Virus record (IMG/VR): IMGVR_UViG_3300045988_176929
Length of the DNA: 54,964 nucleotides
Strand: one strand, 5' to 3'
Origin: a virus
The notes beneath the pieces are model-generated. The model ran no database searches. It was not told where the DNA came from and was given only the letters and a program-made list of their open reading frames with translations. This document shows positions 1 through 54,964 of this stretch, piece by piece. The translations under genes were made by a program, and so were the position numbers. Each line of letters opens with the position of its first letter. Positions within the stretch are counted from its first letter, which is position 1.

Positions 1-119
1 ATAAACTTGCTCGTAAACAAATAATTAATAATAAGTAGAGGAAAGGTGTGAGGGATAATGAGCATATATGGCGAAAGCTTATTAACAAAAACATTTACAG
101 ATCATGTTTCAAAAAAAGC
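1..119. repeat. Terminal direct repeat, identical to 54846..54964 (circular assembly overlap)
   Basis: First 119 nt read identically to the last 119 nt. The repeat spans the RNase H stop codon (36-38) and the start of the next ORF, so it is not a biological terminus. Confidence 0.95.
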
Positions 120-441
120 ATATCTAAAAGCTTGTAAATGGTTAGCACAAAATGTGTTTAGTAAACCAGATTTGGCAAAATATATAACAGTTAAAATTGA
201 AAAAGTTGAAAATAAAAAACAAGAATCTGGATTTAGGATTTCCTTGTTTGTAGTGATTGATGAAAATGAAGTAAGAGAAAGTTATTGTAAAAAATGTAAA
301 AACTTACATACAATTCTTTACTCTGTTGATAAACCTAAATGTGATGAGTGTAAGTTAAATGCTTATAAGAAAAATATATTAGGTCAGATTGATGGTTTAT
401 TCGATTTTGTAAAGGAGGTAGTTGATGATGAAGAATATTAA
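58..441 (+). CDS. Hypothetical protein with zinc-ribbon-like Cys pairs
   Basis: 127-aa ORF with a purine-rich RBS upstream; CKKCK...CDECK motif. Confidence 0.6.
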   Translation: MSIYGESLLTKTFTDHVSKKAYLKACKWLAQNVFSKPDLAKYITVKIEKVENKKQESGFRISLFVVIDENEVRESYCKKCKNLHTILYSVDKPKCDECKLNAYKKNILGQIDGLFDFVKEVVDDEEY

Positions 442-802
442 GTTGTTCTTTGAAGTTTTGTTGAAAACATTAAAAGGATGCATACTTTCCATTGTGAAAA
501 GAATTGAACTTGTATGGAAATTATTTTTAATTGTTGTTCCTATAACTTTTGTTTATACTTATTATCAAGATTTTTGCTTATGCTTTGCAATATTTTTACT
601 TGATGTTGTTATTTTAACTTTAGATAAGGTAACAACAGGAATGAAGCAAACTGTAAATGGGTTTCCTATTTGTAAGAAAAGATTTACTCATAAATCAGAA
701 ACAAATAGTAAAGTAATATACATTAAAAATGAAGATATGTTACAAGCTCTTATGTATCTTTATGAGGTGGAGAATTATGCTGAAAGGAATGGTTTAAAAT
801 AA
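425..802 (+). CDS. Hypothetical membrane protein
   Basis: ATG 6 nt after AGGAGG (413-418); hydrophobic segments in the translation. Confidence 0.6.
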   Translation: MMKNIKLFFEVLLKTLKGCILSIVKRIELVWKLFLIVVPITFVYTYYQDFCLCFAIFLLDVVILTLDKVTTGMKQTVNGFPICKKRFTHKSETNSKVIYIKNEDMLQALMYLYEVENYAERNGLK

Positions 803-927
803 TGAAAGATATAAGGGATAAAGTTATAAAAGTATTATCTTGGGCTTTAATGTTATTAGGATTTATTATGCTTGCTGATTTAATGGTGTTTATCTTTTAT
901 GGTTCTTATTTATTATTTAATCATTAA
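802..927 (+). CDS. Small hydrophobic protein (41 aa)
   Basis: TAATG stop/start overlap with the upstream gene; one long hydrophobic span; below the ORF-track cutoff. Confidence 0.35.
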   Translation: MKDIRDKVIKVLSWALMLLGFIMLADLMVFIFYGSYLLFNH

Positions 928-939
928 TAGGAGTTTAAA

Positions 940-1578
940 ATGAAAAATAAAGATAGTTATTCATCACATAAGGAAGATTGGATATGGATTTCAATATTTA
1001 CAATTCTTACATTACTGTTAATATTTGTTATTTCTATTACTGTTAGAGAAGTTATAATAACAATTAAAACAGTTAGTGAAGTAAAAGAGGTAAAAATTGA
1101 ATGGATTAAAATGCCAGAAGTGGAACAAGAAAATGTTGAAGAAATTATAAAATATGATATTGTAGAAAAAGAGAAGCATTTGTGTGAAGCAAAATCCTCG
1201 AACTACAACTGTATCGGAAATCCTCGTACTACATTTTCAGATCAGGAAATCCTCGAACTACAACAAATAGCATTGGCAGAAGCGGAAGTGCAAGGAATAG
1301 GGGGCATGGCATTTGTAATGCAGGTGGTCCTTAATCGTGTCAATGATGAACGCTTTCCTGATACTATACATGATGTAATTAATCAACCAGGACAATTTTC
1401 TACTGTTAATGTGTATAAATCACTGGTCCCAACAGATAACAGTGAAAAGGCTATTGATTTATTAGAAGTATTAAATAATCAAGGAGCATTATACTTTGAA
1501 GTTAATACAAATGAATCCTGGCAGAGTACACACTTAACATACCTATTCTCATGTGATAATCATAATTTTTATATGTAG
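940..1578 (+). CDS. Membrane-anchored SleB/CwlJ-like cell wall hydrolase (Hydrolase_2 family)
   Basis: N-terminal TM helix; LAEAE...VVLNRVNDERFPDTIHDVINQPGQFS matches the SleB catalytic-domain signature. Confidence 0.8.
   Translation: MKNKDSYSSHKEDWIWISIFTILTLLLIFVISITVREVIITIKTVSEVKEVKIEWIKMPEVEQENVEEIIKYDIVEKEKHLCEAKSSNYNCIGNPRTTFSDQEILELQQIALAEAEVQGIGGMAFVMQVVLNRVNDERFPDTIHDVINQPGQFSTVNVYKSLVPTDNSEKAIDLLEVLNNQGALYFEVNTNESWQSTHLTYLFSCDNHNFYM
1189..1267 (+). repeat. Three direct copies of AAATCCTCG(A/T)ACTACA spaced about 27 nt apart inside the SleB-like ORF
   Basis: Copies begin near 1192, 1219 and 1247. They are translated in three different frames (KSSNYN, GNPRTT, EILELQ). Confidence 0.85.
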
Positions 1579-1582
1579 GAAT

Positions 1583-1612
1583 ACGCACACGTTTTTACGT
1601 GTGCGTTTTTTT
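1583..1612 (+). terminator. Rho-independent terminator
   Basis: 10-bp stem ACGCACACGT/ACGTGTGCGT, TTTT loop, then a T7 run. Confidence 0.85.
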
Positions 1613-1689
1613 ATATGTCATTAACGTTGTATTCGCTTCATATTCGCATTTTGTATCAATCAATGCATATTTTATATACCCGACATTTT

Positions 1690-1706
1690 GACCGCCTATA
1701 TGGCCC
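1690..1706 (+). promoter_or_regulatory. Copy of the intergenic motif family CCG(Y)CTRTATGRB (GACCGCCTATATGGCCC)
   Basis: Resembles motifs at 7873, 14142, 32393 and 48932. Confidence 0.4.
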
Positions 1707-1790
1707 TGATAGATGCCTTATTTAATATCTTTATATATATGTAATAAATACAAAAAGCAGATTTTTTTTGAAAAATATTTAAAAAAACTA

Positions 1791-1818
1791 TTGACTTTCT
1801 GCTTAAAGGTGGTATAAT
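1791..1818 (+). promoter_or_regulatory. Sigma-A-like promoter
   Basis: TTGACT, 16-nt spacer, TGgTATAAT extended -10. Confidence 0.6.
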
Positions 1819-1864
1819 TAAAGCATAAACAAACAAAACAAACAAAAATCTTTTTAGAAAGGAA

Positions 1865-2179
1865 ATGATGATTATGAAAAAGAATGAAATTATTAAATTT
1901 GGAAAAGAAGAATTTACATTATGTAAATATTTTAATCCCTATGTAAGGTGTATGGATTTATATGATGCATATATGAAGCCATCACAAATAAAGAAAAATA
2001 TTTGGGAATATTGGAGAAATTGGTTCCATGAAAATAAAGAAGGTTTTAATGATTTTATCGCAATTGGTTCATACAACTTCTGCCAATTCCAAGTTGTTGG
2101 AAGAATAACTGTTAAAGGAATTAAATATAACTTTTACATTAAGAAAAGTGGAAATGAAATTTGTTTAGTAAATGAATAA
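1865..2179 (+). CDS. Hypothetical protein
   Basis: 104-aa ORF downstream of a promoter, with AAAGGAAA RBS. Confidence 0.6.
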   Translation: MMIMKKNEIIKFGKEEFTLCKYFNPYVRCMDLYDAYMKPSQIKKNIWEYWRNWFHENKEGFNDFIAIGSYNFCQFQVVGRITVKGIKYNFYIKKSGNEICLVNE

Positions 2180-2204
2180 ATTTTAAAAAAACTAAATAAA
2201 ACTA

Positions 2205-2233
2205 TTGACAAACTAATTTAAACGTGGTACAAT
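2205..2233 (+). promoter_or_regulatory. Sigma-A-like promoter
   Basis: TTGACA, 17-nt spacer, TGgTACAAT. Confidence 0.65.
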
Positions 2234-2278
2234 AAAATCAACAAATAAAACAAAACCTAAATTAAGGAGGAAAATGTT

Positions 2279-2827
2279 ATGACTAACAAAACAGAATTAG
2301 TAAAGGTATTAAAGGAAAATGGGGCAACATGGAATAAGGAAGAAAAATCCTATCACATGAACGAATTATCTTTTAACAAAGTGATGGAAAACATTGAAGG
2401 AGTTGTTGCAATTAAATCAAAAACCGATAAAAATATGTACGGTTTAAAAATCAACAACATGGTTGTTACAAAGGTCATTACAGATGTTGTAGAAGTAAAT
2501 GAAACAACAGAACAAAAATCAACTGTTAAAAAGGAAGTTGAAGAAACAAAAAAACCTGTTAAAAAAGTTTCACGTGAAACATCGGAAACAAAAAAAGTTA
2601 AAAAGGAAAACGTTGAAGTTGGTAAGAATGGCCATAAGGCCAAAGGCTCCTCATACATTATTCTGTTAAAAAATAAGGATGATAAAAAGGAAACAAAGAA
2701 AACAGACTTGACAACGTGTGCAGAGGTAAAAGCATTTTTGAAAACAGTTTCAAAGAAACAACTTGAATATTTACGGATATATGATGAAAATAAAAATGAG
2801 GTTCGTAAAAGTGCATGGGTAGGTTGA
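2279..2827 (+). CDS. Lys/Glu-rich hypothetical protein
   Basis: 182-aa ORF with AAGGAGG RBS; carries one copy of the 14-bp palindrome. Confidence 0.65.
   Translation: MTNKTELVKVLKENGATWNKEEKSYHMNELSFNKVMENIEGVVAIKSKTDKNMYGLKINNMVVTKVITDVVEVNETTEQKSTVKKEVEETKKPVKKVSRETSETKKVKKENVEVGKNGHKAKGSSYIILLKNKDDKKETKKTDLTTCAEVKAFLKTVSKKQLEYLRIYDENKNEVRKSAWVG
2567..2580. promoter_or_regulatory. 14-bp perfect palindrome GTTTCACGTGAAAC, copy 1
   Basis: Exact self-complementary 14-mer. Confidence 0.9.
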
Positions 2828-2867
2828 TCCTACCCAGCACATAAAAATACCATTGGAGGTAAATGTT

Positions 2868-3077
2868 ATGAGTAAACAGAAATTAAGGGACTTTATTTCC
2901 GATTATAAACCACTCGTTCTAATATGTGTAAATGCTGATAATGCAGAGGAGAACGAAATAAAAGTAGAGCCACATATTTCAGAAATGCAGAAAAAGTATT
3001 TGGAATGTACAGAGTGGGATGCACAGCCATTTGGTTATGGTAAGTTATATGTTGAATGTTATTTTAGGGGGTTATAA
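2868..3077 (+). CDS. Hypothetical protein
   Basis: ATG after GGAGGT RBS; 69 aa. Confidence 0.55.
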   Translation: MSKQKLRDFISDYKPLVLICVNADNAEENEIKVEPHISEMQKKYLECTEWDAQPFGYGKLYVECYFRGL

Positions 3078-3078
3078 T

Positions 3079-3237
3079 ATGGGATGGGAATATATTTATA
3101 TTTTTAATTACTTTATTTTTATCAATAATTTTAACAATTTTGGTAGTTATGTGTACATAGTAAAAAAACTCGTACTTCTAACACTTAAAAATCCTCGTAC
3201 TTCTAACATTATGGAATTTTTGTGTGAAAAAATATAA
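3079..3237 (+). CDS. Doubtful small ORF overlapping repeat copies
   Basis: ATG after GGGGGT; contains two AAA(A/T)(C)CTCGTACTTCTAAC repeats, so it may be non-coding. Confidence 0.25.
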   Translation: MGWEYIYIFNYFIFINNFNNFGSYVYIVKKLVLLTLKNPRTSNIMEFLCEKI

Positions 3238-3280
3238 AACCCAACTTTTGACTATTATAAAATCCTCGTTATACAATTTA
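3163..3280 (+). repeat. Three more copies of the AAA(T)CCTCG(T)ACTTCTAAC-type motif
   Basis: AAAAACTCGTACTTCTAAC (3166), AAAATCCTCGTACTTCTAAC (3188), AAAATCCTCGTTATACAAT (3259). Confidence 0.8.
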
Positions 3281-3338
3281 CAATTATTGTAAAATTGTTA
3301 AATTGAGAAATTTGCATGAAATTAATAAAAAGCAAAAT

Positions 3339-3352
3339 GTTTCACGTGAAAC
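3339..3352. promoter_or_regulatory. 14-bp palindrome GTTTCACGTGAAAC, copy 2 (18-bp ATGTTTCACGTGAAACAT)
   Basis: Exact. Confidence 0.9.
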
Positions 3353-3715
3353 ATAAAATAGGGAAAGTTTTAATTATAACAGAATTATTAATTTCATTAT
3401 TTAAACATAAATGTTATTAAACAAAAATATAGTTTATAATTTTTGTGTTTAATAATTATAATAAATATATAATATTATATAAATAATAATATGTGTAATA
3501 TATAAGGAATGTATGTGTATATAATATATGTGTTTTTTATGTGTGTTTATATATTATTTATTGTGATTATTAAATGCAAAAATTTTTAAAATTTAAAATA
3601 ACAACAATTATGAAATGAAAAAATTAAATAACATATGAAATAAATAATATTTGTTATTTTTATTACAAAATTAAATTTCAACAATTATTTAATTATTTTT
3701 TATGCATTTTTAACA

Positions 3716-3743
3716 TTGTGTTTTTTAAAATATTTGATATAAT
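3716..3743 (+). promoter_or_regulatory. Candidate sigma-A promoter for the island genes
   Basis: TTGTGT, 16-nt spacer, TGaTATAAT. Confidence 0.45.
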
Positions 3744-3807
3744 TGCATCGTAACAATAAATCATATGAATGTTTCGCAAATACATTTAAAAAAATTGCAT
3801 AAATGTT

Positions 3808-4431
3808 ATGTATTCATTTGAAAAACGATATTATAATGATGAAAAATTACGTTTAATTGATGCATCGCAATTGAATAATGAAAATGACGAATATATTGTA
3901 TTATTTCAACGTGACGCATTACAAAATTTTATTGATTGTTATTGCAAATTTTATTTTACAATGAATGATGCATATGATGATTATATTAAATCATTTAAAA
4001 TAATGTGTAATGTGTTTGACAAACAAATTGTTATTAATGAATTTGAAAAAATATTTTCAAAATATGACGAAGATGTAAAAATAATTAATTGCATGTATTT
4101 TGATTATTTGAATACGGGTGATTATGCATTGTTTTTTGTTGTATATGAAAAACAAATGATTAATGAAATTAATACATTTGTTGATATTTATGAAATTGAT
4201 TATGATTTTTATGATTATGAAGAAGGTGATGAATTTCATTTTAAAATTAATGATTATGCATCATATTTGTTTTTCAATAAATATAATGCAATGCAATTTT
4301 TATTTGATTATAATAATGATTATGAAAAAATTGAAATTAAATCATCATATTATCACAATTTGTCAAAATATATAAATAATCATAATAAATATGTTTCAAA
4401 ATTTGAAAATGTTTCACGTGAAACATATTAA
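3808..4431 (+). CDS. Island paralog 1: acidic N/D/Y/F/I/K-rich protein with no Pro or Trp
   Basis: A 207-aa ORF in about 15% GC DNA is highly non-random; shares two blocks with paralog 2; no SD. Confidence 0.75.
   Translation: MYSFEKRYYNDEKLRLIDASQLNNENDEYIVLFQRDALQNFIDCYCKFYFTMNDAYDDYIKSFKIMCNVFDKQIVINEFEKIFSKYDEDVKIINCMYFDYLNTGDYALFFVVYEKQMINEINTFVDIYEIDYDFYDYEEGDEFHFKINDYASYLFFNKYNAMQFLFDYNNDYEKIEIKSSYYHNLSKYINNHNKYVSKFENVSRETY
4261..4319 (+). repeat. 59-bp perfect direct repeat, copy A
   Basis: Identical to 4992..5050; encodes SYLFFNKYNAMQFLFDYNN. Confidence 0.9.
4411..4424. promoter_or_regulatory. 14-bp palindrome, copy 3
   Basis: Exact; overlaps the last codons of paralog 1. Confidence 0.9.
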
Positions 4432-4493
4432 TAACAAAATTAACAATGATTGTAACGTGAATGCAAACGTTTAATAAAAATGCATAAAATAAT

Positions 4494-5078
4494 ATGTATC
4501 ATTTTATTGATGAAAATAATTGTTATGATAAAATTAAAATTGTTGACGAAAACGAAAAAATTGATGAAATGTTTTGTAACAAAACGAATGAACAAATTGT
4601 AATTTTTAATTTTGATGCATTACAACAATTTATTGATTGTTTTTATGAAAACGAATTTCAAAAATTTTTTGATTGTGATAAAAATGATTTCATTATTGAA
4701 TTTAATGATTTTAATTTTAAATTTTGTAAAAAAATGAAAAATTATGATAAAAAACGAATCGAAAAAAAATTTTACAAAATAAAATCAATATATGATGATT
4801 GTAACGTGATTAAATGTGTATTTTTTAACAATTGTTGTCATATATCATCATATTTACATTTGCATATAATTTATTGTAAAAATGATGATAAAAATATTTT
4901 TATTGATGATTATATAATAATGTATAACGTCGATAAATTTAAAATTAAACATGATGCAAAACGAACATTCAATTCACAAAATGATGCATTATCATATTTG
5001 TTTTTCAATAAATATAATGCAATGCAATTTTTATTTGATTATAATAATGAAATTGATAAAAAACAAATTTTATATTGA
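4494..5078 (+). CDS. Island paralog 2 (no Gly, Pro or Trp)
   Basis: 194-aa ORF; DALQQFIDCFY and SYLFFNKYNAMQFLFDYNN blocks shared with paralog 1. Confidence 0.75.
   Translation: MYHFIDENNCYDKIKIVDENEKIDEMFCNKTNEQIVIFNFDALQQFIDCFYENEFQKFFDCDKNDFIIEFNDFNFKFCKKMKNYDKKRIEKKFYKIKSIYDDCNVIKCVFFNNCCHISSYLHLHIIYCKNDDKNIFIDDYIIMYNVDKFKIKHDAKRTFNSQNDALSYLFFNKYNAMQFLFDYNNEIDKKQILY
4992..5050 (+). repeat. 59-bp perfect direct repeat, copy B
   Basis: Identical to 4261..4319. Confidence 0.9.
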
Positions 5079-5163
5079 TGATTTTGATTTTTCGATTGAT
5101 TATGACACATATAAAACAATTTTCGCATGATTCACAATTCATGTAAAACAATTGTAAAATGTT

Positions 5164-5496
5164 ATGTTTGAAATGAATAATAAAAATGTAATTGTAACAC
5201 GTTATAATGATGAAATGAAACAATATTTTAAAAACATTGTTGATGATATTTATTGTGATGATGTATCATATAATACAATGTGCAACGAAAATATTGATGC
5301 ATTTTTTAAAAATAATGCATATATGCATTATGAATATACATTAATTAAAAATGATGATATTTTACATATTATTGTTTTTAATAACAATGAATTTAAAATT
5401 GTTTCATATAAAATAAATGATGATTTTGAATTTATACGTTTTAATGTTTCATATGTTTATAATGTATATGATTTATTTTCAATAATTTTTAATTAA
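5164..5496 (+). CDS. Island paralog 3 (no Gly, Pro or Trp)
   Basis: 110-aa ORF preceded by TTGTAAAATGTT directly abutting the ATG. Confidence 0.65.
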   Translation: MFEMNNKNVIVTRYNDEMKQYFKNIVDDIYCDDVSYNTMCNENIDAFFKNNAYMHYEYTLIKNDDILHIIVFNNNEFKIVSYKINDDFEFIRFNVSYVYNVYDLFSIIFN

Positions 5497-5499
5497 TAT

Positions 5500-5513
5500 G
5501 TTTCACGTGAAAC
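5500..5513. promoter_or_regulatory. 14-bp palindrome, copy 4
   Basis: Exact; 4 nt after the stop of paralog 3. Confidence 0.9.
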
Positions 5514-5568
5514 AATGTAACAAATAATAATGTTGTGTGTTCGCAAATCACAAAAATTGCAAAATATT

Positions 5569-5986
5569 ATGAAAATTAATTATGTTGTAAAAAAATTTGA
5601 ATGTATCGAAATTTACAAAAATATTGATGATTTTTTTTAAAATGCAATTTGAATGTTTATTTGATGATATTAATTGTATTTTTAATTTATCATATGATAT
5701 TAAACAAATAAAATTATCATATTGTAAAATGAAATGCGAATTGAAAAAAAATAATATTAAAAATTATGTTATTATTTGTGATTTTGAACATGAAAAATTT
5801 TATTTGATTGACAAACAAAATGACAATTTTATAACAAATAATATAACAAATAAAATGTATCAATTTAATTTTGATTTTGAAAATGTCGAAAATAATAAAT
5901 TATATGAAATTGACGATACATCAAAATTAAATATTGCAATGTATTATTTATATGAAATTTGTCATTGTAATGATGAACAAATATAA
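5569..5986 (+). CDS. Island paralog 4, interrupted by a +1 frame change in a T8 run (5631-5638)
   Basis: The ATG at 5569 has the family start motif TTGCAAAATATT but stops at 5638-5640. The long ORF (5597..5986) lies in the next frame. One T fewer would fuse them. Confidence 0.5.
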
Positions 5987-6051
5987 TTTTTAAAAATGTA
6001 AACAAAATATTAATTGTCAACAATTGCACGTTGTAAAATTGCATAAATATC

Positions 6052-6414
6052 ATGTTGAATAAAAAAATTATTGAAAAATTCAAAAATTTTGAAAATGATG
6101 TGAACGATTATGATTTATTTGAATTTTACACATTTGATGAATTTTTGAAAATATTTGAAAATGTTAATGATGAATATAAAATTTCATATTATGAAAAAAC
6201 ACAAAAATTGATAAATGAATATCATTGTAATAATGACAATACAATCGTATTATTGTATAATTGCGATGATGACGAATATTTAATAATCAATTTTGAAAAT
6301 GATAATTTGATTATTACGCAAAATATTGAAATTGAATATACAAATGATGATTTATGCAAAAATGCATTATATGAAATTTTACAATATATGTTTACAAATG
6401 AATATTATGATTGA
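6052..6414 (+). CDS. Island paralog 5 (no Gly, Pro or Trp)
   Basis: 120-aa ORF preceded by TTGCATAAATATC directly before the ATG. Confidence 0.65.
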   Translation: MLNKKIIEKFKNFENDVNDYDLFEFYTFDEFLKIFENVNDEYKISYYEKTQKLINEYHCNNDNTIVLLYNCDDDEYLIINFENDNLIITQNIEIEYTNDDLCKNALYEILQYMFTNEYYD

Positions 6415-6524
6415 TTGTTAACGAAAACAATTAAAAAAATTCGTATTACAAAATGATATTTTCAATATTTGTGTTTTTTGCATTTTACATTATTTTGTTT
6501 TATTTATTTGATTAATTAAATGAA

Positions 6525-6654
6525 TGTGATTTTTACACAAAAATTCGATTTACGAAAAAATCGTAATAAAACAAAATTCATTATACGTGTAAAAAATTCG
6601 ATATACACAATAAATATAAAATCGTCGTTTTACAAATTATGTGTAAAAATCACA
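6525..6654. repeat. 15-bp inverted repeat pair TGTGATTTTTACACA / TGTGTAAAAATCACA
   Basis: 6525-6539 and 6640-6654 are exact reverse complements. Confidence 0.85.
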
Positions 6655-6734
6655 TTTCATCGTAATACACATTATGTAAAAAATAACGTATAATTAAAAA
6701 TGCGAAATATTAAAAAATACGTGTAAAATAAAAA

Positions 6735-6797
6735 TTTACATACAATGTAAAAAATTAATGTGTAAAAAATTACATTAAAAAATACATTGTATGTAAA
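6735..6797. repeat. Nested hairpin: 15-bp inverted repeat TTTACATACAATGTA / TACATTGTATGTAAA with an inner TTAATGT/ACATTAA pair
   Basis: 6735-6749 and 6783-6797 are exact reverse complements. Confidence 0.85.
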
Positions 6798-7033
6798 ATA
6801 ATGTGTATAATAAATCATATGATAATTAATTAAATATATGTAATGATAATTACAATGTACATATTAATTGATATGATAAAACAATTATGAATACAAAACA
6901 TAATGAATTATTTATAACAACATTTGAATGTAATAATTATAATTACAAAACAACATTATAAATTATTGATTACAAATTACATTGTCAACGTCATTAAAAT
7001 AATTATTTTTATATTCGTATATATGCGTAAATT

Positions 7034-7047
7034 GTTTCACGTGAAAC
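7034..7047. promoter_or_regulatory. 14-bp palindrome, copy 5, flanked by direct repeats TATTCGTATATATGC
   Basis: Exact. Confidence 0.9.
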
Positions 7048-7167
7048 ATTGCAAAATAATTTATTCGTATATATGCATATAATAACAATTGTTTTTAAAA
7101 TCATGTGTTATTATCATGCAATTAAATAACAACATATATCATTGTTTATTTTTGTGCAATTTTTATA

Positions 7168-7195
7168 TTGCAATTATTTGTGTATGCGTTATAAT
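7168..7195 (+). promoter_or_regulatory. Candidate sigma-A promoter for paralog 6
   Basis: TTGCAA, 16-nt spacer, TATAAT. Confidence 0.45.
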
Positions 7196-7262
7196 GTAAT
7201 TACAAAATAAATAATGATTGTGTGATTCGACACAACACACGTTAATCAAATGTCAAAATGTT

Positions 7263-7553
7263 ATGATAAACAATAATATAAATGTACAAACAAAATATTT
7301 CATTACAAAAAATGATATTTACAAATTATGTGTTGAAAATGATTTTTGTACATGTTGCGACAATGAACAGTATGACGAATTATTATCATCAAATTTATTG
7401 TATGTATGTAATAATATTGATGATTTAAAACGACATTTATTAATTGTTGCAAATGATATATATAAATATTCGTGTGATACAAATATTGAAAATATATTAT
7501 ATTTATTATTTAATAAATGTGTACATACATTATTTAAAATAAATAATAAATAA
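7263..7553 (+). CDS. Island paralog 6 (no Gly, Pro or Trp)
   Basis: ATG preceded by TGTCAAAATGTT as in the other paralogs. The ORF-track start at 7218 is a TTG further upstream. Confidence 0.6.
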   Translation: MINNNINVQTKYFITKNDIYKLCVENDFCTCCDNEQYDELLSSNLLYVCNNIDDLKRHLLIVANDIYKYSCDTNIENILYLLFNKCVHTLFKINNK

Positions 7554-7584
7554 TTAAATATTTACAATTAAATAAATGTAAATT

Positions 7585-7615
7585 ATGCACGTTGAAAAAT
7601 AACGTGCATTTTTTA
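7585..7615 (+). terminator. Rho-independent terminator closing the island
   Basis: ATGCACGTT / AACGTGCAT stem, 7-nt loop, then a T6 run. Confidence 0.85.
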
Positions 7616-7670
7616 TGTTTAATTAAATAACAAATGTTATTATAACAAATGTAATTTAATCATTTTAAAA

Positions 7671-7684
7671 ATAACGATCGTTAT
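7671..7684. repeat. 14-bp perfect palindrome ATAACGATCGTTAT at the island's right boundary
   Basis: Exact; 7 nt before the first GG at 7691. Confidence 0.85.
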
Positions 7685-7851
7685 AATAACGGGTGGTTTG
7701 TTTTGTTGTGTCATTTTGAAAATAGACCGTCTAACTCCTAGAAATCCTACTTTCATATATATATAAGGCCCTCAGCTCCATTCGAGGATATGCCTGAGGA
7801 TGCGTAGGAGCCTCAAATAGACGTCTGAATGATGATCGTTGCCTATTTATT

Positions 7852-7903
7852 CATGTTCGTTTGCAACGTTCCTGTATGAGGCAAATACGACGTTGCAACA
7901 TGA
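7852..7903 (+). promoter_or_regulatory. Hairpin with conserved loop TGTATGAGGCAAATACG in the terS leader
   Basis: Stem TTGCAACGT (7861-7869) / ACGTTGCAA (7890-7898), plus outer CATGT/ACATG. Confidence 0.6.
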
Positions 7904-8030
7904 CATAAAAAATGCAAAAATAAAGCCAAAAACTAAAAAGTGAGAAAAGTGTTATAAAAATATTTCTCTAGCAGAAATTGAAAGCCTATAAGGCCCCACG
8001 TTATTACATAAAGGAAGGAGGATTAAATAA

Positions 8031-8642
8031 GTGGGAAAGGTAAATGAAAGTAAAGTTGATTATTGGTTAACTGATGATGGTTTAATTCTTGTTGAAGCAT
8101 GGGCAAGGGATGGTTACCTGTTGGATGACATTGCACAAAGGATGGGAATTGAACGACAAACATTATATACCTGGCGTAAGAAGTATCCTGAAATTGCACG
8201 AGCATTAAACACTGGGAAAGAACTTATTGATTACAAGGTAGAGAATGCATTATTAAAAGCAGCATTAGGTTATACCACAAAGGAAATTAAAGTAACATTA
8301 GGTAAGAAGATGTTAAATGGTGAAGTGTATGAAGTATTAAAAGAAACCACCACCCGGGAAATTGCCCCGAATGTTACTGCTTGTATGGCATGGTTGAATA
8401 ACAGAAAGCATGACCAGTGGAAACGTAACAGGGATAAGGTGTTAGAAATGGATGAAGAAGATTCCAACATCAATATCACCATTGTACGTGGTAATCCAAA
8501 GCAGGATAATTTAGGTGATAATGTAAATCAGGAAGTTAAATTTGAACCGAAGAAAGAGGAGCAGGTTGAAGTAAATTCCGCTGATGAAAATGATCCTGAT
8601 TATTGGCCCGATGATTGGGAGGATGAAGATGAGGATAATTAA
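8031..8642 (+). CDS. terS: Terminase small subunit
   Basis: GTG start 8 nt after AAGGAAGGAGGA; N-terminal HTH (DDIAQRMGIERQTLYTWRKKY); acidic tail; sits immediately upstream of terL. Confidence 0.75.
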   Translation: MGKVNESKVDYWLTDDGLILVEAWARDGYLLDDIAQRMGIERQTLYTWRKKYPEIARALNTGKELIDYKVENALLKAALGYTTKEIKVTLGKKMLNGEVYEVLKETTTREIAPNVTACMAWLNNRKHDQWKRNRDKVLEMDEEDSNINITIVRGNPKQDNLGDNVNQEVKFEPKKEEQVEVNSADENDPDYWPDDWEDEDEDN

Positions 8643-8757
8643 GGAGTTCATAAATTACATTTTATGTCTTCTGATTTTCTGTTTTATTATTATCATTGCA
8701 ATATTTACATTTCCACTTTGGAATATGTTTGAAAATGATAGTTAATTTTTTTACCTA

Positions 8758-8786
8758 TTTACTTTTTATTTATTATGTGTTATAAT
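8758..8786 (+). promoter_or_regulatory. Candidate promoter in the terS-terL gap
   Basis: TTTACT, 17-nt spacer, TGtTATAAT. Confidence 0.4.
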
Positions 8787-8882
8787 ATAAAATATATTAA
8801 TAATATATAATATAAATATTATTTATAATATTATCCACTTTTTACATGGTAGTGGATTTTTAATGTAAAAGAGGTAAAATAA

Positions 8883-10229
8883 ATGGCAAAAGCAACAATG
8901 AATATAAGTCCTGCTTTTGACAATTTTATTTTTGATTGGGATTATGAAACATACTTAGTAATTGGTTCTTATGGTAGTGGTAAATCACATGGTATTGTAC
9001 AAAAGATAATTTTAAAATGTTTTGAGGAAAAAAGAAAAGTGTGTGTATTCCGTGATGTTTATGATACACATAAGGAATCTACATTTGACTTATTAAAACA
9101 AGTTTTGGAAGATATGGGTTTACTTGCTGATAATGGTGTGAGAAAACATCCATTTAAAGTATGTTTCAAAAATTCACCTTTGGAGTTTAAATTTCCAAAT
9201 GGTTCGAGAATAATTTTCAAAGGTATGGATAGTACTGAAAAGTTAAAATCCTTAAATGGTGTTTCTATTGTATGGATAGAAGAATGTTCAGAAGTATCAT
9301 ATGATGCTTACTTGGAATTGTTAGGTCGTATTAGAACGCCAAATAAAACAATGCACTTTATTTTAAGTTGCAATCCTGTTGGTAAGTTTAACTGGGTTTA
9401 TCAACAGTTCTTTGAAAAAATAAATGAAGATGGTACAACAAATGTTATTCTACGTGATGAGGTTTTATATGAAAGAAAGACCTTAGTAAAAAATGGGGTT
9501 TATTATCACCATTCGACTTGTGATGATAATCCATTTTTGCCTCCTGAATATATAAAACGTCTTGATGATTTAAAAACATATGATAAATCTTTATGGGTTG
9601 TTGCACGTCTTGGTAGATTTGGTGCAACAGGTATGCGTGTATTACCTCAGTTTGAAGTAATGAATACAAAAATGGTTAATCACTTTGTTAGTGAACTTGA
9701 TCCTAAATGGCATCGTGTTGGTATGGACTTTGGATTTGAAACTTCATACAATGCGGTTATTAAGGTTGCTATTGACGATAAGAATAAGTGGTTGTATATT
9801 TATAAAGAATATTACAAAAATAAAATGACTGATGATAAAACAGCTGTTGAACTTGTTAATTGGGATAGTGAAATTAAGGATCAAAGAATTAAAGCTGATA
9901 ATGCTGAACCAAAAACAATTCGTTATTTTAGAAACCAAGGTTTTCAAATGTTTCCTTGTCAAAAGAAATGTGATAAAAAATCTGAGGGTAGTAGAATTGC
10001 AAATACAAGAAAGTGTAAACGTTTCCGAAGAATTATTTGTTCCTCCGATTGTATAAATACAATTAAGGAGTTAAAGGATCTTACTTATAAAAAGAATAAG
10101 GATGGAACAATTAATTATAGTAAATTCAATATTGACCCTCATACATTTTCTGCTATATGGTATGCAATTGATGATTATAATGTAGCTGATTTAAAGGAAC
10201 GTAAAAACAATAGTATTAGAGGTAAATAA
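8883..10229 (+). CDS. terL: Terminase large subunit (PBSX/terminase_3-like)
   Basis: Walker A GSYGSGKSHG; 448 aa; C-terminal nuclease-like region. Confidence 0.9.
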   Translation: MAKATMNISPAFDNFIFDWDYETYLVIGSYGSGKSHGIVQKIILKCFEEKRKVCVFRDVYDTHKESTFDLLKQVLEDMGLLADNGVRKHPFKVCFKNSPLEFKFPNGSRIIFKGMDSTEKLKSLNGVSIVWIEECSEVSYDAYLELLGRIRTPNKTMHFILSCNPVGKFNWVYQQFFEKINEDGTTNVILRDEVLYERKTLVKNGVYYHHSTCDDNPFLPPEYIKRLDDLKTYDKSLWVVARLGRFGATGMRVLPQFEVMNTKMVNHFVSELDPKWHRVGMDFGFETSYNAVIKVAIDDKNKWLYIYKEYYKNKMTDDKTAVELVNWDSEIKDQRIKADNAEPKTIRYFRNQGFQMFPCQKKCDKKSEGSRIANTRKCKRFRRIICSSDCINTIKELKDLTYKKNKDGTINYSKFNIDPHTFSAIWYAIDDYNVADLKERKNNSIRGK

Positions 10230-10230
10230 A

Positions 10231-10434
10231 ATGATTGAATATCAAAGAGAATTGATTGAAATTCTTAATGAAACGCTAATTGAAGCAAAGAAAAGTTGTT
10301 ATAACGAATTAGGATTACCAGATCCATATTGTGTAGGGTTATACAATGGTATTGAAATGGTAAGATCATTAGTTGCTGAAGAAAATCCAAAATATCTTGG
10401 GGAAGAGGAGGATGAAAAAGAATGCCAGAAGTAG
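10231..10434 (+). CDS. Hypothetical protein
   Basis: 67-aa ORF tightly coupled to terL. Confidence 0.5.
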   Translation: MIEYQRELIEILNETLIEAKKSCYNELGLPDPYCVGLYNGIEMVRSLVAEENPKYLGEEEDEKECQK

Positions 10435-10691
10435 TTAAAAAGTTTATTCTTGGTAAGGATAAAATTCCTGATTGGTTTAATGAAATGTGCGGTAAGGGGC
10501 GTTGTAAACTTGTTTATGATGAAGGAGATTTAGTTGGTGTTGATTTGTTTACACCGACAGGTACAAAACGTGCTAAATTAAATGATGTTATTATGCTTGG
10601 TAAATCTGGTATGTTTTTCTTAACTGGGGAACAGGCAAAAAATTATGGAGTTCAGAAAAGTGTCAAAGAAGAAAATAATAGAGTACAGTAA
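10422..10691 (+). CDS. Hypothetical protein
   Basis: 89-aa ORF with GGAGGA RBS. Confidence 0.5.
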   Translation: MPEVVKKFILGKDKIPDWFNEMCGKGRCKLVYDEGDLVGVDLFTPTGTKRAKLNDVIMLGKSGMFFLTGEQAKNYGVQKSVKEENNRVQ

Positions 10692-10950
10692 GTTATGGAT
10701 TACATTGTGGCAGTTATTTTGTATGATATGGATTTCAATTTATTTGATTTCTGATATTAAGCAAAATAGGGGATTGAACTCTGAACAAGTTGTTTTATCC
10801 CTTATTGCTTCTATTGTGGCTGTATTTATACCGTACTTGGTAAAAGCTTTCTTAGGAAAATTAAATGAAGAAAAAACAAGATTGATTGAAAAAGGACTTG
10901 ATGGAAACATTGATGAATCTGTTAAAAGTTCTGGAATGGAGGATGAATAA
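10645..10950 (+). CDS. Membrane protein (two TM segments)
   Basis: Hydrophobic spans LWITLWQLFCMIWISIYLI and VVLSLIASIVAVFIPYLV. Confidence 0.5.
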   Translation: MEFRKVSKKKIIEYSKLWITLWQLFCMIWISIYLISDIKQNRGLNSEQVVLSLIASIVAVFIPYLVKAFLGKLNEEKTRLIEKGLDGNIDESVKSSGMEDE

Positions 10951-11279
10951 TGAATATTTCATTTTTTGTTAGTTTGTTTGTTTTAGAAGCTGCTGTTGCA
11001 GGGTTGTGTACTCAGGCTGTTAAGAAGTGGTATGAAAATGCACATAAGGATTACTCTTCGAATACTATTGCTCTTGTAAATGCAGTTATTGTTGGTGGTA
11101 TTTTTACATCAGCTTCGTATTTATTAGTTGGTATTGAATTTACAATTAATAATATTATTGCAATTGTAGGTATGTGTGCTTTAAATTGGTTTGGTTCAAT
11201 GTTGGGATATGATAAGATTATCCAGTGGTTGAAGCAGATTGAGGAGGTTAATAAAAGTAATGAAATTGAAAAGAAGTAA
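10950..11279 (+). CDS. Putative holin (multi-pass membrane protein)
   Basis: Three hydrophobic segments and a charged C-terminus; lies just upstream of the endolysin. Confidence 0.5.
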   Translation: MNISFFVSLFVLEAAVAGLCTQAVKKWYENAHKDYSSNTIALVNAVIVGGIFTSASYLLVGIEFTINNIIAIVGMCALNWFGSMLGYDKIIQWLKQIEEVNKSNEIEKK

Positions 11280-11439
11280 AAAGAGGATAAAAAGAGATAC
11301 TGCATTATTTGCTTTATTTTTATCTGTAATTTTATTACTTTTCAATTTGATGTTATTTGCTTCAATATCCTATGCGATTAAGTATCCGTATGGGGATATT
11401 GAAGCAAAATCTGTTTCATTAAAGGAGAGTGGTTGGTAA
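11260..11439 (+). CDS. Small basic single-TM protein (lysis accessory candidate)
   Basis: MKLKRSKKRIKR followed by a TM span; TAATG overlap with the endolysin start. Confidence 0.45.
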   Translation: MKLKRSKKRIKRDTALFALFLSVILLLFNLMLFASISYAIKYPYGDIEAKSVSLKESGW

Positions 11440-12533
11440 TGGAAAAGGGCATTGATGTTAGTTCTTACCAAAATGAAATTGATTGGGCTAAAGTTAAAAA
11501 AAGTGGTGTTAAGTTTGCAATTATTAAATTAATAAGAAAAGATTTAACACTTGATAAAAGGGCTCTTGAGAATGTAAAAGGATGTTTGTTGAATGGTATT
11601 AAGTTTAGCTTTTACAATTATTCATATGCAACAAACGTTAGTTACTCTGAAATGCTTGCAAACAAAATTGTTCAATTTGTGAAATATTTCAGAACTTGTA
11701 ATAGTATTAATACTACTTTGTTTGATAAATATTTTGAAAAATACATCTGGCTTGACATTGAGGATAAAACCCAAATGAACTTAGGACATACAATTGTTGA
11801 TATGTCAAAAGCTTATCAGAAAGTAATTGAAGATAATGGGTTAGAATTTGGTATTTATACTGGTCTTAGTTTTTATAATACTTGTTTTTCAAAATATGCA
11901 TCAGAATTTAATAATCCATTTTGGATCGCAAGATATTATAATGGTTATAAAAAAATGCAATTTTGTGCTAATGCTAACTCTATGAAAAAACCTGTTATTA
12001 AAAATGGATTATGGGGTTGGCAATATACTTCTTCTGGAATTGTTGATGGTATTACAGGAAATGTTGATTTGAATGAAAGATATGATGAGATTATTAACAT
12101 GGATAATCTTTATGGTGTTTGTGAATTTTCTATAATCAAAGATGGTAAACGTTATATTTCAAAAAACTTTACTGTTGATGAATTTAGATGTAAGGATGGT
12201 TCAGATAAAATCTTAATTGATGTTGATTTTGTTAAAAGTTATTTACAGAAAATAAGAGATTATTTTAAATCCCCTGTTACAATAAATTCTGCTTATAGAA
12301 CAGAATCTTATAACAACAAAGTTGGTGGTGCTAAAAATTCGTACCACAAAAAAGGAATGGCATTTGATATTGTTGTTAAAGGTAGAACTCCATTAGAAGT
12401 TTCAAGATATGCTCAGCAACTTGGAATTGGTGGAGTTATTAAATATAATACTTTTGTTCATGTTGATAGCAGAACAACTGTATATCATGCAATAAATAAT
12501 AATGGTAAAATAACTGTTGTTAAAAACTTTTAA
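11439..12533 (+). CDS. Bifunctional endolysin: GH25 muramidase plus Peptidase_M15 (D-Ala-D-Ala carboxypeptidase-like) domain
   Basis: GIDVSSYQNEIDWAKVKKSGVKFAIIK (GH25); SAYRTESYNNKVGGAKNSYHKKGMAFDI...HVDSR (M15 zinc peptidase). Confidence 0.85.
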   Translation: MEKGIDVSSYQNEIDWAKVKKSGVKFAIIKLIRKDLTLDKRALENVKGCLLNGIKFSFYNYSYATNVSYSEMLANKIVQFVKYFRTCNSINTTLFDKYFEKYIWLDIEDKTQMNLGHTIVDMSKAYQKVIEDNGLEFGIYTGLSFYNTCFSKYASEFNNPFWIARYYNGYKKMQFCANANSMKKPVIKNGLWGWQYTSSGIVDGITGNVDLNERYDEIINMDNLYGVCEFSIIKDGKRYISKNFTVDEFRCKDGSDKILIDVDFVKSYLQKIRDYFKSPVTINSAYRTESYNNKVGGAKNSYHKKGMAFDIVVKGRTPLEVSRYAQQLGIGGVIKYNTFVHVDSRTTVYHAINNNGKITVVKNF

Positions 12534-12542
12534 GGAGGAAAT

Positions 12543-14141
12543 ATGTCTGAGGAAAGTAAAATGATTATGCAACAGGAATTACAGGAAGAAGAGGATATAA
12601 TTAGTACTTACCTCAACATTCCCTACTTTATTTTGGACGATGAAGTTAGTCCGTCAGTTAGGTCCAAGTATGAAAGAGAATTTAATCAAATAAATAGATA
12701 TTATGATGTTTATAAAAGAGGATCTTTCTTTTTATCAGAAGGATCTAATGCTGATTATATTCCATCAAGACTTAGATATAAAAAGGCTACAATGATTGTC
12801 AATAAAGAAGCAAGATTTCTGTTTTCAAATACCCCTACATTTAATGTTAATCCTGATGATGTTGATGGGGCTAATAAGGAGGAAAATTCAATTCTTCAAA
12901 ATTACCTTGATAAGGTACTTGAAATGAATAATTTTAGTGGTGATTTGTTAAGGGGTTTGAAAGATTGTTTTATTGGTAAGAGAATTGCCATAGTTGTTAA
13001 TTTTAATGATGATGGTATAACAATTACTTTTTTAAAACCAACTGAATTTATTTATGAAACAGATGGTACAAGGAATGATAATGTTACAAAGTTTGTTACT
13101 TTCTTCCAAATTAATGATTGTGAATCATTAAAAGAGCAAAGATGGTATAAAAAACGATATACAAAGGAAAATGGGGTTGTTTATCTTGAAGAAATTATTT
13201 ATGATGGCACTGGGGAAGTGATTGAAATTCCTTTTCCTAAGTCAAGAATAAGACTAAATTATATTCCTGTTGCTATTGTTTTAAATGATGCATTAACTGG
13301 GGATTATTCAGGAACATCTGAACTTGGTGATCTTATTGAATATGAGAAGTATTACAGTAAATTAGCTAATGCTGATATGGATGCTGAAAGAAAAAGTATG
13401 AATCCAATTAAGTATACTACTGATGCTTCAATGGAAAGTACTAAAAAACTTTCAACAAGTCCTGGTTCTTATTGGGATTTGCAAAGTGATGAGGAGAAAG
13501 CTGAAACAAGAACAGTTAAGGTTGGCACACTTGAAGCGCAAATGAATTATTCTACCCCATTAAAAGTTACTTTGGATAGAATTGAGAATGAAATGTATGC
13601 AGAACTTGATGTTCCTAATATTACAAGTGAACAGCTTGCTGGTGTTATAACATCAGGTAAAACAATTCAGGCTTTGTACTGGGGGTTAACTGTTCGATGT
13701 GATGAAAAAATGTTAGCATGGGGGTATGCTTTACAATTCATTGCAAGGACAATTATTGAAGGGGGTATTCTTTATCCTGAGTATATTGGTAGATATACAA
13801 CTGAAAAGAGGTTACCAGAAATTGAATTTGAAATTCTTGTTGAAAATAATTACCCAATTCCCGAGGATGTTAAAGAAGAAAAAGAGTTGGATATTTCAGA
13901 AGTTGAATCAAATATTATGTCAAGAAAAGCTTATTTAAAGAAATGGCGTAAATTGAGTGATATTGAAGCAATGAAAGAAATTAAACAAATTCAGTTAGAA
14001 AAACAAATGCTTGATGATAGTATAGTTGATCTTACCAATTATGACAATCAGAATGAGGATGAAGATGTTGATGATCCTGAAATTGACTCAAATAGCGAAG
14101 TTGATGATGAAGGGGATCAATTTGATGATGAAAATGAATAA
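12543..14141 (+). CDS. Portal protein (SPP1 gp6-like)
   Basis: 532 aa, acidic C-terminus, position between terL and the head morphogenesis gene. Confidence 0.85.
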   Translation: MSEESKMIMQQELQEEEDIISTYLNIPYFILDDEVSPSVRSKYEREFNQINRYYDVYKRGSFFLSEGSNADYIPSRLRYKKATMIVNKEARFLFSNTPTFNVNPDDVDGANKEENSILQNYLDKVLEMNNFSGDLLRGLKDCFIGKRIAIVVNFNDDGITITFLKPTEFIYETDGTRNDNVTKFVTFFQINDCESLKEQRWYKKRYTKENGVVYLEEIIYDGTGEVIEIPFPKSRIRLNYIPVAIVLNDALTGDYSGTSELGDLIEYEKYYSKLANADMDAERKSMNPIKYTTDASMESTKKLSTSPGSYWDLQSDEEKAETRTVKVGTLEAQMNYSTPLKVTLDRIENEMYAELDVPNITSEQLAGVITSGKTIQALYWGLTVRCDEKMLAWGYALQFIARTIIEGGILYPEYIGRYTTEKRLPEIEFEILVENNYPIPEDVKEEKELDISEVESNIMSRKAYLKKWRKLSDIEAMKEIKQIQLEKQMLDDSIVDLTNYDNQNEDEDVDDPEIDSNSEVDDEGDQFDDENE

Positions 14142-14155
14142 GCGTCTATATGAGG
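14142..14155 (+). promoter_or_regulatory. Motif GCGTCTATATGAGG (member of the intergenic motif family)
   Basis: 13 of 14 nt shared with 32396-32409. Confidence 0.4.
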
Positions 14156-14182
14156 ATGCTAGGCATATTGTGGAGGCATTGT

Positions 14183-15121
14183 ATGTCAAACCTATTTGCT
14201 TACTCCCAAGTACGAAGGTCCAGGATTGTTAGGCAACAACAAAAACAAATAAAAAAAGCATATGAGGAAGCATTAAAGGAAATTACCAAAAGTGTTGATA
14301 AGCTTTATGGTAAAAATGATGTTTCCTCATCAATGCGAAGGGTTTACCTAAATAAACTTAAGGATGATATTCAGAATCAAATGAATATTGTTGATGGTAA
14401 AACTGAAAATATTATAAAAGGTAATATTGGATTAATGGCTGAGGAAGTTGCAAGAAATACTCAGATGTATAATTCAAAAATAGGATTAAATACTATAGTT
14501 AATTCAACTAGTTTGAAGCATAGAGTTGTAACAAATATTATTACCGGTAAAGTTTATGATGGTAAATTCACATTAAGTTCTTCTATTTGGGGTGATAATA
14601 AAAGAAGATTAAATGAAATAAATCGAATAATTGCAAGGGATATTCTTCAAAATAAAGGTGTTTATGATATTGCAAAAGATTTAGAAAGGTTTGTTAATCC
14701 AAGAGCAAGAAAGGATTATGACTGGTCAAAAATGTTTCCTGGTTCAAGGAGAAAAATTGATTATAATGCTCAAAGGTTAGCAAGAACAATGGTTAGCCAT
14801 GCATATCAACAGGCATTTGTTGAATCGACTATAAATAATCCATTTATTTCAGCATATAAGTGGATTACTAGTGGAAGTGATCGTGTTTGTCCGATATGTA
14901 TTGATCGTGAGTCAACAGATCAATTTGGTTTAGGACCAGGAATATTTCCAAAGGATCGTTTGCCATTGGATCACCCCAATGGTATGTGTACGTTTGAATG
15001 TGTAATGGCTATGAATGATGAGGAGATTGGGGATGCTATTGCTGATTGGTACCTTGGGGAAGGTGATGAAACAATGAATGATATGATTGATCGTTATGTA
15101 AATGATTTGAAAAATTTTTAA
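14183..15121 (+). CDS. Head morphogenesis / minor capsid protein (SPP1 gp7 family)
   Basis: ATG after GGAGG (14172-14176); conserved ...CPICIDRE... region; follows the portal. Confidence 0.8.
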   Translation: MSNLFAYSQVRRSRIVRQQQKQIKKAYEEALKEITKSVDKLYGKNDVSSSMRRVYLNKLKDDIQNQMNIVDGKTENIIKGNIGLMAEEVARNTQMYNSKIGLNTIVNSTSLKHRVVTNIITGKVYDGKFTLSSSIWGDNKRRLNEINRIIARDILQNKGVYDIAKDLERFVNPRARKDYDWSKMFPGSRRKIDYNAQRLARTMVSHAYQQAFVESTINNPFISAYKWITSGSDRVCPICIDRESTDQFGLGPGIFPKDRLPLDHPNGMCTFECVMAMNDEEIGDAIADWYLGEGDETMNDMIDRYVNDLKNF

Positions 15122-15130
15122 AGTTTTCTA

Positions 15131-15159
15131 TTTACAAATTTCATAACATATGTTATAAT
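15131..15159 (+). promoter_or_regulatory. Promoter ahead of the scaffold/capsid genes
   Basis: TTTACA, 17-nt spacer, TGtTATAAT. Confidence 0.55.
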
Positions 15160-15173
15160 GATTATGTTATGAA
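15140..15173. promoter_or_regulatory. 11-bp inverted repeat TTCATAACATA / TATGTTATGAA bracketing the -10
   Basis: 15140-15150 and 15163-15173 are exact reverse complements. Confidence 0.7.
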
Positions 15174-15240
15174 AATGTAACCTCGTTGAGGATTGCCACC
15201 ACCGGCATAAGGTGGATAAAATAGAAAGGAAAAAATAAAA

Positions 15241-15921
15241 ATGAGAAAAAAAAATTTAAAAGAAATTTTACCATTTAATCTTCAGTTTTTTGCTGAATCT
15301 GATTCTGGAAATGAACCTGATTCTGGAAATGAACCTGCAGATACAAATGGGGGACCGGACCAGGACGAACCTGGAGGGGAAAAGACCTTTACACAAAAGG
15401 AAGTAAATGCTATTATGGCAAAAGAAAAGAGGCAGGGAAAGAATTCTGTTTTAAAAAATCTTGGGTTTAATTCTGAAGAAGATGCCAAAAAAGCTTTTAA
15501 CTTGCTTAAAGCTTTAACTGATTCACAGAAGACTGCTGAACAGAAAGTAATTGATGAAAAGGATGAAGCTGCAAAAGGTAAGGATAAAGCTGAGGAAAGA
15601 GCTATTAAAGCAGAAAATAAATTAGCTTGTTTAATGGCTGGTGTTAGTAAGGATTGTATTGATGATGTTCTTGCTATTGCATCTGCAAAGGTTGATGAAG
15701 ATAATGAATTATCTGATGTTTTGGAGGATATGAAGAAAAACAAAAAGTATGCTTTGTTTTTTGAAGAATCTGATAAACAGGATGATGAAGTTAATGATGG
15801 CCACAAAGGGACAGGAGCTAAGCCTAAAAACAATAAAGGAAATAAGGATGAACCTGGTAACCTTGGGGAACGTTTAGCGAAAAATTCTTCTAAACCTGCA
15901 AAAAAGAGTAGTTATTTTTAA
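15241..15921 (+). CDS. Scaffolding protein (DUF4355-like)
   Basis: Acidic, coiled-coil-rich; EKTFTQKEVNAIMAKEKRQ motif; precedes the capsid genes; tandem DSGNEP x2 (15301-15336). Confidence 0.75.
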   Translation: MRKKNLKEILPFNLQFFAESDSGNEPDSGNEPADTNGGPDQDEPGGEKTFTQKEVNAIMAKEKRQGKNSVLKNLGFNSEEDAKKAFNLLKALTDSQKTAEQKVIDEKDEAAKGKDKAEERAIKAENKLACLMAGVSKDCIDDVLAIASAKVDEDNELSDVLEDMKKNKKYALFFEESDKQDDEVNDGHKGTGAKPKNNKGNKDEPGNLGERLAKNSSKPAKKSSYF

Positions 15922-15932
15922 GGAGGATTAAG

Positions 15933-16466
15933 ATGTTAAATCAGACAGGTGTTACAAAAGTATCTGGTGTTACAAGAAAAACCATCTTAGTTGATGAGTT
16001 AAACAGCACTGCATTTTCTTGTGTTGTTTCTAATGCCGGAGTTACTGCAAACAGTGAGGGTAGAAAGATTATTAAGGCGGGTACACCGCTTGTTGGTGAT
16101 CTTACAAACAGAAATGCTCCATTTGCAATTTCTGGTGCCTCTGTTGAATCTTATGTTAAGACTTCTGATTCTACTATCACTTCTGGTAAGGATTATTACA
16201 CAAGAAGTGATTCAAAACCGTATACTTACACAAAGGTTGAAAGTCCGCAGTTAAGTGACATTGGAACTTATTATGAAAAGGTTACTTCTACTGCTTCGAA
16301 TGTAGTAGGCCTTGCTCACCACGATGTTGATGTTACAAAAGGTCAAGCAAACAGTGGAGTTATTGTATTTGGTTTCATTGATGTAAGTAAACTTGATTCT
16401 GATGTTGTTTCAATGCTTACAAGTGATGTTAAATCAAAACTTAACATGATTAAGTTTGTAAAATAA
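15933..16466 (+). CDS. Head decoration or auxiliary capsid protein candidate
   Basis: 177-aa ORF between the scaffold and major capsid genes, with strong RBS. Confidence 0.45.
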   Translation: MLNQTGVTKVSGVTRKTILVDELNSTAFSCVVSNAGVTANSEGRKIIKAGTPLVGDLTNRNAPFAISGASVESYVKTSDSTITSGKDYYTRSDSKPYTYTKVESPQLSDIGTYYEKVTSTASNVVGLAHHDVDVTKGQANSGVIVFGFIDVSKLDSDVVSMLTSDVKSKLNMIKFVK

Positions 16467-16484
16467 TTAGGAGGAAAATTTTAA

Positions 16485-17525
16485 ATGGCAAGTATTTTTG
16501 GATTGGTTACATCTGAAAACATTGTTTCTTATTGGAATACAATGAATATGAATGAAACCGAAAATTTACTGGGTGAAGAGTTATGGCCCGATGAACAGAA
16601 GTTAGGCTTAGACCTTAAGTTTATCAAGGGTGCTTCCGGGTTACCGGTTGTATTAAAACCTTCTGCTTACGATGTTGTTGCATTAAAGAGAGACCGTATC
16701 GGATTTGAAAAGGTTGCAACTGAAATGCCGTTCTTCAAAGAGTCTACAATGATTGATGAAGAAATGAGACAGCAGTTAAATATGGTTCTTGAAACTGGAA
16801 ACCAGGCATACATTGATGCTATTCTTACAAGAGTATTTGATGATGAAATGACACTGCTTCGTGGTGCAAGAGCACAGCGTGAGAGAATGAGAATGTCTCT
16901 TTTAACAACTGGTGGTATTTCAATTTCTGCAAATGGCCAGGACTATGATTATGATTATGGCCTTAAAGATTATCAGAATGTAACTGTTAAAAAAGCATGG
17001 AGTGATCCTACTGCAGATATTATTACTGATATTGGGGAATGGATCCAGGATATTGTGGATCATACCGGGGTAAGACCTGAACGTGCTGTCCTTACTTCTA
17101 CAACATGGAAGTATTTCCGTAACAATAATCTTATCAGAAATGCAATTTGGGGAAATTACTCTGTTGCTCCTGTTTCTGCTGAAAAAGTATTATCTTATGT
17201 TGAAGATACCTTAAAGTTAAAGATTGCAAGATATGATAAAAAGTTCATTGATGAACAGGGTGCTATTAAGAATTATGTACCGGATGATTTGTTTGTACTT
17301 ATTCCTCCTGGAACACTTGGTAAAGGATGGTTTGGTACAACTCCTGAACAGTCTGATCTCATGTCAGGTGCTGCTGCAAATGTAGTTATTACTGATACCG
17401 GTGTTGCTGTTACAACTGTTAAGAAGACAGATCCTGTTAATGTTGATACAAAGGTTTCCATGATTTTCCTTCCTTCCTTCGAAGCAATGGATAATATTCT
17501 TATTGCTGATGTAAAAGGGGAATAA
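16485..17525 (+). CDS. Major capsid protein (capsid protein E-like)
   Basis: 346 aa, position and composition; strong AGGAGG RBS. Confidence 0.8.
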   Translation: MASIFGLVTSENIVSYWNTMNMNETENLLGEELWPDEQKLGLDLKFIKGASGLPVVLKPSAYDVVALKRDRIGFEKVATEMPFFKESTMIDEEMRQQLNMVLETGNQAYIDAILTRVFDDEMTLLRGARAQRERMRMSLLTTGGISISANGQDYDYDYGLKDYQNVTVKKAWSDPTADIITDIGEWIQDIVDHTGVRPERAVLTSTTWKYFRNNNLIRNAIWGNYSVAPVSAEKVLSYVEDTLKLKIARYDKKFIDEQGAIKNYVPDDLFVLIPPGTLGKGWFGTTPEQSDLMSGAAANVVITDTGVAVTTVKKTDPVNVDTKVSMIFLPSFEAMDNILIADVKGE

Positions 17526-17535
17526 GGAGGTAGTT

Positions 17536-17838
17536 ATGGTAAGAATTGGAAAAGGTGAAATGGAAAAGAGGGTTTCATTATCCTCTTTCCATAATTACTA
17601 TGAAAATGCCGGTTGGTTGATTTTGGATCATGTTGTTGAATCTTCATTTGAACAGGTTGATGAGAATGATGAAATACCTGATTCTGAATGGGATGAAGTT
17701 ATTGATGAGGAACCTGAAAAACCTTTATCTGAAATGAATCGGGAAGAATTAACAGCAAAAGCTGAATCTCTTGGTATTGATATTTCTGGATTAACAAAGA
17801 ATGCTCAGATCCGGGAGAAGATCAAGAGTTGTATGTAA
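17536..17838 (+). CDS. Rho_N/HeH-motif-containing head-associated protein
   Basis: C-terminal LSEMNREELTAKAESLGIDISGLTKNAQIREKI. Confidence 0.5.
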   Translation: MVRIGKGEMEKRVSLSSFHNYYENAGWLILDHVVESSFEQVDENDEIPDSEWDEVIDEEPEKPLSEMNREELTAKAESLGIDISGLTKNAQIREKIKSCM

Positions 17839-17851
17839 ATCTGGAGGTTAT

Positions 17852-18109
17852 ATGGAATTAAGTGCTATTGACAGACTGAAAATAGTACTTAGGGAAGAAG
17901 ACTGCCCGTTCTTTACGGATGATGAATTAGTTTTCTATCTTAATGAGAACGGGGGTGACTTTAATCAAACTGCTTACCAATGTTTGATTTTAAAATCCGA
18001 AAGTACTTCATTAGTTATGTCTGGTTTGGAGGTTGGTGATACTTCTAAATATTTTAGAAGGATTGCTCAAAGATACAGGACAAATAACTCTAGGGTTTTA
18101 GGAGAGTAA
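17852..18109 (+). CDS. Head-tail connector (gp6-like) candidate
   Basis: ATG after GGAGG; size and position. Confidence 0.5.
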   Translation: MELSAIDRLKIVLREEDCPFFTDDELVFYLNENGGDFNQTAYQCLILKSESTSLVMSGLEVGDTSKYFRRIAQRYRTNNSRVLGE

Positions 18110-18110
18110 A

Positions 18111-18500
18111 ATGTTAGTTGAAACGTATTTAAGAAACAAAATTAAAAGGCAAATTGATTGGAATGGTCAAGAGTTTGAATTTCTTAGATACAAACAAAAT
18201 GAATACCATGAGTTAACTGATGAAGTTGAGGAAAAATTTCTATTTAAAGGTATTTTCCATGAAGGTGGCGGTTACGGTGGTATGCTTAACATTGAATTGT
18301 ATGAAAGAGATGGGGCTAGAACCGTTTCAAAAATGAAACCTATGATACTTTGTTTATATGAAGATGCAAGAGGTCTTGATATGGACGATACAGTTCTCAT
18401 TGGTGATTGCAGATATCTTGTTGTTGAAAAGAATGATGTTAAGAATATGCATATTGCCTTTGAAATTTCATTGGAGATTGATAATGGCAGAGTTAGCTAG
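18111..18500 (+). CDS. Head closure / head-tail adaptor candidate
   Basis: 129 aa, position. Confidence 0.45.
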   Translation: MLVETYLRNKIKRQIDWNGQEFEFLRYKQNEYHELTDEVEEKFLFKGIFHEGGGYGGMLNIELYERDGARTVSKMKPMILCLYEDARGLDMDDTVLIGDCRYLVVEKNDVKNMHIAFEISLEIDNGRVS

Positions 18501-18858
18501 TGTTAGAGTTGATATTGAACCAGTTATGGTTGGTTTGAAAAGGTATCAAATTTTTGCAAGACAAAGAATAAATAGATATTTTGGTCAACAGGCAAGGGCA
18601 CTTGAAGCTTATATGAAAAGGGAAGCTAGATGGAATAATAGAACATGGCAAGCAAGAAATGGTTTACGAGCTGATGTTGTTGTTGATAGATTTGGTAATT
18701 CAAAAAATCAATATTATTCCATTTCCCTTTATCATACTGCTCCCCATGGATTATATCTTGAATTGGCTATGGAAAAAAGATTTGCTATTCTTGAACCTAC
18801 TGCCAGGCTTAAAGGTCCTGATGTTATAAGAGGAATGAAGGGGTTGTTTAATGAGTAG
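18484..18858 (+). CDS. HK97 gp10-like tail-completion/neck protein candidate
   Basis: ARALEAYMKREARWNNRTWQARNGL motif; in-frame ATG at 18484. Confidence 0.5.
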   Translation: MAELASVRVDIEPVMVGLKRYQIFARQRINRYFGQQARALEAYMKREARWNNRTWQARNGLRADVVVDRFGNSKNQYYSISLYHTAPHGLYLELAMEKRFAILEPTARLKGPDVIRGMKGLFNE

Positions 18859-19225
18859 TGAACAGAAAAATGTGTGGGAATTAACTTCTGATGCTCTTAC
18901 CGAGGCAGGTATTGATAATTACCCACCTGGGATTAAAAAAGGAACTTGTAAAAGCAAGTATGTTGTGTTTAAGCAGGATGGAAGTTCACAAATTGGAAGT
19001 ATTTCTTCTGAAGTTGTTTATTATGTTTTCATGCTGTATGTACCACAAAATGAATATTCTTCTCTTAGTGATTTTGAAGAGAAGGTTAGAGAAGTACTTA
19101 ATGAAAAAATGTACCCAACATTGATCCCGACAGGATCTAAACAAACTGACTACTTTGATGATAATTTGGATGCCCATATGAGATCATTTACTTATCGTAA
19201 TAGTGTCAGGAATCCAAAATTATAA
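18851..19225 (+). CDS. Neck/tail terminator candidate
   Basis: 124 aa, position before the major tail gene. Confidence 0.4.
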   Translation: MSSEQKNVWELTSDALTEAGIDNYPPGIKKGTCKSKYVVFKQDGSSQIGSISSEVVYYVFMLYVPQNEYSSLSDFEEKVREVLNEKMYPTLIPTGSKQTDYFDDNLDAHMRSFTYRNSVRNPKL

Positions 19226-19237
19226 GGAGGAAGGAAA

Positions 19238-19813
19238 ATGGCTAACGAAAAGCTTAAAGGTAATGAGATTGCTACTATTGATTGTGCAATGGTTACTTTC
19301 CAGGGTTATGAAGTTGATGCTGATGAGTTACTTGTTGAAACATCAAATAAGATTGAAGTTACTATTGGTACTGAGACAACTGATGCTGTTAAACTTATTG
19401 TTAAAAATAAATTAATTGCACAGAAGCCTCAGCAGACTGTTGTTACCGGTAATACAATTGTCCTTACGGATAATGTATTTAACGACAAATTGGTGGTTAT
19501 GTTACAGGGTGGTACTGTTACTTATGAAGAAGATGGTAAAACATTTAAGAAGTATGTACCTCCTGTTGCGGGATCAAATGTAAAGCCTAAGATTTTTAAG
19601 GTAAATGCTTATTCTGCAATTTATAATGCAGCTGGTATTTGTACTGGTTATGAAAAGATAATATATCCTAACTGCCAGGGTGTACCTGTTGCATTTAGTT
19701 CAGAGGATGGCGTATTCCGTGTTTCACAATATACAATTAATTCTGCACCTAATACTGGGGAAGCACCTTATGAAATTGAAATTGTAAGTGCATTACCGGA
19801 AGCAACAGTATAA
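19238..19813 (+). CDS. Major tail protein
   Basis: 191 aa, strong RBS, position upstream of the chaperone and tape measure. Confidence 0.7.
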   Translation: MANEKLKGNEIATIDCAMVTFQGYEVDADELLVETSNKIEVTIGTETTDAVKLIVKNKLIAQKPQQTVVTGNTIVLTDNVFNDKLVVMLQGGTVTYEEDGKTFKKYVPPVAGSNVKPKIFKVNAYSAIYNAAGICTGYEKIIYPNCQGVPVAFSSEDGVFRVSQYTINSAPNTGEAPYEIEIVSALPEATV

Positions 19814-19835
19814 TATAATTGGAGGAAAATGTAAA

Positions 19836-20249
19836 ATGGAAGAAAATATGTTAAAAGTAACCTCGATTGAGGATTTGAAAAGAATTAGTGAAGGGGAGTT
19901 GGTTCAGCTTCCTAATTTCTCTGAAAATGTACCTTTTGTTGCAAGATTAAAAAGGCCATCAATGTTGGCATTAATTAAGACAGGTAAGATACCAAATGAG
20001 TTGCTTGATGAAGCAAATGGTTTGTTTACAAATGGTGTTTCAAAAACAATTAATTCTTCCCTTGATAAGGAAGTTATGATTAAGATGTTTGACTTGTTTG
20101 AAACTATTTGTGAAGAGTCACTTGTTGAACCGTCTTACAGAAGTCTTAAAGAAGCAGGTATTACTTTGACTGATGAACAGCAGATGGCAATTTTTAGTTA
20201 TACGCAAAGCGGGGTAAGAGCCCTTAAACCCTTTCGTCAGGAACGGTGA
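19836..20249 (+). CDS. Tail assembly chaperone (G-like)
   Basis: ATG after GGAGGA; position directly before the tape measure. Confidence 0.65.
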   Translation: MEENMLKVTSIEDLKRISEGELVQLPNFSENVPFVARLKRPSMLALIKTGKIPNELLDEANGLFTNGVSKTINSSLDKEVMIKMFDLFETICEESLVEPSYRSLKEAGITLTDEQQMAIFSYTQSGVRALKPFRQER

Positions 20250-20277
20250 AGTTCTTAGAATAATAGGTATTTGTAAA

Positions 20278-20463
20278 ATGCTGGATATGCACGTCCGCCC
20301 ATCCCAAATAGTGGGAATTGATGATGCATATACAGCATTTTGTTTTGATGAAGCTTGTGCATTAATTGTTACAAAACTTCAAAACAAGGAAATCCCTATA
20401 ATTAAAGAGGAAAATGAAAGTACTTATACAAAGCCATCTGATGTTTATAAAAAATTTCAGTAA
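20278..20463 (+). CDS. Tail assembly chaperone extension (GT-like), frame open from 20218
   Basis: +1 frame relative to the chaperone; overlap window 20218-20249; no RBS of its own. Confidence 0.45.
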   Translation: MLDMHVRPSQIVGIDDAYTAFCFDEACALIVTKLQNKEIPIIKEENESTYTKPSDVYKKFQ

Positions 20464-20481
20464 TAAGAAAGGAGGATTCTG

Positions 20482-23379
20482 ATGGGCTTTTCTGGTGTAG
20501 GATTTGATGTAGGAACAGCTGTTGCTTATTTGGATTTGAATACAATGGCATTTAATCGGGCATTGGAAGAGTCCCAAAGAATGTTCCAAACATTTGCTGA
20601 TGATTCAGCTACTGCTGCACAGAAGTGGCAAACAGTTGGACAAAACCTTACTAATTTTGGTACTGGTCTTACACAAAATGTTACATTACCACTTGCAAAT
20701 TTAGCACAAAGTGCAATACAATCATATAGAGATTATGAATCTGCTTTTGCAGGTGTTAAGAAAACTGTTGAATTAACAGAGGATGATATGTCTAAACTAG
20801 GTGTAACATGGGATGATCTTTCAAATATTATTGTTAAGATGGCCCAAAGAACAGCTAGTTCATCGGAAGAAATTGCAGGTGTAATGGAAATTGCAGGGCA
20901 GTTAGGTGTTCCTTTAGGGCAAGGTGGTAAAGATATTGAAAAGTTTACTGAAACAATGGTTATGTTAGGTGACTCTACAAATTTATCTGCTGCTGAAGCC
21001 GCTGATGCTCTTGCAAGATTTGAAAATATTACAGGTGGTAGTGTTGGAAATATTGACAGATTAGGTTCTGCTGTTGTATCATTGGGTAATAACTTTGCAA
21101 CAAATGAAGATGAGATTGTTATGATGAGTACTCGTCTTGCTTCTGCTGGTACAATTGCAGGTTTGTCTGAAACTGAAATATTGGCATTAGCTACTGCAAT
21201 GACTTCTGTTGGTATAAAAGCTGAAGCTGGTGGTACTGCAATGTCCCAAACCTTATCAAAGGTTACTGAGATAATTGCACAAGCTACTGATACAACAAGC
21301 GCTGGATCAGCTGAGGCTAGTGAGAAACTTAATTTGTTAGCTAAAACTGCAGGCATGACTTCTGATGAGTTTGTTAATACTTGGAAGAATGAACCTATAG
21401 AAGCTATTAGTGCTTTTATTGGCGGTTTAGGTAAAATGTCAGATAATGCTGAGGAAACTGTTTTAACACTTGATGAATTAGGTTTTACTGGTATTAGACA
21501 AAGTAATATGTTAAGATCATTAGCATTGTCTTCTGAAAATATGGCATCTGCATTAGATGTTTCAAATAAAGCTTATGAAGAAAATACTGCTTTATCTGAT
21601 GAGGCTAATAAAAGGTATGAAACAATGGATTCTAGAATTAATCAGTTAAATGAACGTTGGAAGGAAATGAAGCGTGATTTAGCTGAAATACTTATTCCAA
21701 TACTTGAACAATTAATGGATATTTTGGAAAAAGTTATTGATTGGTGGATGAGTCTTGATGAGGAAACTAAACAATCCATTGTAAACTTTGCATTGTTTTT
21801 AGCTGCATTAGGACCTGTATTATCAATACTTGGGAATGTTGTTACTTTAATTAGCAATATAGTAAATGTTGTTAAAATGGTTAAAGGTTTAGGTATAATA
21901 AAAGGATTGGGAAATGTAGTAACTGCTGTAAAAGGGGTTGTTACTAATATAGGATCAATAGGGGCAGTTATAAGTAAGGTTATTGAATTTATAGGTGGAT
22001 TTATTTCAAAAATTAGTGGTATAGGTTTAGTAATTGGTGGGGCTATAACTGCTGTTAAGAATTTTGTTGATATGTGGGAAAATGGATGGAGTGCAATAAA
22101 AACAATACTTGAAGCATTAGGTATTGCATTAGCAACTATTGGAGCTATTTTATTGGGGGCACCTGCACTTATTGCTGCAATTGTAGCAGCTGTTGTTTTT
22201 GCATTATCACAAATAGTTATTTTAGTTAAAGATAATTGGGATGCTATTGTACAATTCTTTAAAGATGGTTGGGAAAATATAAAAGCTTTAGGAGCAACAA
22301 TTTGGGAATCTATAAAATATTTCTTTAATGATATACTTGGTGGAGCAATAGAATTTCTTGGAAACTTATTTTCTTCTATTGGGGAGTTTATAGGAAATGT
22401 GCTTGGTATTATTGGTGAGTTCTTTTCAAATATTTGGGGCAAGATAGTTGTATTTTTCTCAGATACATGGAATAAAATAACTAGTTTCTTTTCTGATGTA
22501 TGGGAAAAGATTTTTGCATTTCTATCTGACATTTGGGGTAAAGTTTCTGGATTCTTTTCTGATGTATGGAGTAAACTTGCTGAATTTGTTTCCAACATTG
22601 TAAGTAAAGTTGTTGGCTTTTTCTCTGATGTTACAAATAGGGTTGCTGAATTTATAACATCTGTTGTTTCCAAAGTTGTTGTATTTTTTGCTGATATTAT
22701 ATCAAAAATTGTATCAAATATATCAACTATTGTTTCCAAAGTTGTTGGTTTTTTCTCAGATATAATTGGCAGAGTTGCTTCGTTTATTTCTGATGTTCTT
22801 GGTAAGTTGGGTTCGTTTGCTGGAAATGTTTTACAAAAAGCTATAACAATTGGATCGAATTTACTTAATGGTATATGGGGTAAAATAAAAGAAATTCCTG
22901 GTAAAGTTAGTGGACTGTTTAATAATATACTGAATTTCTTATCCGGGTTGTATAACAAATTCTTTGGTTCTGGACAAAATATGTTCCAAGGTTTATGGAA
23001 TGGATTGAAATCTATTTGGGATTCTATATGGGGGTGGTTGCAAGGTATTTGGGATAAAGTTACTGGATTCTTTAGTAATCTTTGGGGAACTATTTCAGGT
23101 GGTGTTGGTTCTTTCTTTAATGGATCCCATGCAAATGGTTTAACATATGTTCCTTATAATGGTTATATTGCACAATTACATGAAGGGGAACGGGTGTTGA
23201 CAAAACAGGAGGCAAGGGATTATAATAATGATAAAGGTAGTAGTGGTGGTGGGGATATTTATAATTTCTATAATACGAAACCTGATCCATATGAGTATTC
23301 CCGTCAAATGAGGATTGCAAAAATAAAGCAAAGTATGAATCAGGATTCACCGTCTGAAACATCACCAATTTATGTATAA
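20482..23379 (+). CDS. Tape measure protein
   Basis: 965 aa with TM-like central segments and long 11-residue repeats. Confidence 0.9.
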   Translation: MGFSGVGFDVGTAVAYLDLNTMAFNRALEESQRMFQTFADDSATAAQKWQTVGQNLTNFGTGLTQNVTLPLANLAQSAIQSYRDYESAFAGVKKTVELTEDDMSKLGVTWDDLSNIIVKMAQRTASSSEEIAGVMEIAGQLGVPLGQGGKDIEKFTETMVMLGDSTNLSAAEAADALARFENITGGSVGNIDRLGSAVVSLGNNFATNEDEIVMMSTRLASAGTIAGLSETEILALATAMTSVGIKAEAGGTAMSQTLSKVTEIIAQATDTTSAGSAEASEKLNLLAKTAGMTSDEFVNTWKNEPIEAISAFIGGLGKMSDNAEETVLTLDELGFTGIRQSNMLRSLALSSENMASALDVSNKAYEENTALSDEANKRYETMDSRINQLNERWKEMKRDLAEILIPILEQLMDILEKVIDWWMSLDEETKQSIVNFALFLAALGPVLSILGNVVTLISNIVNVVKMVKGLGIIKGLGNVVTAVKGVVTNIGSIGAVISKVIEFIGGFISKISGIGLVIGGAITAVKNFVDMWENGWSAIKTILEALGIALATIGAILLGAPALIAAIVAAVVFALSQIVILVKDNWDAIVQFFKDGWENIKALGATIWESIKYFFNDILGGAIEFLGNLFSSIGEFIGNVLGIIGEFFSNIWGKIVVFFSDTWNKITSFFSDVWEKIFAFLSDIWGKVSGFFSDVWSKLAEFVSNIVSKVVGFFSDVTNRVAEFITSVVSKVVVFFADIISKIVSNISTIVSKVVGFFSDIIGRVASFISDVLGKLGSFAGNVLQKAITIGSNLLNGIWGKIKEIPGKVSGLFNNILNFLSGLYNKFFGSGQNMFQGLWNGLKSIWDSIWGWLQGIWDKVTGFFSNLWGTISGGVGSFFNGSHANGLTYVPYNGYIAQLHEGERVLTKQEARDYNNDKGSSGGGDIYNFYNTKPDPYEYSRQMRIAKIKQSMNQDSPSETSPIYV
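22321..22830 (+). repeat. About 14 tandem 33-nt (11-aa) repeats inside the tape measure
   Basis: FFSDVWEKIFA / FLSDIWGKVSG / FFSDVWSKLAE and similar units. Confidence 0.8.
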
Positions 23380-23396
23380 TAGTGAGGTGTGAGTAA

Positions 23397-24347
23397 ATGA
23401 TTTCAGGATTTATAATTGAAAATCTTACAACCCAAGAACAAGTTACAATGGGTTTAACCACTGATAATCAATATTTATATAAAGAAGGTGGTGTTAATTG
23501 GGGAAGTGTTCCTGCTACACATAACACTTATAATTATCCAAGACAAGTTGGTGTTTCTATTTCTTCAACAAAAATAAATACAAGGGACATATCAATAGAA
23601 GGTTATGTTTATTATATGTTAAATGATGATGAAAGAAAAACTGTTGAAAGAAATGGAATTGCTGAATATATTCATAGAAGAATTAAAGAAAAAAAGAAAG
23701 TGTTAAGTGATTTAATTAATCCTGACGATTACCTTAGATTGTATATCGGGGATTATTATATTGAAGGTAAACCTTCTAGCTCTATTGAATTTGGAAAGGA
23801 TATGCAGGATAATAACGAATACTTTTGTAAATTTGCAATATTTATTTTTTGTGCTAATCCTATGTTTAAAAAATCAACGATTATTAGGACTACAATTGCA
23901 GGTAGTACACCTGCATTCCATTTCCCAATGATATTTTCTAGAACCCAAAGAGGCATTATGAGTACAAGAGTTAATTATCTTATGTTAGCTGTACAAAATG
24001 AAGGTAATGTTGCAATAGGTGGTAGGATTATATTAAAAGCAAAAGGGGAGGTACTTAATCCAAGTATTGAAAATACAAATACAAAAGAAAAAATTGTTGT
24101 CAATAAAAAACTTGAATCTGGTGAGAAAGTTGTTATAAATACTGTAAAAGGTAAAGAACGTGGAATTACTGGTTTTTATAAAGGTGTTGAAAGAAGTTAT
24201 CTTGAATATTGGAATTATGAAAATTCTTGGTTTGAATTTCAAAAAGGATTAACTATTGTTGGTTATTCAACTGAAAACTCATCTGAAAGTTTGCTTGATG
24301 TTTCTATTGAAATTAATCCAGAAAAATATGCACTGGAGGATATGTGA
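23397..24347 (+). CDS. Distal tail protein (Dit)
   Basis: 316 aa immediately after the tape measure. Confidence 0.65.
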   Translation: MISGFIIENLTTQEQVTMGLTTDNQYLYKEGGVNWGSVPATHNTYNYPRQVGVSISSTKINTRDISIEGYVYYMLNDDERKTVERNGIAEYIHRRIKEKKKVLSDLINPDDYLRLYIGDYYIEGKPSSSIEFGKDMQDNNEYFCKFAIFIFCANPMFKKSTIIRTTIAGSTPAFHFPMIFSRTQRGIMSTRVNYLMLAVQNEGNVAIGGRIILKAKGEVLNPSIENTNTKEKIVVNKKLESGEKVVINTVKGKERGITGFYKGVERSYLEYWNYENSWFEFQKGLTIVGYSTENSSESLLDVSIEINPEKYALEDM

Positions 24348-25516
24348 TGAAACTTGAAATATTTAATCATGCAAATAGAACAAGAAATGATATTATTAGA
24401 ACTTATACTTACGTGCAATACACGGAACAATTTAATGATGTTGGAAACTTTATATTAAGAGTTCCGTGGACTGATGAATCAATACTTTTTATTCAATATA
24501 ATAATTACATTCTTTTTGATGATGGCATAATGGGTGTAATTAGAGCAATAAGTATTACAGAAGAAGAAGGAAATGAATTAGAAATTAGTGGTTATTTGCT
24601 CAATGGAATGTTGAGCAAAAGATCTTTTCTTTTAACTACCTCTTATTATGATACTATTTCAAATATTGCACGTAGCATGGTTACTGATCTTGTTATAAAT
24701 CCAGAGAATATTGAAAGAAGAATTAAGTTTATTAAATTGTCAACTGATAGTAAATATAATCCTACATTTACAAATAAGATAAGAGTTCAAAATACTGGGG
24801 ATAAGTTGAATGAAGTGATACAGGAAATGTTTATTACTGAAAATCTTGGTTATAAACTTTACCCTAATATTAAGAATTATAATCAATCAACTGGGGAAGG
24901 TTATAATTTTGAAAGTGCTGATTTTAGAATTATAAAACCAGCTGATAGATCAAATGGTAATACAGAAGGTAATGAGCCTGTTGTTTTTTCTTTTGAGTTA
25001 AATAATTTGCAGAAGTTATTTTATGCCGAAGATGGTACTGATTATAATACAATTGCCATTGTTGCATCTGAAGGTGTTGGTACTTCTAGGAAAATAATTA
25101 CAGTAGGGGATGAAACTTTTACAGGGGAGTTAAGGGATGAGTTGTATGTAGATGCAAGGGATTTACAATCAGAAGATTCAGATGGTAATAAAATTACTGA
25201 TGAAGAATTAGAGGGGTTAATGATCCAAAGAGGTAATGAAAAACTTGAGGAACATCAAAAGTTTATTTCATTAAATGCAACAGTAATAACCCAGGAAACT
25301 AATTTTGAATATGGTAAGGACTTCTTTCTTGGGGACTTTGTTACTGTTATGAGTAAAACATTGAATAGGGAGTTTAAACTTCAAATAACAGAAGCAATTA
25401 AAACAATATCTGATGGTGTTGAACATTTAGATTTTTCTTTTGGTTATGATAAAGTTCAGGTAACTAAATTGTTTAAGGGAGGTAAAGATTATGTCCGAAA
25501 CAAGTGGGTTTTTTGA
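24347..25516 (+). CDS. Tail-associated protein (Tal / prophage-tail endopeptidase-like)
   Basis: Position after Dit; 389 aa. Confidence 0.6.
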   Translation: MKLEIFNHANRTRNDIIRTYTYVQYTEQFNDVGNFILRVPWTDESILFIQYNNYILFDDGIMGVIRAISITEEEGNELEISGYLLNGMLSKRSFLLTTSYYDTISNIARSMVTDLVINPENIERRIKFIKLSTDSKYNPTFTNKIRVQNTGDKLNEVIQEMFITENLGYKLYPNIKNYNQSTGEGYNFESADFRIIKPADRSNGNTEGNEPVVFSFELNNLQKLFYAEDGTDYNTIAIVASEGVGTSRKIITVGDETFTGELRDELYVDARDLQSEDSDGNKITDEELEGLMIQRGNEKLEEHQKFISLNATVITQETNFEYGKDFFLGDFVTVMSKTLNREFKLQITEAIKTISDGVEHLDFSFGYDKVQVTKLFKGGKDYVRNKWVF

Positions 25517-26426
25517 AGCACAATGGGATGCTTCATTAACTAATCCGATAACAGAAGAACAAACCGGTTGGTGGGATAGAGATTATTTAGCTTCGCAATG
25601 GCAGGAATTTATGCAAATGTTTTTAGGTAACGGGGTTTTTGTTTCACCGGTTAATCAATGTAAAGTTATTCCTGGCCCAGGACTAACTGTTATTGTTACA
25701 CAAGGATGGGCATTTATTAATGGTTCTTGGTATCATAATGATGCAAATCTTGTAATTAATATTGCACAGAATACAACTTTAAATTCAAGAATTGATTCAA
25801 TCAAGTTAAGGTATTCTGATTCAACAAGGTCAATTAATGCTTTAGGTTTTACAGGGGAAACAACATTAGTTAGAGGAGAATCAGTTTATGATTTGAAATT
25901 AGCTGAAGTTACTGTTTCTGTTGGAGCTGTTACAATAAGTGCTGCAAATATAACAGATACAAGATCAAATGAAAATGTATGTGGATTTGTTAAAGGTCTT
26001 GTAGATGTTGTTAATACAAATGATTTGTTTAGCCAATTTGATACAATTTTTAATAATTGGTTTGATACAGTTAAGGATCAAGTTACTGGGGATTTAGGAG
26101 CAAAACTTCAATTAGAGTTTTCAAAGTTAGAAGCTGATGTTGAAGATTATAAAAATACTGCTCAATCTTTAATTGAGAATTATGTTTATAATGATTATAC
26201 ATCAGCTGTAACTAATTTAACATTTATTGATAAAGTTTGTGAAGTAACAGATGCAAAAGTTACAGCAAATAGTTTGATTGATGTTTATTTTACTGTTGAT
26301 ACTATACAAGAAGCTGAGGATTGTAAGATTGTTGTTGATAGTGAAGCTGGTAAAATTAAATTGACGGCTGAAAAACAACCAAGTAAAACAATTAAAGCTG
26401 TGTTTAGAGTGAGGGTGATAGAATGA
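25491..26426 (+). CDS. Baseplate/tail fibre structural protein
   Basis: 311 aa; position in the tail tip module. Confidence 0.5.
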   Translation: MSETSGFFEAQWDASLTNPITEEQTGWWDRDYLASQWQEFMQMFLGNGVFVSPVNQCKVIPGPGLTVIVTQGWAFINGSWYHNDANLVINIAQNTTLNSRIDSIKLRYSDSTRSINALGFTGETTLVRGESVYDLKLAEVTVSVGAVTISAANITDTRSNENVCGFVKGLVDVVNTNDLFSQFDTIFNNWFDTVKDQVTGDLGAKLQLEFSKLEADVEDYKNTAQSLIENYVYNDYTSAVTNLTFIDKVCEVTDAKVTANSLIDVYFTVDTIQEAEDCKIVVDSEAGKIKLTAEKQPSKTIKAVFRVRVIE

Positions 26427-27763
26427 GGGGAAGAACGAATGTAACTCAAAGATCCGGTAGTGCTCCTGTAAATGGGGATGTTAAAGAGTGTGTTGTTGAA
26501 TCTGGGAATAAAATATCAATCGGGGATTTTGTTAGTTATGTTCCAGCAAAGGATGAGTATTATATAAGTGATGATGGATCTTTGCTTAGTAATATGACAC
26601 CTGTTAAAATTGGTAGTTATTTTTTATACCTTTCTAATAATAAGTTGTATGCATTTTCATTAGTTAATGGAGTTATGGTTTTATCCAGAAAGTATGATGC
26701 TTATGTTTTAACTAAAATGGCTATTTATAATAATTATATATTTTGTATTGCTAGGAATGAAACTAGTTCATCAAACTACACATATAGTATTATTAAATTG
26801 AAATTTGAAAATGGAAATTTTGAAAAAGTAAATGATGTTAATTTAACAGGTAGATATGTTTGGGGCATTTCTGTTAATTCAAATTATAATTATGTAATTG
26901 CTATTGGTTTTGAAAATAGAAAAAGAGGTACTACTTCTTATTATGATTCATATTTTCATGCTGAAATTTTTAATATTGAAGATATGTTAAAAATTGAAGG
27001 GTTTAGTGAGGTTAAATTAGGAAGTAAATTTGTTTTTGCTTTAGCAAATGTTGATTGCAGTAATAATAAAATTTATGCTTTTTGTTCCGGTAACAATTCT
27101 TATCCAACCTCAACATATTATTGTGTTGAGGTTGTAATTGATATTAATTTTGTTAGTAAAACGATTGGTATAAATTTTATAATGGGCACTGGGTATGCAC
27201 AATTTAATTCTGGGTTTAGTAATAATTGTGTTATTCCTATTGGTATTTTTGGTAGCAAAATTTGTTATATTTATAGGTATAGTCGTACTGAACTTAGATA
27301 TTTAGTTTTTGATGTTGAAAGTTTATCTTTCTCTTCTAATAAAGCTTTAGTTTCAACAAGTTCTAATTATATTTTTAAAGGTTCAAATTATGATGGGTTT
27401 TTTGTTTTAAATTATTACTCCAGTGATACTAGTGTTAGTAGCCCTAAAAATACATTTGCAAGTGTTAAATTTGATATTGATACTAGTGAGTTAGTTTTTA
27501 TTGGGAGTCTTGGTAATGTTTTTGGGGAAGTACAAGCAAGTGGTTTAATCATTTATGATAATTACACTATTTACGAAATTGGTTCAATTAACGGTAGTGA
27601 TACTAAGGAAAGGAAATTAATAATATCACAAGATGGAACTGAAATAAAACAAGATGTTGATAAGGATAAAGTTAGAAGTTATTCTGGCTCTTCAATAGGT
27701 TTTGCAAAAACAGGGGGATCAGCAGGGGAAACAATTCAGGTATATGTTCCATATGAAAGTTAA
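26423..27763 (+). CDS. Receptor-binding protein candidate
   Basis: 446 aa, last large structural ORF, repetitive beta-rich composition. Confidence 0.45.
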   Translation: MRGRTNVTQRSGSAPVNGDVKECVVESGNKISIGDFVSYVPAKDEYYISDDGSLLSNMTPVKIGSYFLYLSNNKLYAFSLVNGVMVLSRKYDAYVLTKMAIYNNYIFCIARNETSSSNYTYSIIKLKFENGNFEKVNDVNLTGRYVWGISVNSNYNYVIAIGFENRKRGTTSYYDSYFHAEIFNIEDMLKIEGFSEVKLGSKFVFALANVDCSNNKIYAFCSGNNSYPTSTYYCVEVVIDINFVSKTIGINFIMGTGYAQFNSGFSNNCVIPIGIFGSKICYIYRYSRTELRYLVFDVESLSFSSNKALVSTSSNYIFKGSNYDGFFVLNYYSSDTSVSSPKNTFASVKFDIDTSELVFIGSLGNVFGEVQASGLIIYDNYTIYEIGSINGSDTKERKLIISQDGTEIKQDVDKDKVRSYSGSSIGFAKTGGSAGETIQVYVPYES

Positions 27764-27771
27764 AAATGTTA

Positions 27772-27800
27772 TTTACAAAAATGTAAATGTGTGTTATAAT
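27772..27800 (+). promoter_or_regulatory. Sigma-A-like promoter
   Basis: TTTACA, 17-nt spacer, TGtTATAAT. Confidence 0.55.
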
Positions 27801-27823
27801 AAAAATATGGAAGGAGGATATGC

Positions 27824-28099
27824 ATGAACGTAATTTCTTTAATCGGATGTATTGTAGGAATTGTTGGTTGTGTAATTGGTGTTGCTACATTTGTTTCAGC
27901 ACAAATAACTAGAGCAAAACAAGATGGAATGTCAATTGCAAAGTTAGACCAATGTGTAAAAGGAATTGAAGAAATTAAAAATAATATGAAAGAAAAGAAC
28001 CATGAAATTGATCTTGTAATTGATGAACACTCAAGAGCTATTACAAAGTTACAAACAGAAATGAAAACAGTGTTTAAAAATTTGAATATGGATCATTAG
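27824..28099 (+). CDS. N-terminal TM plus coiled-coil protein (holin-like or lysis-associated candidate)
   Basis: Hydrophobic residues 1-30 followed by a charged helix. Confidence 0.35.
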   Translation: MNVISLIGCIVGIVGCVIGVATFVSAQITRAKQDGMSIAKLDQCVKGIEEIKNNMKEKNHEIDLVIDEHSRAITKLQTEMKTVFKNLNMDH

Positions 28100-28114
28100 G
28101 AGGAAGGTGTAAAA

Positions 28115-28417
28115 TTGAATGGGGAAATTGAAACCATTGAACAAATTGAGGTTACAAATAAATTACTTGTTGACATGGTTAAAAATCAGAAAGAAAGTTC
28201 AAAAAGTTTATTTAGAATTTTTATTGTAACTGTTTGTTGTTTTACTGTTTTGCTTGTATCTTTAATTATTGGATTCTTCTATTATGAAAGCCAATTTGAA
28301 GTAACTGATAAAGTTACTACTAAGACTATAACCCAAGAAGTTTCTGGTAGTGATTCAGCTATTAACAATGTTGAGGGCGATCAATATAACGATAATGCTG
28401 TTCATAATCAAAAATAA
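28115..28417 (+). CDS. Single-pass membrane protein
   Basis: TTG start after AGGAGGAAGG; central TM segment. Confidence 0.4.
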   Translation: MNGEIETIEQIEVTNKLLVDMVKNQKESSKSLFRIFIVTVCCFTVLLVSLIIGFFYYESQFEVTDKVTTKTITQEVSGSDSAINNVEGDQYNDNAVHNQK

Positions 28418-28431
28418 GGGAGGTGTTTTAA

Positions 28432-28563
28432 ATGCCTGCGAAACAAACAATAGTTGTTACAACAAGAACTAGGACCAGATCAAAGAAAAGTAATAGTAAA
28501 TCTAAAAGTTCAAATAAAAGAGGTAATCAGAAAAGATGCCCTTCATGTGGGAGGTATATGTGA
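28432..28563 (+). CDS. Small basic protein (43 aa) with C-terminal CPSCG
   Basis: ATG after GGGAGG; TGAATG coupling to the next gene; below the ORF-track cutoff. Confidence 0.45.
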   Translation: MPAKQTIVVTTRTRTRSKKSNSKSKSSNKRGNQKRCPSCGRYM

Positions 28564-28794
28564 ATGGGTAATCATTTAGATATAAAGCACAAAATCCAAA
28601 AGATTGATAAAAGATCTACGTTTGATGAAATATTGAATGAATCAATGTTAAATGATAAAGAAAAGCAACTGCTAACATTGTATTATGTAAATGGTAAAAC
28701 TCTTGATTATATTGCTGATACAATGGGTTACTCATTAGCAAGTGCTAAGAAAATTCATAAAAGAGCTTTGCAGAAAATTGAGTCGTTACTATAA
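28564..28794 (+). CDS. Sigma-70 region-4-like HTH protein (possible transcription regulator)
   Basis: EKQLLTLYYVNGKTLDYIADTMGYSLASAKKIHKRALQKI resembles sigma region 4.2. Confidence 0.55.
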   Translation: MGNHLDIKHKIQKIDKRSTFDEILNESMLNDKEKQLLTLYYVNGKTLDYIADTMGYSLASAKKIHKRALQKIESLL

Positions 28795-28917
28795 GTTAAT
28801 GCTTGTAGTAATGGCTCTTTTTATTTTATATTAATTCTATACTTTTTGAATATCTTAATTCTACTCTAGTACCCAATGTTATGATTTATAATGTAATTAT
28901 AAAAAGGAGGAGGTGTT

Positions 28918-29100
28918 ATGTACCAAGTTATAGTTACTGATGATTTTATAAATCTTATGAAAGAACTTCCCATAAAGTACTTAGCTATTCTTACAAAATC
29001 ATTCTTATCAGTAAATAAAGTCGAAGAAAATATTCCAGTTGAAAATATAGAATTTATAGTTGATTTATTAGAACAAATTAAAAATCAAGAAATAGAATAG
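28918..29100 (+). CDS. Hypothetical protein
   Basis: 60 aa, AGGAGGAGG RBS. Confidence 0.5.
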   Translation: MYQVIVTDDFINLMKELPIKYLAILTKSFLSVNKVEENIPVENIEFIVDLLEQIKNQEIE

Positions 29101-29111
29101 GAGGAGTAGAT

Positions 29112-29585
29112 ATGGCAGGTTATCCACCTTATAATCCATATGCTTATGCTCAACAGGTAAATCCTTATGAACAAATGAGAAATAATTTTCAAATGCAACA
29201 GAATCAATATCAGCAACCATATGTACAACAGGTTGCTCCACAAAATAACTTTTTAAAAGTAGTTGAAGGAATTGAATCTGTTAATGTTGCTGATGTTCCA
29301 GTAGATGGTAATCCTTATTATTTTATCAAACCTGATGGTTCTGCTATTTATGCAAAGAGATGGTTACCAGATTGTACAACAAGAGTTGTAACATATTTAC
29401 CTGTTGAAAATAAACAGGGAGTTGTAGAACAAAAAGAAAATCCTTTAAATGAGGAGTTAATGAATCGGTTTAATATGTTGGAAGAAAAGATTGATAATAT
29501 AAGTAAGATGTTTTCTTCAAATAATAAACCTGTTGTTAAGAATAATAAAAAGGAGGAAGTTAATAATGATGCTAAATCCAATTAA
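29112..29585 (+). CDS. Q/N/P/Y-rich N-terminus protein
   Basis: 157 aa; GYPPYNPYAYAQQVNPYEQM... low-complexity head. Confidence 0.55.
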   Translation: MAGYPPYNPYAYAQQVNPYEQMRNNFQMQQNQYQQPYVQQVAPQNNFLKVVEGIESVNVADVPVDGNPYYFIKPDGSAIYAKRWLPDCTTRVVTYLPVENKQGVVEQKENPLNEELMNRFNMLEEKIDNISKMFSSNNKPVVKNNKKEEVNNDAKSN

Positions 29586-29772
29586 TGTAATTTTAAATAA
29601 AATGTTAAGTGATCCTAGAATTAATAGTAATGAGGTTGCTCAAAATGCTGTTAATCTTTTAAGAAAAGGTGATAGTAGGGGATTGCAGCAAATGGCTGAA
29701 AATCTTTGTCAACAGAAAGGTGTTACAGCAGAAGAGGTTAAACAAAAGATTTTAAGTTCATTTGGTTTTTAA
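29566..29772 (+). CDS. Hypothetical protein
   Basis: ATG after AAGGAGGAAG. Confidence 0.5.
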   Translation: MMLNPINVILNKMLSDPRINSNEVAQNAVNLLRKGDSRGLQQMAENLCQQKGVTAEEVKQKILSSFGF

Positions 29773-29833
29773 GAAATAGAACCATGGAGTGCACACTTGG
29801 TTTTATAATAAATAACAAGGAGGAAAAAGAATT

Positions 29834-30619
29834 ATGTTTGCTAACAGTCCAAGTTTAGCCGACATTGCTGCTGTTACTGGTAATAACCGTAACAATGATG
29901 GAATGTTTGGCGGTGATGGTTGGTGGGCCATTATTATCTTCGCTCTGATTTTTGGTTGGGGTGGATTTGGAAATGGATTTGGTGGTTATGGAAATGGTAA
30001 TGGAGGTGGCTATGTTGCTACTGCTGCTACTCAGGCAGATATCCAGAGAGGTTTTGATAACTCCACAGTTCTTTCTAAATTAGATGGTATTAATAATGGA
30101 TTGTGTGATGGCTTTTATGCTGTTAATACAAGTCTTATGAATGGCTTCCATGGAGTTGATAATGCTATCTGTAACTTAGGTTACCAGACACAGCAGGGAT
30201 TCAATACAACAAATGTTGCTTTAATGCAGGGACAGAATGCTTTGCAGGCACAGCTGGCTGATTGTTGCTGCCAGAACAGGGAAGCTATTGCCCAGGTAAG
30301 ATATGATATGGCACAGGATACTTGTGCTTTACAGAATACTATGAATAGTAATACAAGGGATATTATTGATAGTCAGAATGCAGGCACACGTGCTATTCTT
30401 GATTATCTGTGCCAGGAGAAGATTTCTTCCTTACAGGCAGAAAATAACTCTTTAAGACTTGCTGCTTCCCAGGATCGTCAGAGTGCATTGCTTACAACTG
30501 CAATGACAGCTCAGACACAGCAGATAATTAATTCTGTTAACCCTTCTGCAATTCCTGCTTATGTTGTTCCTAATCCGAACGCTTATGCTTATGGTAATTG
30601 TTGCAGTGGATGTAATTAA
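29834..30619 (+). CDS. Gly-rich membrane-anchor plus Q/N/Cys-rich protein
   Basis: GGDGWWAIIIFALIFGWGGFGNGFGGYGNGNGGG, CCCQ, and C-terminal GNCCSGCN; visibly higher GC than its neighbours. Confidence 0.6.
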   Translation: MFANSPSLADIAAVTGNNRNNDGMFGGDGWWAIIIFALIFGWGGFGNGFGGYGNGNGGGYVATAATQADIQRGFDNSTVLSKLDGINNGLCDGFYAVNTSLMNGFHGVDNAICNLGYQTQQGFNTTNVALMQGQNALQAQLADCCCQNREAIAQVRYDMAQDTCALQNTMNSNTRDIIDSQNAGTRAILDYLCQEKISSLQAENNSLRLAASQDRQSALLTTAMTAQTQQIINSVNPSAIPAYVVPNPNAYAYGNCCSGCN

Positions 30620-30840
30620 TGTCTGATAATAGTAAGCAGTTATCTTGGTTAGATTTGTTAAATGTTTTATCTATGATATTACAGGTTGAAAGTTATGAAC
30701 AAAATTTAAAACAAACATCTAATGATGATTTGTTAAATGAACTTCAGAAACAAGATCAAGAATATCTTGATAAAATATTAGACAATCAAAACAAGATAAT
30801 AAATTTATTAAATGACATTGCAAGTAAACTCACCAATTAG
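30619..30840 (+). CDS. Hypothetical coiled-coil protein
   Basis: 73 aa, ATGA-type coupling. Confidence 0.5.
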   Translation: MSDNSKQLSWLDLLNVLSMILQVESYEQNLKQTSNDDLLNELQKQDQEYLDKILDNQNKIINLLNDIASKLTN

Positions 30841-30852
30841 GTTGATTTAATT

Positions 30853-30896
30853 AAAGACGAAGTGGGTTTATTATTGAATCTGCTTCGTCTTTTTTA
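30853..30896 (+). terminator. Rho-independent terminator (long loop)
   Basis: AAAGACGAAG / CTTCGTCTTT stem, then a T run. Confidence 0.6.
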
Positions 30897-30912
30897 TTAG
30901 GAGGATAAATTT

Positions 30913-31344
30913 ATGGCTTGTAAAAATGTTTGTAAGTTATGTGATAATTTTGTTGTATCACAAGGTGTAACTTTTACAGGTGGAAATTTAGTTATAAATT
31001 TGCCAGCTGGAAGTTATGCAAATAATAGGAAAGTTTGTATTGTTATTGCTCAGTCAATTCCAGATGCAACTACAATAAATGCACCTGTATATGTTACAAT
31101 TGGCTCTGGCACACAATTATATCCACTTGTTAAAAGAAATTGTAGACAAGTAACTGCTTGTGGAATTAGAACAAGAACAAGATATAGTACTTGTGTTGAA
31201 ACAACTTCAACAGGAGGTTTGTTTAAAATGTTAGGAGATCCTTGTTGCTCCCCTAATAATAATCTTGCTTCTATAAATGGAACAACACCTGTTACATCAA
31301 CTTCTAATGATGTTGAAGTACAATCTGTAAAAGGAGGTAAGTAA
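30913..31344 (+). CDS. Cys-rich hypothetical protein
   Basis: 143 aa, CKNVCKLC N-terminus, AGGAGGA RBS. Confidence 0.55.
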   Translation: MACKNVCKLCDNFVVSQGVTFTGGNLVINLPAGSYANNRKVCIVIAQSIPDATTINAPVYVTIGSGTQLYPLVKRNCRQVTACGIRTRTRYSTCVETTSTGGLFKMLGDPCCSPNNNLASINGTTPVTSTSNDVEVQSVKGGK

Positions 31345-31346
31345 TT

Positions 31347-31973
31347 ATGCATATTAAAAGAATCCATGAAATGGTTGAATGTTTGACAAAGATTGCAGAT
31401 GAAGAGTTAAGCAAGGGTGCAGAGTGTGTTGATACACAAGAAATGGGTGAAGTCGTAGATATGATTAAAGATTTATGTCAGGCTGAGTACCATGCAAGAA
31501 TTAGTAAAGCAATGGAATGTGAAGAGGAAGAAGAGGAGTTTGAGGAAAAGTATTTAATTGCTTTACTTAAAGAGGAATATGGGGAGGATGATTACCGTAA
31601 ATTCTATGACCGTTATCGTTACGAGAATGGAAGATTTGCTCCAAAAGGTAAGGGACGTAGAATGGGTTGGGAGCCAATGAAGGATGAGCCTCCGTATAAG
31701 CACATGGCTATGAATCGTGATTTTGATATGGATGATTATGGAAGAATGTATTCTGGTCAGAAAACATCAAAATATGGTTACAGCCATGATGAGTATATGA
31801 AGGAGAAACAGATGCATCCTGGAATGGATGAAGCAAGCAAGAGAATGAGGATGGATAAACTTGATGAGTACATTTCTTCACTTGTTGATATGAGTAAAGA
31901 TATTGTTCATGGAATGTCCCCAGAAGAAAAACAGAATTGGAAAACAGGTATCACAAAATTACTTAATGTTTAA
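31347..31973 (+). CDS. Charged M/D/E/K/Y-rich hypothetical protein
   Basis: 208 aa, AAAGGAGG RBS. Confidence 0.55.
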   Translation: MHIKRIHEMVECLTKIADEELSKGAECVDTQEMGEVVDMIKDLCQAEYHARISKAMECEEEEEEFEEKYLIALLKEEYGEDDYRKFYDRYRYENGRFAPKGKGRRMGWEPMKDEPPYKHMAMNRDFDMDDYGRMYSGQKTSKYGYSHDEYMKEKQMHPGMDEASKRMRMDKLDEYISSLVDMSKDIVHGMSPEEKQNWKTGITKLLNV

Positions 31974-31993
31974 GAAAGGAAGGGAGCTGAAAT

Positions 31994-32338
31994 ATGCTCC
32001 CTATTTTTAATATGAAAATAAATATAAATGGATATAATTGGGATATAGTATATACTTCTGATCTTAATAATTTAAAACGTTCTGATGGTGTTATTACTTT
32101 AGGTGTTACTGATATTAATCTTATGTGTATATTCATTTATTCTAATCTTGATGATTATATGCGTTCTAAAGTATTAATCCATGAATTAACCCATGCTTAT
32201 ATGTTTTCATATAATTATTATATTCCATTAGATCAGGAGGAATTTATATGTAGCTTTGTTGAAAATTATGCTAGGGATATATTGCATCATTGTGATTATA
32301 TCCTATATAATTATTATGCCAGTAGAATACCTCTATAA
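31994..32338 (+). CDS. HExxH zinc-metallopeptidase-like protein (SprT-like), paralog A
   Basis: VLIHELTHAYMFS motif; aligns with the protein at 43691..44089. Confidence 0.55.
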   Translation: MLPIFNMKININGYNWDIVYTSDLNNLKRSDGVITLGVTDINLMCIFIYSNLDDYMRSKVLIHELTHAYMFSYNYYIPLDQEEFICSFVENYARDILHHCDYILYNYYASRIPL

Positions 32339-32346
32339 TTCCCATA

Positions 32347-32375
32347 TTGACATTGTTTTATTAATATGATACAAT
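32347..32375 (+). promoter_or_regulatory. Sigma-A-like promoter
   Basis: TTGACA, 17-nt spacer, TACAAT. Confidence 0.6.
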
Positions 32376-32385
32376 TAACCCATAA

Positions 32386-32428
32386 AAACATGAAACCGTC
32401 TATATGAGGCAAATACGTTGTCATGTTT
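32386..32428 (+). promoter_or_regulatory. 5' hairpin with conserved loop AACCGTCTATATGAGGCAAATACGTTG
   Basis: Stem AAACATGA / TCATGTTT; T6 run 7 nt downstream. Confidence 0.55.
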
Positions 32429-32451
32429 GAAAACTTTTTTAAAATTGCCTA

Positions 32452-32480
32452 TTGACATATGAAATTTCGTATGTTATAAT
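32452..32480 (+). promoter_or_regulatory. Second tandem sigma-A-like promoter
   Basis: TTGACA, 17-nt spacer, TGtTATAAT. Confidence 0.6.
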
Positions 32481-32642
32481 GTAACTACAATAAACAAATA
32501 ACTTATTCTGATATAAAAATGTAATGCAAAACAAGATTGTAATGAAACATAAAACAACATGAAGTATAAAATATATGACTTAAGAATTTTTAAATAAAAG
32601 AAATTAACAGAAATGTTACATCAGCAAGTGTTTGTGAATGAA

Positions 32643-32703
32643 ATACAGATTATATGTTTTATTTACAATCCGTGCAAATTGTAAGTACTCATATAATCTG
32701 TAT
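32643..32703 (+). ncRNA. Long extended hairpin just upstream of the tRNA (candidate processed or structured RNA)
   Basis: 14-bp outer stem ATACAGATTATATG / CATATAATCTGTAT plus 7-bp inner stem TTACAAT / ATTGTAA. Confidence 0.4.
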
Positions 32704-32714
32704 TGTTTTATAAA

Positions 32715-32785
32715 AGGTATATAGCTTAGTGGTAGAAGCAAACAATTTAATTGTTAAGTCACAGGTTCGATTCCTGTTATATCTA
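32715..32785 (+). tRNA. tRNA with a short anticodon arm; best 7-nt loop reading gives anticodon UUA (ochre-suppressor-like)
   Basis: Acceptor AGGTATA/TATATCT; D arm GCTT-AGTGGTAG-AAGC; T arm ACAGG-TTCGATT-CCTGT. The anticodon arm AACAA-TTTAA-TTGTT folds as 5 bp with a 5-nt loop, or 4 bp with loop ATTTAAT. Confidence 0.75.
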
Positions 32786-32844
32786 TTTCCAGAGTTGTTC
32801 TGGTATAGCCAATAAGGCACAAAATCAAAAGGAGGTCATATGAT

Positions 32845-33375
32845 ATGACAAAAATTGAACTTTTAGGTTTACCAAAAAAGGATATTGCCAATATGTGCAA
32901 GGAAGCTGGCTTACCTCGTTACAAGGGAAAGTCTGAATTAACAAAGGAAGAGATGATCGACAATCTGTTAGCTAATGTTGAATTTGTTGATGAAAGCTAT
33001 ACAGGTGATGATGCCATTGTTGTTAAGCAGGAAGAGGACAAAACCGAAAAGGCTGAGGATCCTGTTGGTGTTGAAGAAAATGTTGAAGAACCTGAACCTT
33101 GGATTATGAAGGATAGATCTGATTTGATTGAAAAGGCTGAGGTTGGTACATTAATTGCATTTTACGATGAAAAGGGAAAGCCTAGAACAGCAGCTCTTGT
33201 AAATCGTTCCTCGAAGAAAAAGGTTGTTAAGCTTGTAACCGAATTTGAAAGAGAATTTATTGTGCCTTATGATAACGTGATTTGGATTAAGAAAGGAAAC
33301 AGATGGCCACGTGGGGTATATAATCTGTTGAAGGGTTACAAGACAAATGGAGTTAAAGAAACCGAAAACAAGTAA
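32845..33375 (+). CDS. Protein with N-terminal Rho_N/HeH (SAP-like) motif
   Basis: MTKIELLGLPKKDIANMCKEAGLPRYKGKSELTKEEMIDNL. Confidence 0.55.
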   Translation: MTKIELLGLPKKDIANMCKEAGLPRYKGKSELTKEEMIDNLLANVEFVDESYTGDDAIVVKQEEDKTEKAEDPVGVEENVEEPEPWIMKDRSDLIEKAEVGTLIAFYDEKGKPRTAALVNRSSKKKVVKLVTEFEREFIVPYDNVIWIKKGNRWPRGVYNLLKGYKTNGVKETENK

Positions 33376-33889
33376 GCAACAGGATGAAAAGGTTAGAGTT
33401 TATGTTTCTGAGTTAAACAAATTGCAAAATGACTTTAAAGAATATGAAAAACAGTTTAAAGAAAAGAAAGAAAAATTGCAAACTAAGATCAGAAATTATA
33501 TGTATATAAATGGGTTTACAAACTTTCGATTCAGTAATCTGGATGGTAATGTTGTTAAAGTTGCAAATGTTAAACAAAGAAAAGTTGACTTTGACATTGA
33601 ACTGTTAAAAGAAAGACTTGATAGAGATATATTAAAACAAATTCTTATTAAGACTTATACCATTGAAGATTTTGAAGGATTGAAAAAGTATTTGAAATCA
33701 TGTGGTGTTGATCCAAAGAAGTTTGTAAAGTATTTATCCATTAATGAGGTTGTAGATCAAAAGAAGATCAATGAGCTTTCTGAGTTGGGTGAAATAACTT
33801 CAAAGGATTTAAAAGGATGTTATACTGTAACTGAAAGTGTTGGTTATATTCGTATAACAGAATCAGAAAATTTGGAAGCTGAGGAATAA
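33347..33889 (+). CDS. Coiled-coil hypothetical protein
   Basis: 180-aa ORF; start uncertain. Confidence 0.5.
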   Translation: MELKKPKTSKQQDEKVRVYVSELNKLQNDFKEYEKQFKEKKEKLQTKIRNYMYINGFTNFRFSNLDGNVVKVANVKQRKVDFDIELLKERLDRDILKQILIKTYTIEDFEGLKKYLKSCGVDPKKFVKYLSINEVVDQKKINELSELGEITSKDLKGCYTVTESVGYIRITESENLEAEE

Positions 33890-33892
33890 GTT

Positions 33893-34888
33893 ATGCAGGA
33901 AATAAAGGAAGGGAAGCCATTTGTATATGAATGTGGTGGAAAAGAATTAGCCAAGGTTTTATATTATTATGGTTATGTTCCTGACGTTTCCTCTAGTGAA
34001 TACAAAATAGTTTGTCCTTTTCATGGTGACGTTAATCCAAGTATGATGGTTGACTTAGAGAAAGGTACATTCTTCTGTTTTGGTTGCAATGCTTCTGGTG
34101 ATGCTTTTCGATTTGTTGAATTGATGAATAAGAAGCTTAATACATTACAAGTAATGTTGAAGTTTTTAAAAATTTTAAAATCCGACAAGGTAAGTAAGAT
34201 AGATTTTTCTAAACGTAGAAGAAAAACAAAAAAGGAAAGCCAAGAGCTTTATAATATTGCACATGATTACTATTATGGATTATCAAAAGTTGACTGGGTT
34301 AAAGATAAATCTACTGATGTTGTTGAATCAAAGAAGTATATGAGGAAACGTGGGTTTACACCTAGAACTTTAAATGAAGTTGGAGCAAAGATAACATATA
34401 ATAGGCAGTATCAAATAATTTTTCCAATGTATGACAATGATACTTTTAAAGGTTGGGTTTGTAGAACAACACTTCCTGAGGTTGAGAAGAAACGTAAATA
34501 CTTATATAATGAAGGATTTATGAGAAGAAATACATTGGTTGGAAATTATGAAGGCTGGGAATTTGTGTTTGTTGTTGAAGGATACATGGATAGACTTAAA
34601 TTTATCCAATATGGAGTTCCTAATGTTGTGGCAATTCTAGGTTGGAAAATGTCAAAGGAGCAGGAATCAAAATTAAAGAAAGCTGGTGTTAAATACATCA
34701 TAAGTGCTTTGGATAATGATGAATGTGGAAGAAAAGGAACGGAGTATTTAAAAAATATTTTTAGGAATGTTACCAGATTCTGTTACTTAAAAGGTATAAA
34801 GGATCCTGGGGAAATGTCAGAAGATCTTTTTAATAGGATGTATGATAAAACAATAAGTAAATACGCACAAGATAGGCGAAAGCGGTAG
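33893..34888 (+). CDS. dnaG: DNA primase (CHC2 zinc finger plus TOPRIM)
   Basis: CPFHGDVNPSMMVDLEKGTFFCFGCNASGDAFRFV; VVEGYMD...ALDNDECGRKG. Confidence 0.9.
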   Translation: MQEIKEGKPFVYECGGKELAKVLYYYGYVPDVSSSEYKIVCPFHGDVNPSMMVDLEKGTFFCFGCNASGDAFRFVELMNKKLNTLQVMLKFLKILKSDKVSKIDFSKRRRKTKKESQELYNIAHDYYYGLSKVDWVKDKSTDVVESKKYMRKRGFTPRTLNEVGAKITYNRQYQIIFPMYDNDTFKGWVCRTTLPEVEKKRKYLYNEGFMRRNTLVGNYEGWEFVFVVEGYMDRLKFIQYGVPNVVAILGWKMSKEQESKLKKAGVKYIISALDNDECGRKGTEYLKNIFRNVTRFCYLKGIKDPGEMSEDLFNRMYDKTISKYAQDRRKR

Positions 34889-35026
34889 TCAATACTTACC
34901 CATAATCAAAGAGTATGATCCTAGACGTTACATTTGCAAAGGCGGTAGCGAATCAGGAAAAGAGATCAAATGGTATGAGGGTCAAAGACAATTAATCCGT
35001 AGCCTGGTAGTTGCATTGGAAAGGAA

Positions 35027-35959
35027 ATGAAAATGGGATTATTAGATAAGATTAAGGCAGATGCCCAGAAGTCAGGGCAGAATAAAGGAAAGTTTATTTT
35101 CTTTAAAGAAGGGGAGAAGAAACGTATTCATTTCTTAAGTGATATGGAAGACGGTATTGAAGTTGTTTTCCATGACAGTTTTGAATTAGGAATAAACGTT
35201 CCATGCCAGGAAATTTTTGGAAGGGAATGTCCTTATTGTGAAGAGGATGGTTTAAGAACCCGTTCCCAATATGCTTGGTTTGTTTGGGATTATGAAGCAA
35301 AAGAAGTTAAGATTTTTATGTTCCCGATGAATAACTGTTCCCCGTTAGGTGCTATTGCTGCAATGTATGAAACATATCACACATTACTTGATCGTGATTA
35401 TGTTATCAGTGTTCATGGTAAGCAGCAGAACAAGACTTACTCTGTTGTACCTATGGATAAGAATAAGTTTAGGAATGAAAAGGCAAAGCCATTATCGAAA
35501 CAGAAGTTCTTAGACATTTTGGATAAGGCATATCCTGATGAATTGTCAAAGTCTAAGAATGATGATGATGAAAAACCTAAGAAGTCAAAGAAGATAAAAG
35601 AGGAACCTGAAGAGCAGGATTATTCTGAAATGTCAGCAAAGGAGTTATATAACCTTTGTGAGGATCGTGGCATTGAAGCTGAACCAAAAATGAAACCAAA
35701 GTATTATATTGATTTATTGGAAGAGTATGATGAGGAAAATGATTCAGACGATGATTGGGATGAGGATAATAGTTCTGATGAGGAAGATTACTCTGATATG
35801 AGTGCAAAAGAGTTATTCAATCTTTGTAAAAAACGGGATATTGAAGCTCTTCCGAAGAAGCCTGAAAAGTACTACATCAATCTTCTTAAAGAGAATGATA
35901 AGGCCCATGATGATTGGGAAGAGGATGATGAAGATTCAGACGATGATTGGGATGAGTAG
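35027..35959 (+). CDS. Putative ssDNA-binding protein with a Zn site, two HeH repeats and an acidic DDDWDE tail
   Basis: CQEIFGRECPYCEE; YSEMSAKELYNLCEDRGIEA and YSDMSAKELFNLCKKRDIEA; the true start may be ATG 35033. Confidence 0.5.
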   Translation: MKMGLLDKIKADAQKSGQNKGKFIFFKEGEKKRIHFLSDMEDGIEVVFHDSFELGINVPCQEIFGRECPYCEEDGLRTRSQYAWFVWDYEAKEVKIFMFPMNNCSPLGAIAAMYETYHTLLDRDYVISVHGKQQNKTYSVVPMDKNKFRNEKAKPLSKQKFLDILDKAYPDELSKSKNDDDEKPKKSKKIKEEPEEQDYSEMSAKELYNLCEDRGIEAEPKMKPKYYIDLLEEYDEENDSDDDWDEDNSSDEEDYSDMSAKELFNLCKKRDIEALPKKPEKYYINLLKENDKAHDDWEEDDEDSDDDWDE

Positions 35960-36013
35960 ACAAATTGGGGAGACATAGTTCTTCCCATTTGAATTTTATT
36001 GGAGGTTGAAGAA

Positions 36014-36520
36014 ATGAAGAAAAACATTGTAGTGTTTGGTTGTGATAATACAGGCAAGACTACACTTGCACAAAAGATTGCTTTTAAATTAGGAAGTCAA
36101 TATGTAAAAAGTTTAGGACCTAATAGAACAAAGAATGAACAGTTAGATTTCATGTTTGAAAATTTAAACTCTGACGGTATAAAGGTATTTGATCGTTTCC
36201 CGATAATTGAGGAGAGTACAAGTGGTGTTGTTTTAAGAGGCCATGATAATTTCCAAACGTGGCGTGAGCAGGAAATGGATTTGCTTAGCAAAGTTGATGT
36301 TTTTATTTTCTGTAATCCTGGTTTATTTAACACATTAAATTGGGGTGAACGGGAACAACTTGTAGGTGTAAAAGATCATGCACTGGAGTTAATCAATAAG
36401 TATAATGAAATTGCAGTTCTTTTGCAGCAGTATCATCATAATGTAATTGAGTATAATTATATAATTGATCCTATTGGAAATTTTTTTATTAGTGATTTAA
36501 AAGTTAAATTGGGGGTATAA
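36014..36520 (+). CDS. P-loop NTPase (deoxynucleotide kinase-like)
   Basis: VFGCDNTGKTTLAQ Walker A; about 170 aa; ATG after GGAGG. Confidence 0.45.
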   Translation: MKKNIVVFGCDNTGKTTLAQKIAFKLGSQYVKSLGPNRTKNEQLDFMFENLNSDGIKVFDRFPIIEESTSGVVLRGHDNFQTWREQEMDLLSKVDVFIFCNPGLFNTLNWGEREQLVGVKDHALELINKYNEIAVLLQQYHHNVIEYNYIIDPIGNFFISDLKVKLGV

Positions 36521-36524
36521 CGGA

Positions 36525-37169
36525 ATGAATATTACTCATGCGGTTGAAGAAAAAATTGAAGGTGACAAGTTAGAAGCAATATTTGAAAGACAAAAAAGTT
36601 TAATGTTTAAGTACCATGATATTGAAAAGAAAAGTGGTTTACTACAAACAGAAGATTGTCCTGTTAATCTTGATGATAAAAGAGGCCAGGCAAGAATTAA
36701 GGATTTCTCATGGAGGGTAATGGAAGAAGTTGGGGAAGCACTTGATGCAAGAGAAGATGGGGACCGGGAACATTTTTGTGAAGAATTGATTGATGGTTTA
36801 CATTTTCTTACTGAATTAACAATTCTTGCAGGATATGAACCGAAAGATATTTGTTGGGAAGAACCGAATCAGATGGATATGCTTGATTACATGGTTATGA
36901 ATGTTGAGGATGTTATGGAGTGTATTAATATTAGCAATTATGTTGCAAACTTAGTAATGGATTTGGGTATGATGTGTAACTGCTTGAAGAATAAACCATG
37001 GAAGCAGACAAACATGATTACCGATAAGGAACATTTCCACAATAAACTTTGTTGTGTTTGGAATGATTACATTCATCTTTTAAGTACAGAAATGAACGCA
37101 AATGAAATTGCAATGGTTTACTTAAAGAAGTCACAGGTAAATAAGTTTAGACAGAGGTCGGGATATTGA
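36525..37169 (+). CDS. All-alpha NTP pyrophosphohydrolase (MazG / dimeric dUTPase-like)
   Basis: EEVGEALDA and EELIDGLHFL acidic helices, plus NKPWKQ. Confidence 0.5.
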   Translation: MNITHAVEEKIEGDKLEAIFERQKSLMFKYHDIEKKSGLLQTEDCPVNLDDKRGQARIKDFSWRVMEEVGEALDAREDGDREHFCEELIDGLHFLTELTILAGYEPKDICWEEPNQMDMLDYMVMNVEDVMECINISNYVANLVMDLGMMCNCLKNKPWKQTNMITDKEHFHNKLCCVWNDYIHLLSTEMNANEIAMVYLKKSQVNKFRQRSGY

Positions 37170-37930
37170 AGGTAAGGAAGTATAAAGATTTTGATGAAAT
37201 GTTTTTAAAACTTAATCAGGAAATAGTAACTAATCCTTGGGAAATGTTAGATTACTCTAACGGTATATTAGGTTACATGGATAATGTTTTTATTGCTTGT
37301 AAGAATTGGAATTGTAATTTAGATTTAGGTAAGTTTGGTTATAAAAAGAACAAATGGCCACACTTGCTTAAAACATATATTAATTATGATGAGTTACTTA
37401 AATTCCATGAAAGACTTGCAACAGCTTCTGGTTTAAGTTTGACATTTTATTTTAATCAAAAGAAAATTAACAATGGATCTTGCTTGTTAGAAATTGTTTT
37501 GTCAAGAAAGGATAGAACAAAGAAGTGGGATAAATGTAATGTTATTTACAGAACAACAGAAACACAAAGAAGAATGGCTGCTGATCTTTGTTTAATAAAT
37601 AGTTTTATAAGGGAGTTACCTGAATGTTGTGAAATTGAAAGGGTTACATTTTATATGGCTCAATCATATATTTCTGCAATGGTTATAAATGGTTACTTTG
37701 ACTATTTTGGGGTTGATATGAGTACCCTTGATAAAACACATCCTTGGATAAAGAATTTGGTTAATCAACATGACCACAATTTTGTTCCTGGGGCAAGAAT
37801 TACAACTTATCAATCAATGGCAAAGATGCAAAAGTTAGCATTAGGAATGGATGATTGTCCACCAATGTTGTGTAAGGATTTATCAATAAAAGAATTTTTT
37901 GAAAGTAGAATTAAGAAGGGAGCAAAATAA
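37166..37930 (+). CDS. Divergent thymidylate-synthase-fold protein lacking the canonical H..Y end motif
   Basis: GSCLLEIVL...CNVIYRTTETQRR...LINSFI...RVTFYMAQSYI aligns in order with the TS core PC..QF / QRS.D / N / H.Y. Confidence 0.4.
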   Translation: MKVRKYKDFDEMFLKLNQEIVTNPWEMLDYSNGILGYMDNVFIACKNWNCNLDLGKFGYKKNKWPHLLKTYINYDELLKFHERLATASGLSLTFYFNQKKINNGSCLLEIVLSRKDRTKKWDKCNVIYRTTETQRRMAADLCLINSFIRELPECCEIERVTFYMAQSYISAMVINGYFDYFGVDMSTLDKTHPWIKNLVNQHDHNFVPGARITTYQSMAKMQKLALGMDDCPPMLCKDLSIKEFFESRIKKGAK

Positions 37931-38656
37931 ATGAGAATCTATATGAACTGGGCGGAAGCATACGAGGAGATTAAAAGGGATCTTGCTGAAATGGGTATTC
38001 TTGTAAAACCTAAAACGATGCAGGATAAGGTTGTAGAAGGAAACCCTGATTATGAAACAATGGAGTTGCAGAATTATTGCTATACAATTCTTAATGCAAA
38101 ATCCAAAGATATTACTGGGGTAATTCAACCTTGGGCTGATGCAGAATTTATGGAAAGAATTTGCAATCCGTTTGCATCAAAAGAATTTACAGGCTGTCTT
38201 GATAAACCCGAATTTATTAATCCTGGGGAAGCATGGAAGTTAAGAAAAGATGTCTGGACTGAGTATATGCATGATGGTAAAATGGCTTATACTTACAATG
38301 AAAGAATCTGGCGTAATGAACAGCTTACAAAAATTATTGAAAGATTAAAGCAGGACCATGATTCAAGACAGTTATGGTTGAGTATCTGGGATCCTAATGA
38401 GGATGTTGATAAGCTAGGTGGTGTTTCCCGTGTTCCTTGTTCATTAGGTTATAATTTCCAATTCAGGGATGGTAAACTTAACATTCACTATGTTATGCGT
38501 AGCTGTGATTTCAATACACACTTTATTAATGATGTGTACTTAGGAATTAAACTTTTGGAATATGTTGCTGATAAATGTGGAATGGAAGTAGGTAATTTCA
38601 CCCATACAATGTTCTCCTTGCACGTTTATAAAAAAGACGTTGCAAATGTGTTTTAA
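37931..38656 (+). CDS. Thymidylate synthase-like pyrimidine C5 transferase (ThyA family, C-terminally short)
   Basis: DSRQLWLSIWDP...VPCSLGYNFQFRDGKLNIHYVMRSCDFNTHFINDVY...FSLHVY parallels ThyA DSRR..WN..PCH..QF..QRSCD..PFN..THLY. Confidence 0.7.
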   Translation: MRIYMNWAEAYEEIKRDLAEMGILVKPKTMQDKVVEGNPDYETMELQNYCYTILNAKSKDITGVIQPWADAEFMERICNPFASKEFTGCLDKPEFINPGEAWKLRKDVWTEYMHDGKMAYTYNERIWRNEQLTKIIERLKQDHDSRQLWLSIWDPNEDVDKLGGVSRVPCSLGYNFQFRDGKLNIHYVMRSCDFNTHFINDVYLGIKLLEYVADKCGMEVGNFTHTMFSLHVYKKDVANVF

Positions 38657-38736
38657 GTATGTTATAATTAAATAAAACGAATAGGATAGGATGGTTTAAT
38701 ACCATCCTTCCTTAGTATTAAAAGGAGGACAAAGAA

Positions 38737-41484
38737 ATGCTTGATTTGCACCGCCATGATGAATATTCTACATTTGATGGATTTGGGAAAGCAACGGAGT
38801 TAGCAAAGTTAGCAAAGGAATTAGGTCATACTGCATTAGGTATTTCAAACCATGGAAATACAAATGGTTTAGTTCAACATTATTTAGCTTGTAAGGATGT
38901 GGATATTAAACCCGTATTAGGAGTTGAAGGTTATTTCCTGCCTACATACAAAGAACAAAATAGAGGTTACCATTTATGTTTGTTTGCTAAAAATCATAAG
39001 GGTTATAGGAATATAAATATAATTCAGTATGAAGGTGAAAAACAAAAGTATTACAATCCGATATGGACTTTTGAATTGTTAGAAAAATACCATGAAGGAG
39101 TTATTTGTACTTCTGCTTGTATTGCAGGATATTTAGCACAATGCTTAAAGGATGATAAAATAAAACTTGCTGAAAAGTTTGTTAAAAAAATGGTTAGTAT
39201 TTTTGGTGATGATTTTTATATTGAAATACAACCATATAAAATTTCTGAAAAGGGTTTGCAAGAAAGTGTTAATGTTAAAGCAATTAAACTTGCAAAGAAA
39301 ATGAATGTTAAGTGTATTATGACATCTGATAGTCATAGAGGTGCTAAGGATGATTTTGATACTTATTTGAAAATGCATGAAATAGCAGGGCATGATCTTG
39401 AACATATTGAAGAGACATACAAAGAACGTTATATGCCAACAGAGGAAGAGTTCATTAGTAGATTTGTCAAGATGCATAAAAATGATTTTGGAAATGAAAC
39501 AAGAAAGATTGCTTTGAAAATGATTTCAAACCTTGATGAAATTGAAGAAAAGGTTGATGATGATATTTTTAAAGATCTGGAAGAATTACTTCCAAAGTTT
39601 AGTTCTGATTCGGATGCATTAATCAAAAAGAAAATTAAAGAGGGATTGGAGAGTAAAGGTAAATGGACTAAGAAACATCCTGAAACTGGATTAAATTATA
39701 TTCAGCGTGTTAAGGATGAGTACCATGTAATTAACACGTTAGGATTCCATGATTACTTCCTTATTGTTGCAGATTATGTTAATTGGGCAAAATCAAATGG
39801 CATTAATGTAGGACCAGGAAGAGGATCATGTTGTAATTGTTTGATTGCTTATGCATTAGGTATCACAGAAGTTGATAGTTTGTTGTTCGGTTTGGATTTT
39901 AGAAGATTCTTACGTGAAGATAAAAAGAAACTTCCTGATATTGATATGGACTTTGAAACATCAAGAAGGCATGAGGTGATTGAATATGTTATTAACAAAT
40001 ACAAAGGAAAGACTGCACGTATTGCTTCATATGGTTTGTATAAGGTTGATAACTTAATTAATGATCTTGCAAAGGTTTGTGGTTTGCCAACTGATAAGGA
40101 AGTTGATGAGGAAGAGGTTAAGCAAAACAAAGCAGAGATTGCAAAAATTAAATCATTGTGTAATAGATATATTGATGAAAATGCAAACTTAGATAAAGCA
40201 GGTTTGTTATCTGATAGTGAAACTATTATGTATAATAAACAGTATGATAACATACTTAAACATTTTTCTAAATTGTATTTTAAAATGAGGTTTATTGGAA
40301 CTCATGCAGCTGGTGTTGCTGTTACTGGGGGAGATATTCTTGATTATACTTCATTAAGAATTGATAAGAATGGGGATATATATACAAACTATGATCTGAA
40401 CGATATGGAGAATATTCATGTTATTAAGTTTGATATGTTAGGCCTTGGAACAATGGAGGAAATTGGGGAGTTAAGAGAATCAACTGGAATTAGAGTTGTT
40501 TATGATGAAGTTGCAAAAGATAAAAAGGTAATTGAACAATTTGGCTTAGGAAATACAAATGGTATTTTCCAGTTTGATAAAAAAGCTGCAAGAGATATTC
40601 TTGTTAATATTGGAACGGATTGTTTTGATGATATAGTTGCAGCAAATGCTATGAACAGGCCTGGGCCTTTAAGTTTGAAAATGCCACAAGCATATGCAAA
40701 AAATAAAAAGGATATTGAAGAATCAAGAAAAAGTTTATATTATAAGTATACAAAGGAATCTTATGGAACTGTTATATATCAGGAACAGATTCAGCAAATA
40801 TGTGTTTATATAGGTGGTATGACATGGGGTGATGCAGATAAAGTAATGAAAATGATTGGTGGACAATCACAATCTGCTGATGCCGTTGCTGAATTTGAAA
40901 AGAATAAAAAAGAACTGCATGATAAGTTTGTAAGTGGTGCAATGAAAAATGGATTGACTAAAAAGCAAGCAGAAGAAATGTTTGAGGTTATGTTGGTTTA
41001 TTCATTTAACAAAGGCCATGCTTGTGGATATTCCCTTGTATCTGTTGAAGAAATGTTTTATAAGGTTTATTATCCAATTCAATTTTGGTTTGGGAAAATT
41101 AAGTATGCACCAAACGAAGATATGTATGACAAGTATTGCAGTTATGCTTCCAAAGATGGTTGTGTTATTTTCTTACCACATATTAATTATTCAGATGTTA
41201 AAACAAAGATTAGAAAAGTTGATGGGGAATATTGTTTACAACGTGGTATTTCAGAAATAAAAGGTGTAGGTGAAAAAGCTGCAGTTGAAATTGTGGCTGA
41301 AAGAAAACGGCATGGAATATTTACTTCATATGATAACTTCTATGATCGTTGTAAATCAAGAGTTGTTAATTTGCGTGTACTTAAAATAATAAAGGAACAA
41401 GGTGCTGGTGAATTTAATAAAAAGACTTATATAAGTCGTGTAACAAAATATAACAGTGCATTGCTTAGTAGAACTATTAAGTAG
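38737..41484 (+). CDS. dnaE: DNA polymerase III alpha subunit (PHP plus polymerase core)
   Basis: LDLHRHDEYSTFDG PHP motif; FHDYFLIVADYV..GPGRGS..LIAYALGIT; PDIDMDF. Confidence 0.9.
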   Translation: MLDLHRHDEYSTFDGFGKATELAKLAKELGHTALGISNHGNTNGLVQHYLACKDVDIKPVLGVEGYFLPTYKEQNRGYHLCLFAKNHKGYRNINIIQYEGEKQKYYNPIWTFELLEKYHEGVICTSACIAGYLAQCLKDDKIKLAEKFVKKMVSIFGDDFYIEIQPYKISEKGLQESVNVKAIKLAKKMNVKCIMTSDSHRGAKDDFDTYLKMHEIAGHDLEHIEETYKERYMPTEEEFISRFVKMHKNDFGNETRKIALKMISNLDEIEEKVDDDIFKDLEELLPKFSSDSDALIKKKIKEGLESKGKWTKKHPETGLNYIQRVKDEYHVINTLGFHDYFLIVADYVNWAKSNGINVGPGRGSCCNCLIAYALGITEVDSLLFGLDFRRFLREDKKKLPDIDMDFETSRRHEVIEYVINKYKGKTARIASYGLYKVDNLINDLAKVCGLPTDKEVDEEEVKQNKAEIAKIKSLCNRYIDENANLDKAGLLSDSETIMYNKQYDNILKHFSKLYFKMRFIGTHAAGVAVTGGDILDYTSLRIDKNGDIYTNYDLNDMENIHVIKFDMLGLGTMEEIGELRESTGIRVVYDEVAKDKKVIEQFGLGNTNGIFQFDKKAARDILVNIGTDCFDDIVAANAMNRPGPLSLKMPQAYAKNKKDIEESRKSLYYKYTKESYGTVIYQEQIQQICVYIGGMTWGDADKVMKMIGGQSQSADAVAEFEKNKKELHDKFVSGAMKNGLTKKQAEEMFEVMLVYSFNKGHACGYSLVSVEEMFYKVYYPIQFWFGKIKYAPNEDMYDKYCSYASKDGCVIFLPHINYSDVKTKIRKVDGEYCLQRGISEIKGVGEKAAVEIVAERKRHGIFTSYDNFYDRCKSRVVNLRVLKIIKEQGAGEFNKKTYISRVTKYNSALLSRTIK

Positions 41485-41492
41485 GAGGTACT

Positions 41493-41738
41493 ATGTTAAA
41501 GCTGATAAAACTTTGGAGTGTTCATTACCAAACTTTAGAACGTGGGGAAGCAAAAGCTTTGTTTTACACTTATGTTAATAAAGATCAAGAATTAACACTT
41601 TATATTATTAAGAATAAATTAATGGGTATTAATAGGAAAGTTAGTAAGCTTGAGGGTAATGATTACTTCAAAGAAATATTAGCTAATTATAGAAATGTTA
41701 AGGTTAATAAAATAATTGATGAAACTTTAGAAAAATAA
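41493..41738 (+). CDS. Hypothetical protein
   Basis: 81 aa, AGGAGG RBS. Confidence 0.5.
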   Translation: MLKLIKLWSVHYQTLERGEAKALFYTYVNKDQELTLYIIKNKLMGINRKVSKLEGNDYFKEILANYRNVKVNKIIDETLEK

Positions 41739-41741
41739 TTG

Positions 41742-41770
41742 TTTACAAAAAGAAATAAATGTGGTATAAT
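41742..41770 (+). promoter_or_regulatory. Sigma-A-like promoter
   Basis: TTTACA, 17-nt spacer, TGgTATAAT. Confidence 0.55.
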
Positions 41771-41803
41771 ATAAATAAATAAAAAACCGAGGAGGTATTA
41801 AAA

Positions 41804-42055
41804 ATGATTGAAGTAAAAGACCATCCTGAAATGGAGGAATATTTGATGGTTGAACGTGCAAAAAGAAATATGTCAAAATTTGAGGAAAGTGAAATTAAAA
41901 CAAGGATTTCTGCAATGGAAAAGGAAGAGCTTGTATTTGCAATTAAATACTTTCCTACTGAGGTTATTCAGAATGAATTGACAAGACGTATGCAAAAAGC
42001 AAAAAGACTTGATGCAAAGATCAAGGAATTATACAAGGAGGCTCAGGAAGTATGA
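41804..42055 (+). CDS. Hypothetical protein
   Basis: 83 aa, GAGGAGG RBS. Confidence 0.55.
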   Translation: MIEVKDHPEMEEYLMVERAKRNMSKFEESEIKTRISAMEKEELVFAIKYFPTEVIQNELTRRMQKAKRLDAKIKELYKEAQEV

Positions 42056-42498
42056 GGATGTGGCATAAAAGTTTAATTGATGTTTTACCAGATAAACAGT
42101 TGATTGCACAGTGGAGAGAGTTATGTGCAATAGTTGGTAGCATTAAAAAGAATGGTACCCCAAACCATTTACTTGTTAATAAAGTAATGTGGTATAATAA
42201 ATCTCACTTCTATAATTATTGCTGTTTAGTTTGTAATGAAATGTTTAACAGAGGATTTGAGCCAACAGACGAATCAAGGAATAAGATTTTGGAATATGTT
42301 AGTGATGAAGAGAGGCAGGTAGGATCCTCAATCAGTATTGTAGAATTATATCAATCCTGGATGAATGATCGTTACCTGCTTCAGTGTTTTTATAATCTTC
42401 AAGAGAAATTTGATTGTGGGGGTATTGATCCTAATGAATGGAAGTGGATTGTTGAAAAAGTAAAAAAACAAGGATTTGAGTGGGAGGTAAAGCTTTGA
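42052..42498 (+). CDS. Pyrimidine-dimer DNA glycosylase-like protein (TIGR02328-like)
   Basis: MRMWHKSLIDVLPDKQLIAQWRELCAI N-terminus is typical of that family. Confidence 0.5.
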   Translation: MRMWHKSLIDVLPDKQLIAQWRELCAIVGSIKKNGTPNHLLVNKVMWYNKSHFYNYCCLVCNEMFNRGFEPTDESRNKILEYVSDEERQVGSSISIVELYQSWMNDRYLLQCFYNLQEKFDCGGIDPNEWKWIVEKVKKQGFEWEVKL

Positions 42499-42662
42499 TG
42501 TATATGAAAGATATAATTGATATGAACCGAAATGAATTGTTAAATGAAGCAGGTTTATTTATGTTGATTTTTGAAAACAAATATCTTGGTATTACTTATG
42601 ATATTGAAGATGGAAGAGTTTCAAGAAGTTATAAAAATATAATGGAAGAGGTGTGTGTTTAA
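42498..42662 (+). CDS. Small hypothetical protein
   Basis: ATG 10 nt after GGGAGG. Confidence 0.4.
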   Translation: MYMKDIIDMNRNELLNEAGLFMLIFENKYLGITYDIEDGRVSRSYKNIMEEVCV

Positions 42663-43609
42663 TGCCAAAAACAAATAAGGAAGGAATTATCAAATTATGT
42701 AATGAAATAAATAAAAAGGAAGGGGAGGGATCTATTTATACAATAGGTTCAAAACATTCTAATTTAAAAATAAATAGATTTTCAACAGGAATAGAAGATC
42801 TTGATAAAATTATTGGGGGTGGTATTCCAGAAGGAAGGGTTGTTGAAATATTTGGACCAGAAGGGTCTGGGAAAACAACGTTGCTTTATCATTTATGTGG
42901 ATTGCAGGATATTTGTTTAGATATTCCAATTGAAGGGACGTTTGATTCCGAACGTGCTAAGATATTTGGCAATAGACCGAAACAGATGTTGGTATATCGT
43001 GCAAAATATGGGGAAGATGCTTTTAATAAAACAATCAAGTTTGCAAAACTAGGAACACCTTTGATTGGTATTGATTCTGTCCCATCAATGGTTCCTAAGG
43101 AAGATGTTGAAAAGGTTATGAAATCCGCTGATAAGGATTCTATTGAGGAACAAAGAATTGGTGGTGTTGCTAGGTTAATGAATAAGTACTTACCACCTAT
43201 TGAGGAAATAATTGAAGTGACAGGAACAACGATTATATTTGTTAACCAGGTACGTGATAAAATGCAAGCAATGTTATTCGGGGATAAAACTGATACTCCT
43301 GGTGGTAGAAAATTAAAACATGCTTGTTCATTAAGAATACAGGTTGCAAGAAGGGATTGGATTAAAATTCCAAACAAAAACCCAGCCAATTCTGCAAAGG
43401 ATGAAGTGATTGGTTTTATTATGAAGTGTAAAGTTGTAAAATCAAAGGTATGTAATCCATTAGGTGAATGTGAAATTCCATGCTTCTTTGATCGTGGTTT
43501 TGTTTCTTATGAGGATGTTGATTCAATCCGTAAGGAGATAATGAAGAAGCGTGCTGAAGAGTTTGGTAAACGTGTTCCAAAAGAATTTATGGAGGATGAA
43601 GACGAATGA
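42662..43609 (+). CDS. recA: RecA-family recombinase
   Basis: EIFGPEGSGKTTL Walker A; FVNQVRDKM..TPGGRKLKHACSLRIQVAR parallels RecA. Confidence 0.8.
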   Translation: MPKTNKEGIIKLCNEINKKEGEGSIYTIGSKHSNLKINRFSTGIEDLDKIIGGGIPEGRVVEIFGPEGSGKTTLLYHLCGLQDICLDIPIEGTFDSERAKIFGNRPKQMLVYRAKYGEDAFNKTIKFAKLGTPLIGIDSVPSMVPKEDVEKVMKSADKDSIEEQRIGGVARLMNKYLPPIEEIIEVTGTTIIFVNQVRDKMQAMLFGDKTDTPGGRKLKHACSLRIQVARRDWIKIPNKNPANSAKDEVIGFIMKCKVVKSKVCNPLGECEIPCFFDRGFVSYEDVDSIRKEIMKKRAEEFGKRVPKEFMEDEDE

Positions 43610-43749
43610 TATTTTTGAGATGTGATAAAGAAGAGTGTAAGAATAATTATTACAATGCAGATGCTGATGATACATTCTGTGGATTAACATATGGAAGTAT
43701 TGCAGATGGCAAATGTGAAGATTTTGAGGAGAAAGAAAGTGAAGATTAG
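43606..43749 (+). CDS. Small Cys-rich acidic protein (47 aa)
   Basis: ATGA overlap with the recA stop; below the ORF-track cutoff. Confidence 0.35.
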   Translation: MIFLRCDKEECKNNYYNADADDTFCGLTYGSIADGKCEDFEEKESED

Positions 43750-44089
43750 TGCTAAAGTTATTATTTTAGGAAGTTCCTGGGATGTTAAGCTAAGAAGTAA
43801 AAAAGAAGATGAGTATTTAGTAAATGCAGACGGATATTGTGATAAGACTATGAACTTAATTGTTGTTAAAACAAATGATGAAAATGATTCTCTTGGAAAT
43901 TGGGAAGAGTATATGAGAAAAGTTTTAAGGCATGAGTTGATTCATGCATTCTTATTTGAATCTGGTTTACATGAGGAATTTATGCACCCAGGAAGAGGGC
44001 ATGATGAAGCATATGTTGATTGGTTTGCTGTTCAAATGCTAAAAATAAAAACTGCTTACGATTGTGTATTGGCACAATTAGAATTATAG
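43691..44089 (+). CDS. HExxH zinc-metallopeptidase-like protein (SprT-like), paralog B
   Basis: VLRHELIHAFLFESG; the start may be internal (GTG near 43739 after GAGGAG). Confidence 0.55.
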   Translation: MEVLQMANVKILRRKKVKISAKVIILGSSWDVKLRSKKEDEYLVNADGYCDKTMNLIVVKTNDENDSLGNWEEYMRKVLRHELIHAFLFESGLHEEFMHPGRGHDEAYVDWFAVQMLKIKTAYDCVLAQLEL

Positions 44090-44152
44090 TGGTATGATGA
44101 GAAGGAGGAAAGTGAAGATGACGTGTTATAATTTTATTAATCAAGTAAAAAA

Positions 44153-44476
44153 ATGGTTGAGGATTTTAGAATAAAAAATGAATGTGATCCAAATGTAATT
44201 ATTATTAAGGATTTTATTTGGGAAATATTAAAAGAAACAATTGTAAAACAATTTTCTGTTGTAAATATTGACAAGGAAATTGAAATTGACTTTGAAATTG
44301 ATATTACAAAAATAAAGATATGTGGATTAAGTTTGGTTGTTGTTGATGAAGGGATGTATAAATTTATAGATTGGGATTTTACAGTTGGTATGCTTGATTC
44401 ATATTATCAAAGATCTATTAAGGATAGAAAGGGTGATGAGTATGCGGAGGGTTGTGAAAACAAAATGCAGGATTAA
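44153..44476 (+). CDS. Hypothetical protein (no RBS of its own; see the A7 slippery site upstream)
   Basis: 107-aa ORF. Confidence 0.45.
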   Translation: MVEDFRIKNECDPNVIIIKDFIWEILKETIVKQFSVVNIDKEIEIDFEIDITKIKICGLSLVVVDEGMYKFIDWDFTVGMLDSYYQRSIKDRKGDEYAEGCENKMQD

Positions 44477-44669
44477 AAGATATTCTATATATAATGTTGC
44501 ACCAACTAATTTTTCAGCTATTTTTATAGAGTGTAAGCCACAACAAATATGGGGATATGTAAAGTTTGAGGATAAGGTAGATTTGATTAGGGACAATGTT
44601 AGTATGTATATTTCAATATCTGATTTTGAAGAAAATTGGGAGGTTATTGATGATGGAAAGAATGAGTAA
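44436..44669 (+). CDS. Hypothetical protein
   Basis: In-frame ATG within ORF 44385..44669. Confidence 0.4.
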   Translation: MSMRRVVKTKCRIKRYSIYNVAPTNFSAIFIECKPQQIWGYVKFEDKVDLIRDNVSMYISISDFEENWEVIDDGKNE

Positions 44670-45138
44670 GAAGGATTATTATTTAGGTATTGCATTAGCT
44701 GTTTCAAAACGATCCCCATGTTTAAGAAGACGTTATGGTTGTATCATTGTAAAGAATGATGAGATAATTGCAACTGGGTATAATGGATCCCCTAGAGGTG
44801 AGTTAAATTGTTGTGATTGCTATGAGGAATGTCCAAGAAAAGATAAGCCACATAATTCTGGGGATTATTCAGATTGCACATCAGTTCATGCTGAACAAAA
44901 TGCTATGTTATCAGCTGCAAGGAAAGATATGATTGGTGCAACAATGTATTTGGTAGCAGAAGAGGTTTATTTCAATCTTAAGGAGGTTCATTTATGGGGT
45001 AAACTTAAGGGTATAAAACCATGCCCTATTTGTGAACGTATGATAAAGAATGCAGGAATAGAAAGAATAATAACAGTAGAAGGAATTATTTGGAAAAAAA
45101 GAAATCTTGAAAAGGTGGTTAAAAATGGTTGGTTATAA
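44650..45138 (+). CDS. dCMP deaminase (ComEB-like)
   Basis: ATG after GGGAGG; VHAEQNA and PCPICERMI zinc motifs. Confidence 0.85.
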   Translation: MMERMSKKDYYLGIALAVSKRSPCLRRRYGCIIVKNDEIIATGYNGSPRGELNCCDCYEECPRKDKPHNSGDYSDCTSVHAEQNAMLSAARKDMIGATMYLVAEEVYFNLKEVHLWGKLKGIKPCPICERMIKNAGIERIITVEGIIWKKRNLEKVVKNGWL

Positions 45139-45296
45139 AATTAGAACAAGTATAAATGAATTTTTTGGATGTTTGGATATAGTTATCATAACAATATAGA
45201 TAATGAATGTTGTCCAGATTTTAGTTGTTGTAATAAAGGAATAAAAACAAGGTTTTTTAAAAGAGTTAAAATTTTTGTAAAGGATATGGATAGAAT

Positions 45297-46160
45297 ATGG
45301 GGATAATTGATGACATTAAAAATGATTCAATAAAGAATGGTTCTAAAGTTCAATCAACAGAATCAGCGAAAATGGAAGTTATTCTAAATAAACTTTTTTA
45401 TTTACCAAAGGATGTGGATGAAGAGGTTAAGTTTGTTAAACAGGTTATGACAAGGGGTTTGGAATCTCAGGAACGTGTTGGACTTCATGCTTCTGCAATG
45501 ATTGTTTCTGATAAACAGTTTTGTATAAGGCAACAGGTTTTAAGTTTAATATTTAAACAACTACAAGGGGAACAATTACCTGTAAGTCTTATGAGGATAT
45601 TTGAGGAAGGAAATGCAATCCATGAAAAATGGCAAAGACTTTTAATTCGTGGTGGTTATGCAAAAGCTAAAACTCTTGATAGAACAAGAATGGATAGTGA
45701 ATATCAAATAAGCTTTACTCCTGATATTGTTTGTAAGATTCCTGAATTTTATGATGGGGCAATGATTGGAGAAATTAAATCGGTTAATCCATTTCAGTTT
45801 AAGAAAATGACTTCCCATCCAAAAGCACATAGTCAGTTACAATTTTATATGTATCTTTGCATGAAGGCTGCAAAGGAAAAAGGTGTATGGAATGGTAAAG
45901 ATTATATGAAGGGTTTTGTTCTTTGTGATGATAAAGGTGGACAGGATTTTAAAACCTTTATTTACGATTATGAACCAGAAACTGTTGCACCATTCATTGA
46001 AAGAAGCGAAGCTGTAACATATCACTTTAATAAATTCAATGAAGAAGGTAAAATGGTTAAACGTAAAAAGGAATGTACTTCATATAATTGTAAGCTTGCT
46101 GAAAAATGTCCAATGAAAGATGCTTGTTGGAATAAAGGAATGGGAAGGATTAGATTGTAA
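45297..46160 (+). CDS. PD-(D/E)XK exonuclease (Cas4/RecB-like) with a C-terminal Cys cluster
   Basis: FTPDIV...GEIKS...QLQFYMYL; CTSYNCKLAEKCPMKDAC. Confidence 0.65.
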   Translation: MGIIDDIKNDSIKNGSKVQSTESAKMEVILNKLFYLPKDVDEEVKFVKQVMTRGLESQERVGLHASAMIVSDKQFCIRQQVLSLIFKQLQGEQLPVSLMRIFEEGNAIHEKWQRLLIRGGYAKAKTLDRTRMDSEYQISFTPDIVCKIPEFYDGAMIGEIKSVNPFQFKKMTSHPKAHSQLQFYMYLCMKAAKEKGVWNGKDYMKGFVLCDDKGGQDFKTFIYDYEPETVAPFIERSEAVTYHFNKFNEEGKMVKRKKECTSYNCKLAEKCPMKDACWNKGMGRIRL

Positions 46161-46375
46161 TGCCAAAGCCATTAATGAATTATGAAGGTAGATGTGGATC
46201 ATGTAAACATTTTGCATTTGTTGTATTGAATGGTGTGTTAAGATATAGAGGATATTGTGATTGTGCTCCTATGAATCTATTTAACAATAGAGATGGAAAA
46301 GGAAATGTATATGTTGCAAGACATAGTAATTATAGGCAAGCATCACAAAGAAAGTGTAGGAGATATGAGGAGTAA
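46160..46375 (+). CDS. Small Cys-rich protein
   Basis: 71 aa, TAATG coupling. Confidence 0.45.
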   Translation: MPKPLMNYEGRCGSCKHFAFVVLNGVLRYRGYCDCAPMNLFNNRDGKGNVYVARHSNYRQASQRKCRRYEE

Positions 46376-46538
46376 AAGAACGTCAGTTGTAAATACATGG
46401 CAATGTGCTATATGTGGGAGGGATTTTGTTTATTGGCCAAAATCCTCTGGGAGAATTGAAACTGTAATAACAAAACGCAATACTGTTGTAAAATTTCATA
46501 CAAGGTGTTATGAAGAAATGTTAAAGGAACAAAGGTAG
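46365..46538 (+). CDS. Small zinc-finger-like protein
   Basis: WQCAICGRDF...HTRCY; start uncertain (46293 or 46365). Confidence 0.4.
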   Translation: MRSKRTSVVNTWQCAICGRDFVYWPKSSGRIETVITKRNTVVKFHTRCYEEMLKEQR

Positions 46539-46548
46539 GGTATTTAAA

Positions 46549-46779
46549 ATGCAAGGTGAATTTTTTAAATCATGTGAAAAAGTTGTTGAAAAAACAAAAG
46601 TTGACTTACTTGAAATGATAGTAACAGGAACTGCTGATAAACCATACTATCAATTAAAATACCACGAATTAGGTACTGATGTAATATGTATAGGTTATGG
46701 ATCTTATTTTATTGAAAATGTATTTGAATGGAAGAATGAGTATTTTGAATTAGTTAAAGAAGTAGTTCAGGAATTGTAA
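46549..46779 (+). CDS. Hypothetical protein
   Basis: 76 aa. Confidence 0.5.
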   Translation: MQGEFFKSCEKVVEKTKVDLLEMIVTGTADKPYYQLKYHELGTDVICIGYGSYFIENVFEWKNEYFELVKEVVQEL

Positions 46780-46813
46780 ATGTATTTAAGTAAATCTTGT
46801 AATGGAGGTTAGT

Positions 46814-46954
46814 ATGAGTAAAGACATTTCCACCATGTATACTAAACAGAAGAATGTGAAGGCAGGGTGCCGTGGTTATGGTAATTGGAAAAGAGAGAAG
46901 GAGGATACGATTAGTCCTAAGCAATATGGCCAGTTCAGAGGGGGTAAAAGGTAA
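46814..46954 (+). CDS. Small basic protein (46 aa)
   Basis: ATG after GGAGGT; TAATG coupling downstream; below the ORF-track cutoff. Confidence 0.45.
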   Translation: MSKDISTMYTKQKNVKAGCRGYGNWKREKEDTISPKQYGQFRGGKR

Positions 46955-47178
46955 TGATTATTAAAAGGCATAAGGAAATACGTTGTGATATTTGCAATAG
47001 TAATATTGGGAGAGATTTTTTATTAACAAGGGATAAACGTGTTGTTAGAATTAAATGTTACAATGTTGAATGTGATGGTAAATTAGAAATAAATAAAAAT
47101 ATTGATTTATGTTGGTCCTGTTATAGTGCTTTAATGAGAGAAGTAAAAGCTAATGTACCTACACAAATCGAAGTATAA
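46954..47178 (+). CDS. Zinc-ribbon protein
   Basis: CDICNS...CWSC. Confidence 0.5.
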   Translation: MIIKRHKEIRCDICNSNIGRDFLLTRDKRVVRIKCYNVECDGKLEINKNIDLCWSCYSALMREVKANVPTQIEV

Positions 47179-47470
47179 TATAGGTGATACAATTTATTAT
47201 ATTCCAAGAGGAATAAAAATAAAATGGGATGTATATATTTTAAAAGGAACAATTAATAAAATAAATATCTTTAAAGATAAAATTTCTTATAATGTTGTAA
47301 ATTTTGAATTGATTTTAAACAAAACAAATTATCCTGTTAATTATCAGAAATTTGCTTTGTTTGATGAATCAATAATTAATCCTGAAAATGAACTATCAGG
47401 GAATCCATTGTTTTTTACTTCAAAAGAGCTTTGTAAAGCATATATAAAAAGGAGATTAAAACGTGGCTAA
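47153..47470 (+). CDS. Hypothetical protein
   Basis: 105 aa. Confidence 0.45.
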   Translation: MYLHKSKYNIGDTIYYIPRGIKIKWDVYILKGTINKINIFKDKISYNVVNFELILNKTNYPVNYQKFALFDESIINPENELSGNPLFFTSKELCKAYIKRRLKRG

Positions 47471-47648
47471 ATATTGTCCGTTATATAATTCCAAAGTTAT
47501 CTATTTAGATTGTTTAGAATGTGAAAATAAAATATGTAAAAAGGAGAATAATAAAAATGTCAATGTATCAGGATCAAACATTAACAGACTTAATGGGAGA
47601 AAGAGGATTCAAATTCCACGATGTAACAAAGTTACAGGAAAGCAATAA
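47463..47648 (+). CDS. Small Cys-rich protein
   Basis: GTG after AAGGAG; CPLY...CLECENKIC; overlaps the next gene, so the end is uncertain. Confidence 0.35.
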   Translation: MAKYCPLYNSKVIYLDCLECENKICKKENNKNVNVSGSNINRLNGRKRIQIPRCNKVTGKQ

Positions 47649-47856
47649 ATATTGTTTTCGATTTGTAAAAAGTATTGTTATCTGTGAAGTAATTGCAAAT
47701 GGTATATACAGATTTATTTATACAAACAAAGAAATATTAGGCTGGGTTACATCAGGATGGTTAGATCAGGTAACAAACAATGACTTATTTAATGAACGGT
47801 TATTATTGTTTATCAAAACAATAGAACCTTTGGTAAATGTTTATGGGGAAGAATAA
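47557..47856 (+). CDS. Hypothetical protein
   Basis: ATG after AAGGAGAA. Confidence 0.5.
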   Translation: MSMYQDQTLTDLMGERGFKFHDVTKLQESNKYCFRFVKSIVICEVIANGIYRFIYTNKEILGWVTSGWLDQVTNNDLFNERLLLFIKTIEPLVNVYGEE

Positions 47857-48457
47857 AATAATTATTGGTATAGATCAATCCTATCAAGATACTGGTATTG
47901 CAATAGGTTTGAATGGTGAAATAAAAACTGCAAAGGATATTGAACTTCATTCCTTAAAAAATAATTCATTAAGACGGGAACGTTTAAGGGATCAATTAAA
48001 AATAATGTATGGATTTGCTTATGATAAAGCAAGTAAATACGATGCCTCTGTAACAGTCCTAATCGAGCGAATAAGGCTCCAATCACAAGGCTTCCTTAAC
48101 ATTGATTACATAAAGTCAATAGGTGCCTTAAATGCTCTTATATGCGATGTAGCAATGTATTATAATTTTCCTGTTTATTCTGTTGATACACGTGCTTGGA
48201 AATCAACTGTAATAGGAACATCAAAAACACAAAACAATCCTTATGGAATAGATCCACATAAATGGCCAACAATTCTTTGGTGTATAAATCATGGGTATGA
48301 AAACTACATAAAATATCCAATAACAAATAACAGGAAACAAAAAGGAGTAATAACCAAAAACAATGAACGATACTCTTACAACGATAATACAGCAGATTCC
48401 ATTGGTATTTGTTTGTATGGATTTACTCCTAACCCAAAAATAAAGGAGGAACATTAA
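47837..48457 (+). CDS. RuvC-like Holliday junction resolvase
   Basis: IIIGIDQSYQDTGIAI N-terminal motif; late acidic residue (DNTADSIGI). Confidence 0.55.
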   Translation: MFMGKNKIIIGIDQSYQDTGIAIGLNGEIKTAKDIELHSLKNNSLRRERLRDQLKIMYGFAYDKASKYDASVTVLIERIRLQSQGFLNIDYIKSIGALNALICDVAMYYNFPVYSVDTRAWKSTVIGTSKTQNNPYGIDPHKWPTILWCINHGYENYIKYPITNNRKQKGVITKNNERYSYNDNTADSIGICLYGFTPNPKIKEEH

Positions 48458-48636
48458 TGGGTAAGAAAATATATGACTGGGTTAAATTAAAACCTGAAAT
48501 CATGGATCTTGTTAATCAAGGTAAATCAATACATGACATTCTAGACTACATTGCTGAAAAATACCAAAAATATCCTGAACCTGCTTTTATATCCAAGAAA
48601 ATAAGAATATGGAAAAAGGAGGAACAGAATGGCTAA
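48457..48636 (+). CDS. Small HTH-like protein (59 aa)
   Basis: ATG after AAGGAGGA; TAATG coupling; below the ORF-track cutoff. Confidence 0.5.
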   Translation: MGKKIYDWVKLKPEIMDLVNQGKSIHDILDYIAEKYQKYPEPAFISKKIRIWKKEEQNG

Positions 48637-48853
48637 ATCTTCATACCATGTTTGTTACCATTGCAAAGACAGAACCGTTGGTTGTCATGCTTCCTGTAAA
48701 TTATATCAGGATGAAAAGAAAGAACGTGATAAACAAAGGGAGCAAATAACAAATGAAAACATTATAGGTTCTACAATTCATAACTTACAAAAAGAACGTT
48801 ATTACAACCGTAACAATCGACAACGTAAAGTATACAAAACACATAAACGTTAA
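48629..48853 (+). CDS. Cys/His-rich small protein
   Basis: HVCYHCKDRTVGCHASC. Confidence 0.5.
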   Translation: MAKSSYHVCYHCKDRTVGCHASCKLYQDEKKERDKQREQITNENIIGSTIHNLQKERYYNRNNRQRKVYKTHKR

Positions 48854-48862
48854 CATACCTCT

Positions 48863-48888
48863 GAGGCATCGTCTGATGCCTCTATTTT
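48863..48888 (+). terminator. Rho-independent terminator
   Basis: GAGGCATC-GTCT-GATGCCTC, then TATTTT. Confidence 0.8.
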
Positions 48889-48931
48889 CGAGTTTAACAT
48901 TCCCATTGACACATTATTCCATAATGATCCC

Positions 48932-48961
48932 AAACCGTCTGTATGGTCAAAATACGACGTT
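48932..48961 (+). promoter_or_regulatory. Motif AAACCGTCTGTATGGTCAAAATACGACGTT (member of the conserved intergenic family)
   Basis: Shares AAACCGTCT.TATG..CAAATACG with 32393-32420, and AAATACGACGTT with 7883-7894. Confidence 0.55.
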
Positions 48962-48987
48962 ATAATCACATCATGTTTTACACCCTG

Positions 48988-49016
48988 TTGACAAAATAAA
49001 TAAAAAGTATTAATAT
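48988..49016 (+). promoter_or_regulatory. Sigma-A-like promoter
   Basis: TTGACA, 17-nt spacer, TAATAT. Confidence 0.5.
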
Positions 49017-49054
49017 TTAATCAAAACAAACACTTTTAGGAGGTAAAATCAATA

Positions 49055-49270
49055 ATGAACCATATTATTAGTTATTTGAAATTAGCAAATTTAAAATGTT
49101 ATGAAACATTCTTTACTTTAACAAAAGAAGATCAACAATTTGTTGCAGAACTTGCTTCACAAACAATTTATAGTTGTGAACAAATTGCAAAATGTTATTT
49201 AGACAATAAAAAAGATAAAAATAAAACAAAAACGGAGGTTTTAAAATATAATGTCAAACTTTTTAATTGA
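49055..49270 (+). CDS. Hypothetical protein
   Basis: 71 aa, AGGAGGT RBS. Confidence 0.5.
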   Translation: MNHIISYLKLANLKCYETFFTLTKEDQQFVAELASQTIYSCEQIAKCYLDNKKDKNKTKTEVLKYNVKLFN

Positions 49271-49463
49271 ATATGAAGAAATAGAACAATGTATTAAGGA
49301 TTTGGTTATTAAAAACAATATGGAAGAAGAATTTAACAAATTATCAATAACTCAAAAACTATTCATATATTATTATTTTTACAATACAACAGAATTTAAA
49401 CAGTATTTAGCTGTTTATAAAATTAAAAAGTTTATTTTAAATTTTGCCAAAATATTTAAATAA
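49251..49463 (+). CDS. Hypothetical protein
   Basis: 70 aa. Confidence 0.45.
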   Translation: MSNFLIEYEEIEQCIKDLVIKNNMEEEFNKLSITQKLFIYYYFYNTTEFKQYLAVYKIKKFILNFAKIFK

Positions 49464-49469
49464 ACCCTA

Positions 49470-49498
49470 TTGACATTTATTTTTATTTGTGGTATAAT
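49470..49498 (+). promoter_or_regulatory. Sigma-A-like promoter
   Basis: TTGACA, 17-nt spacer, TGgTATAAT. Confidence 0.6.
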
Positions 49499-49625
49499 AA
49501 TAACATAATTAAATAATAAATTATTTAATAATGTTATATATAATATTATATATTAATCTATTGTTTAATTATATAAATAACATTACTGTTAAAATATTTT
49601 TGTAAGAAAGGTAAAAGGTAAAAAA

Positions 49626-49844
49626 ATGAAAAAGAAAACAAAATTTAAAAAAGACATTATGGTTGTTTTACATAATGTATTACAAAATCAAATTTTTATT
49701 ATGAGTGTATTAAGTAATTCTAAAGAATTTGAAAATCAGAAAGGAGTATTATCTGAAGGTATTGTTAGTACAAATGATACAATCAAAATTAATATTGCTC
49801 CTTGGTTAAATTATGAAACAGAATGGGGTAAGAATGATGATTGA
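49626..49844 (+). CDS. Hypothetical protein
   Basis: 72 aa. Confidence 0.45.
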   Translation: MKKKTKFKKDIMVVLHNVLQNQIFIMSVLSNSKEFENQKGVLSEGIVSTNDTIKINIAPWLNYETEWGKNDD

Positions 49845-50175
49845 TTTTAGTAAATCCCCATGTTGTTACTGGTCAGATAATTGGAAAGCTAGTTATTTAC
49901 AAAGACAAATTCTTGTACACTCTATTATGTATTATGAAATGTCGGAAACTGTAATTGAAGATTTCCAATTTGACAGTATGTGTAAACAACTTATTCAGTT
50001 GTCAGAAAAAATGGGTGATGATTATAAAGAAACTCAGTATTATAAATACTTTTATGATTTTACTGGTGAAACAGGTTATTACTTTTATGATCGTCTTAGT
50101 AAAAATGATAAATCTTATTTAAAGAAAATTATTGATGTAGTGTTAAGAAACTACAAAAGTGGAGGATCAAAATAA
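49834..50175 (+). CDS. Hypothetical protein (weak resemblance to NAD-ligase N-terminal Ia helix)
   Basis: ILVHSIMYYEMSETVIEDFQFDSMCKQLIQL; start uncertain. Confidence 0.35.
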   Translation: MMIDFSKSPCCYWSDNWKASYLQRQILVHSIMYYEMSETVIEDFQFDSMCKQLIQLSEKMGDDYKETQYYKYFYDFTGETGYYFYDRLSKNDKSYLKKIIDVVLRNYKSGGSK

Positions 50176-50484
50176 ATGGCTATTAGAATGCGTGTAAACA
50201 ACAATAAAGATTCCCATTGCTTTAACTGTAATACAACATGGGTTAATACTCCTGTAATGTATGATCTTTCTATTGGTTATGAACATAAACAAAAAATATT
50301 ACCTGTTTGTAAAAAATGCATTGATGAACTTTTTACAAAAACATTAAAAGCTTCTACAATGTGGGATGCAAAGGTAAAAACAAAAGAAGATCAAGAAAGA
50401 ATCCGTAGGTCAAAACAAGGTACTATGCCAAAAGGAGAACCTTGGTCAGTGTCAAAAAATAAAAAGGATTATGAGGAGGATTAG
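50176..50484 (+). CDS. Zinc-finger-like small protein
   Basis: CFNC...CKKC. Confidence 0.5.
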   Translation: MAIRMRVNNNKDSHCFNCNTTWVNTPVMYDLSIGYEHKQKILPVCKKCIDELFTKTLKASTMWDAKVKTKEDQERIRRSKQGTMPKGEPWSVSKNKKDYEED

Positions 50485-50486
50485 CA

Positions 50487-50729
50487 ATGGCAGTTAATGA
50501 TGAAACTAGAATGACTTTTGAAGAAGTCATTGCTAAGATCGAACAAATTAAAAGGGAATCTTTAGAAAATAAGAAAATGGTTGCTATTCTCCAAAATAAT
50601 TTGTTAGATACAAATAACAAATATTTAAAAGAGCATGAAGAAAGAGTGAAACTTGAAAAACAAATTGAACACTATCAATGGTTGTTATCAGTAAATGGTA
50701 TTATTGTCGAGGAGGATGATTTAAAATGA
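50487..50729 (+). CDS. Coiled-coil protein
   Basis: 80 aa. Confidence 0.5.
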   Translation: MAVNDETRMTFEEVIAKIEQIKRESLENKKMVAILQNNLLDTNNKYLKEHEERVKLEKQIEHYQWLLSVNGIIVEEDDLK

Positions 50730-51322
50730 TTATTTTTGTTGAAGGAAATAAAGTTGATATTTCAGAATTTATTAATGGCTTTAAAAGCTCTATTGCATTT
50801 ATTGGGGATAAATTGAGAATAAATCTTGATGTTGTAAAAGATAAAATCAAGGTTATCGAAGAAATGCATAGAATTATGTGTGAACAAGATAAAAAAAATA
50901 GTGTGTTAAAAGAGAAACTTGATTCGGGAAGGGAAGATGAATCAAGTTGTGATACGACATTAAAAAAGAAAAATGAAATTTTAAAAAGAAATGTTAAGGT
51001 TGCAGAAGAAAATTATGCTAATATTAAGTTGAAATACGATTCACTTGTAGATCAGGTAAGGGAATTAAGGTCATTAAATTTAGAAAAAGCAGAAAAGATC
51101 CTCAATCTTGAAGTAGAGAAGAAAAGGTTATATGATGAATTGCAATTAGAAAAAGCAACTCGTAGAGTTAGTAATGCAACTAAAAATCTTGTTAAAGGGG
51201 ATGAGGTTGGAAAGAGATATTTAAATCCAACATTTGTTGAAGATGCTTATATTCCAAGTGATGCAATTATACCAAAAGAAGTAATTGCAGGTATAATTTT
51301 TGAAAGGCCTAAATTTTTATGA
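50726..51322 (+). CDS. Coiled-coil protein
   Basis: 198 aa. Confidence 0.5.
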   Translation: MIIFVEGNKVDISEFINGFKSSIAFIGDKLRINLDVVKDKIKVIEEMHRIMCEQDKKNSVLKEKLDSGREDESSCDTTLKKKNEILKRNVKVAEENYANIKLKYDSLVDQVRELRSLNLEKAEKILNLEVEKKRLYDELQLEKATRRVSNATKNLVKGDEVGKRYLNPTFVEDAYIPSDAIIPKEVIAGIIFERPKFL

Positions 51323-51798
51323 ATAAAAGATCAACAAAATTTTATCGTAAGAACGAAGCAGAGGTAATGGAATCACTTGGTATGAAAGCTACAAAAAATT
51401 CTGGGAGTGGCTGGATTGAGAAGGAGGATGGGCAGAGCGATCAATTAATCTGTCAATTAAAAAGCACTGATGCACAAAGTATTAAGGTAAATCAAAAAGA
51501 CATAAGAATACTTGAATACAATGCATCTGTTGCTAATAAAATTCCTTTGTTTGCAATTCAATTCTTAAATACAAATGAGGTTTGGTTGATGATTAAACCA
51601 GAGGATGTGTTTAACGTTGCAGAAGCCTTAAATGGCGCTGTTATTACAAAACGGGATAATTTATTCAACGTTGATGAAACAACGCTATATGAGGCTCCTA
51701 GGAACGTTAGAAAGGCTATTAAATCATCATCAAATGCAAGGGAACGATTCCATGAAGAAAAAAATAAAAAATATGACAAAACAAGGAGTGCAACATAA
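51319..51798 (+). CDS. PD-(D/E)XK-like nuclease/resolvase candidate
   Basis: E..V...LG....NSGSG......D....ICQLKST pattern. Confidence 0.35.
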   Translation: MNKRSTKFYRKNEAEVMESLGMKATKNSGSGWIEKEDGQSDQLICQLKSTDAQSIKVNQKDIRILEYNASVANKIPLFAIQFLNTNEVWLMIKPEDVFNVAEALNGAVITKRDNLFNVDETTLYEAPRNVRKAIKSSSNARERFHEEKNKKYDKTRSAT

Positions 51799-51962
51799 TG
51801 GGTTTAACTTATATTAAATTCAAGAATCAGACTTATAAAGAGGTTGAAAATTTTGGCTGGATTGTTACTGAAAAGTTTTATTCTTTTTGGTTGAGTGAAG
51901 ATCATATGAAAGTTTTATCAGTTCCTATTGAAAATGTTTTATATATAGAAGATAAATTGTAG
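51798..51962 (+). CDS. Small hypothetical protein (54 aa)
   Basis: ATG 9 nt after AAGGAG; below the ORF-track cutoff. Confidence 0.5.
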   Translation: MGLTYIKFKNQTYKEVENFGWIVTEKFYSFWLSEDHMKVLSVPIENVLYIEDKL

Positions 51963-51972
51963 AGGTAAGTGT

Positions 51973-52281
51973 ATGAAAGGTGTAAAGGGATTAAGTGATG
52001 AACAGGTTTTGGAGTATGCTAAGGATTTCTTAAAAAGAAACGAGGATGGCCTGTTTGACATTAGAAAATATGCGGATATAGTTAACGTTCCTAAATCGAC
52101 GTTACATTTTCATTTCAAAACTAGATTAAAAGAGTTAAATTATAACCTTTGGCTTAAGTATTTAACAATTGCCAATAGAAATAAATTTCTTGGCGTTAAA
52201 AAGGGTGGCAAAGCCTGTGCAAAAATTTTAAAGGAGAAAAAGAAAAATGAAAGTAACAGTAAAAGAAGTTGTCAATTATAA
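51973..52281 (+). CDS. SpoIIID-like HTH transcription regulator
   Basis: VPKSTLHFHFKTRLKELNYNLW...NRNKFLGVKKGG parallels SpoIIID VSKSTVHKDLTERLPEINPDL...IRHLRGGEAT. Confidence 0.55.
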   Translation: MKGVKGLSDEQVLEYAKDFLKRNEDGLFDIRKYADIVNVPKSTLHFHFKTRLKELNYNLWLKYLTIANRNKFLGVKKGGKACAKILKEKKKNESNSKRSCQL

Positions 52282-52609
52282 AGGGCATAGTATTAAATCT
52301 AACGGAAGTGTTGATTTAAGTTTTAATGCAATGTACGATCAGGCAACTGAATCAATGAAAGCATTACAGATGTTAAACAATGATGTTAAGATAACGGCAA
52401 AACTTCCGGATCAGAAGCCATTTGTTATTGGAATGTTTAGAATTAAAAGCATTTCATTTGATGGGGATGGGGAAAGTGTTTTAAAGTTCAACTCGATTAA
52501 TGATTATGTTGAGCTTGACAACATGAACTCTTTAATAACTTCTGACAAGTTTACAATTCGTATGGAATCGAATGTTGAAGTTGAGTCGGGGGATGAGGAG
52601 GAAGAGTAA
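52247..52609 (+). CDS. Hypothetical protein with an acidic tail
   Basis: 120 aa, AAGGAG RBS. Confidence 0.5.
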   Translation: MKVTVKEVVNYKGHSIKSNGSVDLSFNAMYDQATESMKALQMLNNDVKITAKLPDQKPFVIGMFRIKSISFDGDGESVLKFNSINDYVELDNMNSLITSDKFTIRMESNVEVESGDEEEE

Positions 52610-52845
52610 TGGTTAAAGTTGAATACCAAGAGTTATCTTCCGCACAGATTCAGGATCAGCGTTCACTTGTGATTTCTGCCTGTTCTCGTGGCGGATATAC
52701 ACTTGCTCAAAGAATTGTTGTTAATGAGGGTACAAAGAAAACAAATTTGTTTTTAAAAAATGCGATTCATGTTGAGGATGAAGACGGATTGTATAATCTT
52801 CGGGATGCATTGAATGATGCTATTGAAATTATCAATAAAAAATAA
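52609..52845 (+). CDS. Hypothetical protein
   Basis: 78 aa, TAATG coupling. Confidence 0.5.
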   Translation: MVKVEYQELSSAQIQDQRSLVISACSRGGYTLAQRIVVNEGTKKTNLFLKNAIHVEDEDGLYNLRDALNDAIEIINKK

Positions 52846-52869
52846 TTTTAAATTTTTTTAAATTTGCTA

Positions 52870-52898
52870 TTGACACATTTTGATCGAAGTGTTAAAAT
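52870..52898 (+). promoter_or_regulatory. Sigma-A-like promoter
   Basis: TTGACA, 17-nt spacer, TAAAAT. Confidence 0.6.
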
Positions 52899-52904
52899 GA
52901 CAAT

Positions 52905-53140
52905 GTAATCAACCAAACCGCCGTGGTTGATTACTCCCGCAATACCTTAACAAAAAGCTGTTCGGGACATATGAAGCAAAGGTGGGGGCGGAAAATAATC
53001 GTTCCCGTTGCGAAGGATATGTCCTGGATGGCAAAAGGTAATAAACAACAAAGTTGTTTTATTATAAAGGTAAAATGGTCTGAGAACTATAAATAACATT
53101 TTAATCAGCCAACTAAAATTCAAAAATGGAGGAAAAAGAA
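52905..53140 (+). ncRNA. GC-enriched structured 5' leader (candidate cis-regulatory RNA)
   Basis: 11-bp hairpin at 52905-52934 with loop AACCGCCG; long-range stem GGGACATAT (52964-52972) / ATATGTCCT (53017-53025); hairpin AAACAAC-AAA-GTTGTTT at 53043-53059. Confidence 0.35.
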
Positions 53141-53836
53141 ATGGCAAAGAATTGGACTGTGGCAGAAGCTGTTGAAGCTATTCTGGCAGGAGATCAGGCT
53201 GCAATTGCAGACCTTGGAAAGAGATTCCCTCGTATGACTGTTGCAATTGCAAAGATGGGAACAAATGAAGGTGCACTGGAATTAATTAAGGCATTACCGG
53301 AACATGTTACTGTTCGTAAGCTGGAAGCAAATGCTAAGGATGGCATGGAAGACGAAGTAGAAGATACTGATTCTGATGAAGATTCCGAGGAGGAAGCAAC
53401 CCCGAAGAGAGGACGTAAAGCTGCATCTGATGATGATAAGAAGGCAAAGGCTAAGGCAAGACGTGAGGCACGTAAGGCTGCTAAGGCTAAGGCAGAAGCT
53501 GAGGATGATGAGGATGAAGAGGAATCTGAAGATCAGGAAGAGGAAGCAGAAGAAGTTGATTATTCCGGCATGAATGCAGTGGAGCTGTTTAAGCTTTGTA
53601 AGAAGCGTGGTATTACCTGCCAGCCTAAGCAGAAGACTAAGGTTTACATTGATCTGTTAAAGGCTGCTGATGAAGATGCGGAAGATCAGGATGAAGAAGA
53701 GGATGATGATTGGGGCGAAGAAGAAGAGGAAGCCCCAAAGAAGAAGCCCGGAAGACCTGCAAAGAAAGCAAAGGAAGAGAAACCTGCTAAGAAGGCCGCA
53801 AAAGCTGAAGACGATGATGACGACTGGGACATCTAA
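53141..53836 (+). CDS. AT-hook plus HeH/SAP-like motif protein with an SSB-like acidic DDDDDWDI tail
   Basis: ATG 8 nt after GGAGG; KKKPGRPAKKAK; YSGMNAVELFKLCKKRGITC; GC content visibly above the genome average. Confidence 0.6.
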   Translation: MAKNWTVAEAVEAILAGDQAAIADLGKRFPRMTVAIAKMGTNEGALELIKALPEHVTVRKLEANAKDGMEDEVEDTDSDEDSEEEATPKRGRKAASDDDKKAKAKARREARKAAKAKAEAEDDEDEEESEDQEEEAEEVDYSGMNAVELFKLCKKRGITCQPKQKTKVYIDLLKAADEDAEDQDEEEDDDWGEEEEEAPKKKPGRPAKKAKEEKPAKKAAKAEDDDDDWDI

Positions 53837-53900
53837 TTTGAAGTATGACTTTGAATTTATGAATCCGCCGGTTGAGTAAATAACAGATATTGAGCTTTGA

Positions 53901-53956
53901 AAAAGGAGTTAGCATTGATCGGCATTATAGCTGATTTGTGTTGAACTCCTTTTTTA
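53901..53956 (+). terminator. Terminator-like hairpin with a large loop
   Basis: AAAAGGAGTT / AACTCCTTTT 10-bp stem followed by a T run. Confidence 0.55.
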
Positions 53957-53970
53957 TTTGTGAGGTGTAT

Positions 53971-54381
53971 ATGACAACAAACGAACTTTTAGGATTAGAT
54001 TATACTGTTGAAGAAAATAAGAAATTAATTCAAAAAGCATTAAGAAGAATTAAACCTTTTGAGGATAAACCTTTAAATGAGGATATTCCTTTATTGACAT
54101 TGGAATTACTTGTGGGTAAATATGAAAGAAAATATAATCTTATGATTAATTATATATGCCCTACATTTGTTCCCGGGGAAAGAAATTTGTATTGTGCTAC
54201 AATTAAGAGAAAGGATGAAACTGGAATCCTTGAATTTATTTATGCAACAGAATTATATGAATTGTTTGCAAAGATTTCAATTTATTTCTTTTATTGTGTA
54301 AGTAAGGAAAAGGTAAAACCTGTTGACTGGAAAGAATTTAAAAAGAAAATGGAAGAAAGACTTGGTAGTAATAATAAATAA
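53971..54381 (+). CDS. Hypothetical protein
   Basis: ATG after GTGAGGTG; 136 aa. Confidence 0.5.
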   Translation: MTTNELLGLDYTVEENKKLIQKALRRIKPFEDKPLNEDIPLLTLELLVGKYERKYNLMINYICPTFVPGERNLYCATIKRKDETGILEFIYATELYELFAKISIYFFYCVSKEKVKPVDWKEFKKKMEERLGSNNK

Positions 54382-54391
54382 GGAGTTGCTT

Positions 54392-54883
54392 ATGAAAGTA
54401 AAGATATATACAGATGGTGCCTGTTCTGGTAATCCTGGGCCAGGAGGATGGGGCGGGATAATTAATTATCCAGGATTAAGTAAAAAGATATCAGGATTTA
54501 TGAAGAATACAACAAATAACCAAATGGAGTTACTAGCTGTTATTTCCTCGTTAGAAAAATTCTCTGATGATCTTATTCTTGAAAATGTTAAGGATTGTGA
54601 TTTCACAAAGATAGATCAAGTAGAAGTTATATCTGATAGTGCTTATGTTGTAAATGCTTTTAATCAGAAATGGTTTAAAACATGGGTTGTAAATGATTTT
54701 AAAACAAAGGATGGGAATGATGTTAAAAATAAGGAGTTATGGTTAAAGTTACTTTATCATTTAGATGTATTAGATTTCCTTGGTATTAGAGTTTCTTTTA
54801 TAAAAGTAAAAGGACATAATGGGGATCACTTTAATGAACTTGCTGATAAACTTGCTCGTAAACAAATAATTAATAATAAGTAG
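54392..54883 (+). CDS. rnhA: Ribonuclease HI
   Basis: IYTDGACSGNPGPGGWGGII...NNQMELLAVI...ISDSAYV...VKGHNGDHFNELADKLA. Confidence 0.9.
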   Translation: MKVKIYTDGACSGNPGPGGWGGIINYPGLSKKISGFMKNTTNNQMELLAVISSLEKFSDDLILENVKDCDFTKIDQVEVISDSAYVVNAFNQKWFKTWVVNDFKTKDGNDVKNKELWLKLLYHLDVLDFLGIRVSFIKVKGHNGDHFNELADKLARKQIINNK

Positions 54884-54964
54884 AGGAAAGGTGTGAGGGA
54901 TAATGAGCATATATGGCGAAAGCTTATTAACAAAAACATTTACAGATCATGTTTCAAAAAAAGC
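54846..54964. repeat. Second copy of the 119-bp terminal overlap
   Basis: Identical to 1..119. Confidence 0.95.

Follow-up and report, generated by a model that had tools for sequence, protein, structure and literature searches.

What is a perfect 14-bp palindrome doing in five copies among the small early genes of a 55-kb phage? In the window, by which we mean the whole 54,964-nucleotide stretch of IMG/VR record IMGVR_UViG_3300045988_176929, a search of both strands found exact matches to GTTTCACGTGAAAC at 2567, 3339, 4411, 5500 and 7034, confirming every position listed by the first-pass annotation. Its remark that no copy lies elsewhere in the 55 kb holds even when up to two mismatches are allowed on both strands of all 54,964 bases. 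Dinucleotide-preserving shuffles gave a mean of 0.14 matches, and none of 100 shuffles reached five. With one base added on each side, four of the five copies are the perfect 16-mer TGTTTCACGTGAAACA (3338-3353, 4410-4425, 5499-5514 and 7033-7048) and the remaining one, AGTTTCACGTGAAACA at 2566-2581, agrees at 15 of 16 positions; the 18-mer ATGTTTCACGTGAAACAT is perfect at two sites and 17/18 at the other three.

The 16-mer TGTTTCACGTGAAACA is the published parS consensus of Firmicutes and many other phyla (PMC7022226, Table 1), and a survey of gut bacteria, Lachnospiraceae among them, located parS with it and found ParABS homologs in every case (PMC10197239). The phage 14-mer is the underlined parS of the DNA used for crystallisation, GATGTTTCACGTGAAACATC (PMC7383237). 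Measured against the 16-bp inverted repeat TGTTNCACGTGAAACA (PMC7022226, PMC7383237), four copies match at 16/16 and one at 15/16, and they cluster far above chance, with five in 4.5 kb and the rest of the 55 kb without a copy. Judged by its sequence, the palindrome is a canonical chromosomal-type parS (tGTTTCACGTGAAACa) and a candidate loading site for ParB/Spo0J. The first-pass annotation, which had suggested a site for a symmetric dimeric DNA-binding protein, was right in kind, but the site looks like parS for ParB/Spo0J and not like an operator of the phage HTH proteins. A Noc-binding site (NBS, TATTTCCCGGGAAATA core; PMC7383237) was rejected, as the phage core is CACGTG and not CCCGGG. 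The features of the locus are as follows.

1583..1606, plus strand: intrinsic-terminator-like hairpin (terminator scan), the left limit of a block of about 6 kb with all five parS copies.
2279..2827, plus strand: ORF of family F3, hosting copy 1 in a variable linker; no Pfam or PHROG match.
2566..2581, no strand: parS copy 1, AGTTTCACGTGAAACA, 15/16, inside the lysine-rich linker of ORF 2279..2827, where it encodes ...KVSRET...
3338..3353, no strand: parS copy 2, a perfect TGTTTCACGTGAAACA bordering the AG/CT/GG/CC-free island on the left.
3401..7690, plus strand: compositional island, GC 17.6%, with only 10 AG/GG and zero CT/CC; it holds six small genes and parS copies 3-5.
4410..4425, no strand: parS copy 3, perfect, over the final codons of island gene 3808..4431 (...VSRETY*).
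5499..5514, no strand: parS copy 4, perfect; the 16-mer lies 3 nt (the 14-mer 4 nt) past the stop of island gene 5164..5496.
7033..7048, no strand: parS copy 5, perfect, in a long non-coding stretch ahead of the last island gene.
7585..7609, plus strand: intrinsic-terminator-like hairpin (terminator scan) at the right island end, conserved in relatives L123 and L141.
8031..8642, plus strand: terminase small subunit, directly downstream of the island; positional context only.
8883..10229, plus strand: terminase large subunit, after the small subunit and downstream of the island; positional context only.

The placement of the copies relative to ORFs had been described correctly. Loss of the sites from related phages, which the first-pass annotation would have counted against its reading, is not what we found: among seven relatives with fully assembled islands, six (L213, L215, L216, L217, L218 and L219) keep parS, in three to five copies at equivalent places. 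The window and these six relatives have 30 parS sites in all, in which the conserved span is exactly the 16-mer, across different flanks, and the substitutions in decayed copies are all transitions. These relatives were reached by searching for proteins homologous to ORF 6052..6414 and then retrieving the contigs that encode them. Most contigs of the IMG/VR relatives found by TerL break inside the island, so that copy 5 alone can be checked in them, and the close relatives among the 65 loci of a terS-anchored metagenome scan again end inside it. A scan of IMG/VR for the junction pattern conserved upstream of terS returned only three already known contigs, and island paralog 1 as an IMG/VR query gave no match.

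Site by site, the in-gene copy 1 also occurs in L215, L216, L217 and L218, and the linker segment that carries it is missing from the ORF 2279..2827 homologs in L123 and L124. Copy 2 has orthologs in L213, L215, L216, L217 and L218; copy 3 shares its junction class with L216_8380; and the module upstream of copy 4 recurs with decayed copies in L213 and L215 (two mismatches each) and L218 (one mismatch). Copy 5, flanked by direct repeats of ATTCGTATATATGC, is kept in strain variants L121, L147 and L148 and in L213, L215 and L218, and has one transition in L216 and one in L217. At the two orthologous junctions that were aligned, conservation of the flanks equals that of the site; because of this, and because copy 5 is point-mutated in two of six genomes, the comparison demonstrates the maintenance of three to five copies per genome rather than purifying selection on single sites. 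parS is absent from close relatives L123 and L214, and no substitute repeated palindrome was found in the relatives without it. Both L123 and L214 have a tyrosine-recombinase gene, which is absent from the parS-bearing window phage, L213, L218 and L219, a complementarity that comes from about one lineage on each side.

Copies right after stop codons, in which a 6-7 bp stem with an ACGU loop is possible, could in principle act in RNA as 3'-end hairpins that terminate, stabilise or direct the processing of island transcripts. However, we give this hardly any credence, as the predicted folding is weak (-4.7 to -6.5 kcal/mol), one of the five folds better than all shuffles (z = -3.4) and the other four are indistinguishable from them, a U tract follows none of the five, the terminator scan calls none, one copy lies within a coding region, and an arbitrary hairpin would not need the exact parS 16-mer in seven genomes. 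The copies had thus been described aptly as poor intrinsic terminators; the supporting remark was correct that no T tract follows any copy but not that there is no loop, since the central ACGT can form one of 4 nt. An operator for a phage-encoded dimeric regulator of the early or island transcription units would account for the perfect palindrome, for copy 5 lying about 120 nt upstream of a promoter-like site (7168-7195), and for the confinement of all copies to a block bracketed by two terminators. Yet the sequence is not phage specific, most copies sit at the 3' ends of genes and not over -35/-10 elements, and relatives with the same HTH gene set region exist without the sites, which makes an operator highly improbable.

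The sites also coincide with joints between gene cassettes. In relatives, genes of different island families (F1, F2 and F7) end directly before a copy, with the next start codon some 55-70 nt beyond (70 nt for copy 3 of the window); gene order between copies varies, and the upstream and downstream flanks of a site are discordant in class. Standing at gene boundaries, between modules that reassort, the copies appear to mark cassette joints as well. Placement just past stops and reassortment at the sites would both be expected of the target of a site- or structure-specific recombinase that shuffles island genes, as attC sites do in integrons, and the first-pass annotation had considered a cassette-boundary site. 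Nevertheless, we consider a dedicated recombination site very unlikely: no integrase or other site-specific recombinase was found among the window ORFs with Pfam and PHROGs, the tyrosine recombinase of the relatives is confined to those without parS, and the islands of L123 and L214 are cassette-like although they lack the sites. Moreover, the sequence is the universal parS, found in ordinary intergenic gaps of unrelated phages, and no cassettes join at two of the conserved copies, namely copy 1 within ORF 2279 and copy 2 on the left border of the island. Cross-overs fall about 10-25 nt from the core at no fixed position, as expected for homology-driven exchange via the phage RecA homolog; the 16-18 bp site is the sole sequence common to otherwise unrelated island cassettes and so coincides with the points of reassortment. 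The boundary proposal keeps support from position, in the post-stop placement and the module exchange. As markers of accessory early-gene exchange, the sites offer a handle on the mosaic evolution of this region.

Which protein, then, would read these sites? Scans of the window ORFs with Pfam and PHROGs (ParBc, ParA/CbiA) gave no match to ParA, ParB or integrase, and a motif search of the window found neither a ParA Walker-A motif nor a ParB GERR motif; there is no sign by these searches of a self-contained ParABS with its own parA and parB on the same replicon. The recognising protein is therefore most likely the ParB/Spo0J of the host. Hints to that host come from a SleB-type hydrolase and a weak SpoIIID-like HTH encoded in the window, and from related contigs binned with Lachnospiraceae and Bacilli MAGs. 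BLAST of window positions 2200-8000 (distant mode) and 8000-30000 (near mode) found no match among GenBank phages, and Rfam gave none in positions 1-9000. Among the phage's genes are those for a thymidylate-synthase homolog, a dCMP deaminase and a dUTPase_2 protein, and ParB recognition could be affected if the phage DNA were base modified.

On this sequence evidence, we think that the five parS copies probably form a ParB nucleation cluster through which the phage borrows host ParB/Spo0J to partition its genome, as in phi29. From established ParB biology, ParB dimers would bind each parS, close into CTP-dependent clamps and spread over the neighboring early-gene block, whereupon the host ParA/Soj and SMC machinery would see the phage DNA as origin-proximal chromosome. 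The likely benefit would be active partitioning of a phage genome that has no integration module, either among dividing cells as a carrier state or into the forespore of a host that sporulates, for which phi29 is the precedent.

Five parS sites are known in phi29, where segregation of the phage genome into the prespore involves Spo0J (PMC2731898). In the phi29 record NC_011048, we recovered four parS with one mismatch and the fifth with three, and the site at 17243-17258 begins 1 nt past the gp16 stop codon. Like phi29 (and Nf), the window phage carries host-type parS without integration or partition genes; phi29 and the window phage each have five sites per genome, placed at gene boundaries, and neither has ParA, ParB or integrase. 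In other respects the two differ. phi29 is a 19-kb protein-primed podovirus and the window phage a 55-kb siphovirus with a PolIII-alpha replication module; phi29 sites read TGTTTCACGTGGAACA and are spread genome-wide, whereas those of the window phage are perfect palindromes concentrated in a 4.5-kb early block, where they double as mosaic joints inside a compositionally aberrant island. phi29 also pairs parS with Spo0A boxes at early promoters that suppress the lytic cycle, but TGTCGAA boxes are not enriched in the window phage (2 in 55 kb against 2.7 expected), one of the two, at 7226-7232, following closely on the promoter-like site at 7168-7195.

The identical 16-bp site, similar in number and clustering, is found in the chromosomal parABS origin clusters of bacteria, Firmicutes included, with 1-10 sites per genome in gut bacteria (PMC10197239) and 10 in B. 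subtilis (PMC7022226), but the phage sites are virus-borne and lie beside neither parAB genes nor the origin of a cellular replicon. We also compared systems in which an extrachromosomal phage genome is maintained by a centromere of its own. The plasmid-prophages P1 and N15 and the partitioning mycobacteriophages have their own ParA and ParB and private parS sequences, whereas the window phage encodes neither protein and uses the host consensus. Most likely, borrowing of host ParB is here a known trick in a new phage.

The same evidence would serve a ParB sponge, in which five sites on each of many replicating genomes titrate host ParB off the host origin, so that Soj/ParA is derepressed and DnaA control, chromosome segregation or entry into sporulation is disturbed to the phage's gain. 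Clustered multi-copy sites without phage ParAB fit titration as well as hijacking, and parS also occurs in phages of non-sporulating hosts. However, phi29, the sole studied case, favors segregation over titration, and decayed copies are tolerated, contrary to strong selection for maximum copy number; we regard a sponge as unlikely.

The parS site is abundant in unrelated phages too. We found the 18-mer in at least 120 IMG/VR contigs of unrelated viruses, of GC 27-70%, against none for a composition-matched control palindrome. Among the matches listed, 45 of 120 contigs have at least two copies, and a ParB-like motif was seen in 1/120 and a ParA motif in 0/120 within the fetched flanks. The multi-copy loci L111, L058 and L087 belong to phi29-like podoviruses. 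In GenBank, 419 phage records match a query containing the parS site, among them Clostridium, Bacillus, Listeria, Lactobacillus and Microbacterium phages. Six sites occur in C. perfringens phage phiZP2 and two in C. sporogenes phage CS01, all intergenic. These two and the phi29-like contigs resemble the window phage in carrying the perfect TGTTTCACGTGAAACA in intergenic gaps of lytic-type Firmicute phages, but they belong to unrelated families and lack a compositional island. In their records, the sites are unannotated and no function is reported. As parS is found in phages of non-sporulating hosts too, spore entrapment is not the general pay-off. The distribution suggests that borrowing of host ParB among phages is far commoner than the single textbook case of phi29, and our literature search found no paper saying that phages do so widely.

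A stranger feature than the parS sites is the surrounding island, almost free of AG/CT/GG/CC, whose left edge is marked by copy 2. An equivalent island lies directly upstream of terS in L123, L141, L147-L150 and L213-L219. All six island genes lack Shine-Dalgarno sequences, the island proteins and ORF 2279 have no significant family in Pfam or PHROGs, and an AlphaFold2 model of ORF 6052..6414 (pLDDT 84) had no Foldseek match in PDB or BFVD. Island trinucleotides are consistent with a first-order model, and of the allowed 4-mer palindromes just GATC and CATG are mildly low, so that ordinary restriction-modification avoidance is unsupported as the cause. Strand asymmetry of the rule, suggested by the window alone, failed in the relatives. 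parS itself contains no island-forbidden dinucleotide step, as had been pointed out, and about 7% of 16-mers outside the island share this property by chance.

A reading that we entertain with considerable doubt joins the sites and the depleted island into one adaptive module, a protected centromere plus a host-takeover cassette array in a non-integrating phage. Here, early DNA would have lost two of the ten base-pair steps, giving up Shine-Dalgarno sequences and every codon for Gly, Pro and Trp, and would thereby escape some DNA-acting activity of host or phage that discriminates between dinucleotides. Candidates are a nuclease, a deaminase, a primase, or base modification that depends on sequence context and stems from the nucleotide-modification genes of the phage itself. 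The stretch would thus stay "host-like," and both host RNA polymerase and host ParB could read it from entry on.

Taken as parS, an anonymous repeat becomes a host-virus interaction open to testing, in which a phage, probably of a gut Firmicute, brings along a full-strength copy of the host centromere without lysogeny or partition genes of its own. If borrowing of host ParB is borne out, it would have consequences for the persistence of "lytic" phages, within spores or in carrier states, among gut bacteria that form spores, and would be relevant to the safety of phage therapy and to the reading of parS hits in metagenomes.

Scanning both strands of all 54,964 bases, we found the palindrome GTTTCACGTGAAAC at five positions and no sixth match with up to two mismatches allowed. 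Chance predicts 0.14 matches, and none of 100 dinucleotide-preserving shuffles contained five. These results confirm the five copies reported by the first-pass annotation, whose placement of them relative to ORFs proved correct when the ORF map was re-checked.

Copies of GTTTCACGTGAAAC in the window
2567, copy 1, inside ORF 2279..2827
3339, copy 2, left edge of the AT-rich island
4411, copy 3, overlapping the last codons of the first island gene
5500, copy 4, 4 nt after the third island gene
7034, copy 5, upstream of the last island gene

Extended by a base at either end, copies 2-5 read TGTTTCACGTGAAACA and copy 1 reads AGTTTCACGTGAAACA; outside 16-18 bases, only A/T-richness is common to all five. 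Judged by sequence, TGTTTCACGTGAAACA is the published consensus of parS, the chromosomal centromere that serves as the binding and loading site of ParB (Spo0J in Bacillus). The parS of Bacillus subtilis is given as TGTTNCACGTGAAACA, with the same core in Caulobacter, Hyphomonas, and Burkholderia (PMC7022226 Table 1). With the same consensus, parS has been mapped in twelve bacteria of the gut, Lachnospiraceae among them, and each of these has ParABS homologs (PMC10197239). In the DNA co-crystallized with ParB, GATGTTTCACGTGAAACATC, exactly the 14-mer of the window is marked as parS, and the related Noc site, TATTTCCCGGGAAATA, is clearly different from it (PMC7383237). An operator, as the first-pass annotation had proposed, is unlikely given the promoter and terminator scan and the site positions; the terminator scan and folding make an RNA hairpin unlikely, and the site positions among relatives do the same for an attC-like element.

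The relatives retrieved first were uninformative, their contigs ending inside the AT-rich island, and copy 5 is kept in the strain variants L121, L147, and L148. Through homologs of the island protein 6052..6414, we then reached seven contigs of 52-58 kb whose islands are complete. The first-pass annotation had staked its reading on conservation in related phages; this check, now run, shows that six of the seven keep three to five parS sites each, at equivalent places. One is within the ORF 2279 family, in a lysine-rich linker that the homologs in contigs L123 and L124 lack, and another is at the left island border. Others come directly after the stop codons of genes from different island families, leaving about 55-70 nt to the next start codon, and the last position is upstream of the final island gene. 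Across 30 sites compared, conservation covers exactly the 16-mer: position +15 is A in all 30, and position -1 is T in 25 and A in the remaining five, all of them the in-gene copy. Seven decayed copies carry eight substitutions, all transitions, and two of six genomes have a mutated copy 5. In the alignments of two orthologous junctions, flanks are 87-95% identical, so no stronger constraint on parS than on the sequence around it is visible. What has been kept through evolution, as read from these alignments, is several good parS sites per genome, with turnover. L123 and L214, whose islands are short, lack parS as well as any other repeated palindrome. Around copy 5, the non-coding block is 95% conserved among relatives, and direct repeats of ATTCGTATATATGC lie on either side of the site (7012-7026 and 7061-7075).

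When twelve parS-containing junctions were aligned, the parS core was the only invariant segment. Several sequence classes occur upstream and several downstream, and the two are discordant: the module that follows the 3' end of island gene family F7 is not the same in L217 as in L218, and a single downstream module is found behind three different upstream ones. Relatives also vary in their gene order between sites. Thus, the proposed cassette boundary has support from position. Because Pfam and PHROGs scans found no site-specific recombinase in the window, cross-overs lie about 10-25 nt away from the core, and the phage encodes a RecA homolog, we read the junctions as probable homology-driven exchange at the only sequence common to the cassettes rather than as a dedicated recombination site.

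The island itself (3401-7690; 4.3 kb, 4,290 nt) has a GC content of 17.6%, within about 17-21% when relatives are included, and follows a strict composition rule. It holds 10 AG/GG steps and no CT/CC, compared to a norm of about 28 forbidden steps in 200 bp, and its longest run free of AG, CT, GG, and CC is 3,144 nt. The rule is truly at the dinucleotide level, with trinucleotides fitting a first-order model, and it is symmetric on both strands across relatives. Every close relative keeps it (0-17 exceptions per island), and more distant ones (L124 and L143) keep it partially. The parS 16-mer is free of forbidden steps, for which a random 16-mer has a chance of about 7%; no link from the rule to ParB or, with 4-mer palindromes checked, to ordinary restriction avoidance was found. 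Under the rule, neither a Shine-Dalgarno sequence nor a codon for Gly, Pro, or Trp is allowed. Instead of a Shine-Dalgarno sequence, a conserved leader ending ATTGCAwAAAtnTT-ATG precedes each gene, usually following a TGATTGT..CG..GATTGCAAAC-like element; relatives share these leaders, in reassorted combinations with the genes.

Island leaders and ORFs in the window, and equivalent islands in related contigs
3760-3810, leader; 3808-4431, ORF
4440-4496, leader; 4494-5078, ORF
5100-5166, leader; 5164-5496, ORF
5525-5571, leader; 5597-5986, ORF
6010-6054, leader; 6052-6414, ORF
7205-7265, leader; 7263-7553, ORF
L123 7348-8936, equivalent island
L141 1-795, equivalent island
L147-L150, equivalent islands
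L213-L219, equivalent islands upstream of terS

The island genes encode acidic proteins rich in N, D, E, Y, and F, with Pro and Trp absent and Gly limited to two residues in the first protein. None of the proteins has a Pfam or PHROG match, and an AlphaFold2 model of 6052-6414 (pLDDT 84) gave no Foldseek match in PDB or BFVD. The gene at 5569-5986 (starting MKINY...) has an apparent frameshift at a T8 run, about 5632-5640, whereas its L123 homolog (7649-8053) is intact. Repeats of AAATCCTCG(A/T)ACT(A/T)C lie just left of the island (3161-3277), inside the SleB-like ORF (1192-1264), and in L123 (6945-7010).

The first and last 119 bp of the window (1-119 and 54846-54964) are identical, an overlap which shows that it was assembled as a circle and is a complete genome of about 54.8 kb. 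Its genes all lie on one strand. Pfam and PHROGs scans of its ORFs identified both terminase subunits, an HK97-type major capsid protein, siphovirus tail proteins, a GH25/M15 endolysin, a SleB-type hydrolase, a DnaG-like primase, PolIII alpha, RecA, RuvC-like and Cas4-like nucleases, RNase H, and a weak match to a SpoIIID-like HTH. They also identified a nucleotide-metabolism cluster, a gene set typical of phages with modified pyrimidines: a P-loop kinase-like protein, dUTPase_2, and a thymidylate-synthase homolog lie at 35999-38656, together with a 254-aa protein without assigned family, and dCMP deaminase lies farther on (44596-45138). ARAGORN places a tRNA at 32715-32785 (+) whose TTA anticodon would read the UAA stop codon and which may be a suppressor tRNA. 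No lysogeny module was found in the window, the same scans returned no ParA, ParB, or integrase, and a motif search found neither ParA Walker-A nor ParB GERR motifs.

Since the phage carries a canonical centromere of host type and no cognate protein was found in it, the likely binding partner is the ParB of the host. Host ParB would nucleate on the five parS sites, spread as CTP clamps, and link phage DNA with ParA/Soj and SMC; the phage genome would then be partitioned to daughter cells or captured in the forespore. The main rival explanation is that the phage parS sites titrate ParB. The SleB-type hydrolase, the SpoIIID-like HTH, and MAG bins give host hints that weakly support hijacking of host ParB. 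Further support comes from the complementary distribution of a gene for a tyrosine recombinase, which is divided between two ORFs, lies between endolysin and portal genes, and is present in the parS-less contigs and absent from the parS-bearing window, L213, L218, and L219.

Tyrosine recombinase in parS-less contigs
L214 19111-20135
L123 16210-17232
L142 8400-9422

The palindromes of the window form a canonical parS cluster of host type, a new example of the kind that phi29 defines, which has five parS sites and for which Spo0J is implicated in segregating the genome into the prespore (PMC2731898). In phi29 (NC_011048), we find four copies of TGTTTCACGTGGAACA (10445, 15903, 17243, and 18760), the third starting 1 nt past the gp16 stop codon, and one site with three mismatches. 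The phi29 strategy is not strictly copied, however, since Spo0A boxes are not enriched in the window. The phi29 half-site variant is GGAACA, whereas Clostridium phages have the perfect palindrome, which hints that phage parS variants track the host consensus. Clostridium perfringens phage phiZP2 has six sites (5202, 8229, 8254, 10328, 12203, and 12228) and Clostridium sporogenes phage CS01 has two (5544 and 17332), all intergenic and without annotation in those records.

The 18-mer ATGTTTCACGTGAAACAT occurs in at least 120 IMG/VR contigs of 27% to 70% GC, and a control palindrome of identical base composition, ATGTTACTCGAGTAACAT, occurs in none; given this and the published parS identity, the palindrome is not a private phage motif. 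Among the 120 loci listed, 45 hold at least two copies, a ParB-like motif turns up in the fetched flanks of only one, and 128 of the 204 sites fall outside ORFs of at least 100 aa. The multi-copy AT-rich loci L111, L058, and L087 are phi29-like podoviruses, with protein-primed polymerase, Gp16, and phi29-type capsid protein. In GenBank, BLAST with a 32-nt query containing copy 3 matched 1,198 places in 419 phage records, led by Listeria, Clostridium, Bacillus, and Microbacterium phages, with base-by-base confirmation of parS covering CS01 and phiZP2. Since these matches include phages of non-sporulating hosts, spore entrapment cannot be the general pay-off. Our literature search found no paper describing parS in phages besides the phi29/Nf work. 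Beyond that known kind, the aligned contigs add that parS sites here coincide with cassette joints, and the database searches add that parS sites are common in phages.

Follow-up and report, generated by a model that had tools for sequence, protein, structure and literature searches.

A 4,183-nt island (3508-7690) in the DNA of an uncultured gut phage (IMGVR_UViG_3300045988_176929) is almost free of the dinucleotides AG, GG, CT and CC on both strands, and we propose, tentatively and at a probability of about 40%, that it forms an early operon which probably enters the cell first and has been cleared of the shortest element by which a DNA-targeting agent finds its target, be it a CRISPR PAM or the site of a nuclease with a very short recognition element. 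By direct count within the window (the whole stretch of 54,964 nt that was analysed), the island holds four AG (4071, 4221, 4224, 7369), three GG (4116, 4117, 4225) and neither CT nor CC, where base composition predicts 192, 47, 116 and 21, respectively; an earlier note on this DNA had arrived by hand at exactly these counts and positions. Its observation of a low G+C content holds as well, albeit at 17.7% rather than the ~15% it gave (31.3% in the rest of the window). The longest stretch free of all four dinucleotides spans 3,144 nt (4225-7369); in the remaining window such sites lie a median of 4 nt apart and, once the left transition zone is set aside as well, never more than 73 nt, and no second region with the same ban emerged from AG/GG/CT/CC counts and runs.

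Mononucleotide shuffles of the island contain 377±14 forbidden dinucleotides (minimum 333) vs 7 observed, and synonymous re-encoding of its six proteins gives 147±10 with genome-wide codons and 141±9 with island-composition codons, so the deficit anticipated in the earlier note withstands both kinds of null. The non-coding part (1,627 nt) has none at all vs 148±8.5 in the null, and codon junctions carry A|G just three times and G|G just once. As had been argued from its reach into non-coding DNA and across codon junctions, the ban is a strand-symmetric, nucleotide-level constraint and not codon bias. Under-representation on both strands in excess of composition and codon usage is the pattern of restriction-site or PAM avoidance, and a full-text literature search found no published precedent for a ban of this kind. 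From left to right, the island and its neighbours comprise:

3248-3277, plus strand: sigma-70-like promoter candidate at the left edge (TTGACT-18-TACAAT; consensus match only)
3266-3507: non-coding left transition zone without CT/CC but with 10 AG/GG left; includes a site resembling a promoter as well as the first operator palindrome between genes
3339-3352: putative operator palindrome GTTTCACGTGAAAC, with identical copies at 2567-2580, 4411-4424, 5500-5513 and 7034-7047
3508-7690: core island, AG/GG/CT/CC all but missing from both strands, with 7 sites left in its 4,183 nt
3808-4431, plus strand: gene 1, 207 aa, paralogue of gene 2, contains six of the seven exceptions
4494-5078, plus strand: gene 2, 194 aa, paralogue of gene 1
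5164-5496, plus strand: gene 3, 110 aa
5597-5986, plus strand: gene 4, 129 aa from TTG or 119 aa from ATG at 5627
6052-6414, plus strand: gene 5, 120 aa, of a family present in every island examined
6415-7262: ~0.8 kb non-coding stretch within the island, rich in short repeats, with one operator palindrome
7168-7195: promoter candidate in that stretch (TTGCAA-16-TATAAT; consensus match)
7263-7553, plus strand: gene 6, 96 aa from ATG at 7263 (ORF opens at 7218)
7585-7609, plus strand: intrinsic-terminator hairpin followed by a T-run, with zero forbidden dinucleotides
7691-8030: non-coding island-terS spacer, candidate packaging (cos/pac) region, partly conserved; the ban stops abruptly here
8031-8642, plus strand: small terminase subunit (terS) with a canonical AAGGAGG ribosome-binding site
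8883-10229, plus strand: large terminase subunit (TerL), the query for finding relatives

Both edges are as the earlier note had described them: gradual on the left, where the last CC/CT falls at 3264/3265 and the last AGG at 3505-3506 with the transition zone between, and abrupt on the right, where GGG begins at 7691 directly after the palindrome ATAACGATCGTTAT. The operator-like palindrome GTTTCACGTGAAAC has five exact copies in the window vs 0.14 expected, lies within or beside the islands of three relatives too (L035, L037, L183) and encodes the C-terminus NVSRETY of gene 1. The island of relative L003 ends with the same terminator element, and spacer blocks such as TCCTAGAAATCCTA...CATATATATA are identical in the window, L003 and L004. 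Judged by these elements, the island is a promoter-to-terminator unit with candidate promoters and a repeated, putative palindromic operator. As in T5-type leading regions, a cluster of small early-type genes is combined with candidate host-type promoters and its own terminator, and its expression would presumably be early. Pfam and PHROG searches with all island proteins gave zero significant matches, and comparison with anti-defence families and known folds gave none either. AlphaFold predicts confident folds (pLDDT 85 and 73), including that of gene 5, for which structure comparison found no known fold relative. The gene 5 family comprises 95 homologue clusters, some 80 of which lack Gly, Pro and Trp entirely, down to ~45% identity; gene 4 has a homologue in the L003 island (7649-8053).

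The same ban is present in related phages, at the same place and in two specificities. Relatives with TerL 82-84% identical carry an island in the same genomic position, and it recurs in L003, L021, L185, L183, L037, L036, L004, L023, L035 and L184. It ends ~330-400 nt upstream of terS in the six examined for this (L003, L004, L023, L036, L183, L185) and less clearly so in L037 and L184. One version of the ban covers AG/CT plus GG/CC (RG-free; the window, L003, L021, L185), the other AG/CT only (L004, L023, L035, L184), with GG/CC abundant and G+C normal. Homologous island proteins occur across both types, as exemplified by P0089, 44% identical to a window protein. Minimal RG-free islands (L003, L185; ~1.4-1.6 kb) code for just three proteins of 78-142 aa, and that of L003 has zero forbidden sites in 1,588 nt. 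The islands of L036 and L037 are leaky, with roughly one forbidden site per 150 nt, and flanking bases of these exceptions revealed no rule hinting at a longer motif. In binning, the relatives grouped with MAGs of Lachnospiraceae and 'Bacilli'. Among cultured phages, the nearest relatives (TerL 57%) infect a Clostridium and have no island.

How the genes cope with the ban is informative. The earlier note had claimed that Gly, Pro, Trp, the AGR, AGY and CTN codons and a Shine-Dalgarno site would, exceptions aside, be missing from the island, and so they are. Arg is encoded by CGN only, although outside the island AGR makes up 72% of its codons; the only Leu codons are TTR and the only Lys codon is AAA. 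In AG-only islands, G-runs such as GGGGTG stand in for AGGAGG ribosome-binding sites, and in RG-free islands the ribosome-binding position is occupied by a conserved motif, A(A/T)TGCA(T/A)AAA. Such compensation in codons and ribosome-binding sites points to selection rather than a mutational scar.

Restriction-type sites add to this. GATC occurs 3 times over five islands vs 24 expected, with ~0.2-0.85 of expectation in the rest of the same genomes; AGCT and CTAG are at expected frequency outside the islands, and GATC, CATG and CCGG are avoided across these genomes, outside the islands too. As in T5-type leading regions, defence target sites are thus scarcer in the island than elsewhere in the genome (GATC; AG/CT are absent in islands only).

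The reading we favour builds on the observed ban, its conservation, its two specificities, the compensation by the genes, the anatomy of the operon and the extra GATC depletion. The island would be a self-contained early operon of host-type promoters, two to six small genes, palindromic operator and terminator, situated directly upstream of the packaging region and terS, and selection would clear both strands of the agent's minimal element, AG/CT in one set of islands and RG/CY in the other. By the logic that experiments have established for T5-like and T7-like phages, vulnerability may be confined to target sites in the DNA that enters and is expressed first, because products of that region then protect the remaining genome, and with a vulnerable region of merely 1.5-4 kb complete purging would be feasible. 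Two agents may be envisaged: a CRISPR system whose PAM (e.g. NAG vs NRG) is lost by successive single escape mutations, or a nuclease whose recognition element is extremely short or depends on modification. Either would fit a ban of this scale (2 nt, on either strand, different among close relatives and with low-density tolerance in some lineages). It counts against the proposal that we know of no bacterial nuclease with AG or RG specificity and of no natural PAM pair NAG/NRG tied to the candidate hosts, that island proteins resemble neither anti-defence families nor known folds, and that the exceptions in leaky islands follow no flanking-base rule; we infer the agent's identity, as we do early expression, first entry and an anti-defence function of the genes. 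The island's location next to the terS spacer, on its upstream side, agrees with a first-entering end without proving it. Several contigs terminate in or beside the island (L001, L021, L022, L023, L185), which is suggestive only as regards a long terminal direct repeat containing the region, and the window assembly is circular with a 119-nt overlap. Counting against a leading region, the terminase and portal families (Terminase_3, SPP1_portal) also occur in headful packagers, and headful packaging would blur the idea of a first-entering end; moreover, the island genes are oriented towards terS, so that promoters would enter last if the terS-proximal end entered first. Genome-wide avoidance of GATC, CATG and CCGG also implies that the rest of the genome, unlike T5 second-step DNA, is not fully shielded from restriction. 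Among three hypotheses offered in the earlier note, avoidance in a leading region is best supported in this general form (conserved ban, two specificities, compensation, GATC purge), while the enzymes it named serve as mere analogies.

Another of those hypotheses, a requirement of a DNA-binding or DNA-modifying activity of the phage itself, retains some probability. The phage may carry modified cytosine, with a DNA-level step or reader acting on C followed by T (or Y), an idea we regard as unlikely yet worth weighing. CT/CY sites would then have to be absent from an operon that unmodified host machinery transcribes off parental DNA or, alternatively, from DNA that needs to escape a phage-encoded nuclease or transcription blocker discriminating by these sites. 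Indeed, the ban can be read as 'C never before T/Y' on both strands, stepwise DNA entry is not needed, and a TS-fold enzyme (37931-38656) that scores far below all thymidylate-synthase cut-offs aligns with T4 dCMP hydroxymethylase, having Asp at the cytosine-specifying Asp179 position. BLASTP pairs MRSCDFNTHFINDVY with MRSNDVVFGFRNDYA (T4 gp42 sequence checked against PDB 1B49), making the base-specifying residue T4-like, and the protein looks like a dCMP-modifying enzyme. Its gene adjoins those for an NTP pyrophosphohydrolase, a P-loop kinase-like protein and a conserved 254-aa protein, which has no detectable relative of known function, with a dCMP deaminase nearby; a search for the remaining parts of a T4-like pathway (dCTPase, dNMP kinase, DNA glycosyltransferase) recognised no transferase. 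This nucleotide-metabolism module is, however, equally conserved in AG-only and RG-free phages, a search of the available DNA of both types found no type-specific methyltransferase, glycosyltransferase or transglycosylase, and the type of ban seems linked to the island module rather than the backbone. Genome-wide avoidance of CCGG, GATC and CATG further suggests that ordinary enzymes cut the DNA.

That ban type and island module go together would be accounted for by self-immunity, in which early phage products degrade host DNA as those of T5 do, their nuclease cuts AG/CT (or RG/CY) and the site-free island, the sole DNA then present, survives. This would also explain an absolute ban in coding and non-coding DNA alike and would match an acknowledged open question, namely how T5 first-step DNA escapes the degradation of host DNA (PMC10644984). 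We nevertheless consider it improbable: the three proteins of the L003 and L185 islands, free of Gly, Pro and Trp, resemble no nuclease in motif or fold, the leaky islands of L036 and L037 would get cut, and stepwise entry plus a switch-off of the nuclease would still be required.

Even less probable, in our estimation, is a priming-free zone, where CT/CY-free strands would be unprimable and leave long single-stranded tails beside the packaging site, which recombination or concatemer formation could use. The template triplets at which DnaG-type primases initiate have CT (CTG, CTA) or CC (CCC) as their first two bases, the very dinucleotides that are banned; the phage has its own DnaG-like primase, RecA, Cas4-like exonuclease and RuvC-like resolvase, and the island always adjoins the packaging region. 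Yet AG-only and RG-free phages have primases at about the same distance from that of the window (67% and 70% identity), TTA triplets used by Firmicute primases abound in the island, and neither the genes within the zone nor the extra GATC depletion would be explained.

The editing footprint suggested in the earlier note, whereby deamination in a specific context (CY to TY) or G-to-A change at RG as by alkylation (SN1 alkylating agents prefer RG) leaves proteins under purifying selection only, is the least probable and largely refuted, for although converting all CY/RG in normal phage sequence gives 5.6% C and 9.3% G, near the island's 7.1% and 10.6%, AG-only sister islands keep dense GG/CC at normal G+C and would need a different process of opposite direction, G-runs have taken the place of the usual ribosome-binding sites, rare CGN codons preserve Arg, the edges match those of a transcription unit across several diverged phages, and long ORFs with confident folds persist. 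Hypermutation by one-directional dinucleotide loss without compensation was rejected on the same AG-only islands, G-run sites and CGN Arg codons.

Some nucleases do recognise elements this short, as illustrated by the chlorella virus cutters and nickases CviJI (RGCY), Nt.CviQII (RAG) and Nt.CviPII (CCD) and by modification-dependent enzymes with 2-3-nt contexts, McrBC (RmC), FspEI (CmC) and RlaI (VmCW). To our knowledge, none of these six has AG or RG/CY specificity or comes from the likely hosts, and the window genes include no recognisable member of their types.

Closer parallels to the reading we favour come from phages with a first-step-transfer or leading region. In T5 and BF23, restriction-modification, type I and II CRISPR and Ssp are effective only with sites in the first-step-transfer region (PMC10644984, PMC5389539), which implies that this region is selected to lack them; likewise, in Autographiviridae it is only within the leading region that Type I restriction motifs make a difference (PMC12455610). 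The T5 region resembles the island in its small, mostly unannotated early genes, host-type promoters, location at the edge of the genome map, share of a few percent of the genome and repeat-rich non-coding DNA. Homologues of the T5 pre-early proteins A1, A2 and Dmp were not found among the island proteins (Pfam, PHROG, fold comparison), and T5 has terminal repeats and two-step entry whereas the island is known from a circular assembly only. T7-like phages and the leading regions of conjugative plasmids avoid single host-specific motifs, and for plasmids the available part of one report weighs target depletion against adaptation for translational efficiency (PMC13478746). Depletion of PAMs or restriction sites in phages, as far as the available parts of two reports describe it, is genome-wide and statistical (PMC4246573, PMC12174588); like the island, it entails strand-symmetric under-representation of short motifs under immune pressure, but relative to those accounts the ban is local, essentially absolute, conserved and not seen outside the island. 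By analogy, our proposal would take T5-type avoidance of sites in a leading region to an extreme: while T5 lacks just individual 4-8-bp sites, the island lacks whole dinucleotide steps, with an altered amino-acid alphabet and altered ribosome-binding sites as the consequence.

Throughout window positions 3508-7690 (the island, 4,183 nt) a direct count finds AG four times, GG three times and neither CT nor CC, exactly the numbers and positions given in the earlier note, whereas base composition predicts 192 AG, 47 GG, 116 CT and 21 CC. The longest run free of these four forbidden dinucleotides measures 3,144 nt and lies in the island; elsewhere (island and left transition zone excluded) the gap between them has a median of 4 nt and reaches 73 nt at most. 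Mononucleotide shuffles of the island hold 377±14 forbidden dinucleotides and its six proteins, when re-encoded with genome-wide synonymous codon usage, 147±10, each against the seven observed, while the 1.6 kb of non-coding island DNA contains none (148±8.5 expected). Since all three expectations lie far above the observed counts, the ban is a strand-symmetric rule at the nucleotide level and neither a codon nor an amino-acid bias, so that the shuffled nulls which the earlier note had proposed as a check uphold its view of the region. The edges, too, are as described there: abrupt on the right (GGG at 7691) and gradual on the left, where CT and CC end at 3265 and ten AG or GG persist up to 3506. 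G+C is 17.7% in the island and 31.3% in the remaining window.

Assembled as a circle through a 119-nt terminal overlap, the window represents a phage genome of about 54.8 kb that has nearly all its genes on a single strand. We found no GenBank phage with DNA similarity to the island or to 22 kb of the backbone, and among deposited sequences of TerL, the large terminase subunit, the nearest (57% identity) come from Clostridium phages and a lemur-gut virus; close relatives have a recognised SPP1-type portal. A tRNA gene with anticodon TTA at 32715-32785 (+), on which ARAGORN and Rfam agree, would read the stop codon UAA; read with the standard bacterial code, the large ORFs show no disruption.

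Related phages, located via TerL and via one island protein, carry islands in the same genomic place, and the question raised earlier of whether these obey the ban can be answered in the affirmative, albeit in two versions, one RG-free (R, A or G) as in the window and one in which AG/CT alone is banned.

Islands of related phages (L numbers designate loci)
L003: AG/CT and GG/CC banned; 1,588 nt, zero forbidden sites
L185: AG/CT and GG/CC banned; about 1,400 nt, zero forbidden sites
L021: AG/CT and GG/CC banned; 689 nt, zero forbidden sites
L001 (same phage as the window): AG/CT and GG/CC banned; about 1,040 nt, zero forbidden sites
L183: AG/CT and GG/CC banned; few exceptions
L036, L037: AG/CT and GG/CC banned; about one exception per 150 nt
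L004: AG/CT alone banned; 1,764 nt
L023: AG/CT alone banned; at least 1,961 nt
L035: AG/CT alone banned; 1,243 nt, one exception
L184: AG/CT alone banned; about 1.8 kb, CT 0, AG 6

As GG and CC are plentiful in the AG-only islands, whose proteins include Gly, Pro and Trp, the ban on AG/CT is what the two types share, and the window presents a stricter RG/CY version (Y, C or T). In G+C the AG-only islands of L023, L184 and L035 come close to the genome average and that of L004 is lower (about 18-31%); with AG-only islands at about 30% G+C, low G+C is ruled out as the cause of the ban. Exceptions are all AG or GG in the window, hence strand-biased, and without strand bias in L037; a flanking-base rule for them was not evident in the leaky islands. 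Six islands examined (L003, L004, L023, L036, L183, L185) end about 330-400 nt upstream of terS, the small terminase subunit gene, where a partly conserved non-coding spacer begins. This distance is about 480 nt in L184, and in L037 the depleted run, leaky beyond about 10,550, stops at about 11,300, with a terS-sized gene from 11,626. Islands are absent from loci with TerL at or below 81% identity, from the cultured Clostridium phage CS266P4 and from Dulem virus 36, and none was seen in 80 replication-module loci scanned across the wider phage family; a 15-mer of the conserved spacer, used as bait for further islands, gave mostly chance matches. A GTA/TAC-free stretch of 739 nt upstream of the terminase in a more distant relative (L016:8360-9099) was rejected as a third ban type, being non-coding, rich in AAAAATCGGCGG and AAAATCGTCTATGGAAAAC repeats and not comparable. 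Several independent assemblies (L001, L021, L022, L023, L185) break within or beside the island, perhaps because a physical end of the genome lies there, because such very AT-rich DNA is poorly covered or because the island varies among strains. Gene 2279-2827, which immediately precedes the window's island, codes for a protein whose C-terminal domain (…LEYLRIYDENKNEVRKSAWV) has a second, short copy at L004:8005-8295, inside the AG-only island and recoded there without AG/CT.

Features of the window's island and its surroundings
3248-3277: promoter-like site at the left island edge
7168-7195: second good promoter candidate, inside a 0.8-kb repeat-rich non-coding stretch
7585-7609: terminator hairpin made of allowed dinucleotides alone, then about 80 nt to the boundary
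2567-2580, 3339-3352, 4411-4424, 5500-5513, 7034-7047: 14-bp perfect palindrome GTTTCACGTGAAAC
8031: start of terS
8883: start of terL

Promoter region, genes and terminator make up a transcription unit with which the banned region coincides, and its genes are oriented towards terS. Palindrome GTTTCACGTGAAAC occurs in five exact copies (0.14 expected), the first of them upstream of the island in gene 2279-2827; islands of both ban types (L035, L037, L183) carry it too, inside or alongside, and it encodes the C-terminus NVSRETY in several homologues of island gene 1 (3808-4431). It resembles an operator. The non-coding spacer between island and terS (window 7691-8030, L003:8936-9263, L004:8961-9258) has blocks identical in all three, among them TCCTAGAAATCCTA…CATATATATA and GGCAAATAC; it matches no Rfam family and could serve as packaging site or form a structured RNA.

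The six island genes are small, keep long ORFs despite 17-18% G+C and have homologues conserved from phage to phage, and we conclude that they are real and adapted to the ban. For gene 5 (6052-6414, 120 aa) public metagenomes yield 95 homologue clusters, about 80 of which lack any Gly, Pro or Trp down to about 45% identity, and a member encoded in an AG-only island still shares 44% identity with the window protein. AlphaFold predicts confident folds for this family (pLDDT 85) and for the 207-aa paralogue encoded by gene 1 (pLDDT 73). Pfam and PHROGs searches of the island proteins gave noise alone, comparison of the two models with PDB and BFVD brought up no match under E = 0.1, and in these searches neither protein has a relative of known function by structure or sequence. 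Arg is written exclusively as CGN in the island, whereas 72% of Arg codons outside it are AGR; Leu is TTR only, Lys AAA only and Glu GAA only. Genes outside the islands use an AGGAGG ribosome-binding site. Those in AG-only islands have G-runs (GGGGTG, TGGGGGA, GGGGGGGTGG) in its place and at the same distance (L004:7345-7365, 7585-7604 and 8360-8378; also in L023, L184 and L035), in which G could replace A by G·U wobble pairing with the anti-Shine-Dalgarno U. RG-free island genes, for which a Shine-Dalgarno site is impossible, share the motif A(A/T)TGCA(T/A)AAA 9-11 nt upstream of ATG (window 3790-3807, 4476-4493, 5146-5163, 6034-6051 and 7245-7262; also in L003, L183, L185, L036 and L037), a motif that could act in an alternative mode of translation initiation or in regulation. 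This compensation in codons and ribosome-binding sites, together with two specificities for which mutation would have had to run in opposite directions, speaks strongly against a mere mutational scar and points to selection against the dinucleotides as such.

Over five islands GATC occurs three times (24 expected) and CCGG is missing from the AG-only ones, while outside the islands of the same genomes GATC, CATG and CCGG are depleted only in part; the island is therefore under stronger pressure against classical restriction sites than the remaining genome. Outside, AGCT and CTAG have their expected frequency, and the AG/CT constraint is confined to the island. Generic restriction avoidance fails as a full explanation because of these normal AGCT and CTAG frequencies elsewhere and because the allowed palindromes ACGT, TGCA, TCGA and AATT are at expected frequency in the island. 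Genome-wide under-representation of GATC, CATG and CCGG differs in degree among the window, L003/L047, L004/L048, L023 and L035 (GATC: window 134 observed, 158 expected; L003 17 and 92), a pattern suggesting different host restriction systems. CpG is at 0.42-fold genome-wide (479 observed, 1,132 expected); the island has 69 (31.5 by composition), about neutral allowing for the ban and not depleted.

T5-like and T7-like phages are open to restriction, type I/II CRISPR or Ssp defence only through targets in the DNA that enters and is expressed first, because products of that DNA shield what follows (PMC10644984, PMC5389539, PMC12455610). By analogy, our preferred reading, to which we give a probability of about 0.4, sees the island as this clade's leading or early region, purged of the minimal element, rather than one 6-bp site, that some DNA-targeting agent needs. 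It supposes that the island is expressed early and enters first and that its proteins protect. The agent could be a CRISPR PAM worn away by repeated escape (NAG versus NRG) or else a nuclease for which a very short or modification-dependent context suffices. Either would fit, since the ban is 2 nt long, applies to either strand, differs among close relatives and in some lineages tolerates sites at low density. Counting against it, the island genes point to terS, the remaining genome is incompletely shielded from restriction, and we know of no AG- or RG-matching enzyme or PAM for the host.

A bolder version, which we hold only tentatively, is that this gut-phage clade has purged one or two of the ten base-pair steps completely from its first-expressed operon, on account of a so far undescribed DNA-targeting activity that reads a dinucleotide alone. 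Such an activity might be a defence of the host or an enzyme of the phage itself that destroys the host or marks DNA; in specificity it would alternate between AG and RG.

Doubtful, to our minds, is self-compatibility with a DNA modification of the phage, where the operon would be read from parental DNA lacking C-then-T/Y sites, the excluded sites possibly being those of a context-specific hypermodification or its reader. What speaks for it is the nucleotide module, which accompanies a replication module of DnaG-like primase, Pol III alpha, RecA, Cas4-like exonuclease, RuvC-like resolvase and DenV-like glycosylase.

Nucleotide module of the window
35999-36520: P-loop kinase-like protein
36525-37169: NTP pyrophosphohydrolase
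37166-37930 (+): 254-aa protein between pyrophosphohydrolase and TS-fold enzyme
37931-38656 (+): divergent TS-fold enzyme
44596-45138: dCMP deaminase

In score the TS-fold enzyme falls far short of every thymidylate-synthase cut-off, and it has an Asp where Asp179 of T4 dCMP hydroxymethylase specifies cytosine, so modified cytosine is possible; together with the pyrophosphohydrolase, P-loop protein and dCMP deaminase it suggests as much for the phage DNA. However, the module is alike in both ban types, no phage gene in it or in the replication module separates them, and a search for a DNA-level transferase found none. The 254-aa protein is strongly conserved (NGSC and several Arg invariant) and present twice in some related contigs (as adjacent genes in one NCBI record). 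It has no relative in Pfam, NCBIfam or PDB, and nothing supports classing it as a further TS-fold protein or any other known enzyme.

Self-immunity to an early phage nuclease that shreds host DNA is attractive for the T5 puzzle of how first-step-transfer DNA survives, yet unlikely, as minimal islands encode just three tiny proteins without nuclease features. More improbable again is a primase-free zone, which fits the CT or CC with which DnaG recognition triplets begin and accounts for little else. For a pure mutational footprint, the editing process of the earlier note, the AG-only islands and gene compensations leave little room, and it strikes us as very improbable.

A full-text literature search returned no description of a dinucleotide-free phage region, and known PAM or site depletions are, going by titles and abstracts, genome-wide and statistical. 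If the leading-region reading is right, this would be the most extreme target avoidance in any virus so far and a sequence read-out of which genome part faces host immunity and what that immunity recognises. It would point to an agent with dinucleotide-level specificity, new in kind if truly so, or to complete PAM erasure, and may bear on how T5-like first-step-transfer DNA outlives host-DNA destruction. The cost, in the bolder version, is a protein alphabet of 17 letters and a Shine-Dalgarno mechanism replaced by all-G sites in one ban type and a TGCA-type element in the other; what the islands offer are natural proteins, folded according to the models, without Gly, Pro and Trp, and two natural routes to translation initiation without canonical Shine-Dalgarno in an otherwise Shine-Dalgarno-dependent phage. 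Islands free of a k-mer could serve as a computational signature by which to locate anti-defence genes and the leading or early region in uncultured phage genomes. Our best explanation would make the island a new and extreme form of the target avoidance known from leading regions: it would share such avoidance with T5-like and T7-like phages and differ from them in that one or two whole dinucleotides have been purged.

Follow-up and report, generated by a model that had tools for sequence, protein, structure and literature searches.

A putative pseudoknot at the starts of six phage genes in an island where the Shine-Dalgarno sequence cannot be spelled

Each of the six genes of a 4.4-kb phage island carries, in its 5′ untranslated region, a module of ~35 to 45 nt composed of a 4- to 8-bp hairpin, a 7- to 12-nt loop with (U)UGCAA or a variant, an A-rich spacer, and a 4- to 6-nt box complementary to the loop. 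Judged by its covariation, the module corresponds to a predicted H-type pseudoknot, in which the hairpin loop would pair with the downstream box. Its most likely role, we infer, is that of a substitute for the Shine-Dalgarno (SD) sequence that recruits ribosomes. The best explanation as a whole, namely, that a pseudoknot replaces an SD made unusable by a dinucleotide ban and so gives SD-independent initiation, has in our judgment about an even chance of being correct.

The island and its genes lie near the left end of the window, by which we mean the whole stretch of 54,964 nt that was analyzed:

3266..7690, no strand assigned: island of small phage genes under the dinucleotide ban, 4.4 kb
3808..4431, plus strand: gene A, 207 aa, acidic, pI 4.5
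4494..5078, plus strand: gene B, 194 aa, paralogue of A over the C-terminal ~30 residues
5164..5496, plus strand: gene C, 110 aa
5569..5986, plus strand: gene D, disrupted at a T8 run (~5632-5639), where the frame changes by +1
6052..6414, plus strand: gene E, 120 aa
7263..7553, plus strand: gene F, 96 aa, Cys-rich

AG, CT, GG, and CC are nearly absent from both strands of this island, which amounts to a rule that no cytosine is followed by a pyrimidine on either strand. No CT or CC was found on the plus strand within 3266-7690. Counts over 4.4 kb are 3 for CT, 6 for GG, and 3 for CC, and AG stands at an observed/expected ratio of 0.05. From 3507 on, AG and GG are missing save for seven positions in gene A, where they are tolerated at Glu-Asp, Thr-Gly, and Glu-Glu-Gly, and one in gene F; between 4226 and 7368 (3,143 nt) there are 0 banned dinucleotides versus ~285 expected. 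Coding and noncoding DNA are covered alike, with none of the four in 1,149 nt of noncoding sequence. The GC content is 17 to 19%, versus ~31% in the rest of the genome, where avoidance is of an ordinary kind (GAATTC, TGATCA, and TCATGA). The ban removes Gly, Pro, and Trp from the encoded proteins; CGN is retained for Arg, TCA/TCG for Ser, and TTR for Leu. In a domain encoded both inside and outside the island, the island copy is respelled by transversions that keep the amino acid (AGA to CGG/CGT, TCT to TCG).

Gene E has 34 homologues at 50 to 98% identity, and Gly, Pro, and Trp are absent from all 20 that were aligned. Its AlphaFold model is confident (pLDDT 81) and matched no known fold. This conserved family with a confident fold indicates that the island genes are real. 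In gene D, the T8 run moves the frame into an open reading frame (ORF) at 5642-5986, and the orthologue in relative L123 is intact; the break may be due to an error in the homopolymer, to slippage, or to the gene being a pseudogene. The ATG proposed as the start at 5569, which has a module before it, opens only 23 codons.

The original prediction had stated that the island genes lack the SD sequences found elsewhere in the genome, and this was borne out. In a crude gene call with SD scoring over the window, nearly all of the ~85 outside genes have a 4- to 6-nt AGGAGG-type match 3 to 12 nt upstream, and the island ORFs have none. A search for SD-led initiation (anti-SD match with a GGAGG core, 5 to 10 nt upstream) likewise returned no match of at least 3 nt at any island ORF. 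The SD is missing because AG, CT, GG, and CC are forbidden on both strands, so that it cannot be spelled. That the loss of the SD is a by-product of a strict, island-wide ban had been overlooked. Leaderless initiation, with transcripts beginning at the A of the AUG, would call for a consistent −10 hexamer ending ~7 nt upstream, and none was seen; the sole scan match, TAAAAT (5155-5160), ends 3 nt before an ATG. Conservation of 45 structured nucleotides upstream argues for a leader.

The six strings that had been quoted before the starts at 3808, 4494, 5164, 5569, 6052, and 7263 are present exactly as given. The consensus drawn from them, TGYAWAAW, is not specific to starts, with 92 copies in the window versus 79 ± 8 expected, that is, at chance level. 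About 38 lie in the island, mostly away from starts, many of them in TGTAAAA repeats at 6475-6811. Such frequency at nonstart positions had itself been named as grounds for giving up the motif; the 8-mer fails on this count, and it is the extended module of ~45 nt that is specific instead. The former motif is the box of the module:

3766..3807, plus strand: start module A; stem 1, 3766-3772 with 3782-3788; loop TTCGCAAAT (3773-3781)
3795..3798, plus strand: box TTGC of module A, able to pair with GCAA of the loop; linker to ATG, 9 nt
4454..4493, plus strand: start module B; stem 1 AACGT/ACGTT, 4454-4458 with 4467-4471; loop GAATGCAA
4480..4483, plus strand: box ATGC(A) of module B; linker, 10 nt
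5125..5163, plus strand: start module C; stem 1 GCATGA/TCATGT, 5125-5130 with 5139-5144; loop TTCACAAT, containing ACAA
5152..5155, plus strand: box TTGT of module C, a compensatory variant of GCAA/TTGC
5533..5568, plus strand: start module D; stem 1 TTGTG/CACAA, 5533-5537 with 5549-5553; loop TGTTCGCAAAT
5557..5560, plus strand: box TTGC of module D; linker, 8 nt
6018..6051, plus strand: start module E; stem 1 CAAC/GTTG, 6018-6021 with 6030-6033; loop AATTGCAC
6039..6042, plus strand: box TTGC(A) of module E
7219..7262, plus strand: start module F; stem 1 TGTGTG/CACACG, 7219-7224 with 7236-7241; loop ATTCGACACAA, containing GACA
7251..7254, plus strand: box TGTC of module F

A profile HMM trained solely on modules from other phages gave six matches in the window, and these end at the six ATGs, one at each; their E values run from 8e-8 to 2e-4, and the match that ranks next has 0.016. 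Over 2.4 Mb of fetched loci, matches below 1e-3 were confined to the islands of relatives, all on the plus strand. The module is in frame with the ORF at some genes and out of frame or interrupted by stops at others and is therefore not coding. The box stays within 7 to 10 nt of the AUG, whereas spacer lengths range from 5 to 15 nt, and the 3′ strand of the second helix is located where the SD:anti-SD helix lies in the phage's other genes.

Both helices covary. Stem 1 is paired in 100% of 38 modules through 11 different inner arm pairs, with 3 to 4 pair types per position; the equivalent of the module E stem in relative L153, for example, is CATC/GATG. In stem 2, 92% of cells are paired, with double-sided changes at all four pairs and a covariation score of 0.827, versus 0.163 ± 0.025 in shuffles and reached by 0 of 500. 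Over both helices, 8 of 8 tested pairs changed on both sides and 96% of cells were paired versus 60% in shuffles, in a formal count on an alignment (A4) that was hand-curated with the structure in mind. In an alignment-free test, the duplex between a module's own loop and box averaged 4.5 bp, compared with 2.75 ± 0.13 (maximum, 3.29) across classes in 2,000 permutations. Nearly identical modules form a compensatory series (GCAA/UUGC, ACAA/UUGU, GACA/UGUC, and GAAA/UUUC) with a G·U intermediate, GACA/UGUU; the loop and box of module F in relatives read GAAA/TTTC and GACA/TGTT (G·U). Stem 1 contains 21 G·U pairs, which point to a plus-strand transcript. The linear, A/U-rich S1-type site that had been offered as one example gives way to a tail strand that covaries with the loop and would form part of a pseudoknot in vivo. 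The broader proposal of SD-independent initiation or of a shared site at the starts is still the best reading, the element lying at SD distance and occurring only in SD-less islands.

The predicted stability is low. Nearest-neighbor folding of the six leaders was no better than that of shuffles (z from −2.0 to +1.2), with stem 1 in the minimum free energy structure of just two or three. These short, A/U-rich helices would depend on tertiary contacts or on a partner. A loose hairpin-plus-box descriptor performed near chance in A/T-rich DNA (20 observed versus 12 ± 4 in shuffles), and the loop-box pairing is less convincing for the TTGAACAT loop class.

Relatives keep the island at the same place, adjoining the packaging genes. 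Some of their islands ban only AG/CT (no C then T), and in these the SD is respelled as GGGGTG (L124) or GGGGG (L154), 5 to 9 nt before the ATG, and the module is absent; the module and G-only SDs never occur in the same island. Since AG/CT-only islands carry homologues of the module-island genes, the lack of the module there ties it to loss of the SD and not to regulation of these genes. Under the proposed mechanism, the ban would make the SD unavailable, and loop-box pairing would form an H-type pseudoknot whose second helix has its 3′ strand ending 7 to 10 nt before the AUG. This preformed structure would take the place of the SD duplex by docking on the 30S platform, leaving the A/U-rich linker and AUG single stranded in the decoding site, and the outcome would be SD-independent initiation in a Firmicute-type host. 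Folded leaders that dock on the 30S platform have a precedent in rpsO.

A structure so near the AUG could equally repress translation, and the first alternative is that the pseudoknot is a regulatory operator for a phage or host protein or a small ligand, switching all island genes jointly while the unstructured A/U-rich linker alone initiates. The layout is indeed that of small translational riboswitches and protein-bound leaders (preQ1-I, SAM-II, rpsO/S15, and T4 gene 32): a short hairpin and an A-rich 3′ tail whose end pairs with the loop. The module also occupies the SD zone directly before the start codon, as preQ1-I-type leaders do, and an A-rich tail of this kind can fit into the groove of the helix. 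A single element shared by all of the genes resembles a regulon operator, and the weak predicted stability suggests that a partner is needed. Those pseudoknots, however, hide or flank a real SD and repress, whereas the module has no SD, and its loop and helix 2 sequences vary by class within one phage, a poor fit to one ligand pocket or sequence-specific protein. A cmscan of 3000-8100 on both strands against Rfam, including preQ1-I (RF00522), returned only spurious miRNA and snoRNA matches at E values up to 5, and the element is missing from the AG/CT-only islands despite their homologous genes. We consider an operator unlikely.

A 5′ stabilizer against RNase J1/Y or an intercistronic cleavage site, unrelated to start selection, is less probable still. 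Structures at 5′ ends are known stabilizers in Firmicutes, and the module, sitting between small, tightly spaced cistrons of what is probably an early operon, invites comparison with the stem-loops between SP82/SPO1 early cistrons. Stability would not need the AUG to be held at 7 to 10 nt while the hairpin distance varies, though; stems of 4 to 6 bp are too short for RNase III, and the SD-bearing sister islands do not have the element.

We find it highly improbable that the module acts as DNA, whether as an operator, as a promoter in which the loop is the −35 and the box the −10 element, or as a T4 PeSL-like mobile cassette by which small genes are shuffled. A promoter scan does call TTCACA-18-TAAAAT at 5131-5160, but promoter-like matches are at chance (97 observed versus 80 ± 9), loop and box lie a variable 16 to 21 nt apart, the “−10” lacks key bases, and transcription starting 7 nt past the box would begin within the ORF. 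For duplex DNA, moreover, neither G·U pairs nor compensatory changes in two helices have any meaning. Like PeSLs, the modules are short stem-loop elements that are shuffled from gene to gene and phage to phage, in a hyperplastic region where they flank small early genes that evolve fast; the same type, TTGTG...CACAA, precedes gene D here, a gene A homologue in L149, and gene E homologues in L150 and L151. A PeSL, in contrast, combines a sigma-70 early promoter with a terminator-like stem-loop beside normal SDs, whereas the module ends at the AUG and has no credible promoter geometry inside it. Cassette shuffling is compatible with an RNA role and not an alternative to it.

Scarcely credible is a decaying, hypermutated island (C to T and G to A in CY/RG contexts) in which the motif is a compositional artifact and ORFs survive since stops are rarely created: such changes would make stops only from TGG, TG and CA are as frequent per kb in the island as elsewhere in the genome, and the 8-mer is at chance level, but the conserved core and confident fold of the orthologues, the retained Arg, Ser, and Leu codons, the amino acid-preserving transversions, the SD respelled as G5 where GG is permitted, and the highly specific module all speak against it.

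Among phage start-associated repeats, the closest in position and gene class, by analogy only, are the SAS/ESAS of Cluster K mycobacteriophages, orientation-specific repeats 3 to 7 bp before the starts of many nonstructural genes of unrelated families (Pope et al. 2011, PMC3203893). The SAS is a 13-bp sequence, GGGATAGGAGCCC, with or without 17-bp imperfect inverted repeats upstream, and is not found in the host; a role in translation initiation was proposed, and its authors favor DNA-binding proteins (PMC3203893). Both systems have a conserved, oriented repeat by the starts and an upstream inverted repeat. The SAS, however, has a canonical AGGAG SD, and the ESAS arms do not covary, whereas the module has no SD, covaries in both helices, and is tied to a dinucleotide ban. 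Identity of the two was rejected, as GGGATAGGAGCCC contains GG, AG, and CC, impossible in the island.

What imposes the ban may be linked to the phage's DNA chemistry, as its gene content suggests that it probably carries a modified cytosine. Phages in which cytosine is fully substituted by a modified form (T4 hmC or RB69 5hoC type) are defined by a TS-fold dCMP hydroxylase or hydroxymethylase, a dNTP pyrophosphatase, and a dNMP kinase. Two tandem TS-fold genes lie at 37166-37930, whose model (pLDDT 95) has phage dCMP hydroxylase AfhB and T4 dCMP hydroxymethylase as its best fold matches, and at 37931-38656, with entries for the same two enzymes as its best sequence matches; a MazG-like NTP-PPase, a kinase-like P-loop protein, and a dCMP deaminase are also encoded. 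In restriction-site, PAM, and CpG avoidance, and in T5 first-step-transfer DNA and the T7 early end, short words are likewise counterselected on both strands at the DNA level, and as in the site-poor leading regions of T5 and T7, the avoidance here is concentrated in small, acidic, early-type genes beside the packaging site. By this analogy the island would enter the cell ahead of the remaining DNA; it would be expressed early, and its genes are probably antidefense. Known cases of avoidance involve 4- to 8-bp sites or are partial, whereas here 4 of 16 dinucleotides are almost wholly removed over 1 to 4.4 kb, noncoding DNA included, and we found no published description of such a ban in the literature. 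Taken jointly, these points suggest a tentative reading, somewhat more apt to be wrong than right: a ~55-kb Firmicute phage lineage writes its accessory early island without C-then-pyrimidine (in some members, without C-then-T), probably owing to an agent that recognizes this dinucleotide on first-entering DNA, whether a nuclease, a PAM reader, or a modifying enzyme linked to the phage's modified cytosine, and the SD is replaced either by an all-G SD pairing through G·U wobble, where GG is allowed, or by a ribosome-recruiting cis pseudoknot without rRNA pairing, where GG is banned.

Firmicutes are thought to be heavily SD dependent. Were the module to recruit ribosomes, these hosts would accept a compact initiation signal that needs no SD and comes with a natural set of orthogonal variants, and the signal would be directly testable. 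The ban is a DNA-level constraint that overrides protein composition, codon choice, and translation signals over kilobases and is maintained across diverged phages. A reader of “C followed by pyrimidine,” for which a defense nuclease, a PAM-type scanner, a modification enzyme, a deaminase, and a primase are candidates, should reveal a new player in phage-host conflict, and the ban offers a simple sequence signature to find such islands and unannotated genes.

Three further elements lie in or beside the island:

3338..3353, no strand assigned: 16-bp palindrome TGTTTCACGTGAAACA, with exact copies at 4410-4425, 5499-5514, and 7033-7048
7585..7615, plus strand: intrinsic terminator closing the island
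7733..7752, plus strand: conserved element (A)CTCCTAGAAATCCTAC

The palindrome is a probable operator, and a one-mismatch copy lies at 2566-2581, within the 182-aa gene left of the island. The terminator is written without the banned dinucleotides and is also present in L123 and L154. The element (A)CTCCTAGAAATCCTAC, immediately right of the island in all relatives, may be a packaging/terminus or regulatory signal; terS starts to its right, at 8031.

The two ends of the window (1-119 and 54846-54964) are identical over 119 nt, an assembler overlap indicating that it represents a complete phage genome of ~54.8 kb, closed as a circle. All of its genes lie on the + strand. The island, the stretch at 3266-7690 that carries genes A to F, has a SleB-type hydrolase gene to its left and the terminase genes to its right:

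8031, + strand: terS, just right of the island
8883, + strand: terL, also just right of the island

The replication module encodes PolIII-alpha, a DnaG-type primase, RecA, a Cas4-like exonuclease, RuvC-like and EndoVII-like nucleases, a dCMP deaminase and a T4 endoV-like glycosylase. The closest isolated phages have Clostridium and Bacillus as hosts and share at most 57% terL identity, and the gut MAG bins holding close relatives are labelled Bacilli or Lachnospiraceae, labels that are not decisive for the host. Megablast and blastn searches of GenBank phages with the island and its flank returned no match.

Using a simple gene call with scoring of Shine-Dalgarno (SD) sequences, we found that almost all genes outside 3266-7690 are led by an AGGAGG-type match 3 to 12 nt upstream and that there are zero such matches within 3266-7690, confirming the original observation that the island genes lack an SD. 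The six strings quoted upstream of the ATGs at 3808, 4494, 5164, 5569, 6052 and 7263 are exact in the sequence, and the proposal of a conserved motif at these starts held for a longer unit, not for the 8-mer consensus TGYAWAAW by itself. The 92 occurrences of this 8-mer compare with 79 ± 8 expected, and its ~38 copies in the island lie mostly away from starts. A profile HMM trained solely on upstream regions of island genes from other phages gave six significant matches in the window, with E values from 8e-8 to 2e-4; every one of them ends at one of the six ATGs, and the best match after these had an E value of 0.016. Across 2.4 Mb of fetched loci, every match below 1e-3 lay in an island of a relative and on the coding strand. 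Downstream of the ATG at 5569, a +1 frame change at a homopolymer, the T8 run at ~5632-5639, breaks gene D (5569-5986), and the orthologue in the relative L123 is intact; assembly error, pseudogene formation and slippage are all possible causes of the break. Recoding of TGA as Trp was unsupported by three-frame reading.

The missing SDs follow from an unusual sequence constraint. On the + strand of 3266-7690, CT and CC are both absent, AG occurs 11 times and GG six times, and all but eight of these occurrences lie within the first 240 nt; between 4226 and 7368 there is no AG, CT, GG or CC against ~285 expected from base composition. Put differently, each G is preceded by a pyrimidine and each C is followed by a purine, on both strands. 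The 1,149 nt of non-coding island DNA follow this ban too. It leaves no way to spell an AGGAGG-type SD, and it likewise accounts for the near-absence of Gly (0.2%) and the absence of Pro and Trp (both 0%) from the island proteins and for the restriction of codons to CGT/CGA for Arg, TCA/TCG for Ser and TTA/TTG for Leu. Exceptions are rare but tolerated (~14 in 2 kb of the relative L148), so the constraint is strong, yet a single site is not lethal. At the left edge (3266-3506), the CT/CC-free zone of the + strand reaches ~240 nt beyond the AG/GG-free zone, with equivalents in L149, L150 and L151, which makes the ban slightly asymmetric between strands.

Relatives were collected via terL and via homologues of gene E. 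Islands of 0.9 to 4.4 kb with the same position and the same ban were present in L123, L141 and L146-L153, and two further relatives carry a narrower, AG/CT-only ban:

L124, 7198-8960: island of 1,763 nt with zero AG/CT; GG enriched ~two-fold
L154, 1-1960: island of 1,960 nt under the AG/CT-only ban; GG plentiful, GC up to 41%

Some wider relatives had no island within the flank fetched, which makes the island an accessory module. Across all fetched loci, long zero-runs concerned only AG/CT and CC/GG, in this lineage, bar ordinary CpG depletion. The right end of the relatives' islands is marked by the same conserved TCCTAGAAATCCTA element. Just upstream of terS, at every island, it reads TCCTAGAAATCCTA(C/G), then TATATATA..GGCC, and it is a candidate packaging/terminus site or late regulatory site:

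Window, 7733-7752: TCCTAGAAATCCTA(C/G) element
L123, 8976-8995: TCCTAGAAATCCTA(C/G) element
L124, 8969-8990: TCCTAGAAATCCTA(C/G) element
L154, 2055-2072: TCCTAGAAATCCTA(C/G) element

A gene in the L124 island (8047-8295) encodes a product with 50% identity to the C-terminal domain of a conserved 182-189-aa protein, whose own gene lies in ordinary DNA immediately left of the island (L124:3413-3982; the family of window 2279-2827). All homologues of the window's 182-aa protein are unnamed. Over 190 nt of this domain pair, the outside copy contains 13 AG and seven CT and the island copy none, conserved residues being re-spelled (AGA to CGG/CGT, AAG to AAA, CTT to TTA, TCT to TCG). The ban thus tracks location and works by protein-preserving avoidance, not solely by transition decay, and the same paralogue pair rules out that it is a trait of protein families. 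Searches of Pfam and PHROGs with the island proteins of the window, L124 and L154 gave nothing credible. For gene E, 34 homologues were found at 50 to 98% identity, and the 20 that were aligned share a conserved core and all lack Gly, Pro and Trp; the structural model of the family is confident (pLDDT 81) and matched no fold in the PDB or BFVD.

The longer unit before each island ATG is a module of ~45 nt, consisting of a hairpin (stem 1), its loop, an A-rich spacer of 5 to 15 nt and a box that corresponds to the originally noted motif. When 38 distinct upstream regions were lined up, the hairpin showed at least 11 different inner arm pairs, all fully complementary, including TGTG/CACA, ATGA/TCAT, ACGT/ACGT, ATTG/CAAT, CAAC/GTTG and TTCG/CGAA. 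Stem 1 also contains 21 G.U pairs, pointing to the + strand transcript. The box can pair with the loop and co-varies with it (stem 2), in the series GCAA/UUGC, ACAA/UUGU (window 5164), GACA/UGUC (window 7263) and GAAA/UUUC (L148), with GACA/UGUU (L147) as a G.U intermediate. We counted pairs formally on an N-padded alignment curated by hand, having dropped the plain MAFFT alignments A2 and A3, in which the stems were out of register. In the curated alignment, 96% of cells were paired, changes on both sides occurred at all eight pairs, and the covariation score was 0.827 against 0.163 ± 0.025 in shuffles, none of 500 of which reached 0.827. An alignment-free permutation test run beside it gave 4.5 bp for a loop with its own box versus 2.75 ± 0.13 across classes (maximum 3.29 in 2,000 trials). 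The distance from box to AUG is fixed at 7 to 10 nt. At some genes the module shares the frame of the ORF and at others stops interrupt it, so it is not coding. Folding of nested structures (MFE) gave no energy signal and a loose hairpin-plus-box descriptor was rejected as too permissive and common by chance, so the case for structure rests on comparative evidence. No Rfam family matched; the architecture resembles preQ1-I-type pseudoknot leaders, yet the module falls outside their family.

The module is confined to islands whose ban includes GG. The AG/CT-only islands of L124 and L154 carry none and have all-G SDs (GGGGTG, GGGGG, CGGGGGGA) 5 to 9 nt before ATG. An all-G SD is able to pair with CCUCC through G.U wobble. 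Good sigma-A promoters were also seen in these sister islands, such as TTGACG-N16-TGGTATAAT at L154:184-211. The most economical reading of the module, which we hold to have an even chance of being right, is that it may substitute for the SD:anti-SD duplex. It would place a pre-formed helix exactly at SD distance, and this helix would bind to the 30S platform or, at the minimum, mark out an A/U-rich single strand on which the AUG can land. That it is instead an operator controlled by a protein or ligand is unlikely, and a role as a stability or processing element is improbable. Slightly less credit goes to a DNA-level promoter or cassette: modules of the same type precede different genes in different phages, indicating cassette-like shuffling, as in T4 PeSLs, but such shuffling is compatible with an RNA role, and a sigma-70 promoter is ruled out by spacing and covariation. 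Decay or artefact is very hard to credit. The nearest described parallel to the module is the Start-Associated Sequences and extended SAS (ESAS) of Cluster K mycobacteriophages (PMC3203893), a start-associated repeat whose function is unassigned; SAS holds a normal SD and the ESAS inverted repeats do not covary, whereas the island module has no SD. Our literature search found no report of a pseudoknot or G5 replacing an SD, nor of a near-total dinucleotide exclusion such as the ban; described avoidance of restriction sites and PAMs is partial and concerns longer words. The combination of a reduced-alphabet island with translation work-arounds has no counterpart that we found.

The ban is naturally read as a rule on the 3' neighbour of C, and the genome carries genes of relevance to cytosine. 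Two tandem genes of the thymidylate-synthase fold (37166-37930 and 37931-38656) have the phage dCMP hydroxylase AfhB and T4 dCMP hydroxymethylase as best structural and sequence matches; the product of 37166-37930 is unrecognisable by sequence, and its model (pLDDT 95) matches both enzymes. Next to the pair are genes for a MazG-like NTP pyrophosphatase and a kinase-like protein, and a dCMP deaminase gene is close by (further coordinates of the set: 36014-37169 and 44650-45138). Thymidylate synthase homologues of this kind make 5-hydroxy-dCMP, which is glycosylated later on DNA (PMC13326640). The gene set is that of phages replacing cytosine with a modified base, and these genes suggest that the phage DNA probably carries modified cytosine. 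Our leading explanation of the ban, plausible though short of an even chance, is that C-pyrimidine is read by a modification enzyme or by a nuclease sensing modified C, and that the island, whose DNA probably enters the cell ahead of the rest and whose acidic proteins are probably of an anti-defence type, is kept free of such sites.

A less likely cause is that the island evades a host nuclease or an NRG-type PAM, perhaps combined with spacer acquisition biased to the entering end. Avoidance of 4-bp palindromes was rejected, AGCT, GGCC, CCGG and CTAG not being avoided in the rest of the genome. Causes that we have not thought of deserve a minor share of belief. Context-specific deamination of exposed single strands, which is consistent with the CY ban being stricter on the + strand but has the L124 recoding data against it, is doubtful. 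A desert of DnaG-type primase sites (templates 5'-CTN/CCN, primers pppAG/pppGG) has little to recommend it: an accessory, size-variable island argues against a core replication role, and primase identity (67% for an AG/CT-only phage, 65% for an island-less relative) is uninformative.

Several repeats accompany the island. Boxes resembling (A)CTCGTACTTCTAACA are directly repeated immediately to its left, at 3161-3208 and 3240-3265, and also at L123:6940-7000; the left flank in L123, L146, L148 and L153 is a non-coding stretch of 200 to 700 nt, CT-rich and AG-poor. Within the island, a non-coding gap of ~800 nt (6415-7218), with equivalents in L147, L149 and L151, holds at least 10 copies of TGTAAAA(A/T) in both orientations, especially at 6475-6811; these iteron-like copies might serve as an origin, as an injection-stop signal or as a regulator array. 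Outside 3200-7700, GAATTC (1 versus 17 expected), TGATCA (0 versus 17) and TCATGA (0 versus 12) are strongly avoided, as are GATATC and ACATGT, and CpG is depleted there (observed/expected 0.42) and enriched in the island (2.1). A perfect palindrome, (A)TGTTTCACGTGAAACA(T), occurs in the island at 3338-3353, 4410-4425, 5499-5514 and 7033-7048, with a one-mismatch copy at 2566-2581 within the neighbouring 182-aa gene. Over 120 unrelated viral contigs with 27 to 70% GC share this 19-mer, often in several copies and with flanks that are not conserved; many of them are phi29-like podoviruses (gp16 ATPase, connector, phi29 MCP). The palindrome probably serves a widespread DNA-binding protein as its operator.

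Follow-up and report, generated by a model that had tools for sequence, protein, structure and literature searches.

A phage genome island nearly devoid of AG, GG, CT and CC upstream of the DNA-packaging genes

Gene content and borders of the island

The DNA analysed here in its whole length (54,964 nt, IMG/VR record IMGVR_UViG_3300045988_176929; hereafter the window) was assembled as a circle, its ends overlapping by 119 nt, and originates from a ~55-kb virulent-type Firmicutes siphophage, the host of which, as suggested by MAG bins, belongs to the Lachnospiraceae or the Bacilli. Just upstream of the DNA-packaging genes lies an island of ~4.4 kb, the most AT-rich DNA of the phage genome, in which four dinucleotides have nearly vanished (Table 1). 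The island is a discrete module, extending from a promoter near position 3248 to an intrinsic terminator.

Table 1. Features of the island and its surroundings
Feature	Position	Strand	Description
parS core palindrome GTTTCACGTGAAAC	2567..2580	.	15/16 of full site; left of island; conserved in L002 and L003 orthologs
Promoter, sigma-70-like, TTGACT-18-TACAAT	3248..3277	+	Left border; consensus scan; conserved in L001-L003
RG/CY-free island	3270..7690	.	AG, GG, CT, CC almost gone on both strands; 17-19% GC
parS 1 TGTTTCACGTGAAACA	3338..3353	.	Leader, ~55 nt downstream of promoter -10
o1	3808..4431	+	207 aa, net charge -17; both Gly codons of the island; founder of o1/o2 family
parS 2	4410..4425	.	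Within last codons of o1 (NVSRETY*)
o2	4494..5078	+	194 aa; o1 paralog; chimera
f7 remnant	5044..5130	+	Out-of-frame C-terminus of seventh island family
o3	5164..5496	+	110 aa, net charge -8; separate orphan family
parS 3	5499..5514	.	Directly after o3 stop codon; position conserved in L001
o4	5569..5986	+	~138 aa once one T is removed; frameshifted as sequenced; separate orphan family
Start-proximal box AAAATTGCATAAATATC	6034..6051	+	Shown for o5; occupies Shine-Dalgarno position
o5	6052..6414	+	120 aa, net charge -18; core island gene
parS 4	7033..7048	.	Long non-coding gap upstream of o6
o6	7263..7553	+	96 aa, Cys-rich, net charge -3; separate orphan family
Intrinsic terminator	7585..7619	+	10-bp stem ATGCACGTTG/AACGTGCAT, then T-run; conserved in all relatives
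Conserved non-coding block	7691..8030	+	Normal composition; between island and terS

Judging by its match to the consensus, the promoter probably drives the island, and the terminator is predicted to close its transcription unit. The dinucleotide-free stretch begins inside the promoter (position 3266) and ends ~80 nt past the terminator, limits which approximate those of the transcription unit and would also fit an RNA-level cause. The conserved non-coding block, the deeply conserved core of which lies at ~7724-7790, may be a cos/pac site, a late promoter or both.

Four perfect 16-bp parS sites of the chromosomal type are found in the island, where an order-1 Markov model predicts 1e-5 such 16-mers, and their sequence, TGTTTCACGTGAAACA, matches the chromosomal parS consensus of the Firmicutes at every position (PMC4488948). 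A short way upstream, a fifth copy, comprising the core, is located within the Lys-rich linker of a 182-aa gene (2279-2827). Homologs of o1 with identities down to 37% still finish in NVSRETY or NVSRETL, the residues overlapping the second site. The phage also carries sporulation-flavoured genes (SleB-like and SpoIIID-like).

All six reading frames of the original prediction proved to lie where it had placed them, with a GC content of 15.6-19.3%. Its residue counts were likewise exact: o1 contains two Gly, the other five contain no Gly, Pro or Trp, and N, D, Y, F, I, K, E and C dominate, with net charges ranging from -3 to -18 (o2, o4 and o6 being weakly acidic, at -3 to -4). The argument that stop codons should be dense in such DNA holds: on the + strand, which carries all six ORFs, the stop probability is 0.10 per codon, and six open runs of at least 96 codons were seen versus 0.016 expected on this strand of the island. 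It is less extreme than implied, since dinucleotide shuffles reach ~91 open codons across the six frames, mainly on the - strand. Selection on the frames is borne out by related phages, in which each of the six has orthologs with an intact frame and 53-98% amino-acid identity, and the frames are open in at least 10 related ~55-kb phage contigs. NG86 dN/dS values amount to 0.2-0.6 for o1, o2 and o5, although the dinucleotide rule itself restricts synonymous change. The six ORFs encode genuine, fast-evolving proteins.

They are not, however, six paralogs, as had been proposed. Both BLASTP and hhalign comparison of family profiles give homology for o1 and o2 alone (98.9%), every other pair among the six families remaining below 4% probability in hhalign. 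The motifs common to these two were confirmed (35% identity over 188 aa, E 5e-18), whereas the related C-terminal helices attributed to the remaining ORFs are compositional look-alikes; at least five unrelated orphan families are present. The SYLFFNKYNAMQFLFDYNN block common to o1 and o2 consists of 58 nt of identical DNA (within 4249-4338 and 4980-5069) and is a recent recombination tract rather than a case of deep conservation; o2 keeps its own type over the first 170 aa, and its last 24 aa derive from the 3' end of an o1-type gene. Island gene families are shuffled mosaically among related phages, and the one reduced to a remnant here is intact in L001 (11299-11691) and L002 (10990-11376). 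The frame of o4, which truly starts at the ATG at 5569, is broken by an extra T in a T8 run (5631-5638); read from TTG it spans 5597-5986 (129 aa), and its ortholog in L001 has a T7 run and an intact ORF of 139 aa.

The core gene of the island, o5, is present in every examined island-bearing contig whose sequence covers its position, always just upstream of terS. It has 34 homologs at 50-98% identity, and the alignment of the 35 sequences displays residue-specific conservation. Only 7 representatives of o1 were found among 1.84 billion proteins. As originally stated, no known family is recognizable, there being no Pfam, PHROG or PDB sequence match. The confident AlphaFold models of o1 (pLDDT 73, pTM 0.73) and o5 (pLDDT 84, pTM 0.80) had no Foldseek match, neither to Ocr or ArdA nor to any other fold, in the PDB and, for o5, also in BFVD.

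Ahead of the ATG of each island ORF, where a Shine-Dalgarno (SD) sequence would sit, there is a conserved AAAAATTGCAWAAAT box, the conservation of which was drawn from 31 island genes of 8 phages; the boxes of o1-o4 and o6 end at 3807, 4493, 5163, 5568 and 7262. SD-like sequences precede none of the six island genes versus 32 of 41 other genes. RNA folding at the island start regions revealed nothing unusual.

The dinucleotide rule and its imprint on the proteins

Within positions 3270-7690 the forbidden dinucleotides were seen 17 times versus ~390 expected from base composition (4% of expectation); these exceptions concentrate in the 5' leader, and none of the 17 is CT or CC. The observed/expected ratios are 0.06 for AG, 0.03 for CT, 0.12 for GG and 0.14 for CC, and CG, TG and CA are ~2-fold enriched. 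A run of 3,144 nt (4225-7369) is free of all four (log10 P ~ -127), whereas the rest of the window contains 152 of them per kb, with a longest gap of 73 nt in those other 50 kb. Their content is normal in an equally AT-rich control region at 49 kb. The rule covers coding and non-coding island DNA alike and is strand-symmetric, as AG, GG, CT and CC all correspond to 'purine-G' read on either strand.

The same island occupies the same place in L001-L006, L049-L051 and L177-L180, and the rule recurs in independent assemblies from JGI, ENA and Logan, with runs of up to 4,073 nt. Neither 40 more distant terS loci nor a relative with 84% terL identity shows it, and the same is true of Dulem virus 36 and of 120 further viral contigs that carry parS. 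Some close relatives wholly lack the island, which is therefore dispensable.

Gly, Pro and Trp are exactly those amino acids for which no rule-compatible codon exists, and they are missing from the island proteins because the DNA excludes AG, GG, CT and CC. Since non-coding DNA follows the same exclusion, their absence, previously regarded as a protein feature, is a DNA-level by-product. The rule is obeyed by 862 of the 865 island codons; AGR, AGY, CTN, AAG, GAG, CAG and TAG are lost together with all Gly, Pro and Trp codons. Neither Ser nor Arg has been lost, having moved to TCR and CGN codons, respectively. Arg is encoded by CGA and CGT only, though AGA dominates elsewhere in the genome, and AT pressure alone thus cannot be the cause of the rule. 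An SD sequence is impossible under it, and both the unusual make-up of the proteins and the similarity among the ORFs result from it. Acidity, on the other hand, exceeds what the rule predicts and is a genuine protein property: Asp and Glu occur 3-7 times as often as in a null model that respects the rule, and the net charge is -6.5 per 100 aa versus +7 to +11 expected.

Possible causes of the rule

The island has the look of an early or anti-defence gene module whose sequence is camouflaged to an extreme, in a way not previously described. Our preferred reading, to which we assign a probability of about 0.45, is that of a hypervariable early, probably first-injected module, the DNA of which has been selected to escape the notice of a host nuclease that reads RG/CY and which recruits host ParB as in phi29. 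Because the island ends just before the conserved non-coding block and terS, the place where a cos-type phage would have its last-packaged end, we infer that it would be the 'leading' region of the genome, directly upstream of the probable packaging site, packaged last and injected first. Selection would have removed from this DNA the recognition element of a nucleic-acid-targeting host defence, such as NGG/NAG- or CC-type CRISPR PAMs or the sites of short-motif nucleases. The unprotected first segment could then be expressed, and its small acidic proteins would serve as host-takeover or anti-defence factors for the remaining genome, which is the logic of the T5 first-step-transfer (FST) region. 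The parS sites would recruit host ParB/Spo0J, which may have an additional effect on transcription of the island. Genome-wide avoidance of GAATTC, TGATCA, TCATGA and others, the classical form of such avoidance, implies that the phage DNA is exposed to sequence-reading defences. Against defence evasion, we know of no single defence to which AG and GG would be equivalent (Cas9 favours NGG over NAG), and T-rich PAMs (Cas12a, type I-C) as well as many palindromic sites (TGCA, ACGT) are still abundant in the island.

The foremost of the alternatives, albeit an unlikely one, is that not the DNA but the island transcript must avoid AG/GG and CU/CC: an SD- and anti-SD-free transcript could undergo SD-independent translation during SD shut-off, or could evade an RNase or RNA-binding regulator of the host or the phage. 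The dinucleotide-free stretch nearly matches one transcription unit, all island genes have a common conserved box in place of the SD, and the few exceptions fall mostly in the 5' leader, as would suit such a constraint. Yet CT and CC, which stand for AG and GG in the non-transcribed sense, are avoided no less strictly than AG and GG themselves, which an mRNA-level cause does not predict, the rule starts upstream of the likely transcription start and extends beyond the terminator, and to our knowledge no RNase or RNA-binding protein has such a specificity. Strand-symmetric, coding-independent exclusion is instead expected of an enzyme reading double-stranded DNA, which might also be the phage's own. 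An early RG/CY-specific nuclease, made or activated by the phage, would destroy host DNA, and the early module would need to be target-free until the remaining genome is protected or the nuclease is off. T4 EndoIV, for example, cuts at dC. A parallel involving T5 A1 and FST DNA has been proposed by Davison (10.1101/866236). Genes for ThyA-like, all-alpha dUTPase/dCTPase-like and dCMP deaminase proteins could provide modification, and so protection, of new phage DNA. Such self-immunity nevertheless appears doubtful: no candidate nuclease was found, the island proteins being devoid of Gly and Pro and of nuclease motifs; the remaining genome combines normal RG/CY content with restriction-site avoidance, which argues against blanket base modification; and uniform modification of virion DNA would render sequence avoidance needless.

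The view expressed in the original prediction, in which six tandem paralogs intrinsically lacking Gly, Pro and Trp act as DNA-mimic anti-restriction proteins similar to Ocr or ArdA, is now improbable. Homology is limited to one pair, the missing amino acids follow from a rule that governs non-coding DNA as well, searches by sequence and, for o1 and o5, by predicted fold returned nothing, and half of the proteins are weakly acidic. The genes do adjoin packaging genes, and they combine conservation with rapid evolution and mosaicism, a pattern frequent among anti-defence genes; the strong acidity of o1 and o5 lies above compositional expectation. DNA mimicry is a guess that is reasonable only for these two. 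Very improbable, in our opinion, is evasion of a xenogeneic silencer or another host protein that binds AT-rich DNA via CT/AG-containing motifs, of which Bacillus Rok, with its reported preference for AACTA/TACTA, is an example. Being so AT-rich, the island would be a prime target for silencing, and exclusion of AG and CT removes such motifs, but the equally strict and far costlier exclusion of GG and CC, at the price of three amino acids and the SD, is left unexplained. We give least credence to a mutational artefact, whereby a context-specific deaminase or hypermutation (C to T at CY, G to A at RG) would have acted without selection. The confinement of C to CA/CG and of G to TG/CG in AT-rich DNA is indeed the outcome expected at saturation. 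However, the borders are sharp and have been conserved between lineages with 50% protein-level divergence, the ORFs remain open with conserved residues and foldable sequences, Arg and Ser have switched codons instead of being lost, GC-containing parS sites and boxes are kept perfect, and we know of no deaminase that uses a 3'-pyrimidine context.

Comparison with known systems

Like Ocr and ArdA, the island products are small, acidic, early-type phage proteins without enzymatic motifs, o1 and o5 above all. They share no sequence similarity with these mimics, nor fold similarity as far as the o1 and o5 models were compared; the predicted folds are alpha/beta, unlike the helical bundle of Ocr, the D+E content of 18-22% is below that of classical mimics, and four of the six proteins are mildly acidic. 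The host-takeover module of SPO1, also a virulent Firmicutes phage, resembles the island in comprising many small, clustered orphan genes with promoters of their own, and the present phage carries T4/SPO1-like nucleotide-metabolism genes. The SPO1 genes, in contrast, have strong SD sequences and normal composition, and their module sits in the terminal redundancy, whereas the island is placed by sequence next to terS.

In phi29, parS sites are used by host Spo0J for spore entrapment (PMC2731898). This virulent Firmicutes phage has no ParB of its own and possesses about five chromosomal-type parS sites (PMC2731898), a situation akin to the four perfect 16-mers, the core copy and the sporulation-flavoured genes described here. 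The phi29 sites lie near both genome ends, whereas those of the present phage are clustered in one ~4.5-kb module.

A closer parallel to the preferred reading, a target-free leading region, is offered by T5, in which EcoRI and CRISPR sensitivity map to the FST region (10.1101/866236), and by the Autographiviridae, in which sensitivity is determined by Type I RM motifs within the first-injected DNA (PMC12455610). In both, as proposed for the island, a discrete block by the genome end or packaging site must itself be without host-nuclease targets. The T5 block further encodes small early proteins, mostly without assigned function, for host takeover and protection of the remaining genome, and the clustered DnaA boxes of T5, sites for a host chromosome protein, recall the parS sites. 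The genes of the two phages are not homologous, and two-step injection, terminal repeats and early timing are traits of T5. Moreover, what the island avoids is four whole dinucleotides and not one site of 4-8 bp, for which it has given up three amino acids and the SD.

Under-representation of short motifs that nucleic-acid-targeting host immunity reads is known as restriction-site avoidance and PAM depletion in phage genomes (PMC4246573) and as CpG suppression in vertebrate viruses, and the remaining genome of the present phage exhibits the classical form of this phenomenon (GAATTC, TGATCA and others). Known phage cases are genome-wide, partial and directed at specific 3-6-mers, whereas the present one is local, near-absolute and operates at the level of dinucleotides.

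A block nearly free of AG, GG, CT and CC

Between the early/middle genes and terS of this phage lies an island of about 4.4 kb and 17-19% GC in which four dinucleotides are nearly absent: dinucleotide counts give observed-to-expected ratios of 0.06 for AG, 0.12 for GG, 0.03 for CT and 0.14 for CC, and CG, TG and CA occur at about twice their expected frequency. From 3270 to 7690 there are 17 of these forbidden dinucleotides, none of them CT or CC, against ~390 expected (4% of expectation), and the 3,144 nt between 4225 and 7369 contain none at all (log10 P ~ -127). In the other 50 kb of the genome their level is normal: they occur 152 times per kb, and no gap exceeds 73 nt. Since the AG/GG/CT/CC set is closed under reverse complement, the rule is strand-symmetric; it is also frame-independent and takes in, besides the ORFs, a 438-nt leader and an 850-nt non-coding gap. 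It therefore belongs to the nucleic acid and not to the proteins.

The borders of the module coincide closely with predicted transcription signals (see table). The dinucleotide-free stretch starts inside a conserved sigma-70-like promoter and ends ~80 nt past a strong terminator, at a conserved ATAAC/GGG junction, beyond which a deeply conserved non-coding block of normal composition leads directly up to terS in the circular assembly. The core of this block is invariant even where the flanks differ among relatives; it has no match in Rfam, and we infer that it may function as a cos/pac site or late promoter or else form a structured RNA.

The rule was found in every relative that carries the o5 family of island genes, always adjoining the block upstream of terS, with dinucleotide-free runs of up to 4,073 nt (related contig L001) and somewhat more leakage in L049, L050 and L180. 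It was not found in 40 more distant terS loci, in a contig with 84% TerL identity or in Dulem virus 36. No match came from GenBank phages searched with the island (blastn) and with o5 (tblastn), or from an o5 profile run against GTDB genomes and JGI metagenome contigs. A multi-kb coding module written without four dinucleotides is a robust, replicated phenomenon, of which our literature searches turned up no description.

Two simple causes were considered and rejected. AT pressure alone is ruled out by the choice of Arg, Ser, Leu, Thr and Ala codons and by an internal control, the AT-rich stretch near 49 kb, where the content of AG/GG/CT/CC is normal, so that AT-richness is not what produces the rule. 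General restriction-site avoidance fails as well, TGCA, ACGT and ATGCAT being abundant in the island.

Features of the island and of the surrounding genome (window coordinates)
Feature	Position	Strand	Remark
Gene for 182-aa protein	2279-2827		
parS, 14-bp core copy	2567-2580		within the 182-aa protein gene
Direct repeat CTCGTACTTCTAACA, two copies	3169-3183, 3194-3208		immediately left of the island promoter
Sigma-70-like promoter	3248-3277		predicted; TTGACT-18-TACAAT; left border, conserved
Island	3270-7690		
parS, 16-mer	3338-3353		
o1	3808-4431	+	
parS, 16-mer	4410-4425		3' end of o1
o2	4494-5078	+	
o3	5164-5496	+	
parS, 16-mer	5499-5514		
o4	5569..5986	+	T8 run at 5631-5638
Spo0A-box heptamer TGTCGAA	5884-5890	+	
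o5	6052-6414	+	
Repeats of GTGTAAAA	6531-6767		in the 850-nt non-coding gap
parS, 16-mer	7033-7048		
Spo0A-box heptamer TGTCGAA	7226-7232	-	
o6	7263-7553	+	
Terminator	7585-7619		predicted; strong; after o6
Conserved non-coding core	7724-7790		GGACC..TCCTAGAAATCCTAsTTTCATATATATATAAGGCCCTC; between island and terS
terS	8031		
terL	8883		
tRNA gene, anticodon UUA	32715-32785	+	
All-alpha dUTPase/dCTPase-like protein	36525-37169		
ThyA-like enzyme	37931-38656		
dCMP deaminase	44596-45138		
Second AT-rich stretch	48500-49800		

Proteins and start signals written under the rule

The six island ORFs (o1-o6) encode real proteins. With 0.10 stop trinucleotides per codon, the + strand of the island should contain 0.016 open runs of 96 codons or more; six are seen, all on this strand. 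Six-frame shuffles reach ~91 codons, chiefly through the - strand, where stops are scarcer. Recomputed coordinates place the ORFs where the original prediction had them, and conservation as open frames in related phages, on which that prediction had staked its case, holds for all six (orthologs at 53-98% identity). Besides o1 itself there are nine o1 homologs (37-89% identity), and o5 has 34 (50-98%), all of them unannotated and from metagenome assemblies; among 1.84 billion representative proteins, a profile search detected only 7 members of the o1/o2 family. The contigs of 52-58 kb that carry island genes are syntenic phages with a mosaic island content, in which f7, f8 and other gene families come and go and o5, nearest terS, is the constant member. 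NG86 dN/dS ratios are 0.2-0.6 for o1, o2 and o5; those of o3 and o4 are higher. All are inflated because the rule itself restricts synonymous change. Conservation is residue-specific in an alignment of 35 o5 sequences, and AlphaFold models of o5 (pLDDT 84, pTM 0.80) and o1 (pLDDT 73, pTM 0.73) share an alpha/beta architecture that combines a four-strand meander with a C-terminal helix. The o4 gene starts at ATG 5569, downstream of a conserved box, and a surplus T in a T8 run shifts its frame; its L001 ortholog, with T7 at this place, is an intact gene of 139 aa. Sequencing error, pseudogene formation and slippage-prone phase variation are all possible explanations.

Enumeration of the genetic code shows that the amino acids left with no AG/GG/CT/CC-free codon are exactly Gly, Pro and Trp. 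The rule is obeyed by 862 of the 865 island codons, the exceptions being two GGT codons in o1 and one CAG. Arg is written only as CGA or CGT (AGA dominates elsewhere in the genome), Ser as TCA/TCG, Leu as TTA/TTG, Lys as AAA, Glu as GAA and Gln as CAA, and TAG is never used. Moreover, G-starting codons must follow T- or C-ending ones, which favours the NNT codons of Asn, Asp, Tyr, Phe, Ile and Cys. The Gly, Pro and Trp counts, dominant residues and net negative charges initially reported were all correct, and the computed net charges are -17 (o1), -18 (o5), -8 (o3) and -3 to -4 (o2, o4 and o6); as a protein-level feature, the missing Gly, Pro and Trp do not stand, because the rule governs non-coding DNA too. 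Most residues are close to what the island's own non-coding dinucleotide frequencies, taken as the null, predict; Asp and Glu exceed it 3-7 fold, and net charge is -6.5 per 100 residues versus +7 to +11 expected. Given this Asp/Glu excess over a rule-aware null, the acidity is a genuine protein-level signal.

The view of the six ORFs as tandem paralogs had to be abandoned. Composition-corrected BLASTP and all-against-all hhalign of ortholog profiles relate only o1 and o2 (E 5e-18 and 98.9% probability, respectively), every other pairing of the six families having an hhalign probability below 4%; the resemblance perceived earlier stems from a shared, restricted vocabulary. The block described as shared by o1 and o2 is indeed shared; it comprises the last 24 residues of o2 and lies in 58 nt of identical DNA. 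The o2 gene is chimeric in the window and is followed, after its stop codon, by an f7 remnant. Neither the six ORFs nor eight further island families have a significant Pfam or PHROG match.

A GGAGG-type Shine-Dalgarno (SD) sequence is impossible under the rule, and an SD-like sequence lies 5-12 nt upstream of the start in none of the 6 island genes versus 32 of 41 genes elsewhere in this phage. In its place stands a conserved AAAAATTGCAWAAAT box. A start-proximal box, AAAAATTGCA(T/A)AAAT-N3-ATG, is common to 31 island genes from 8 phages, and a second box (TTGCA/TCGCA) is located 15-21 nt upstream. The start-proximal box does not suit the sigma-70 -10 element of leaderless mRNAs, its best hexamer lying 3 nt before the ATG, nor does an unstructured start region explain SD-independent initiation, folding energies being equal to those of other genes.

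parS sites and genomic setting

The 14-bp palindrome GTTTCACGTGAAAC is present in five copies between 2567 and 7047 and nowhere else in the window. Four of them are perfect 16-mers, TGTTTCACGTGAAACA, matching the 16-bp palindrome tGTTNCACGTGAAACa, and the fifth is a 14-bp core copy; TGTTTCACGTGAAACA is the Firmicutes chromosomal parS consensus (PMC4488948). The number expected by chance is 0.14 for the whole window when as many as 2 mismatches are allowed, and 1e-5 for the island. Positions are conserved in the related contigs L001-L004, L050, L177 and L178, and the conservation is independent of the flanking sequence: the site in the last codons of o1 persists, as a terminal ...NVSRETY before the stop codon, in homologs of only 37% identity. 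Neither ParA nor ParB, nor an integrase, was found among the phage proteins scanned, and a host ParB is therefore assumed. In the virulent phage phi29, which has five parS sites, host Spo0J traps the phage genome in spores (PMC2731898); by analogy, the most economical reading would be similar spore entrapment, or ParB-dependent modulation of island transcription. Canonical 16-bp parS occurs in at least 120 IMG/VR viral contigs (e.g. L061, L075, L076, L078 and L116), several with 3-5 clustered copies, so that this part of the module is not new in kind. Among the matches listed, none of 120 unrelated parS-bearing contigs has a dinucleotide-free island, the longest run being 71 nt. Dulem virus 36 has a 'ParB' consisting of the ParB_N domain only, and neither a parS site nor an island.

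Several other elements were observed nearby. Both Spo0A-box heptamers (TGTCGAA) of the 55-kb window fall in the island, the second of them 31-37 nt upstream of the o6 start and conserved in relatives; such boxes are not enriched window-wide. Five copies of GTGTAAAA, in both orientations, are packed into 237 nt and look iteron- or operator-like. The direct repeat CTCGTACTTCTAACA is kept in L001 and L003. The 182-aa protein, whose orthologs are widespread in the phage group, has no Pfam or PHROG match and carries a parS core within the coding sequence of its Lys-rich linker (KKVSRETSE).

The window is a complete circular assembly of ~54.85 kb (119-nt end overlap), siphophage-like, with ~31% GC and all genes on the + strand. 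Clostridium phages, Bacillus phages and a lemur-gut virus supply the best GenBank relatives of its TerL (48-58% identity), and a terL scan found only two MAG-binned phage contigs. Two genes have a sporulation flavour, encoding a SleB-type cell-wall hydrolase and a SpoIIID-like regulator. Replication and nucleotide metabolism are represented by a DnaG-like primase, Pol III alpha, RecA, a ThyA-like enzyme, an all-alpha dUTPase-like protein, dCMP deaminase and RNase H. The dUTPase/dCTPase-like, ThyA-like and dCMP deaminase set is the T4/SPO1 route to hydroxymethyl-pyrimidine DNA, and by analogy this phage may carry a modified base. A tRNA gene with the anticodon of an ochre (UAA) suppressor was called by ARAGORN, with Rfam confirmation at 59 bits; structural and replication genes look intact under the standard code. 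The second AT-rich stretch, with ~21% GC, few ORFs and a locally reduced GC skew, is a candidate replication origin. In some relatives a gene for a tyrosine recombinase (Phage_integrase) separates the lysis genes from the portal gene (L049, 19111-20135, split into two ORFs; L051, 9669-10694).

Possible causes of the rule

Hypermutation could be proposed as the source of the rule, but its borders are sharp and conserved across lineages that are 50% diverged in protein sequence, the ORFs stay open, and codon families are switched rather than lost, so selection must maintain it. As for the level at which selection acts, a constraint on the island transcript is still a live alternative, favoured by the near match between the dinucleotide-free stretch and the transcription unit; strand symmetry is best fitted by a reader of double-stranded DNA. 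The original prediction looked to the proteins instead, as DNA mimics of the Ocr/ArdA kind. The six ORFs have no sequence match to Ocr/ArdA and the o1 and o5 models no fold match: Foldseek gave nothing with E <0.09 (o1 against PDB, o5 against PDB and BFVD), and a sequence-profile search of PDB returned nothing. An early anti-defence role for the island proteins is nevertheless plausible. Escape from a silencer is a further rival, as is self-immunity to a phage nuclease. If selected, the exclusion does point to a purine-G-specific activity, whether in a host defence or in a weapon of the phage.

Outside 3200-7700, the genome strongly avoids five 6-bp palindromes (observed/expected: GAATTC 1/19, TGATCA 0/17, TCATGA 0/12, GATATC 3/15, GTTAAC 7/21), all made only of dinucleotides allowed in the island. 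This is classical restriction-site avoidance, from which it follows that the phage lives under sequence-reading defences. Precedents exist for such pressure: target motifs matter in the first-injected region of T5, as seen in the sensitivity of FST DNA to EcoRI and CRISPR (10.1101/866236), Type I RM motifs matter in the leading regions of Autographiviridae (PMC12455610), and PAM depletion by selection has been documented (PMC4246573). SpyCas9 recognises NGG and, less well, NAG (PMC7439565). Strand symmetry, site avoidance and these precedents together lead us to favour the island as a leading or early anti-defence/host-takeover module, its DNA purged of an RG/CY recognition element. We tentatively extend this into a 'stealth DNA' model, to which we give roughly one chance in three (0.35): a purine-G-reading immune nuclease would select on the first-exposed segment, leading to near elimination of four of the sixteen dinucleotides, to proteins of 17 amino acids and to a new SD-independent, ATTGCA-box start signal. 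The nuclease might be a CRISPR effector that depends on an NRG- or CC-type PAM, or a novel dinucleotide-level restriction activity; we know of no system with equal recognition of AG and GG.

If the exclusion is selected, this is to our knowledge the most extreme motif avoidance in a phage, four whole dinucleotides in one defined module, paid for with three amino acids and the ribosome-binding site. The island supplies natural proteins that, judging by the o1 and o5 models, would fold without Gly, Pro and Trp, as well as a naturally occurring start signal that does without an SD, in a genome where the other genes rely on strong SD sequences. Long runs free of a reverse-complement-symmetric dinucleotide set offer a searchable signature for leading/anti-defence regions of uncultured phages, and annotators should be aware that DNA-level rules can impose a 'paralog-like' composition. 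The parS sites, by analogy, would extend the phi29 parS/Spo0J strategy to another virulent-type phage group. Vertebrate viruses suppress CpG against ZAP; 'stealth DNA', if true, would be the analogous case and the first dinucleotide-level immune-evasion code in a bacteriophage.
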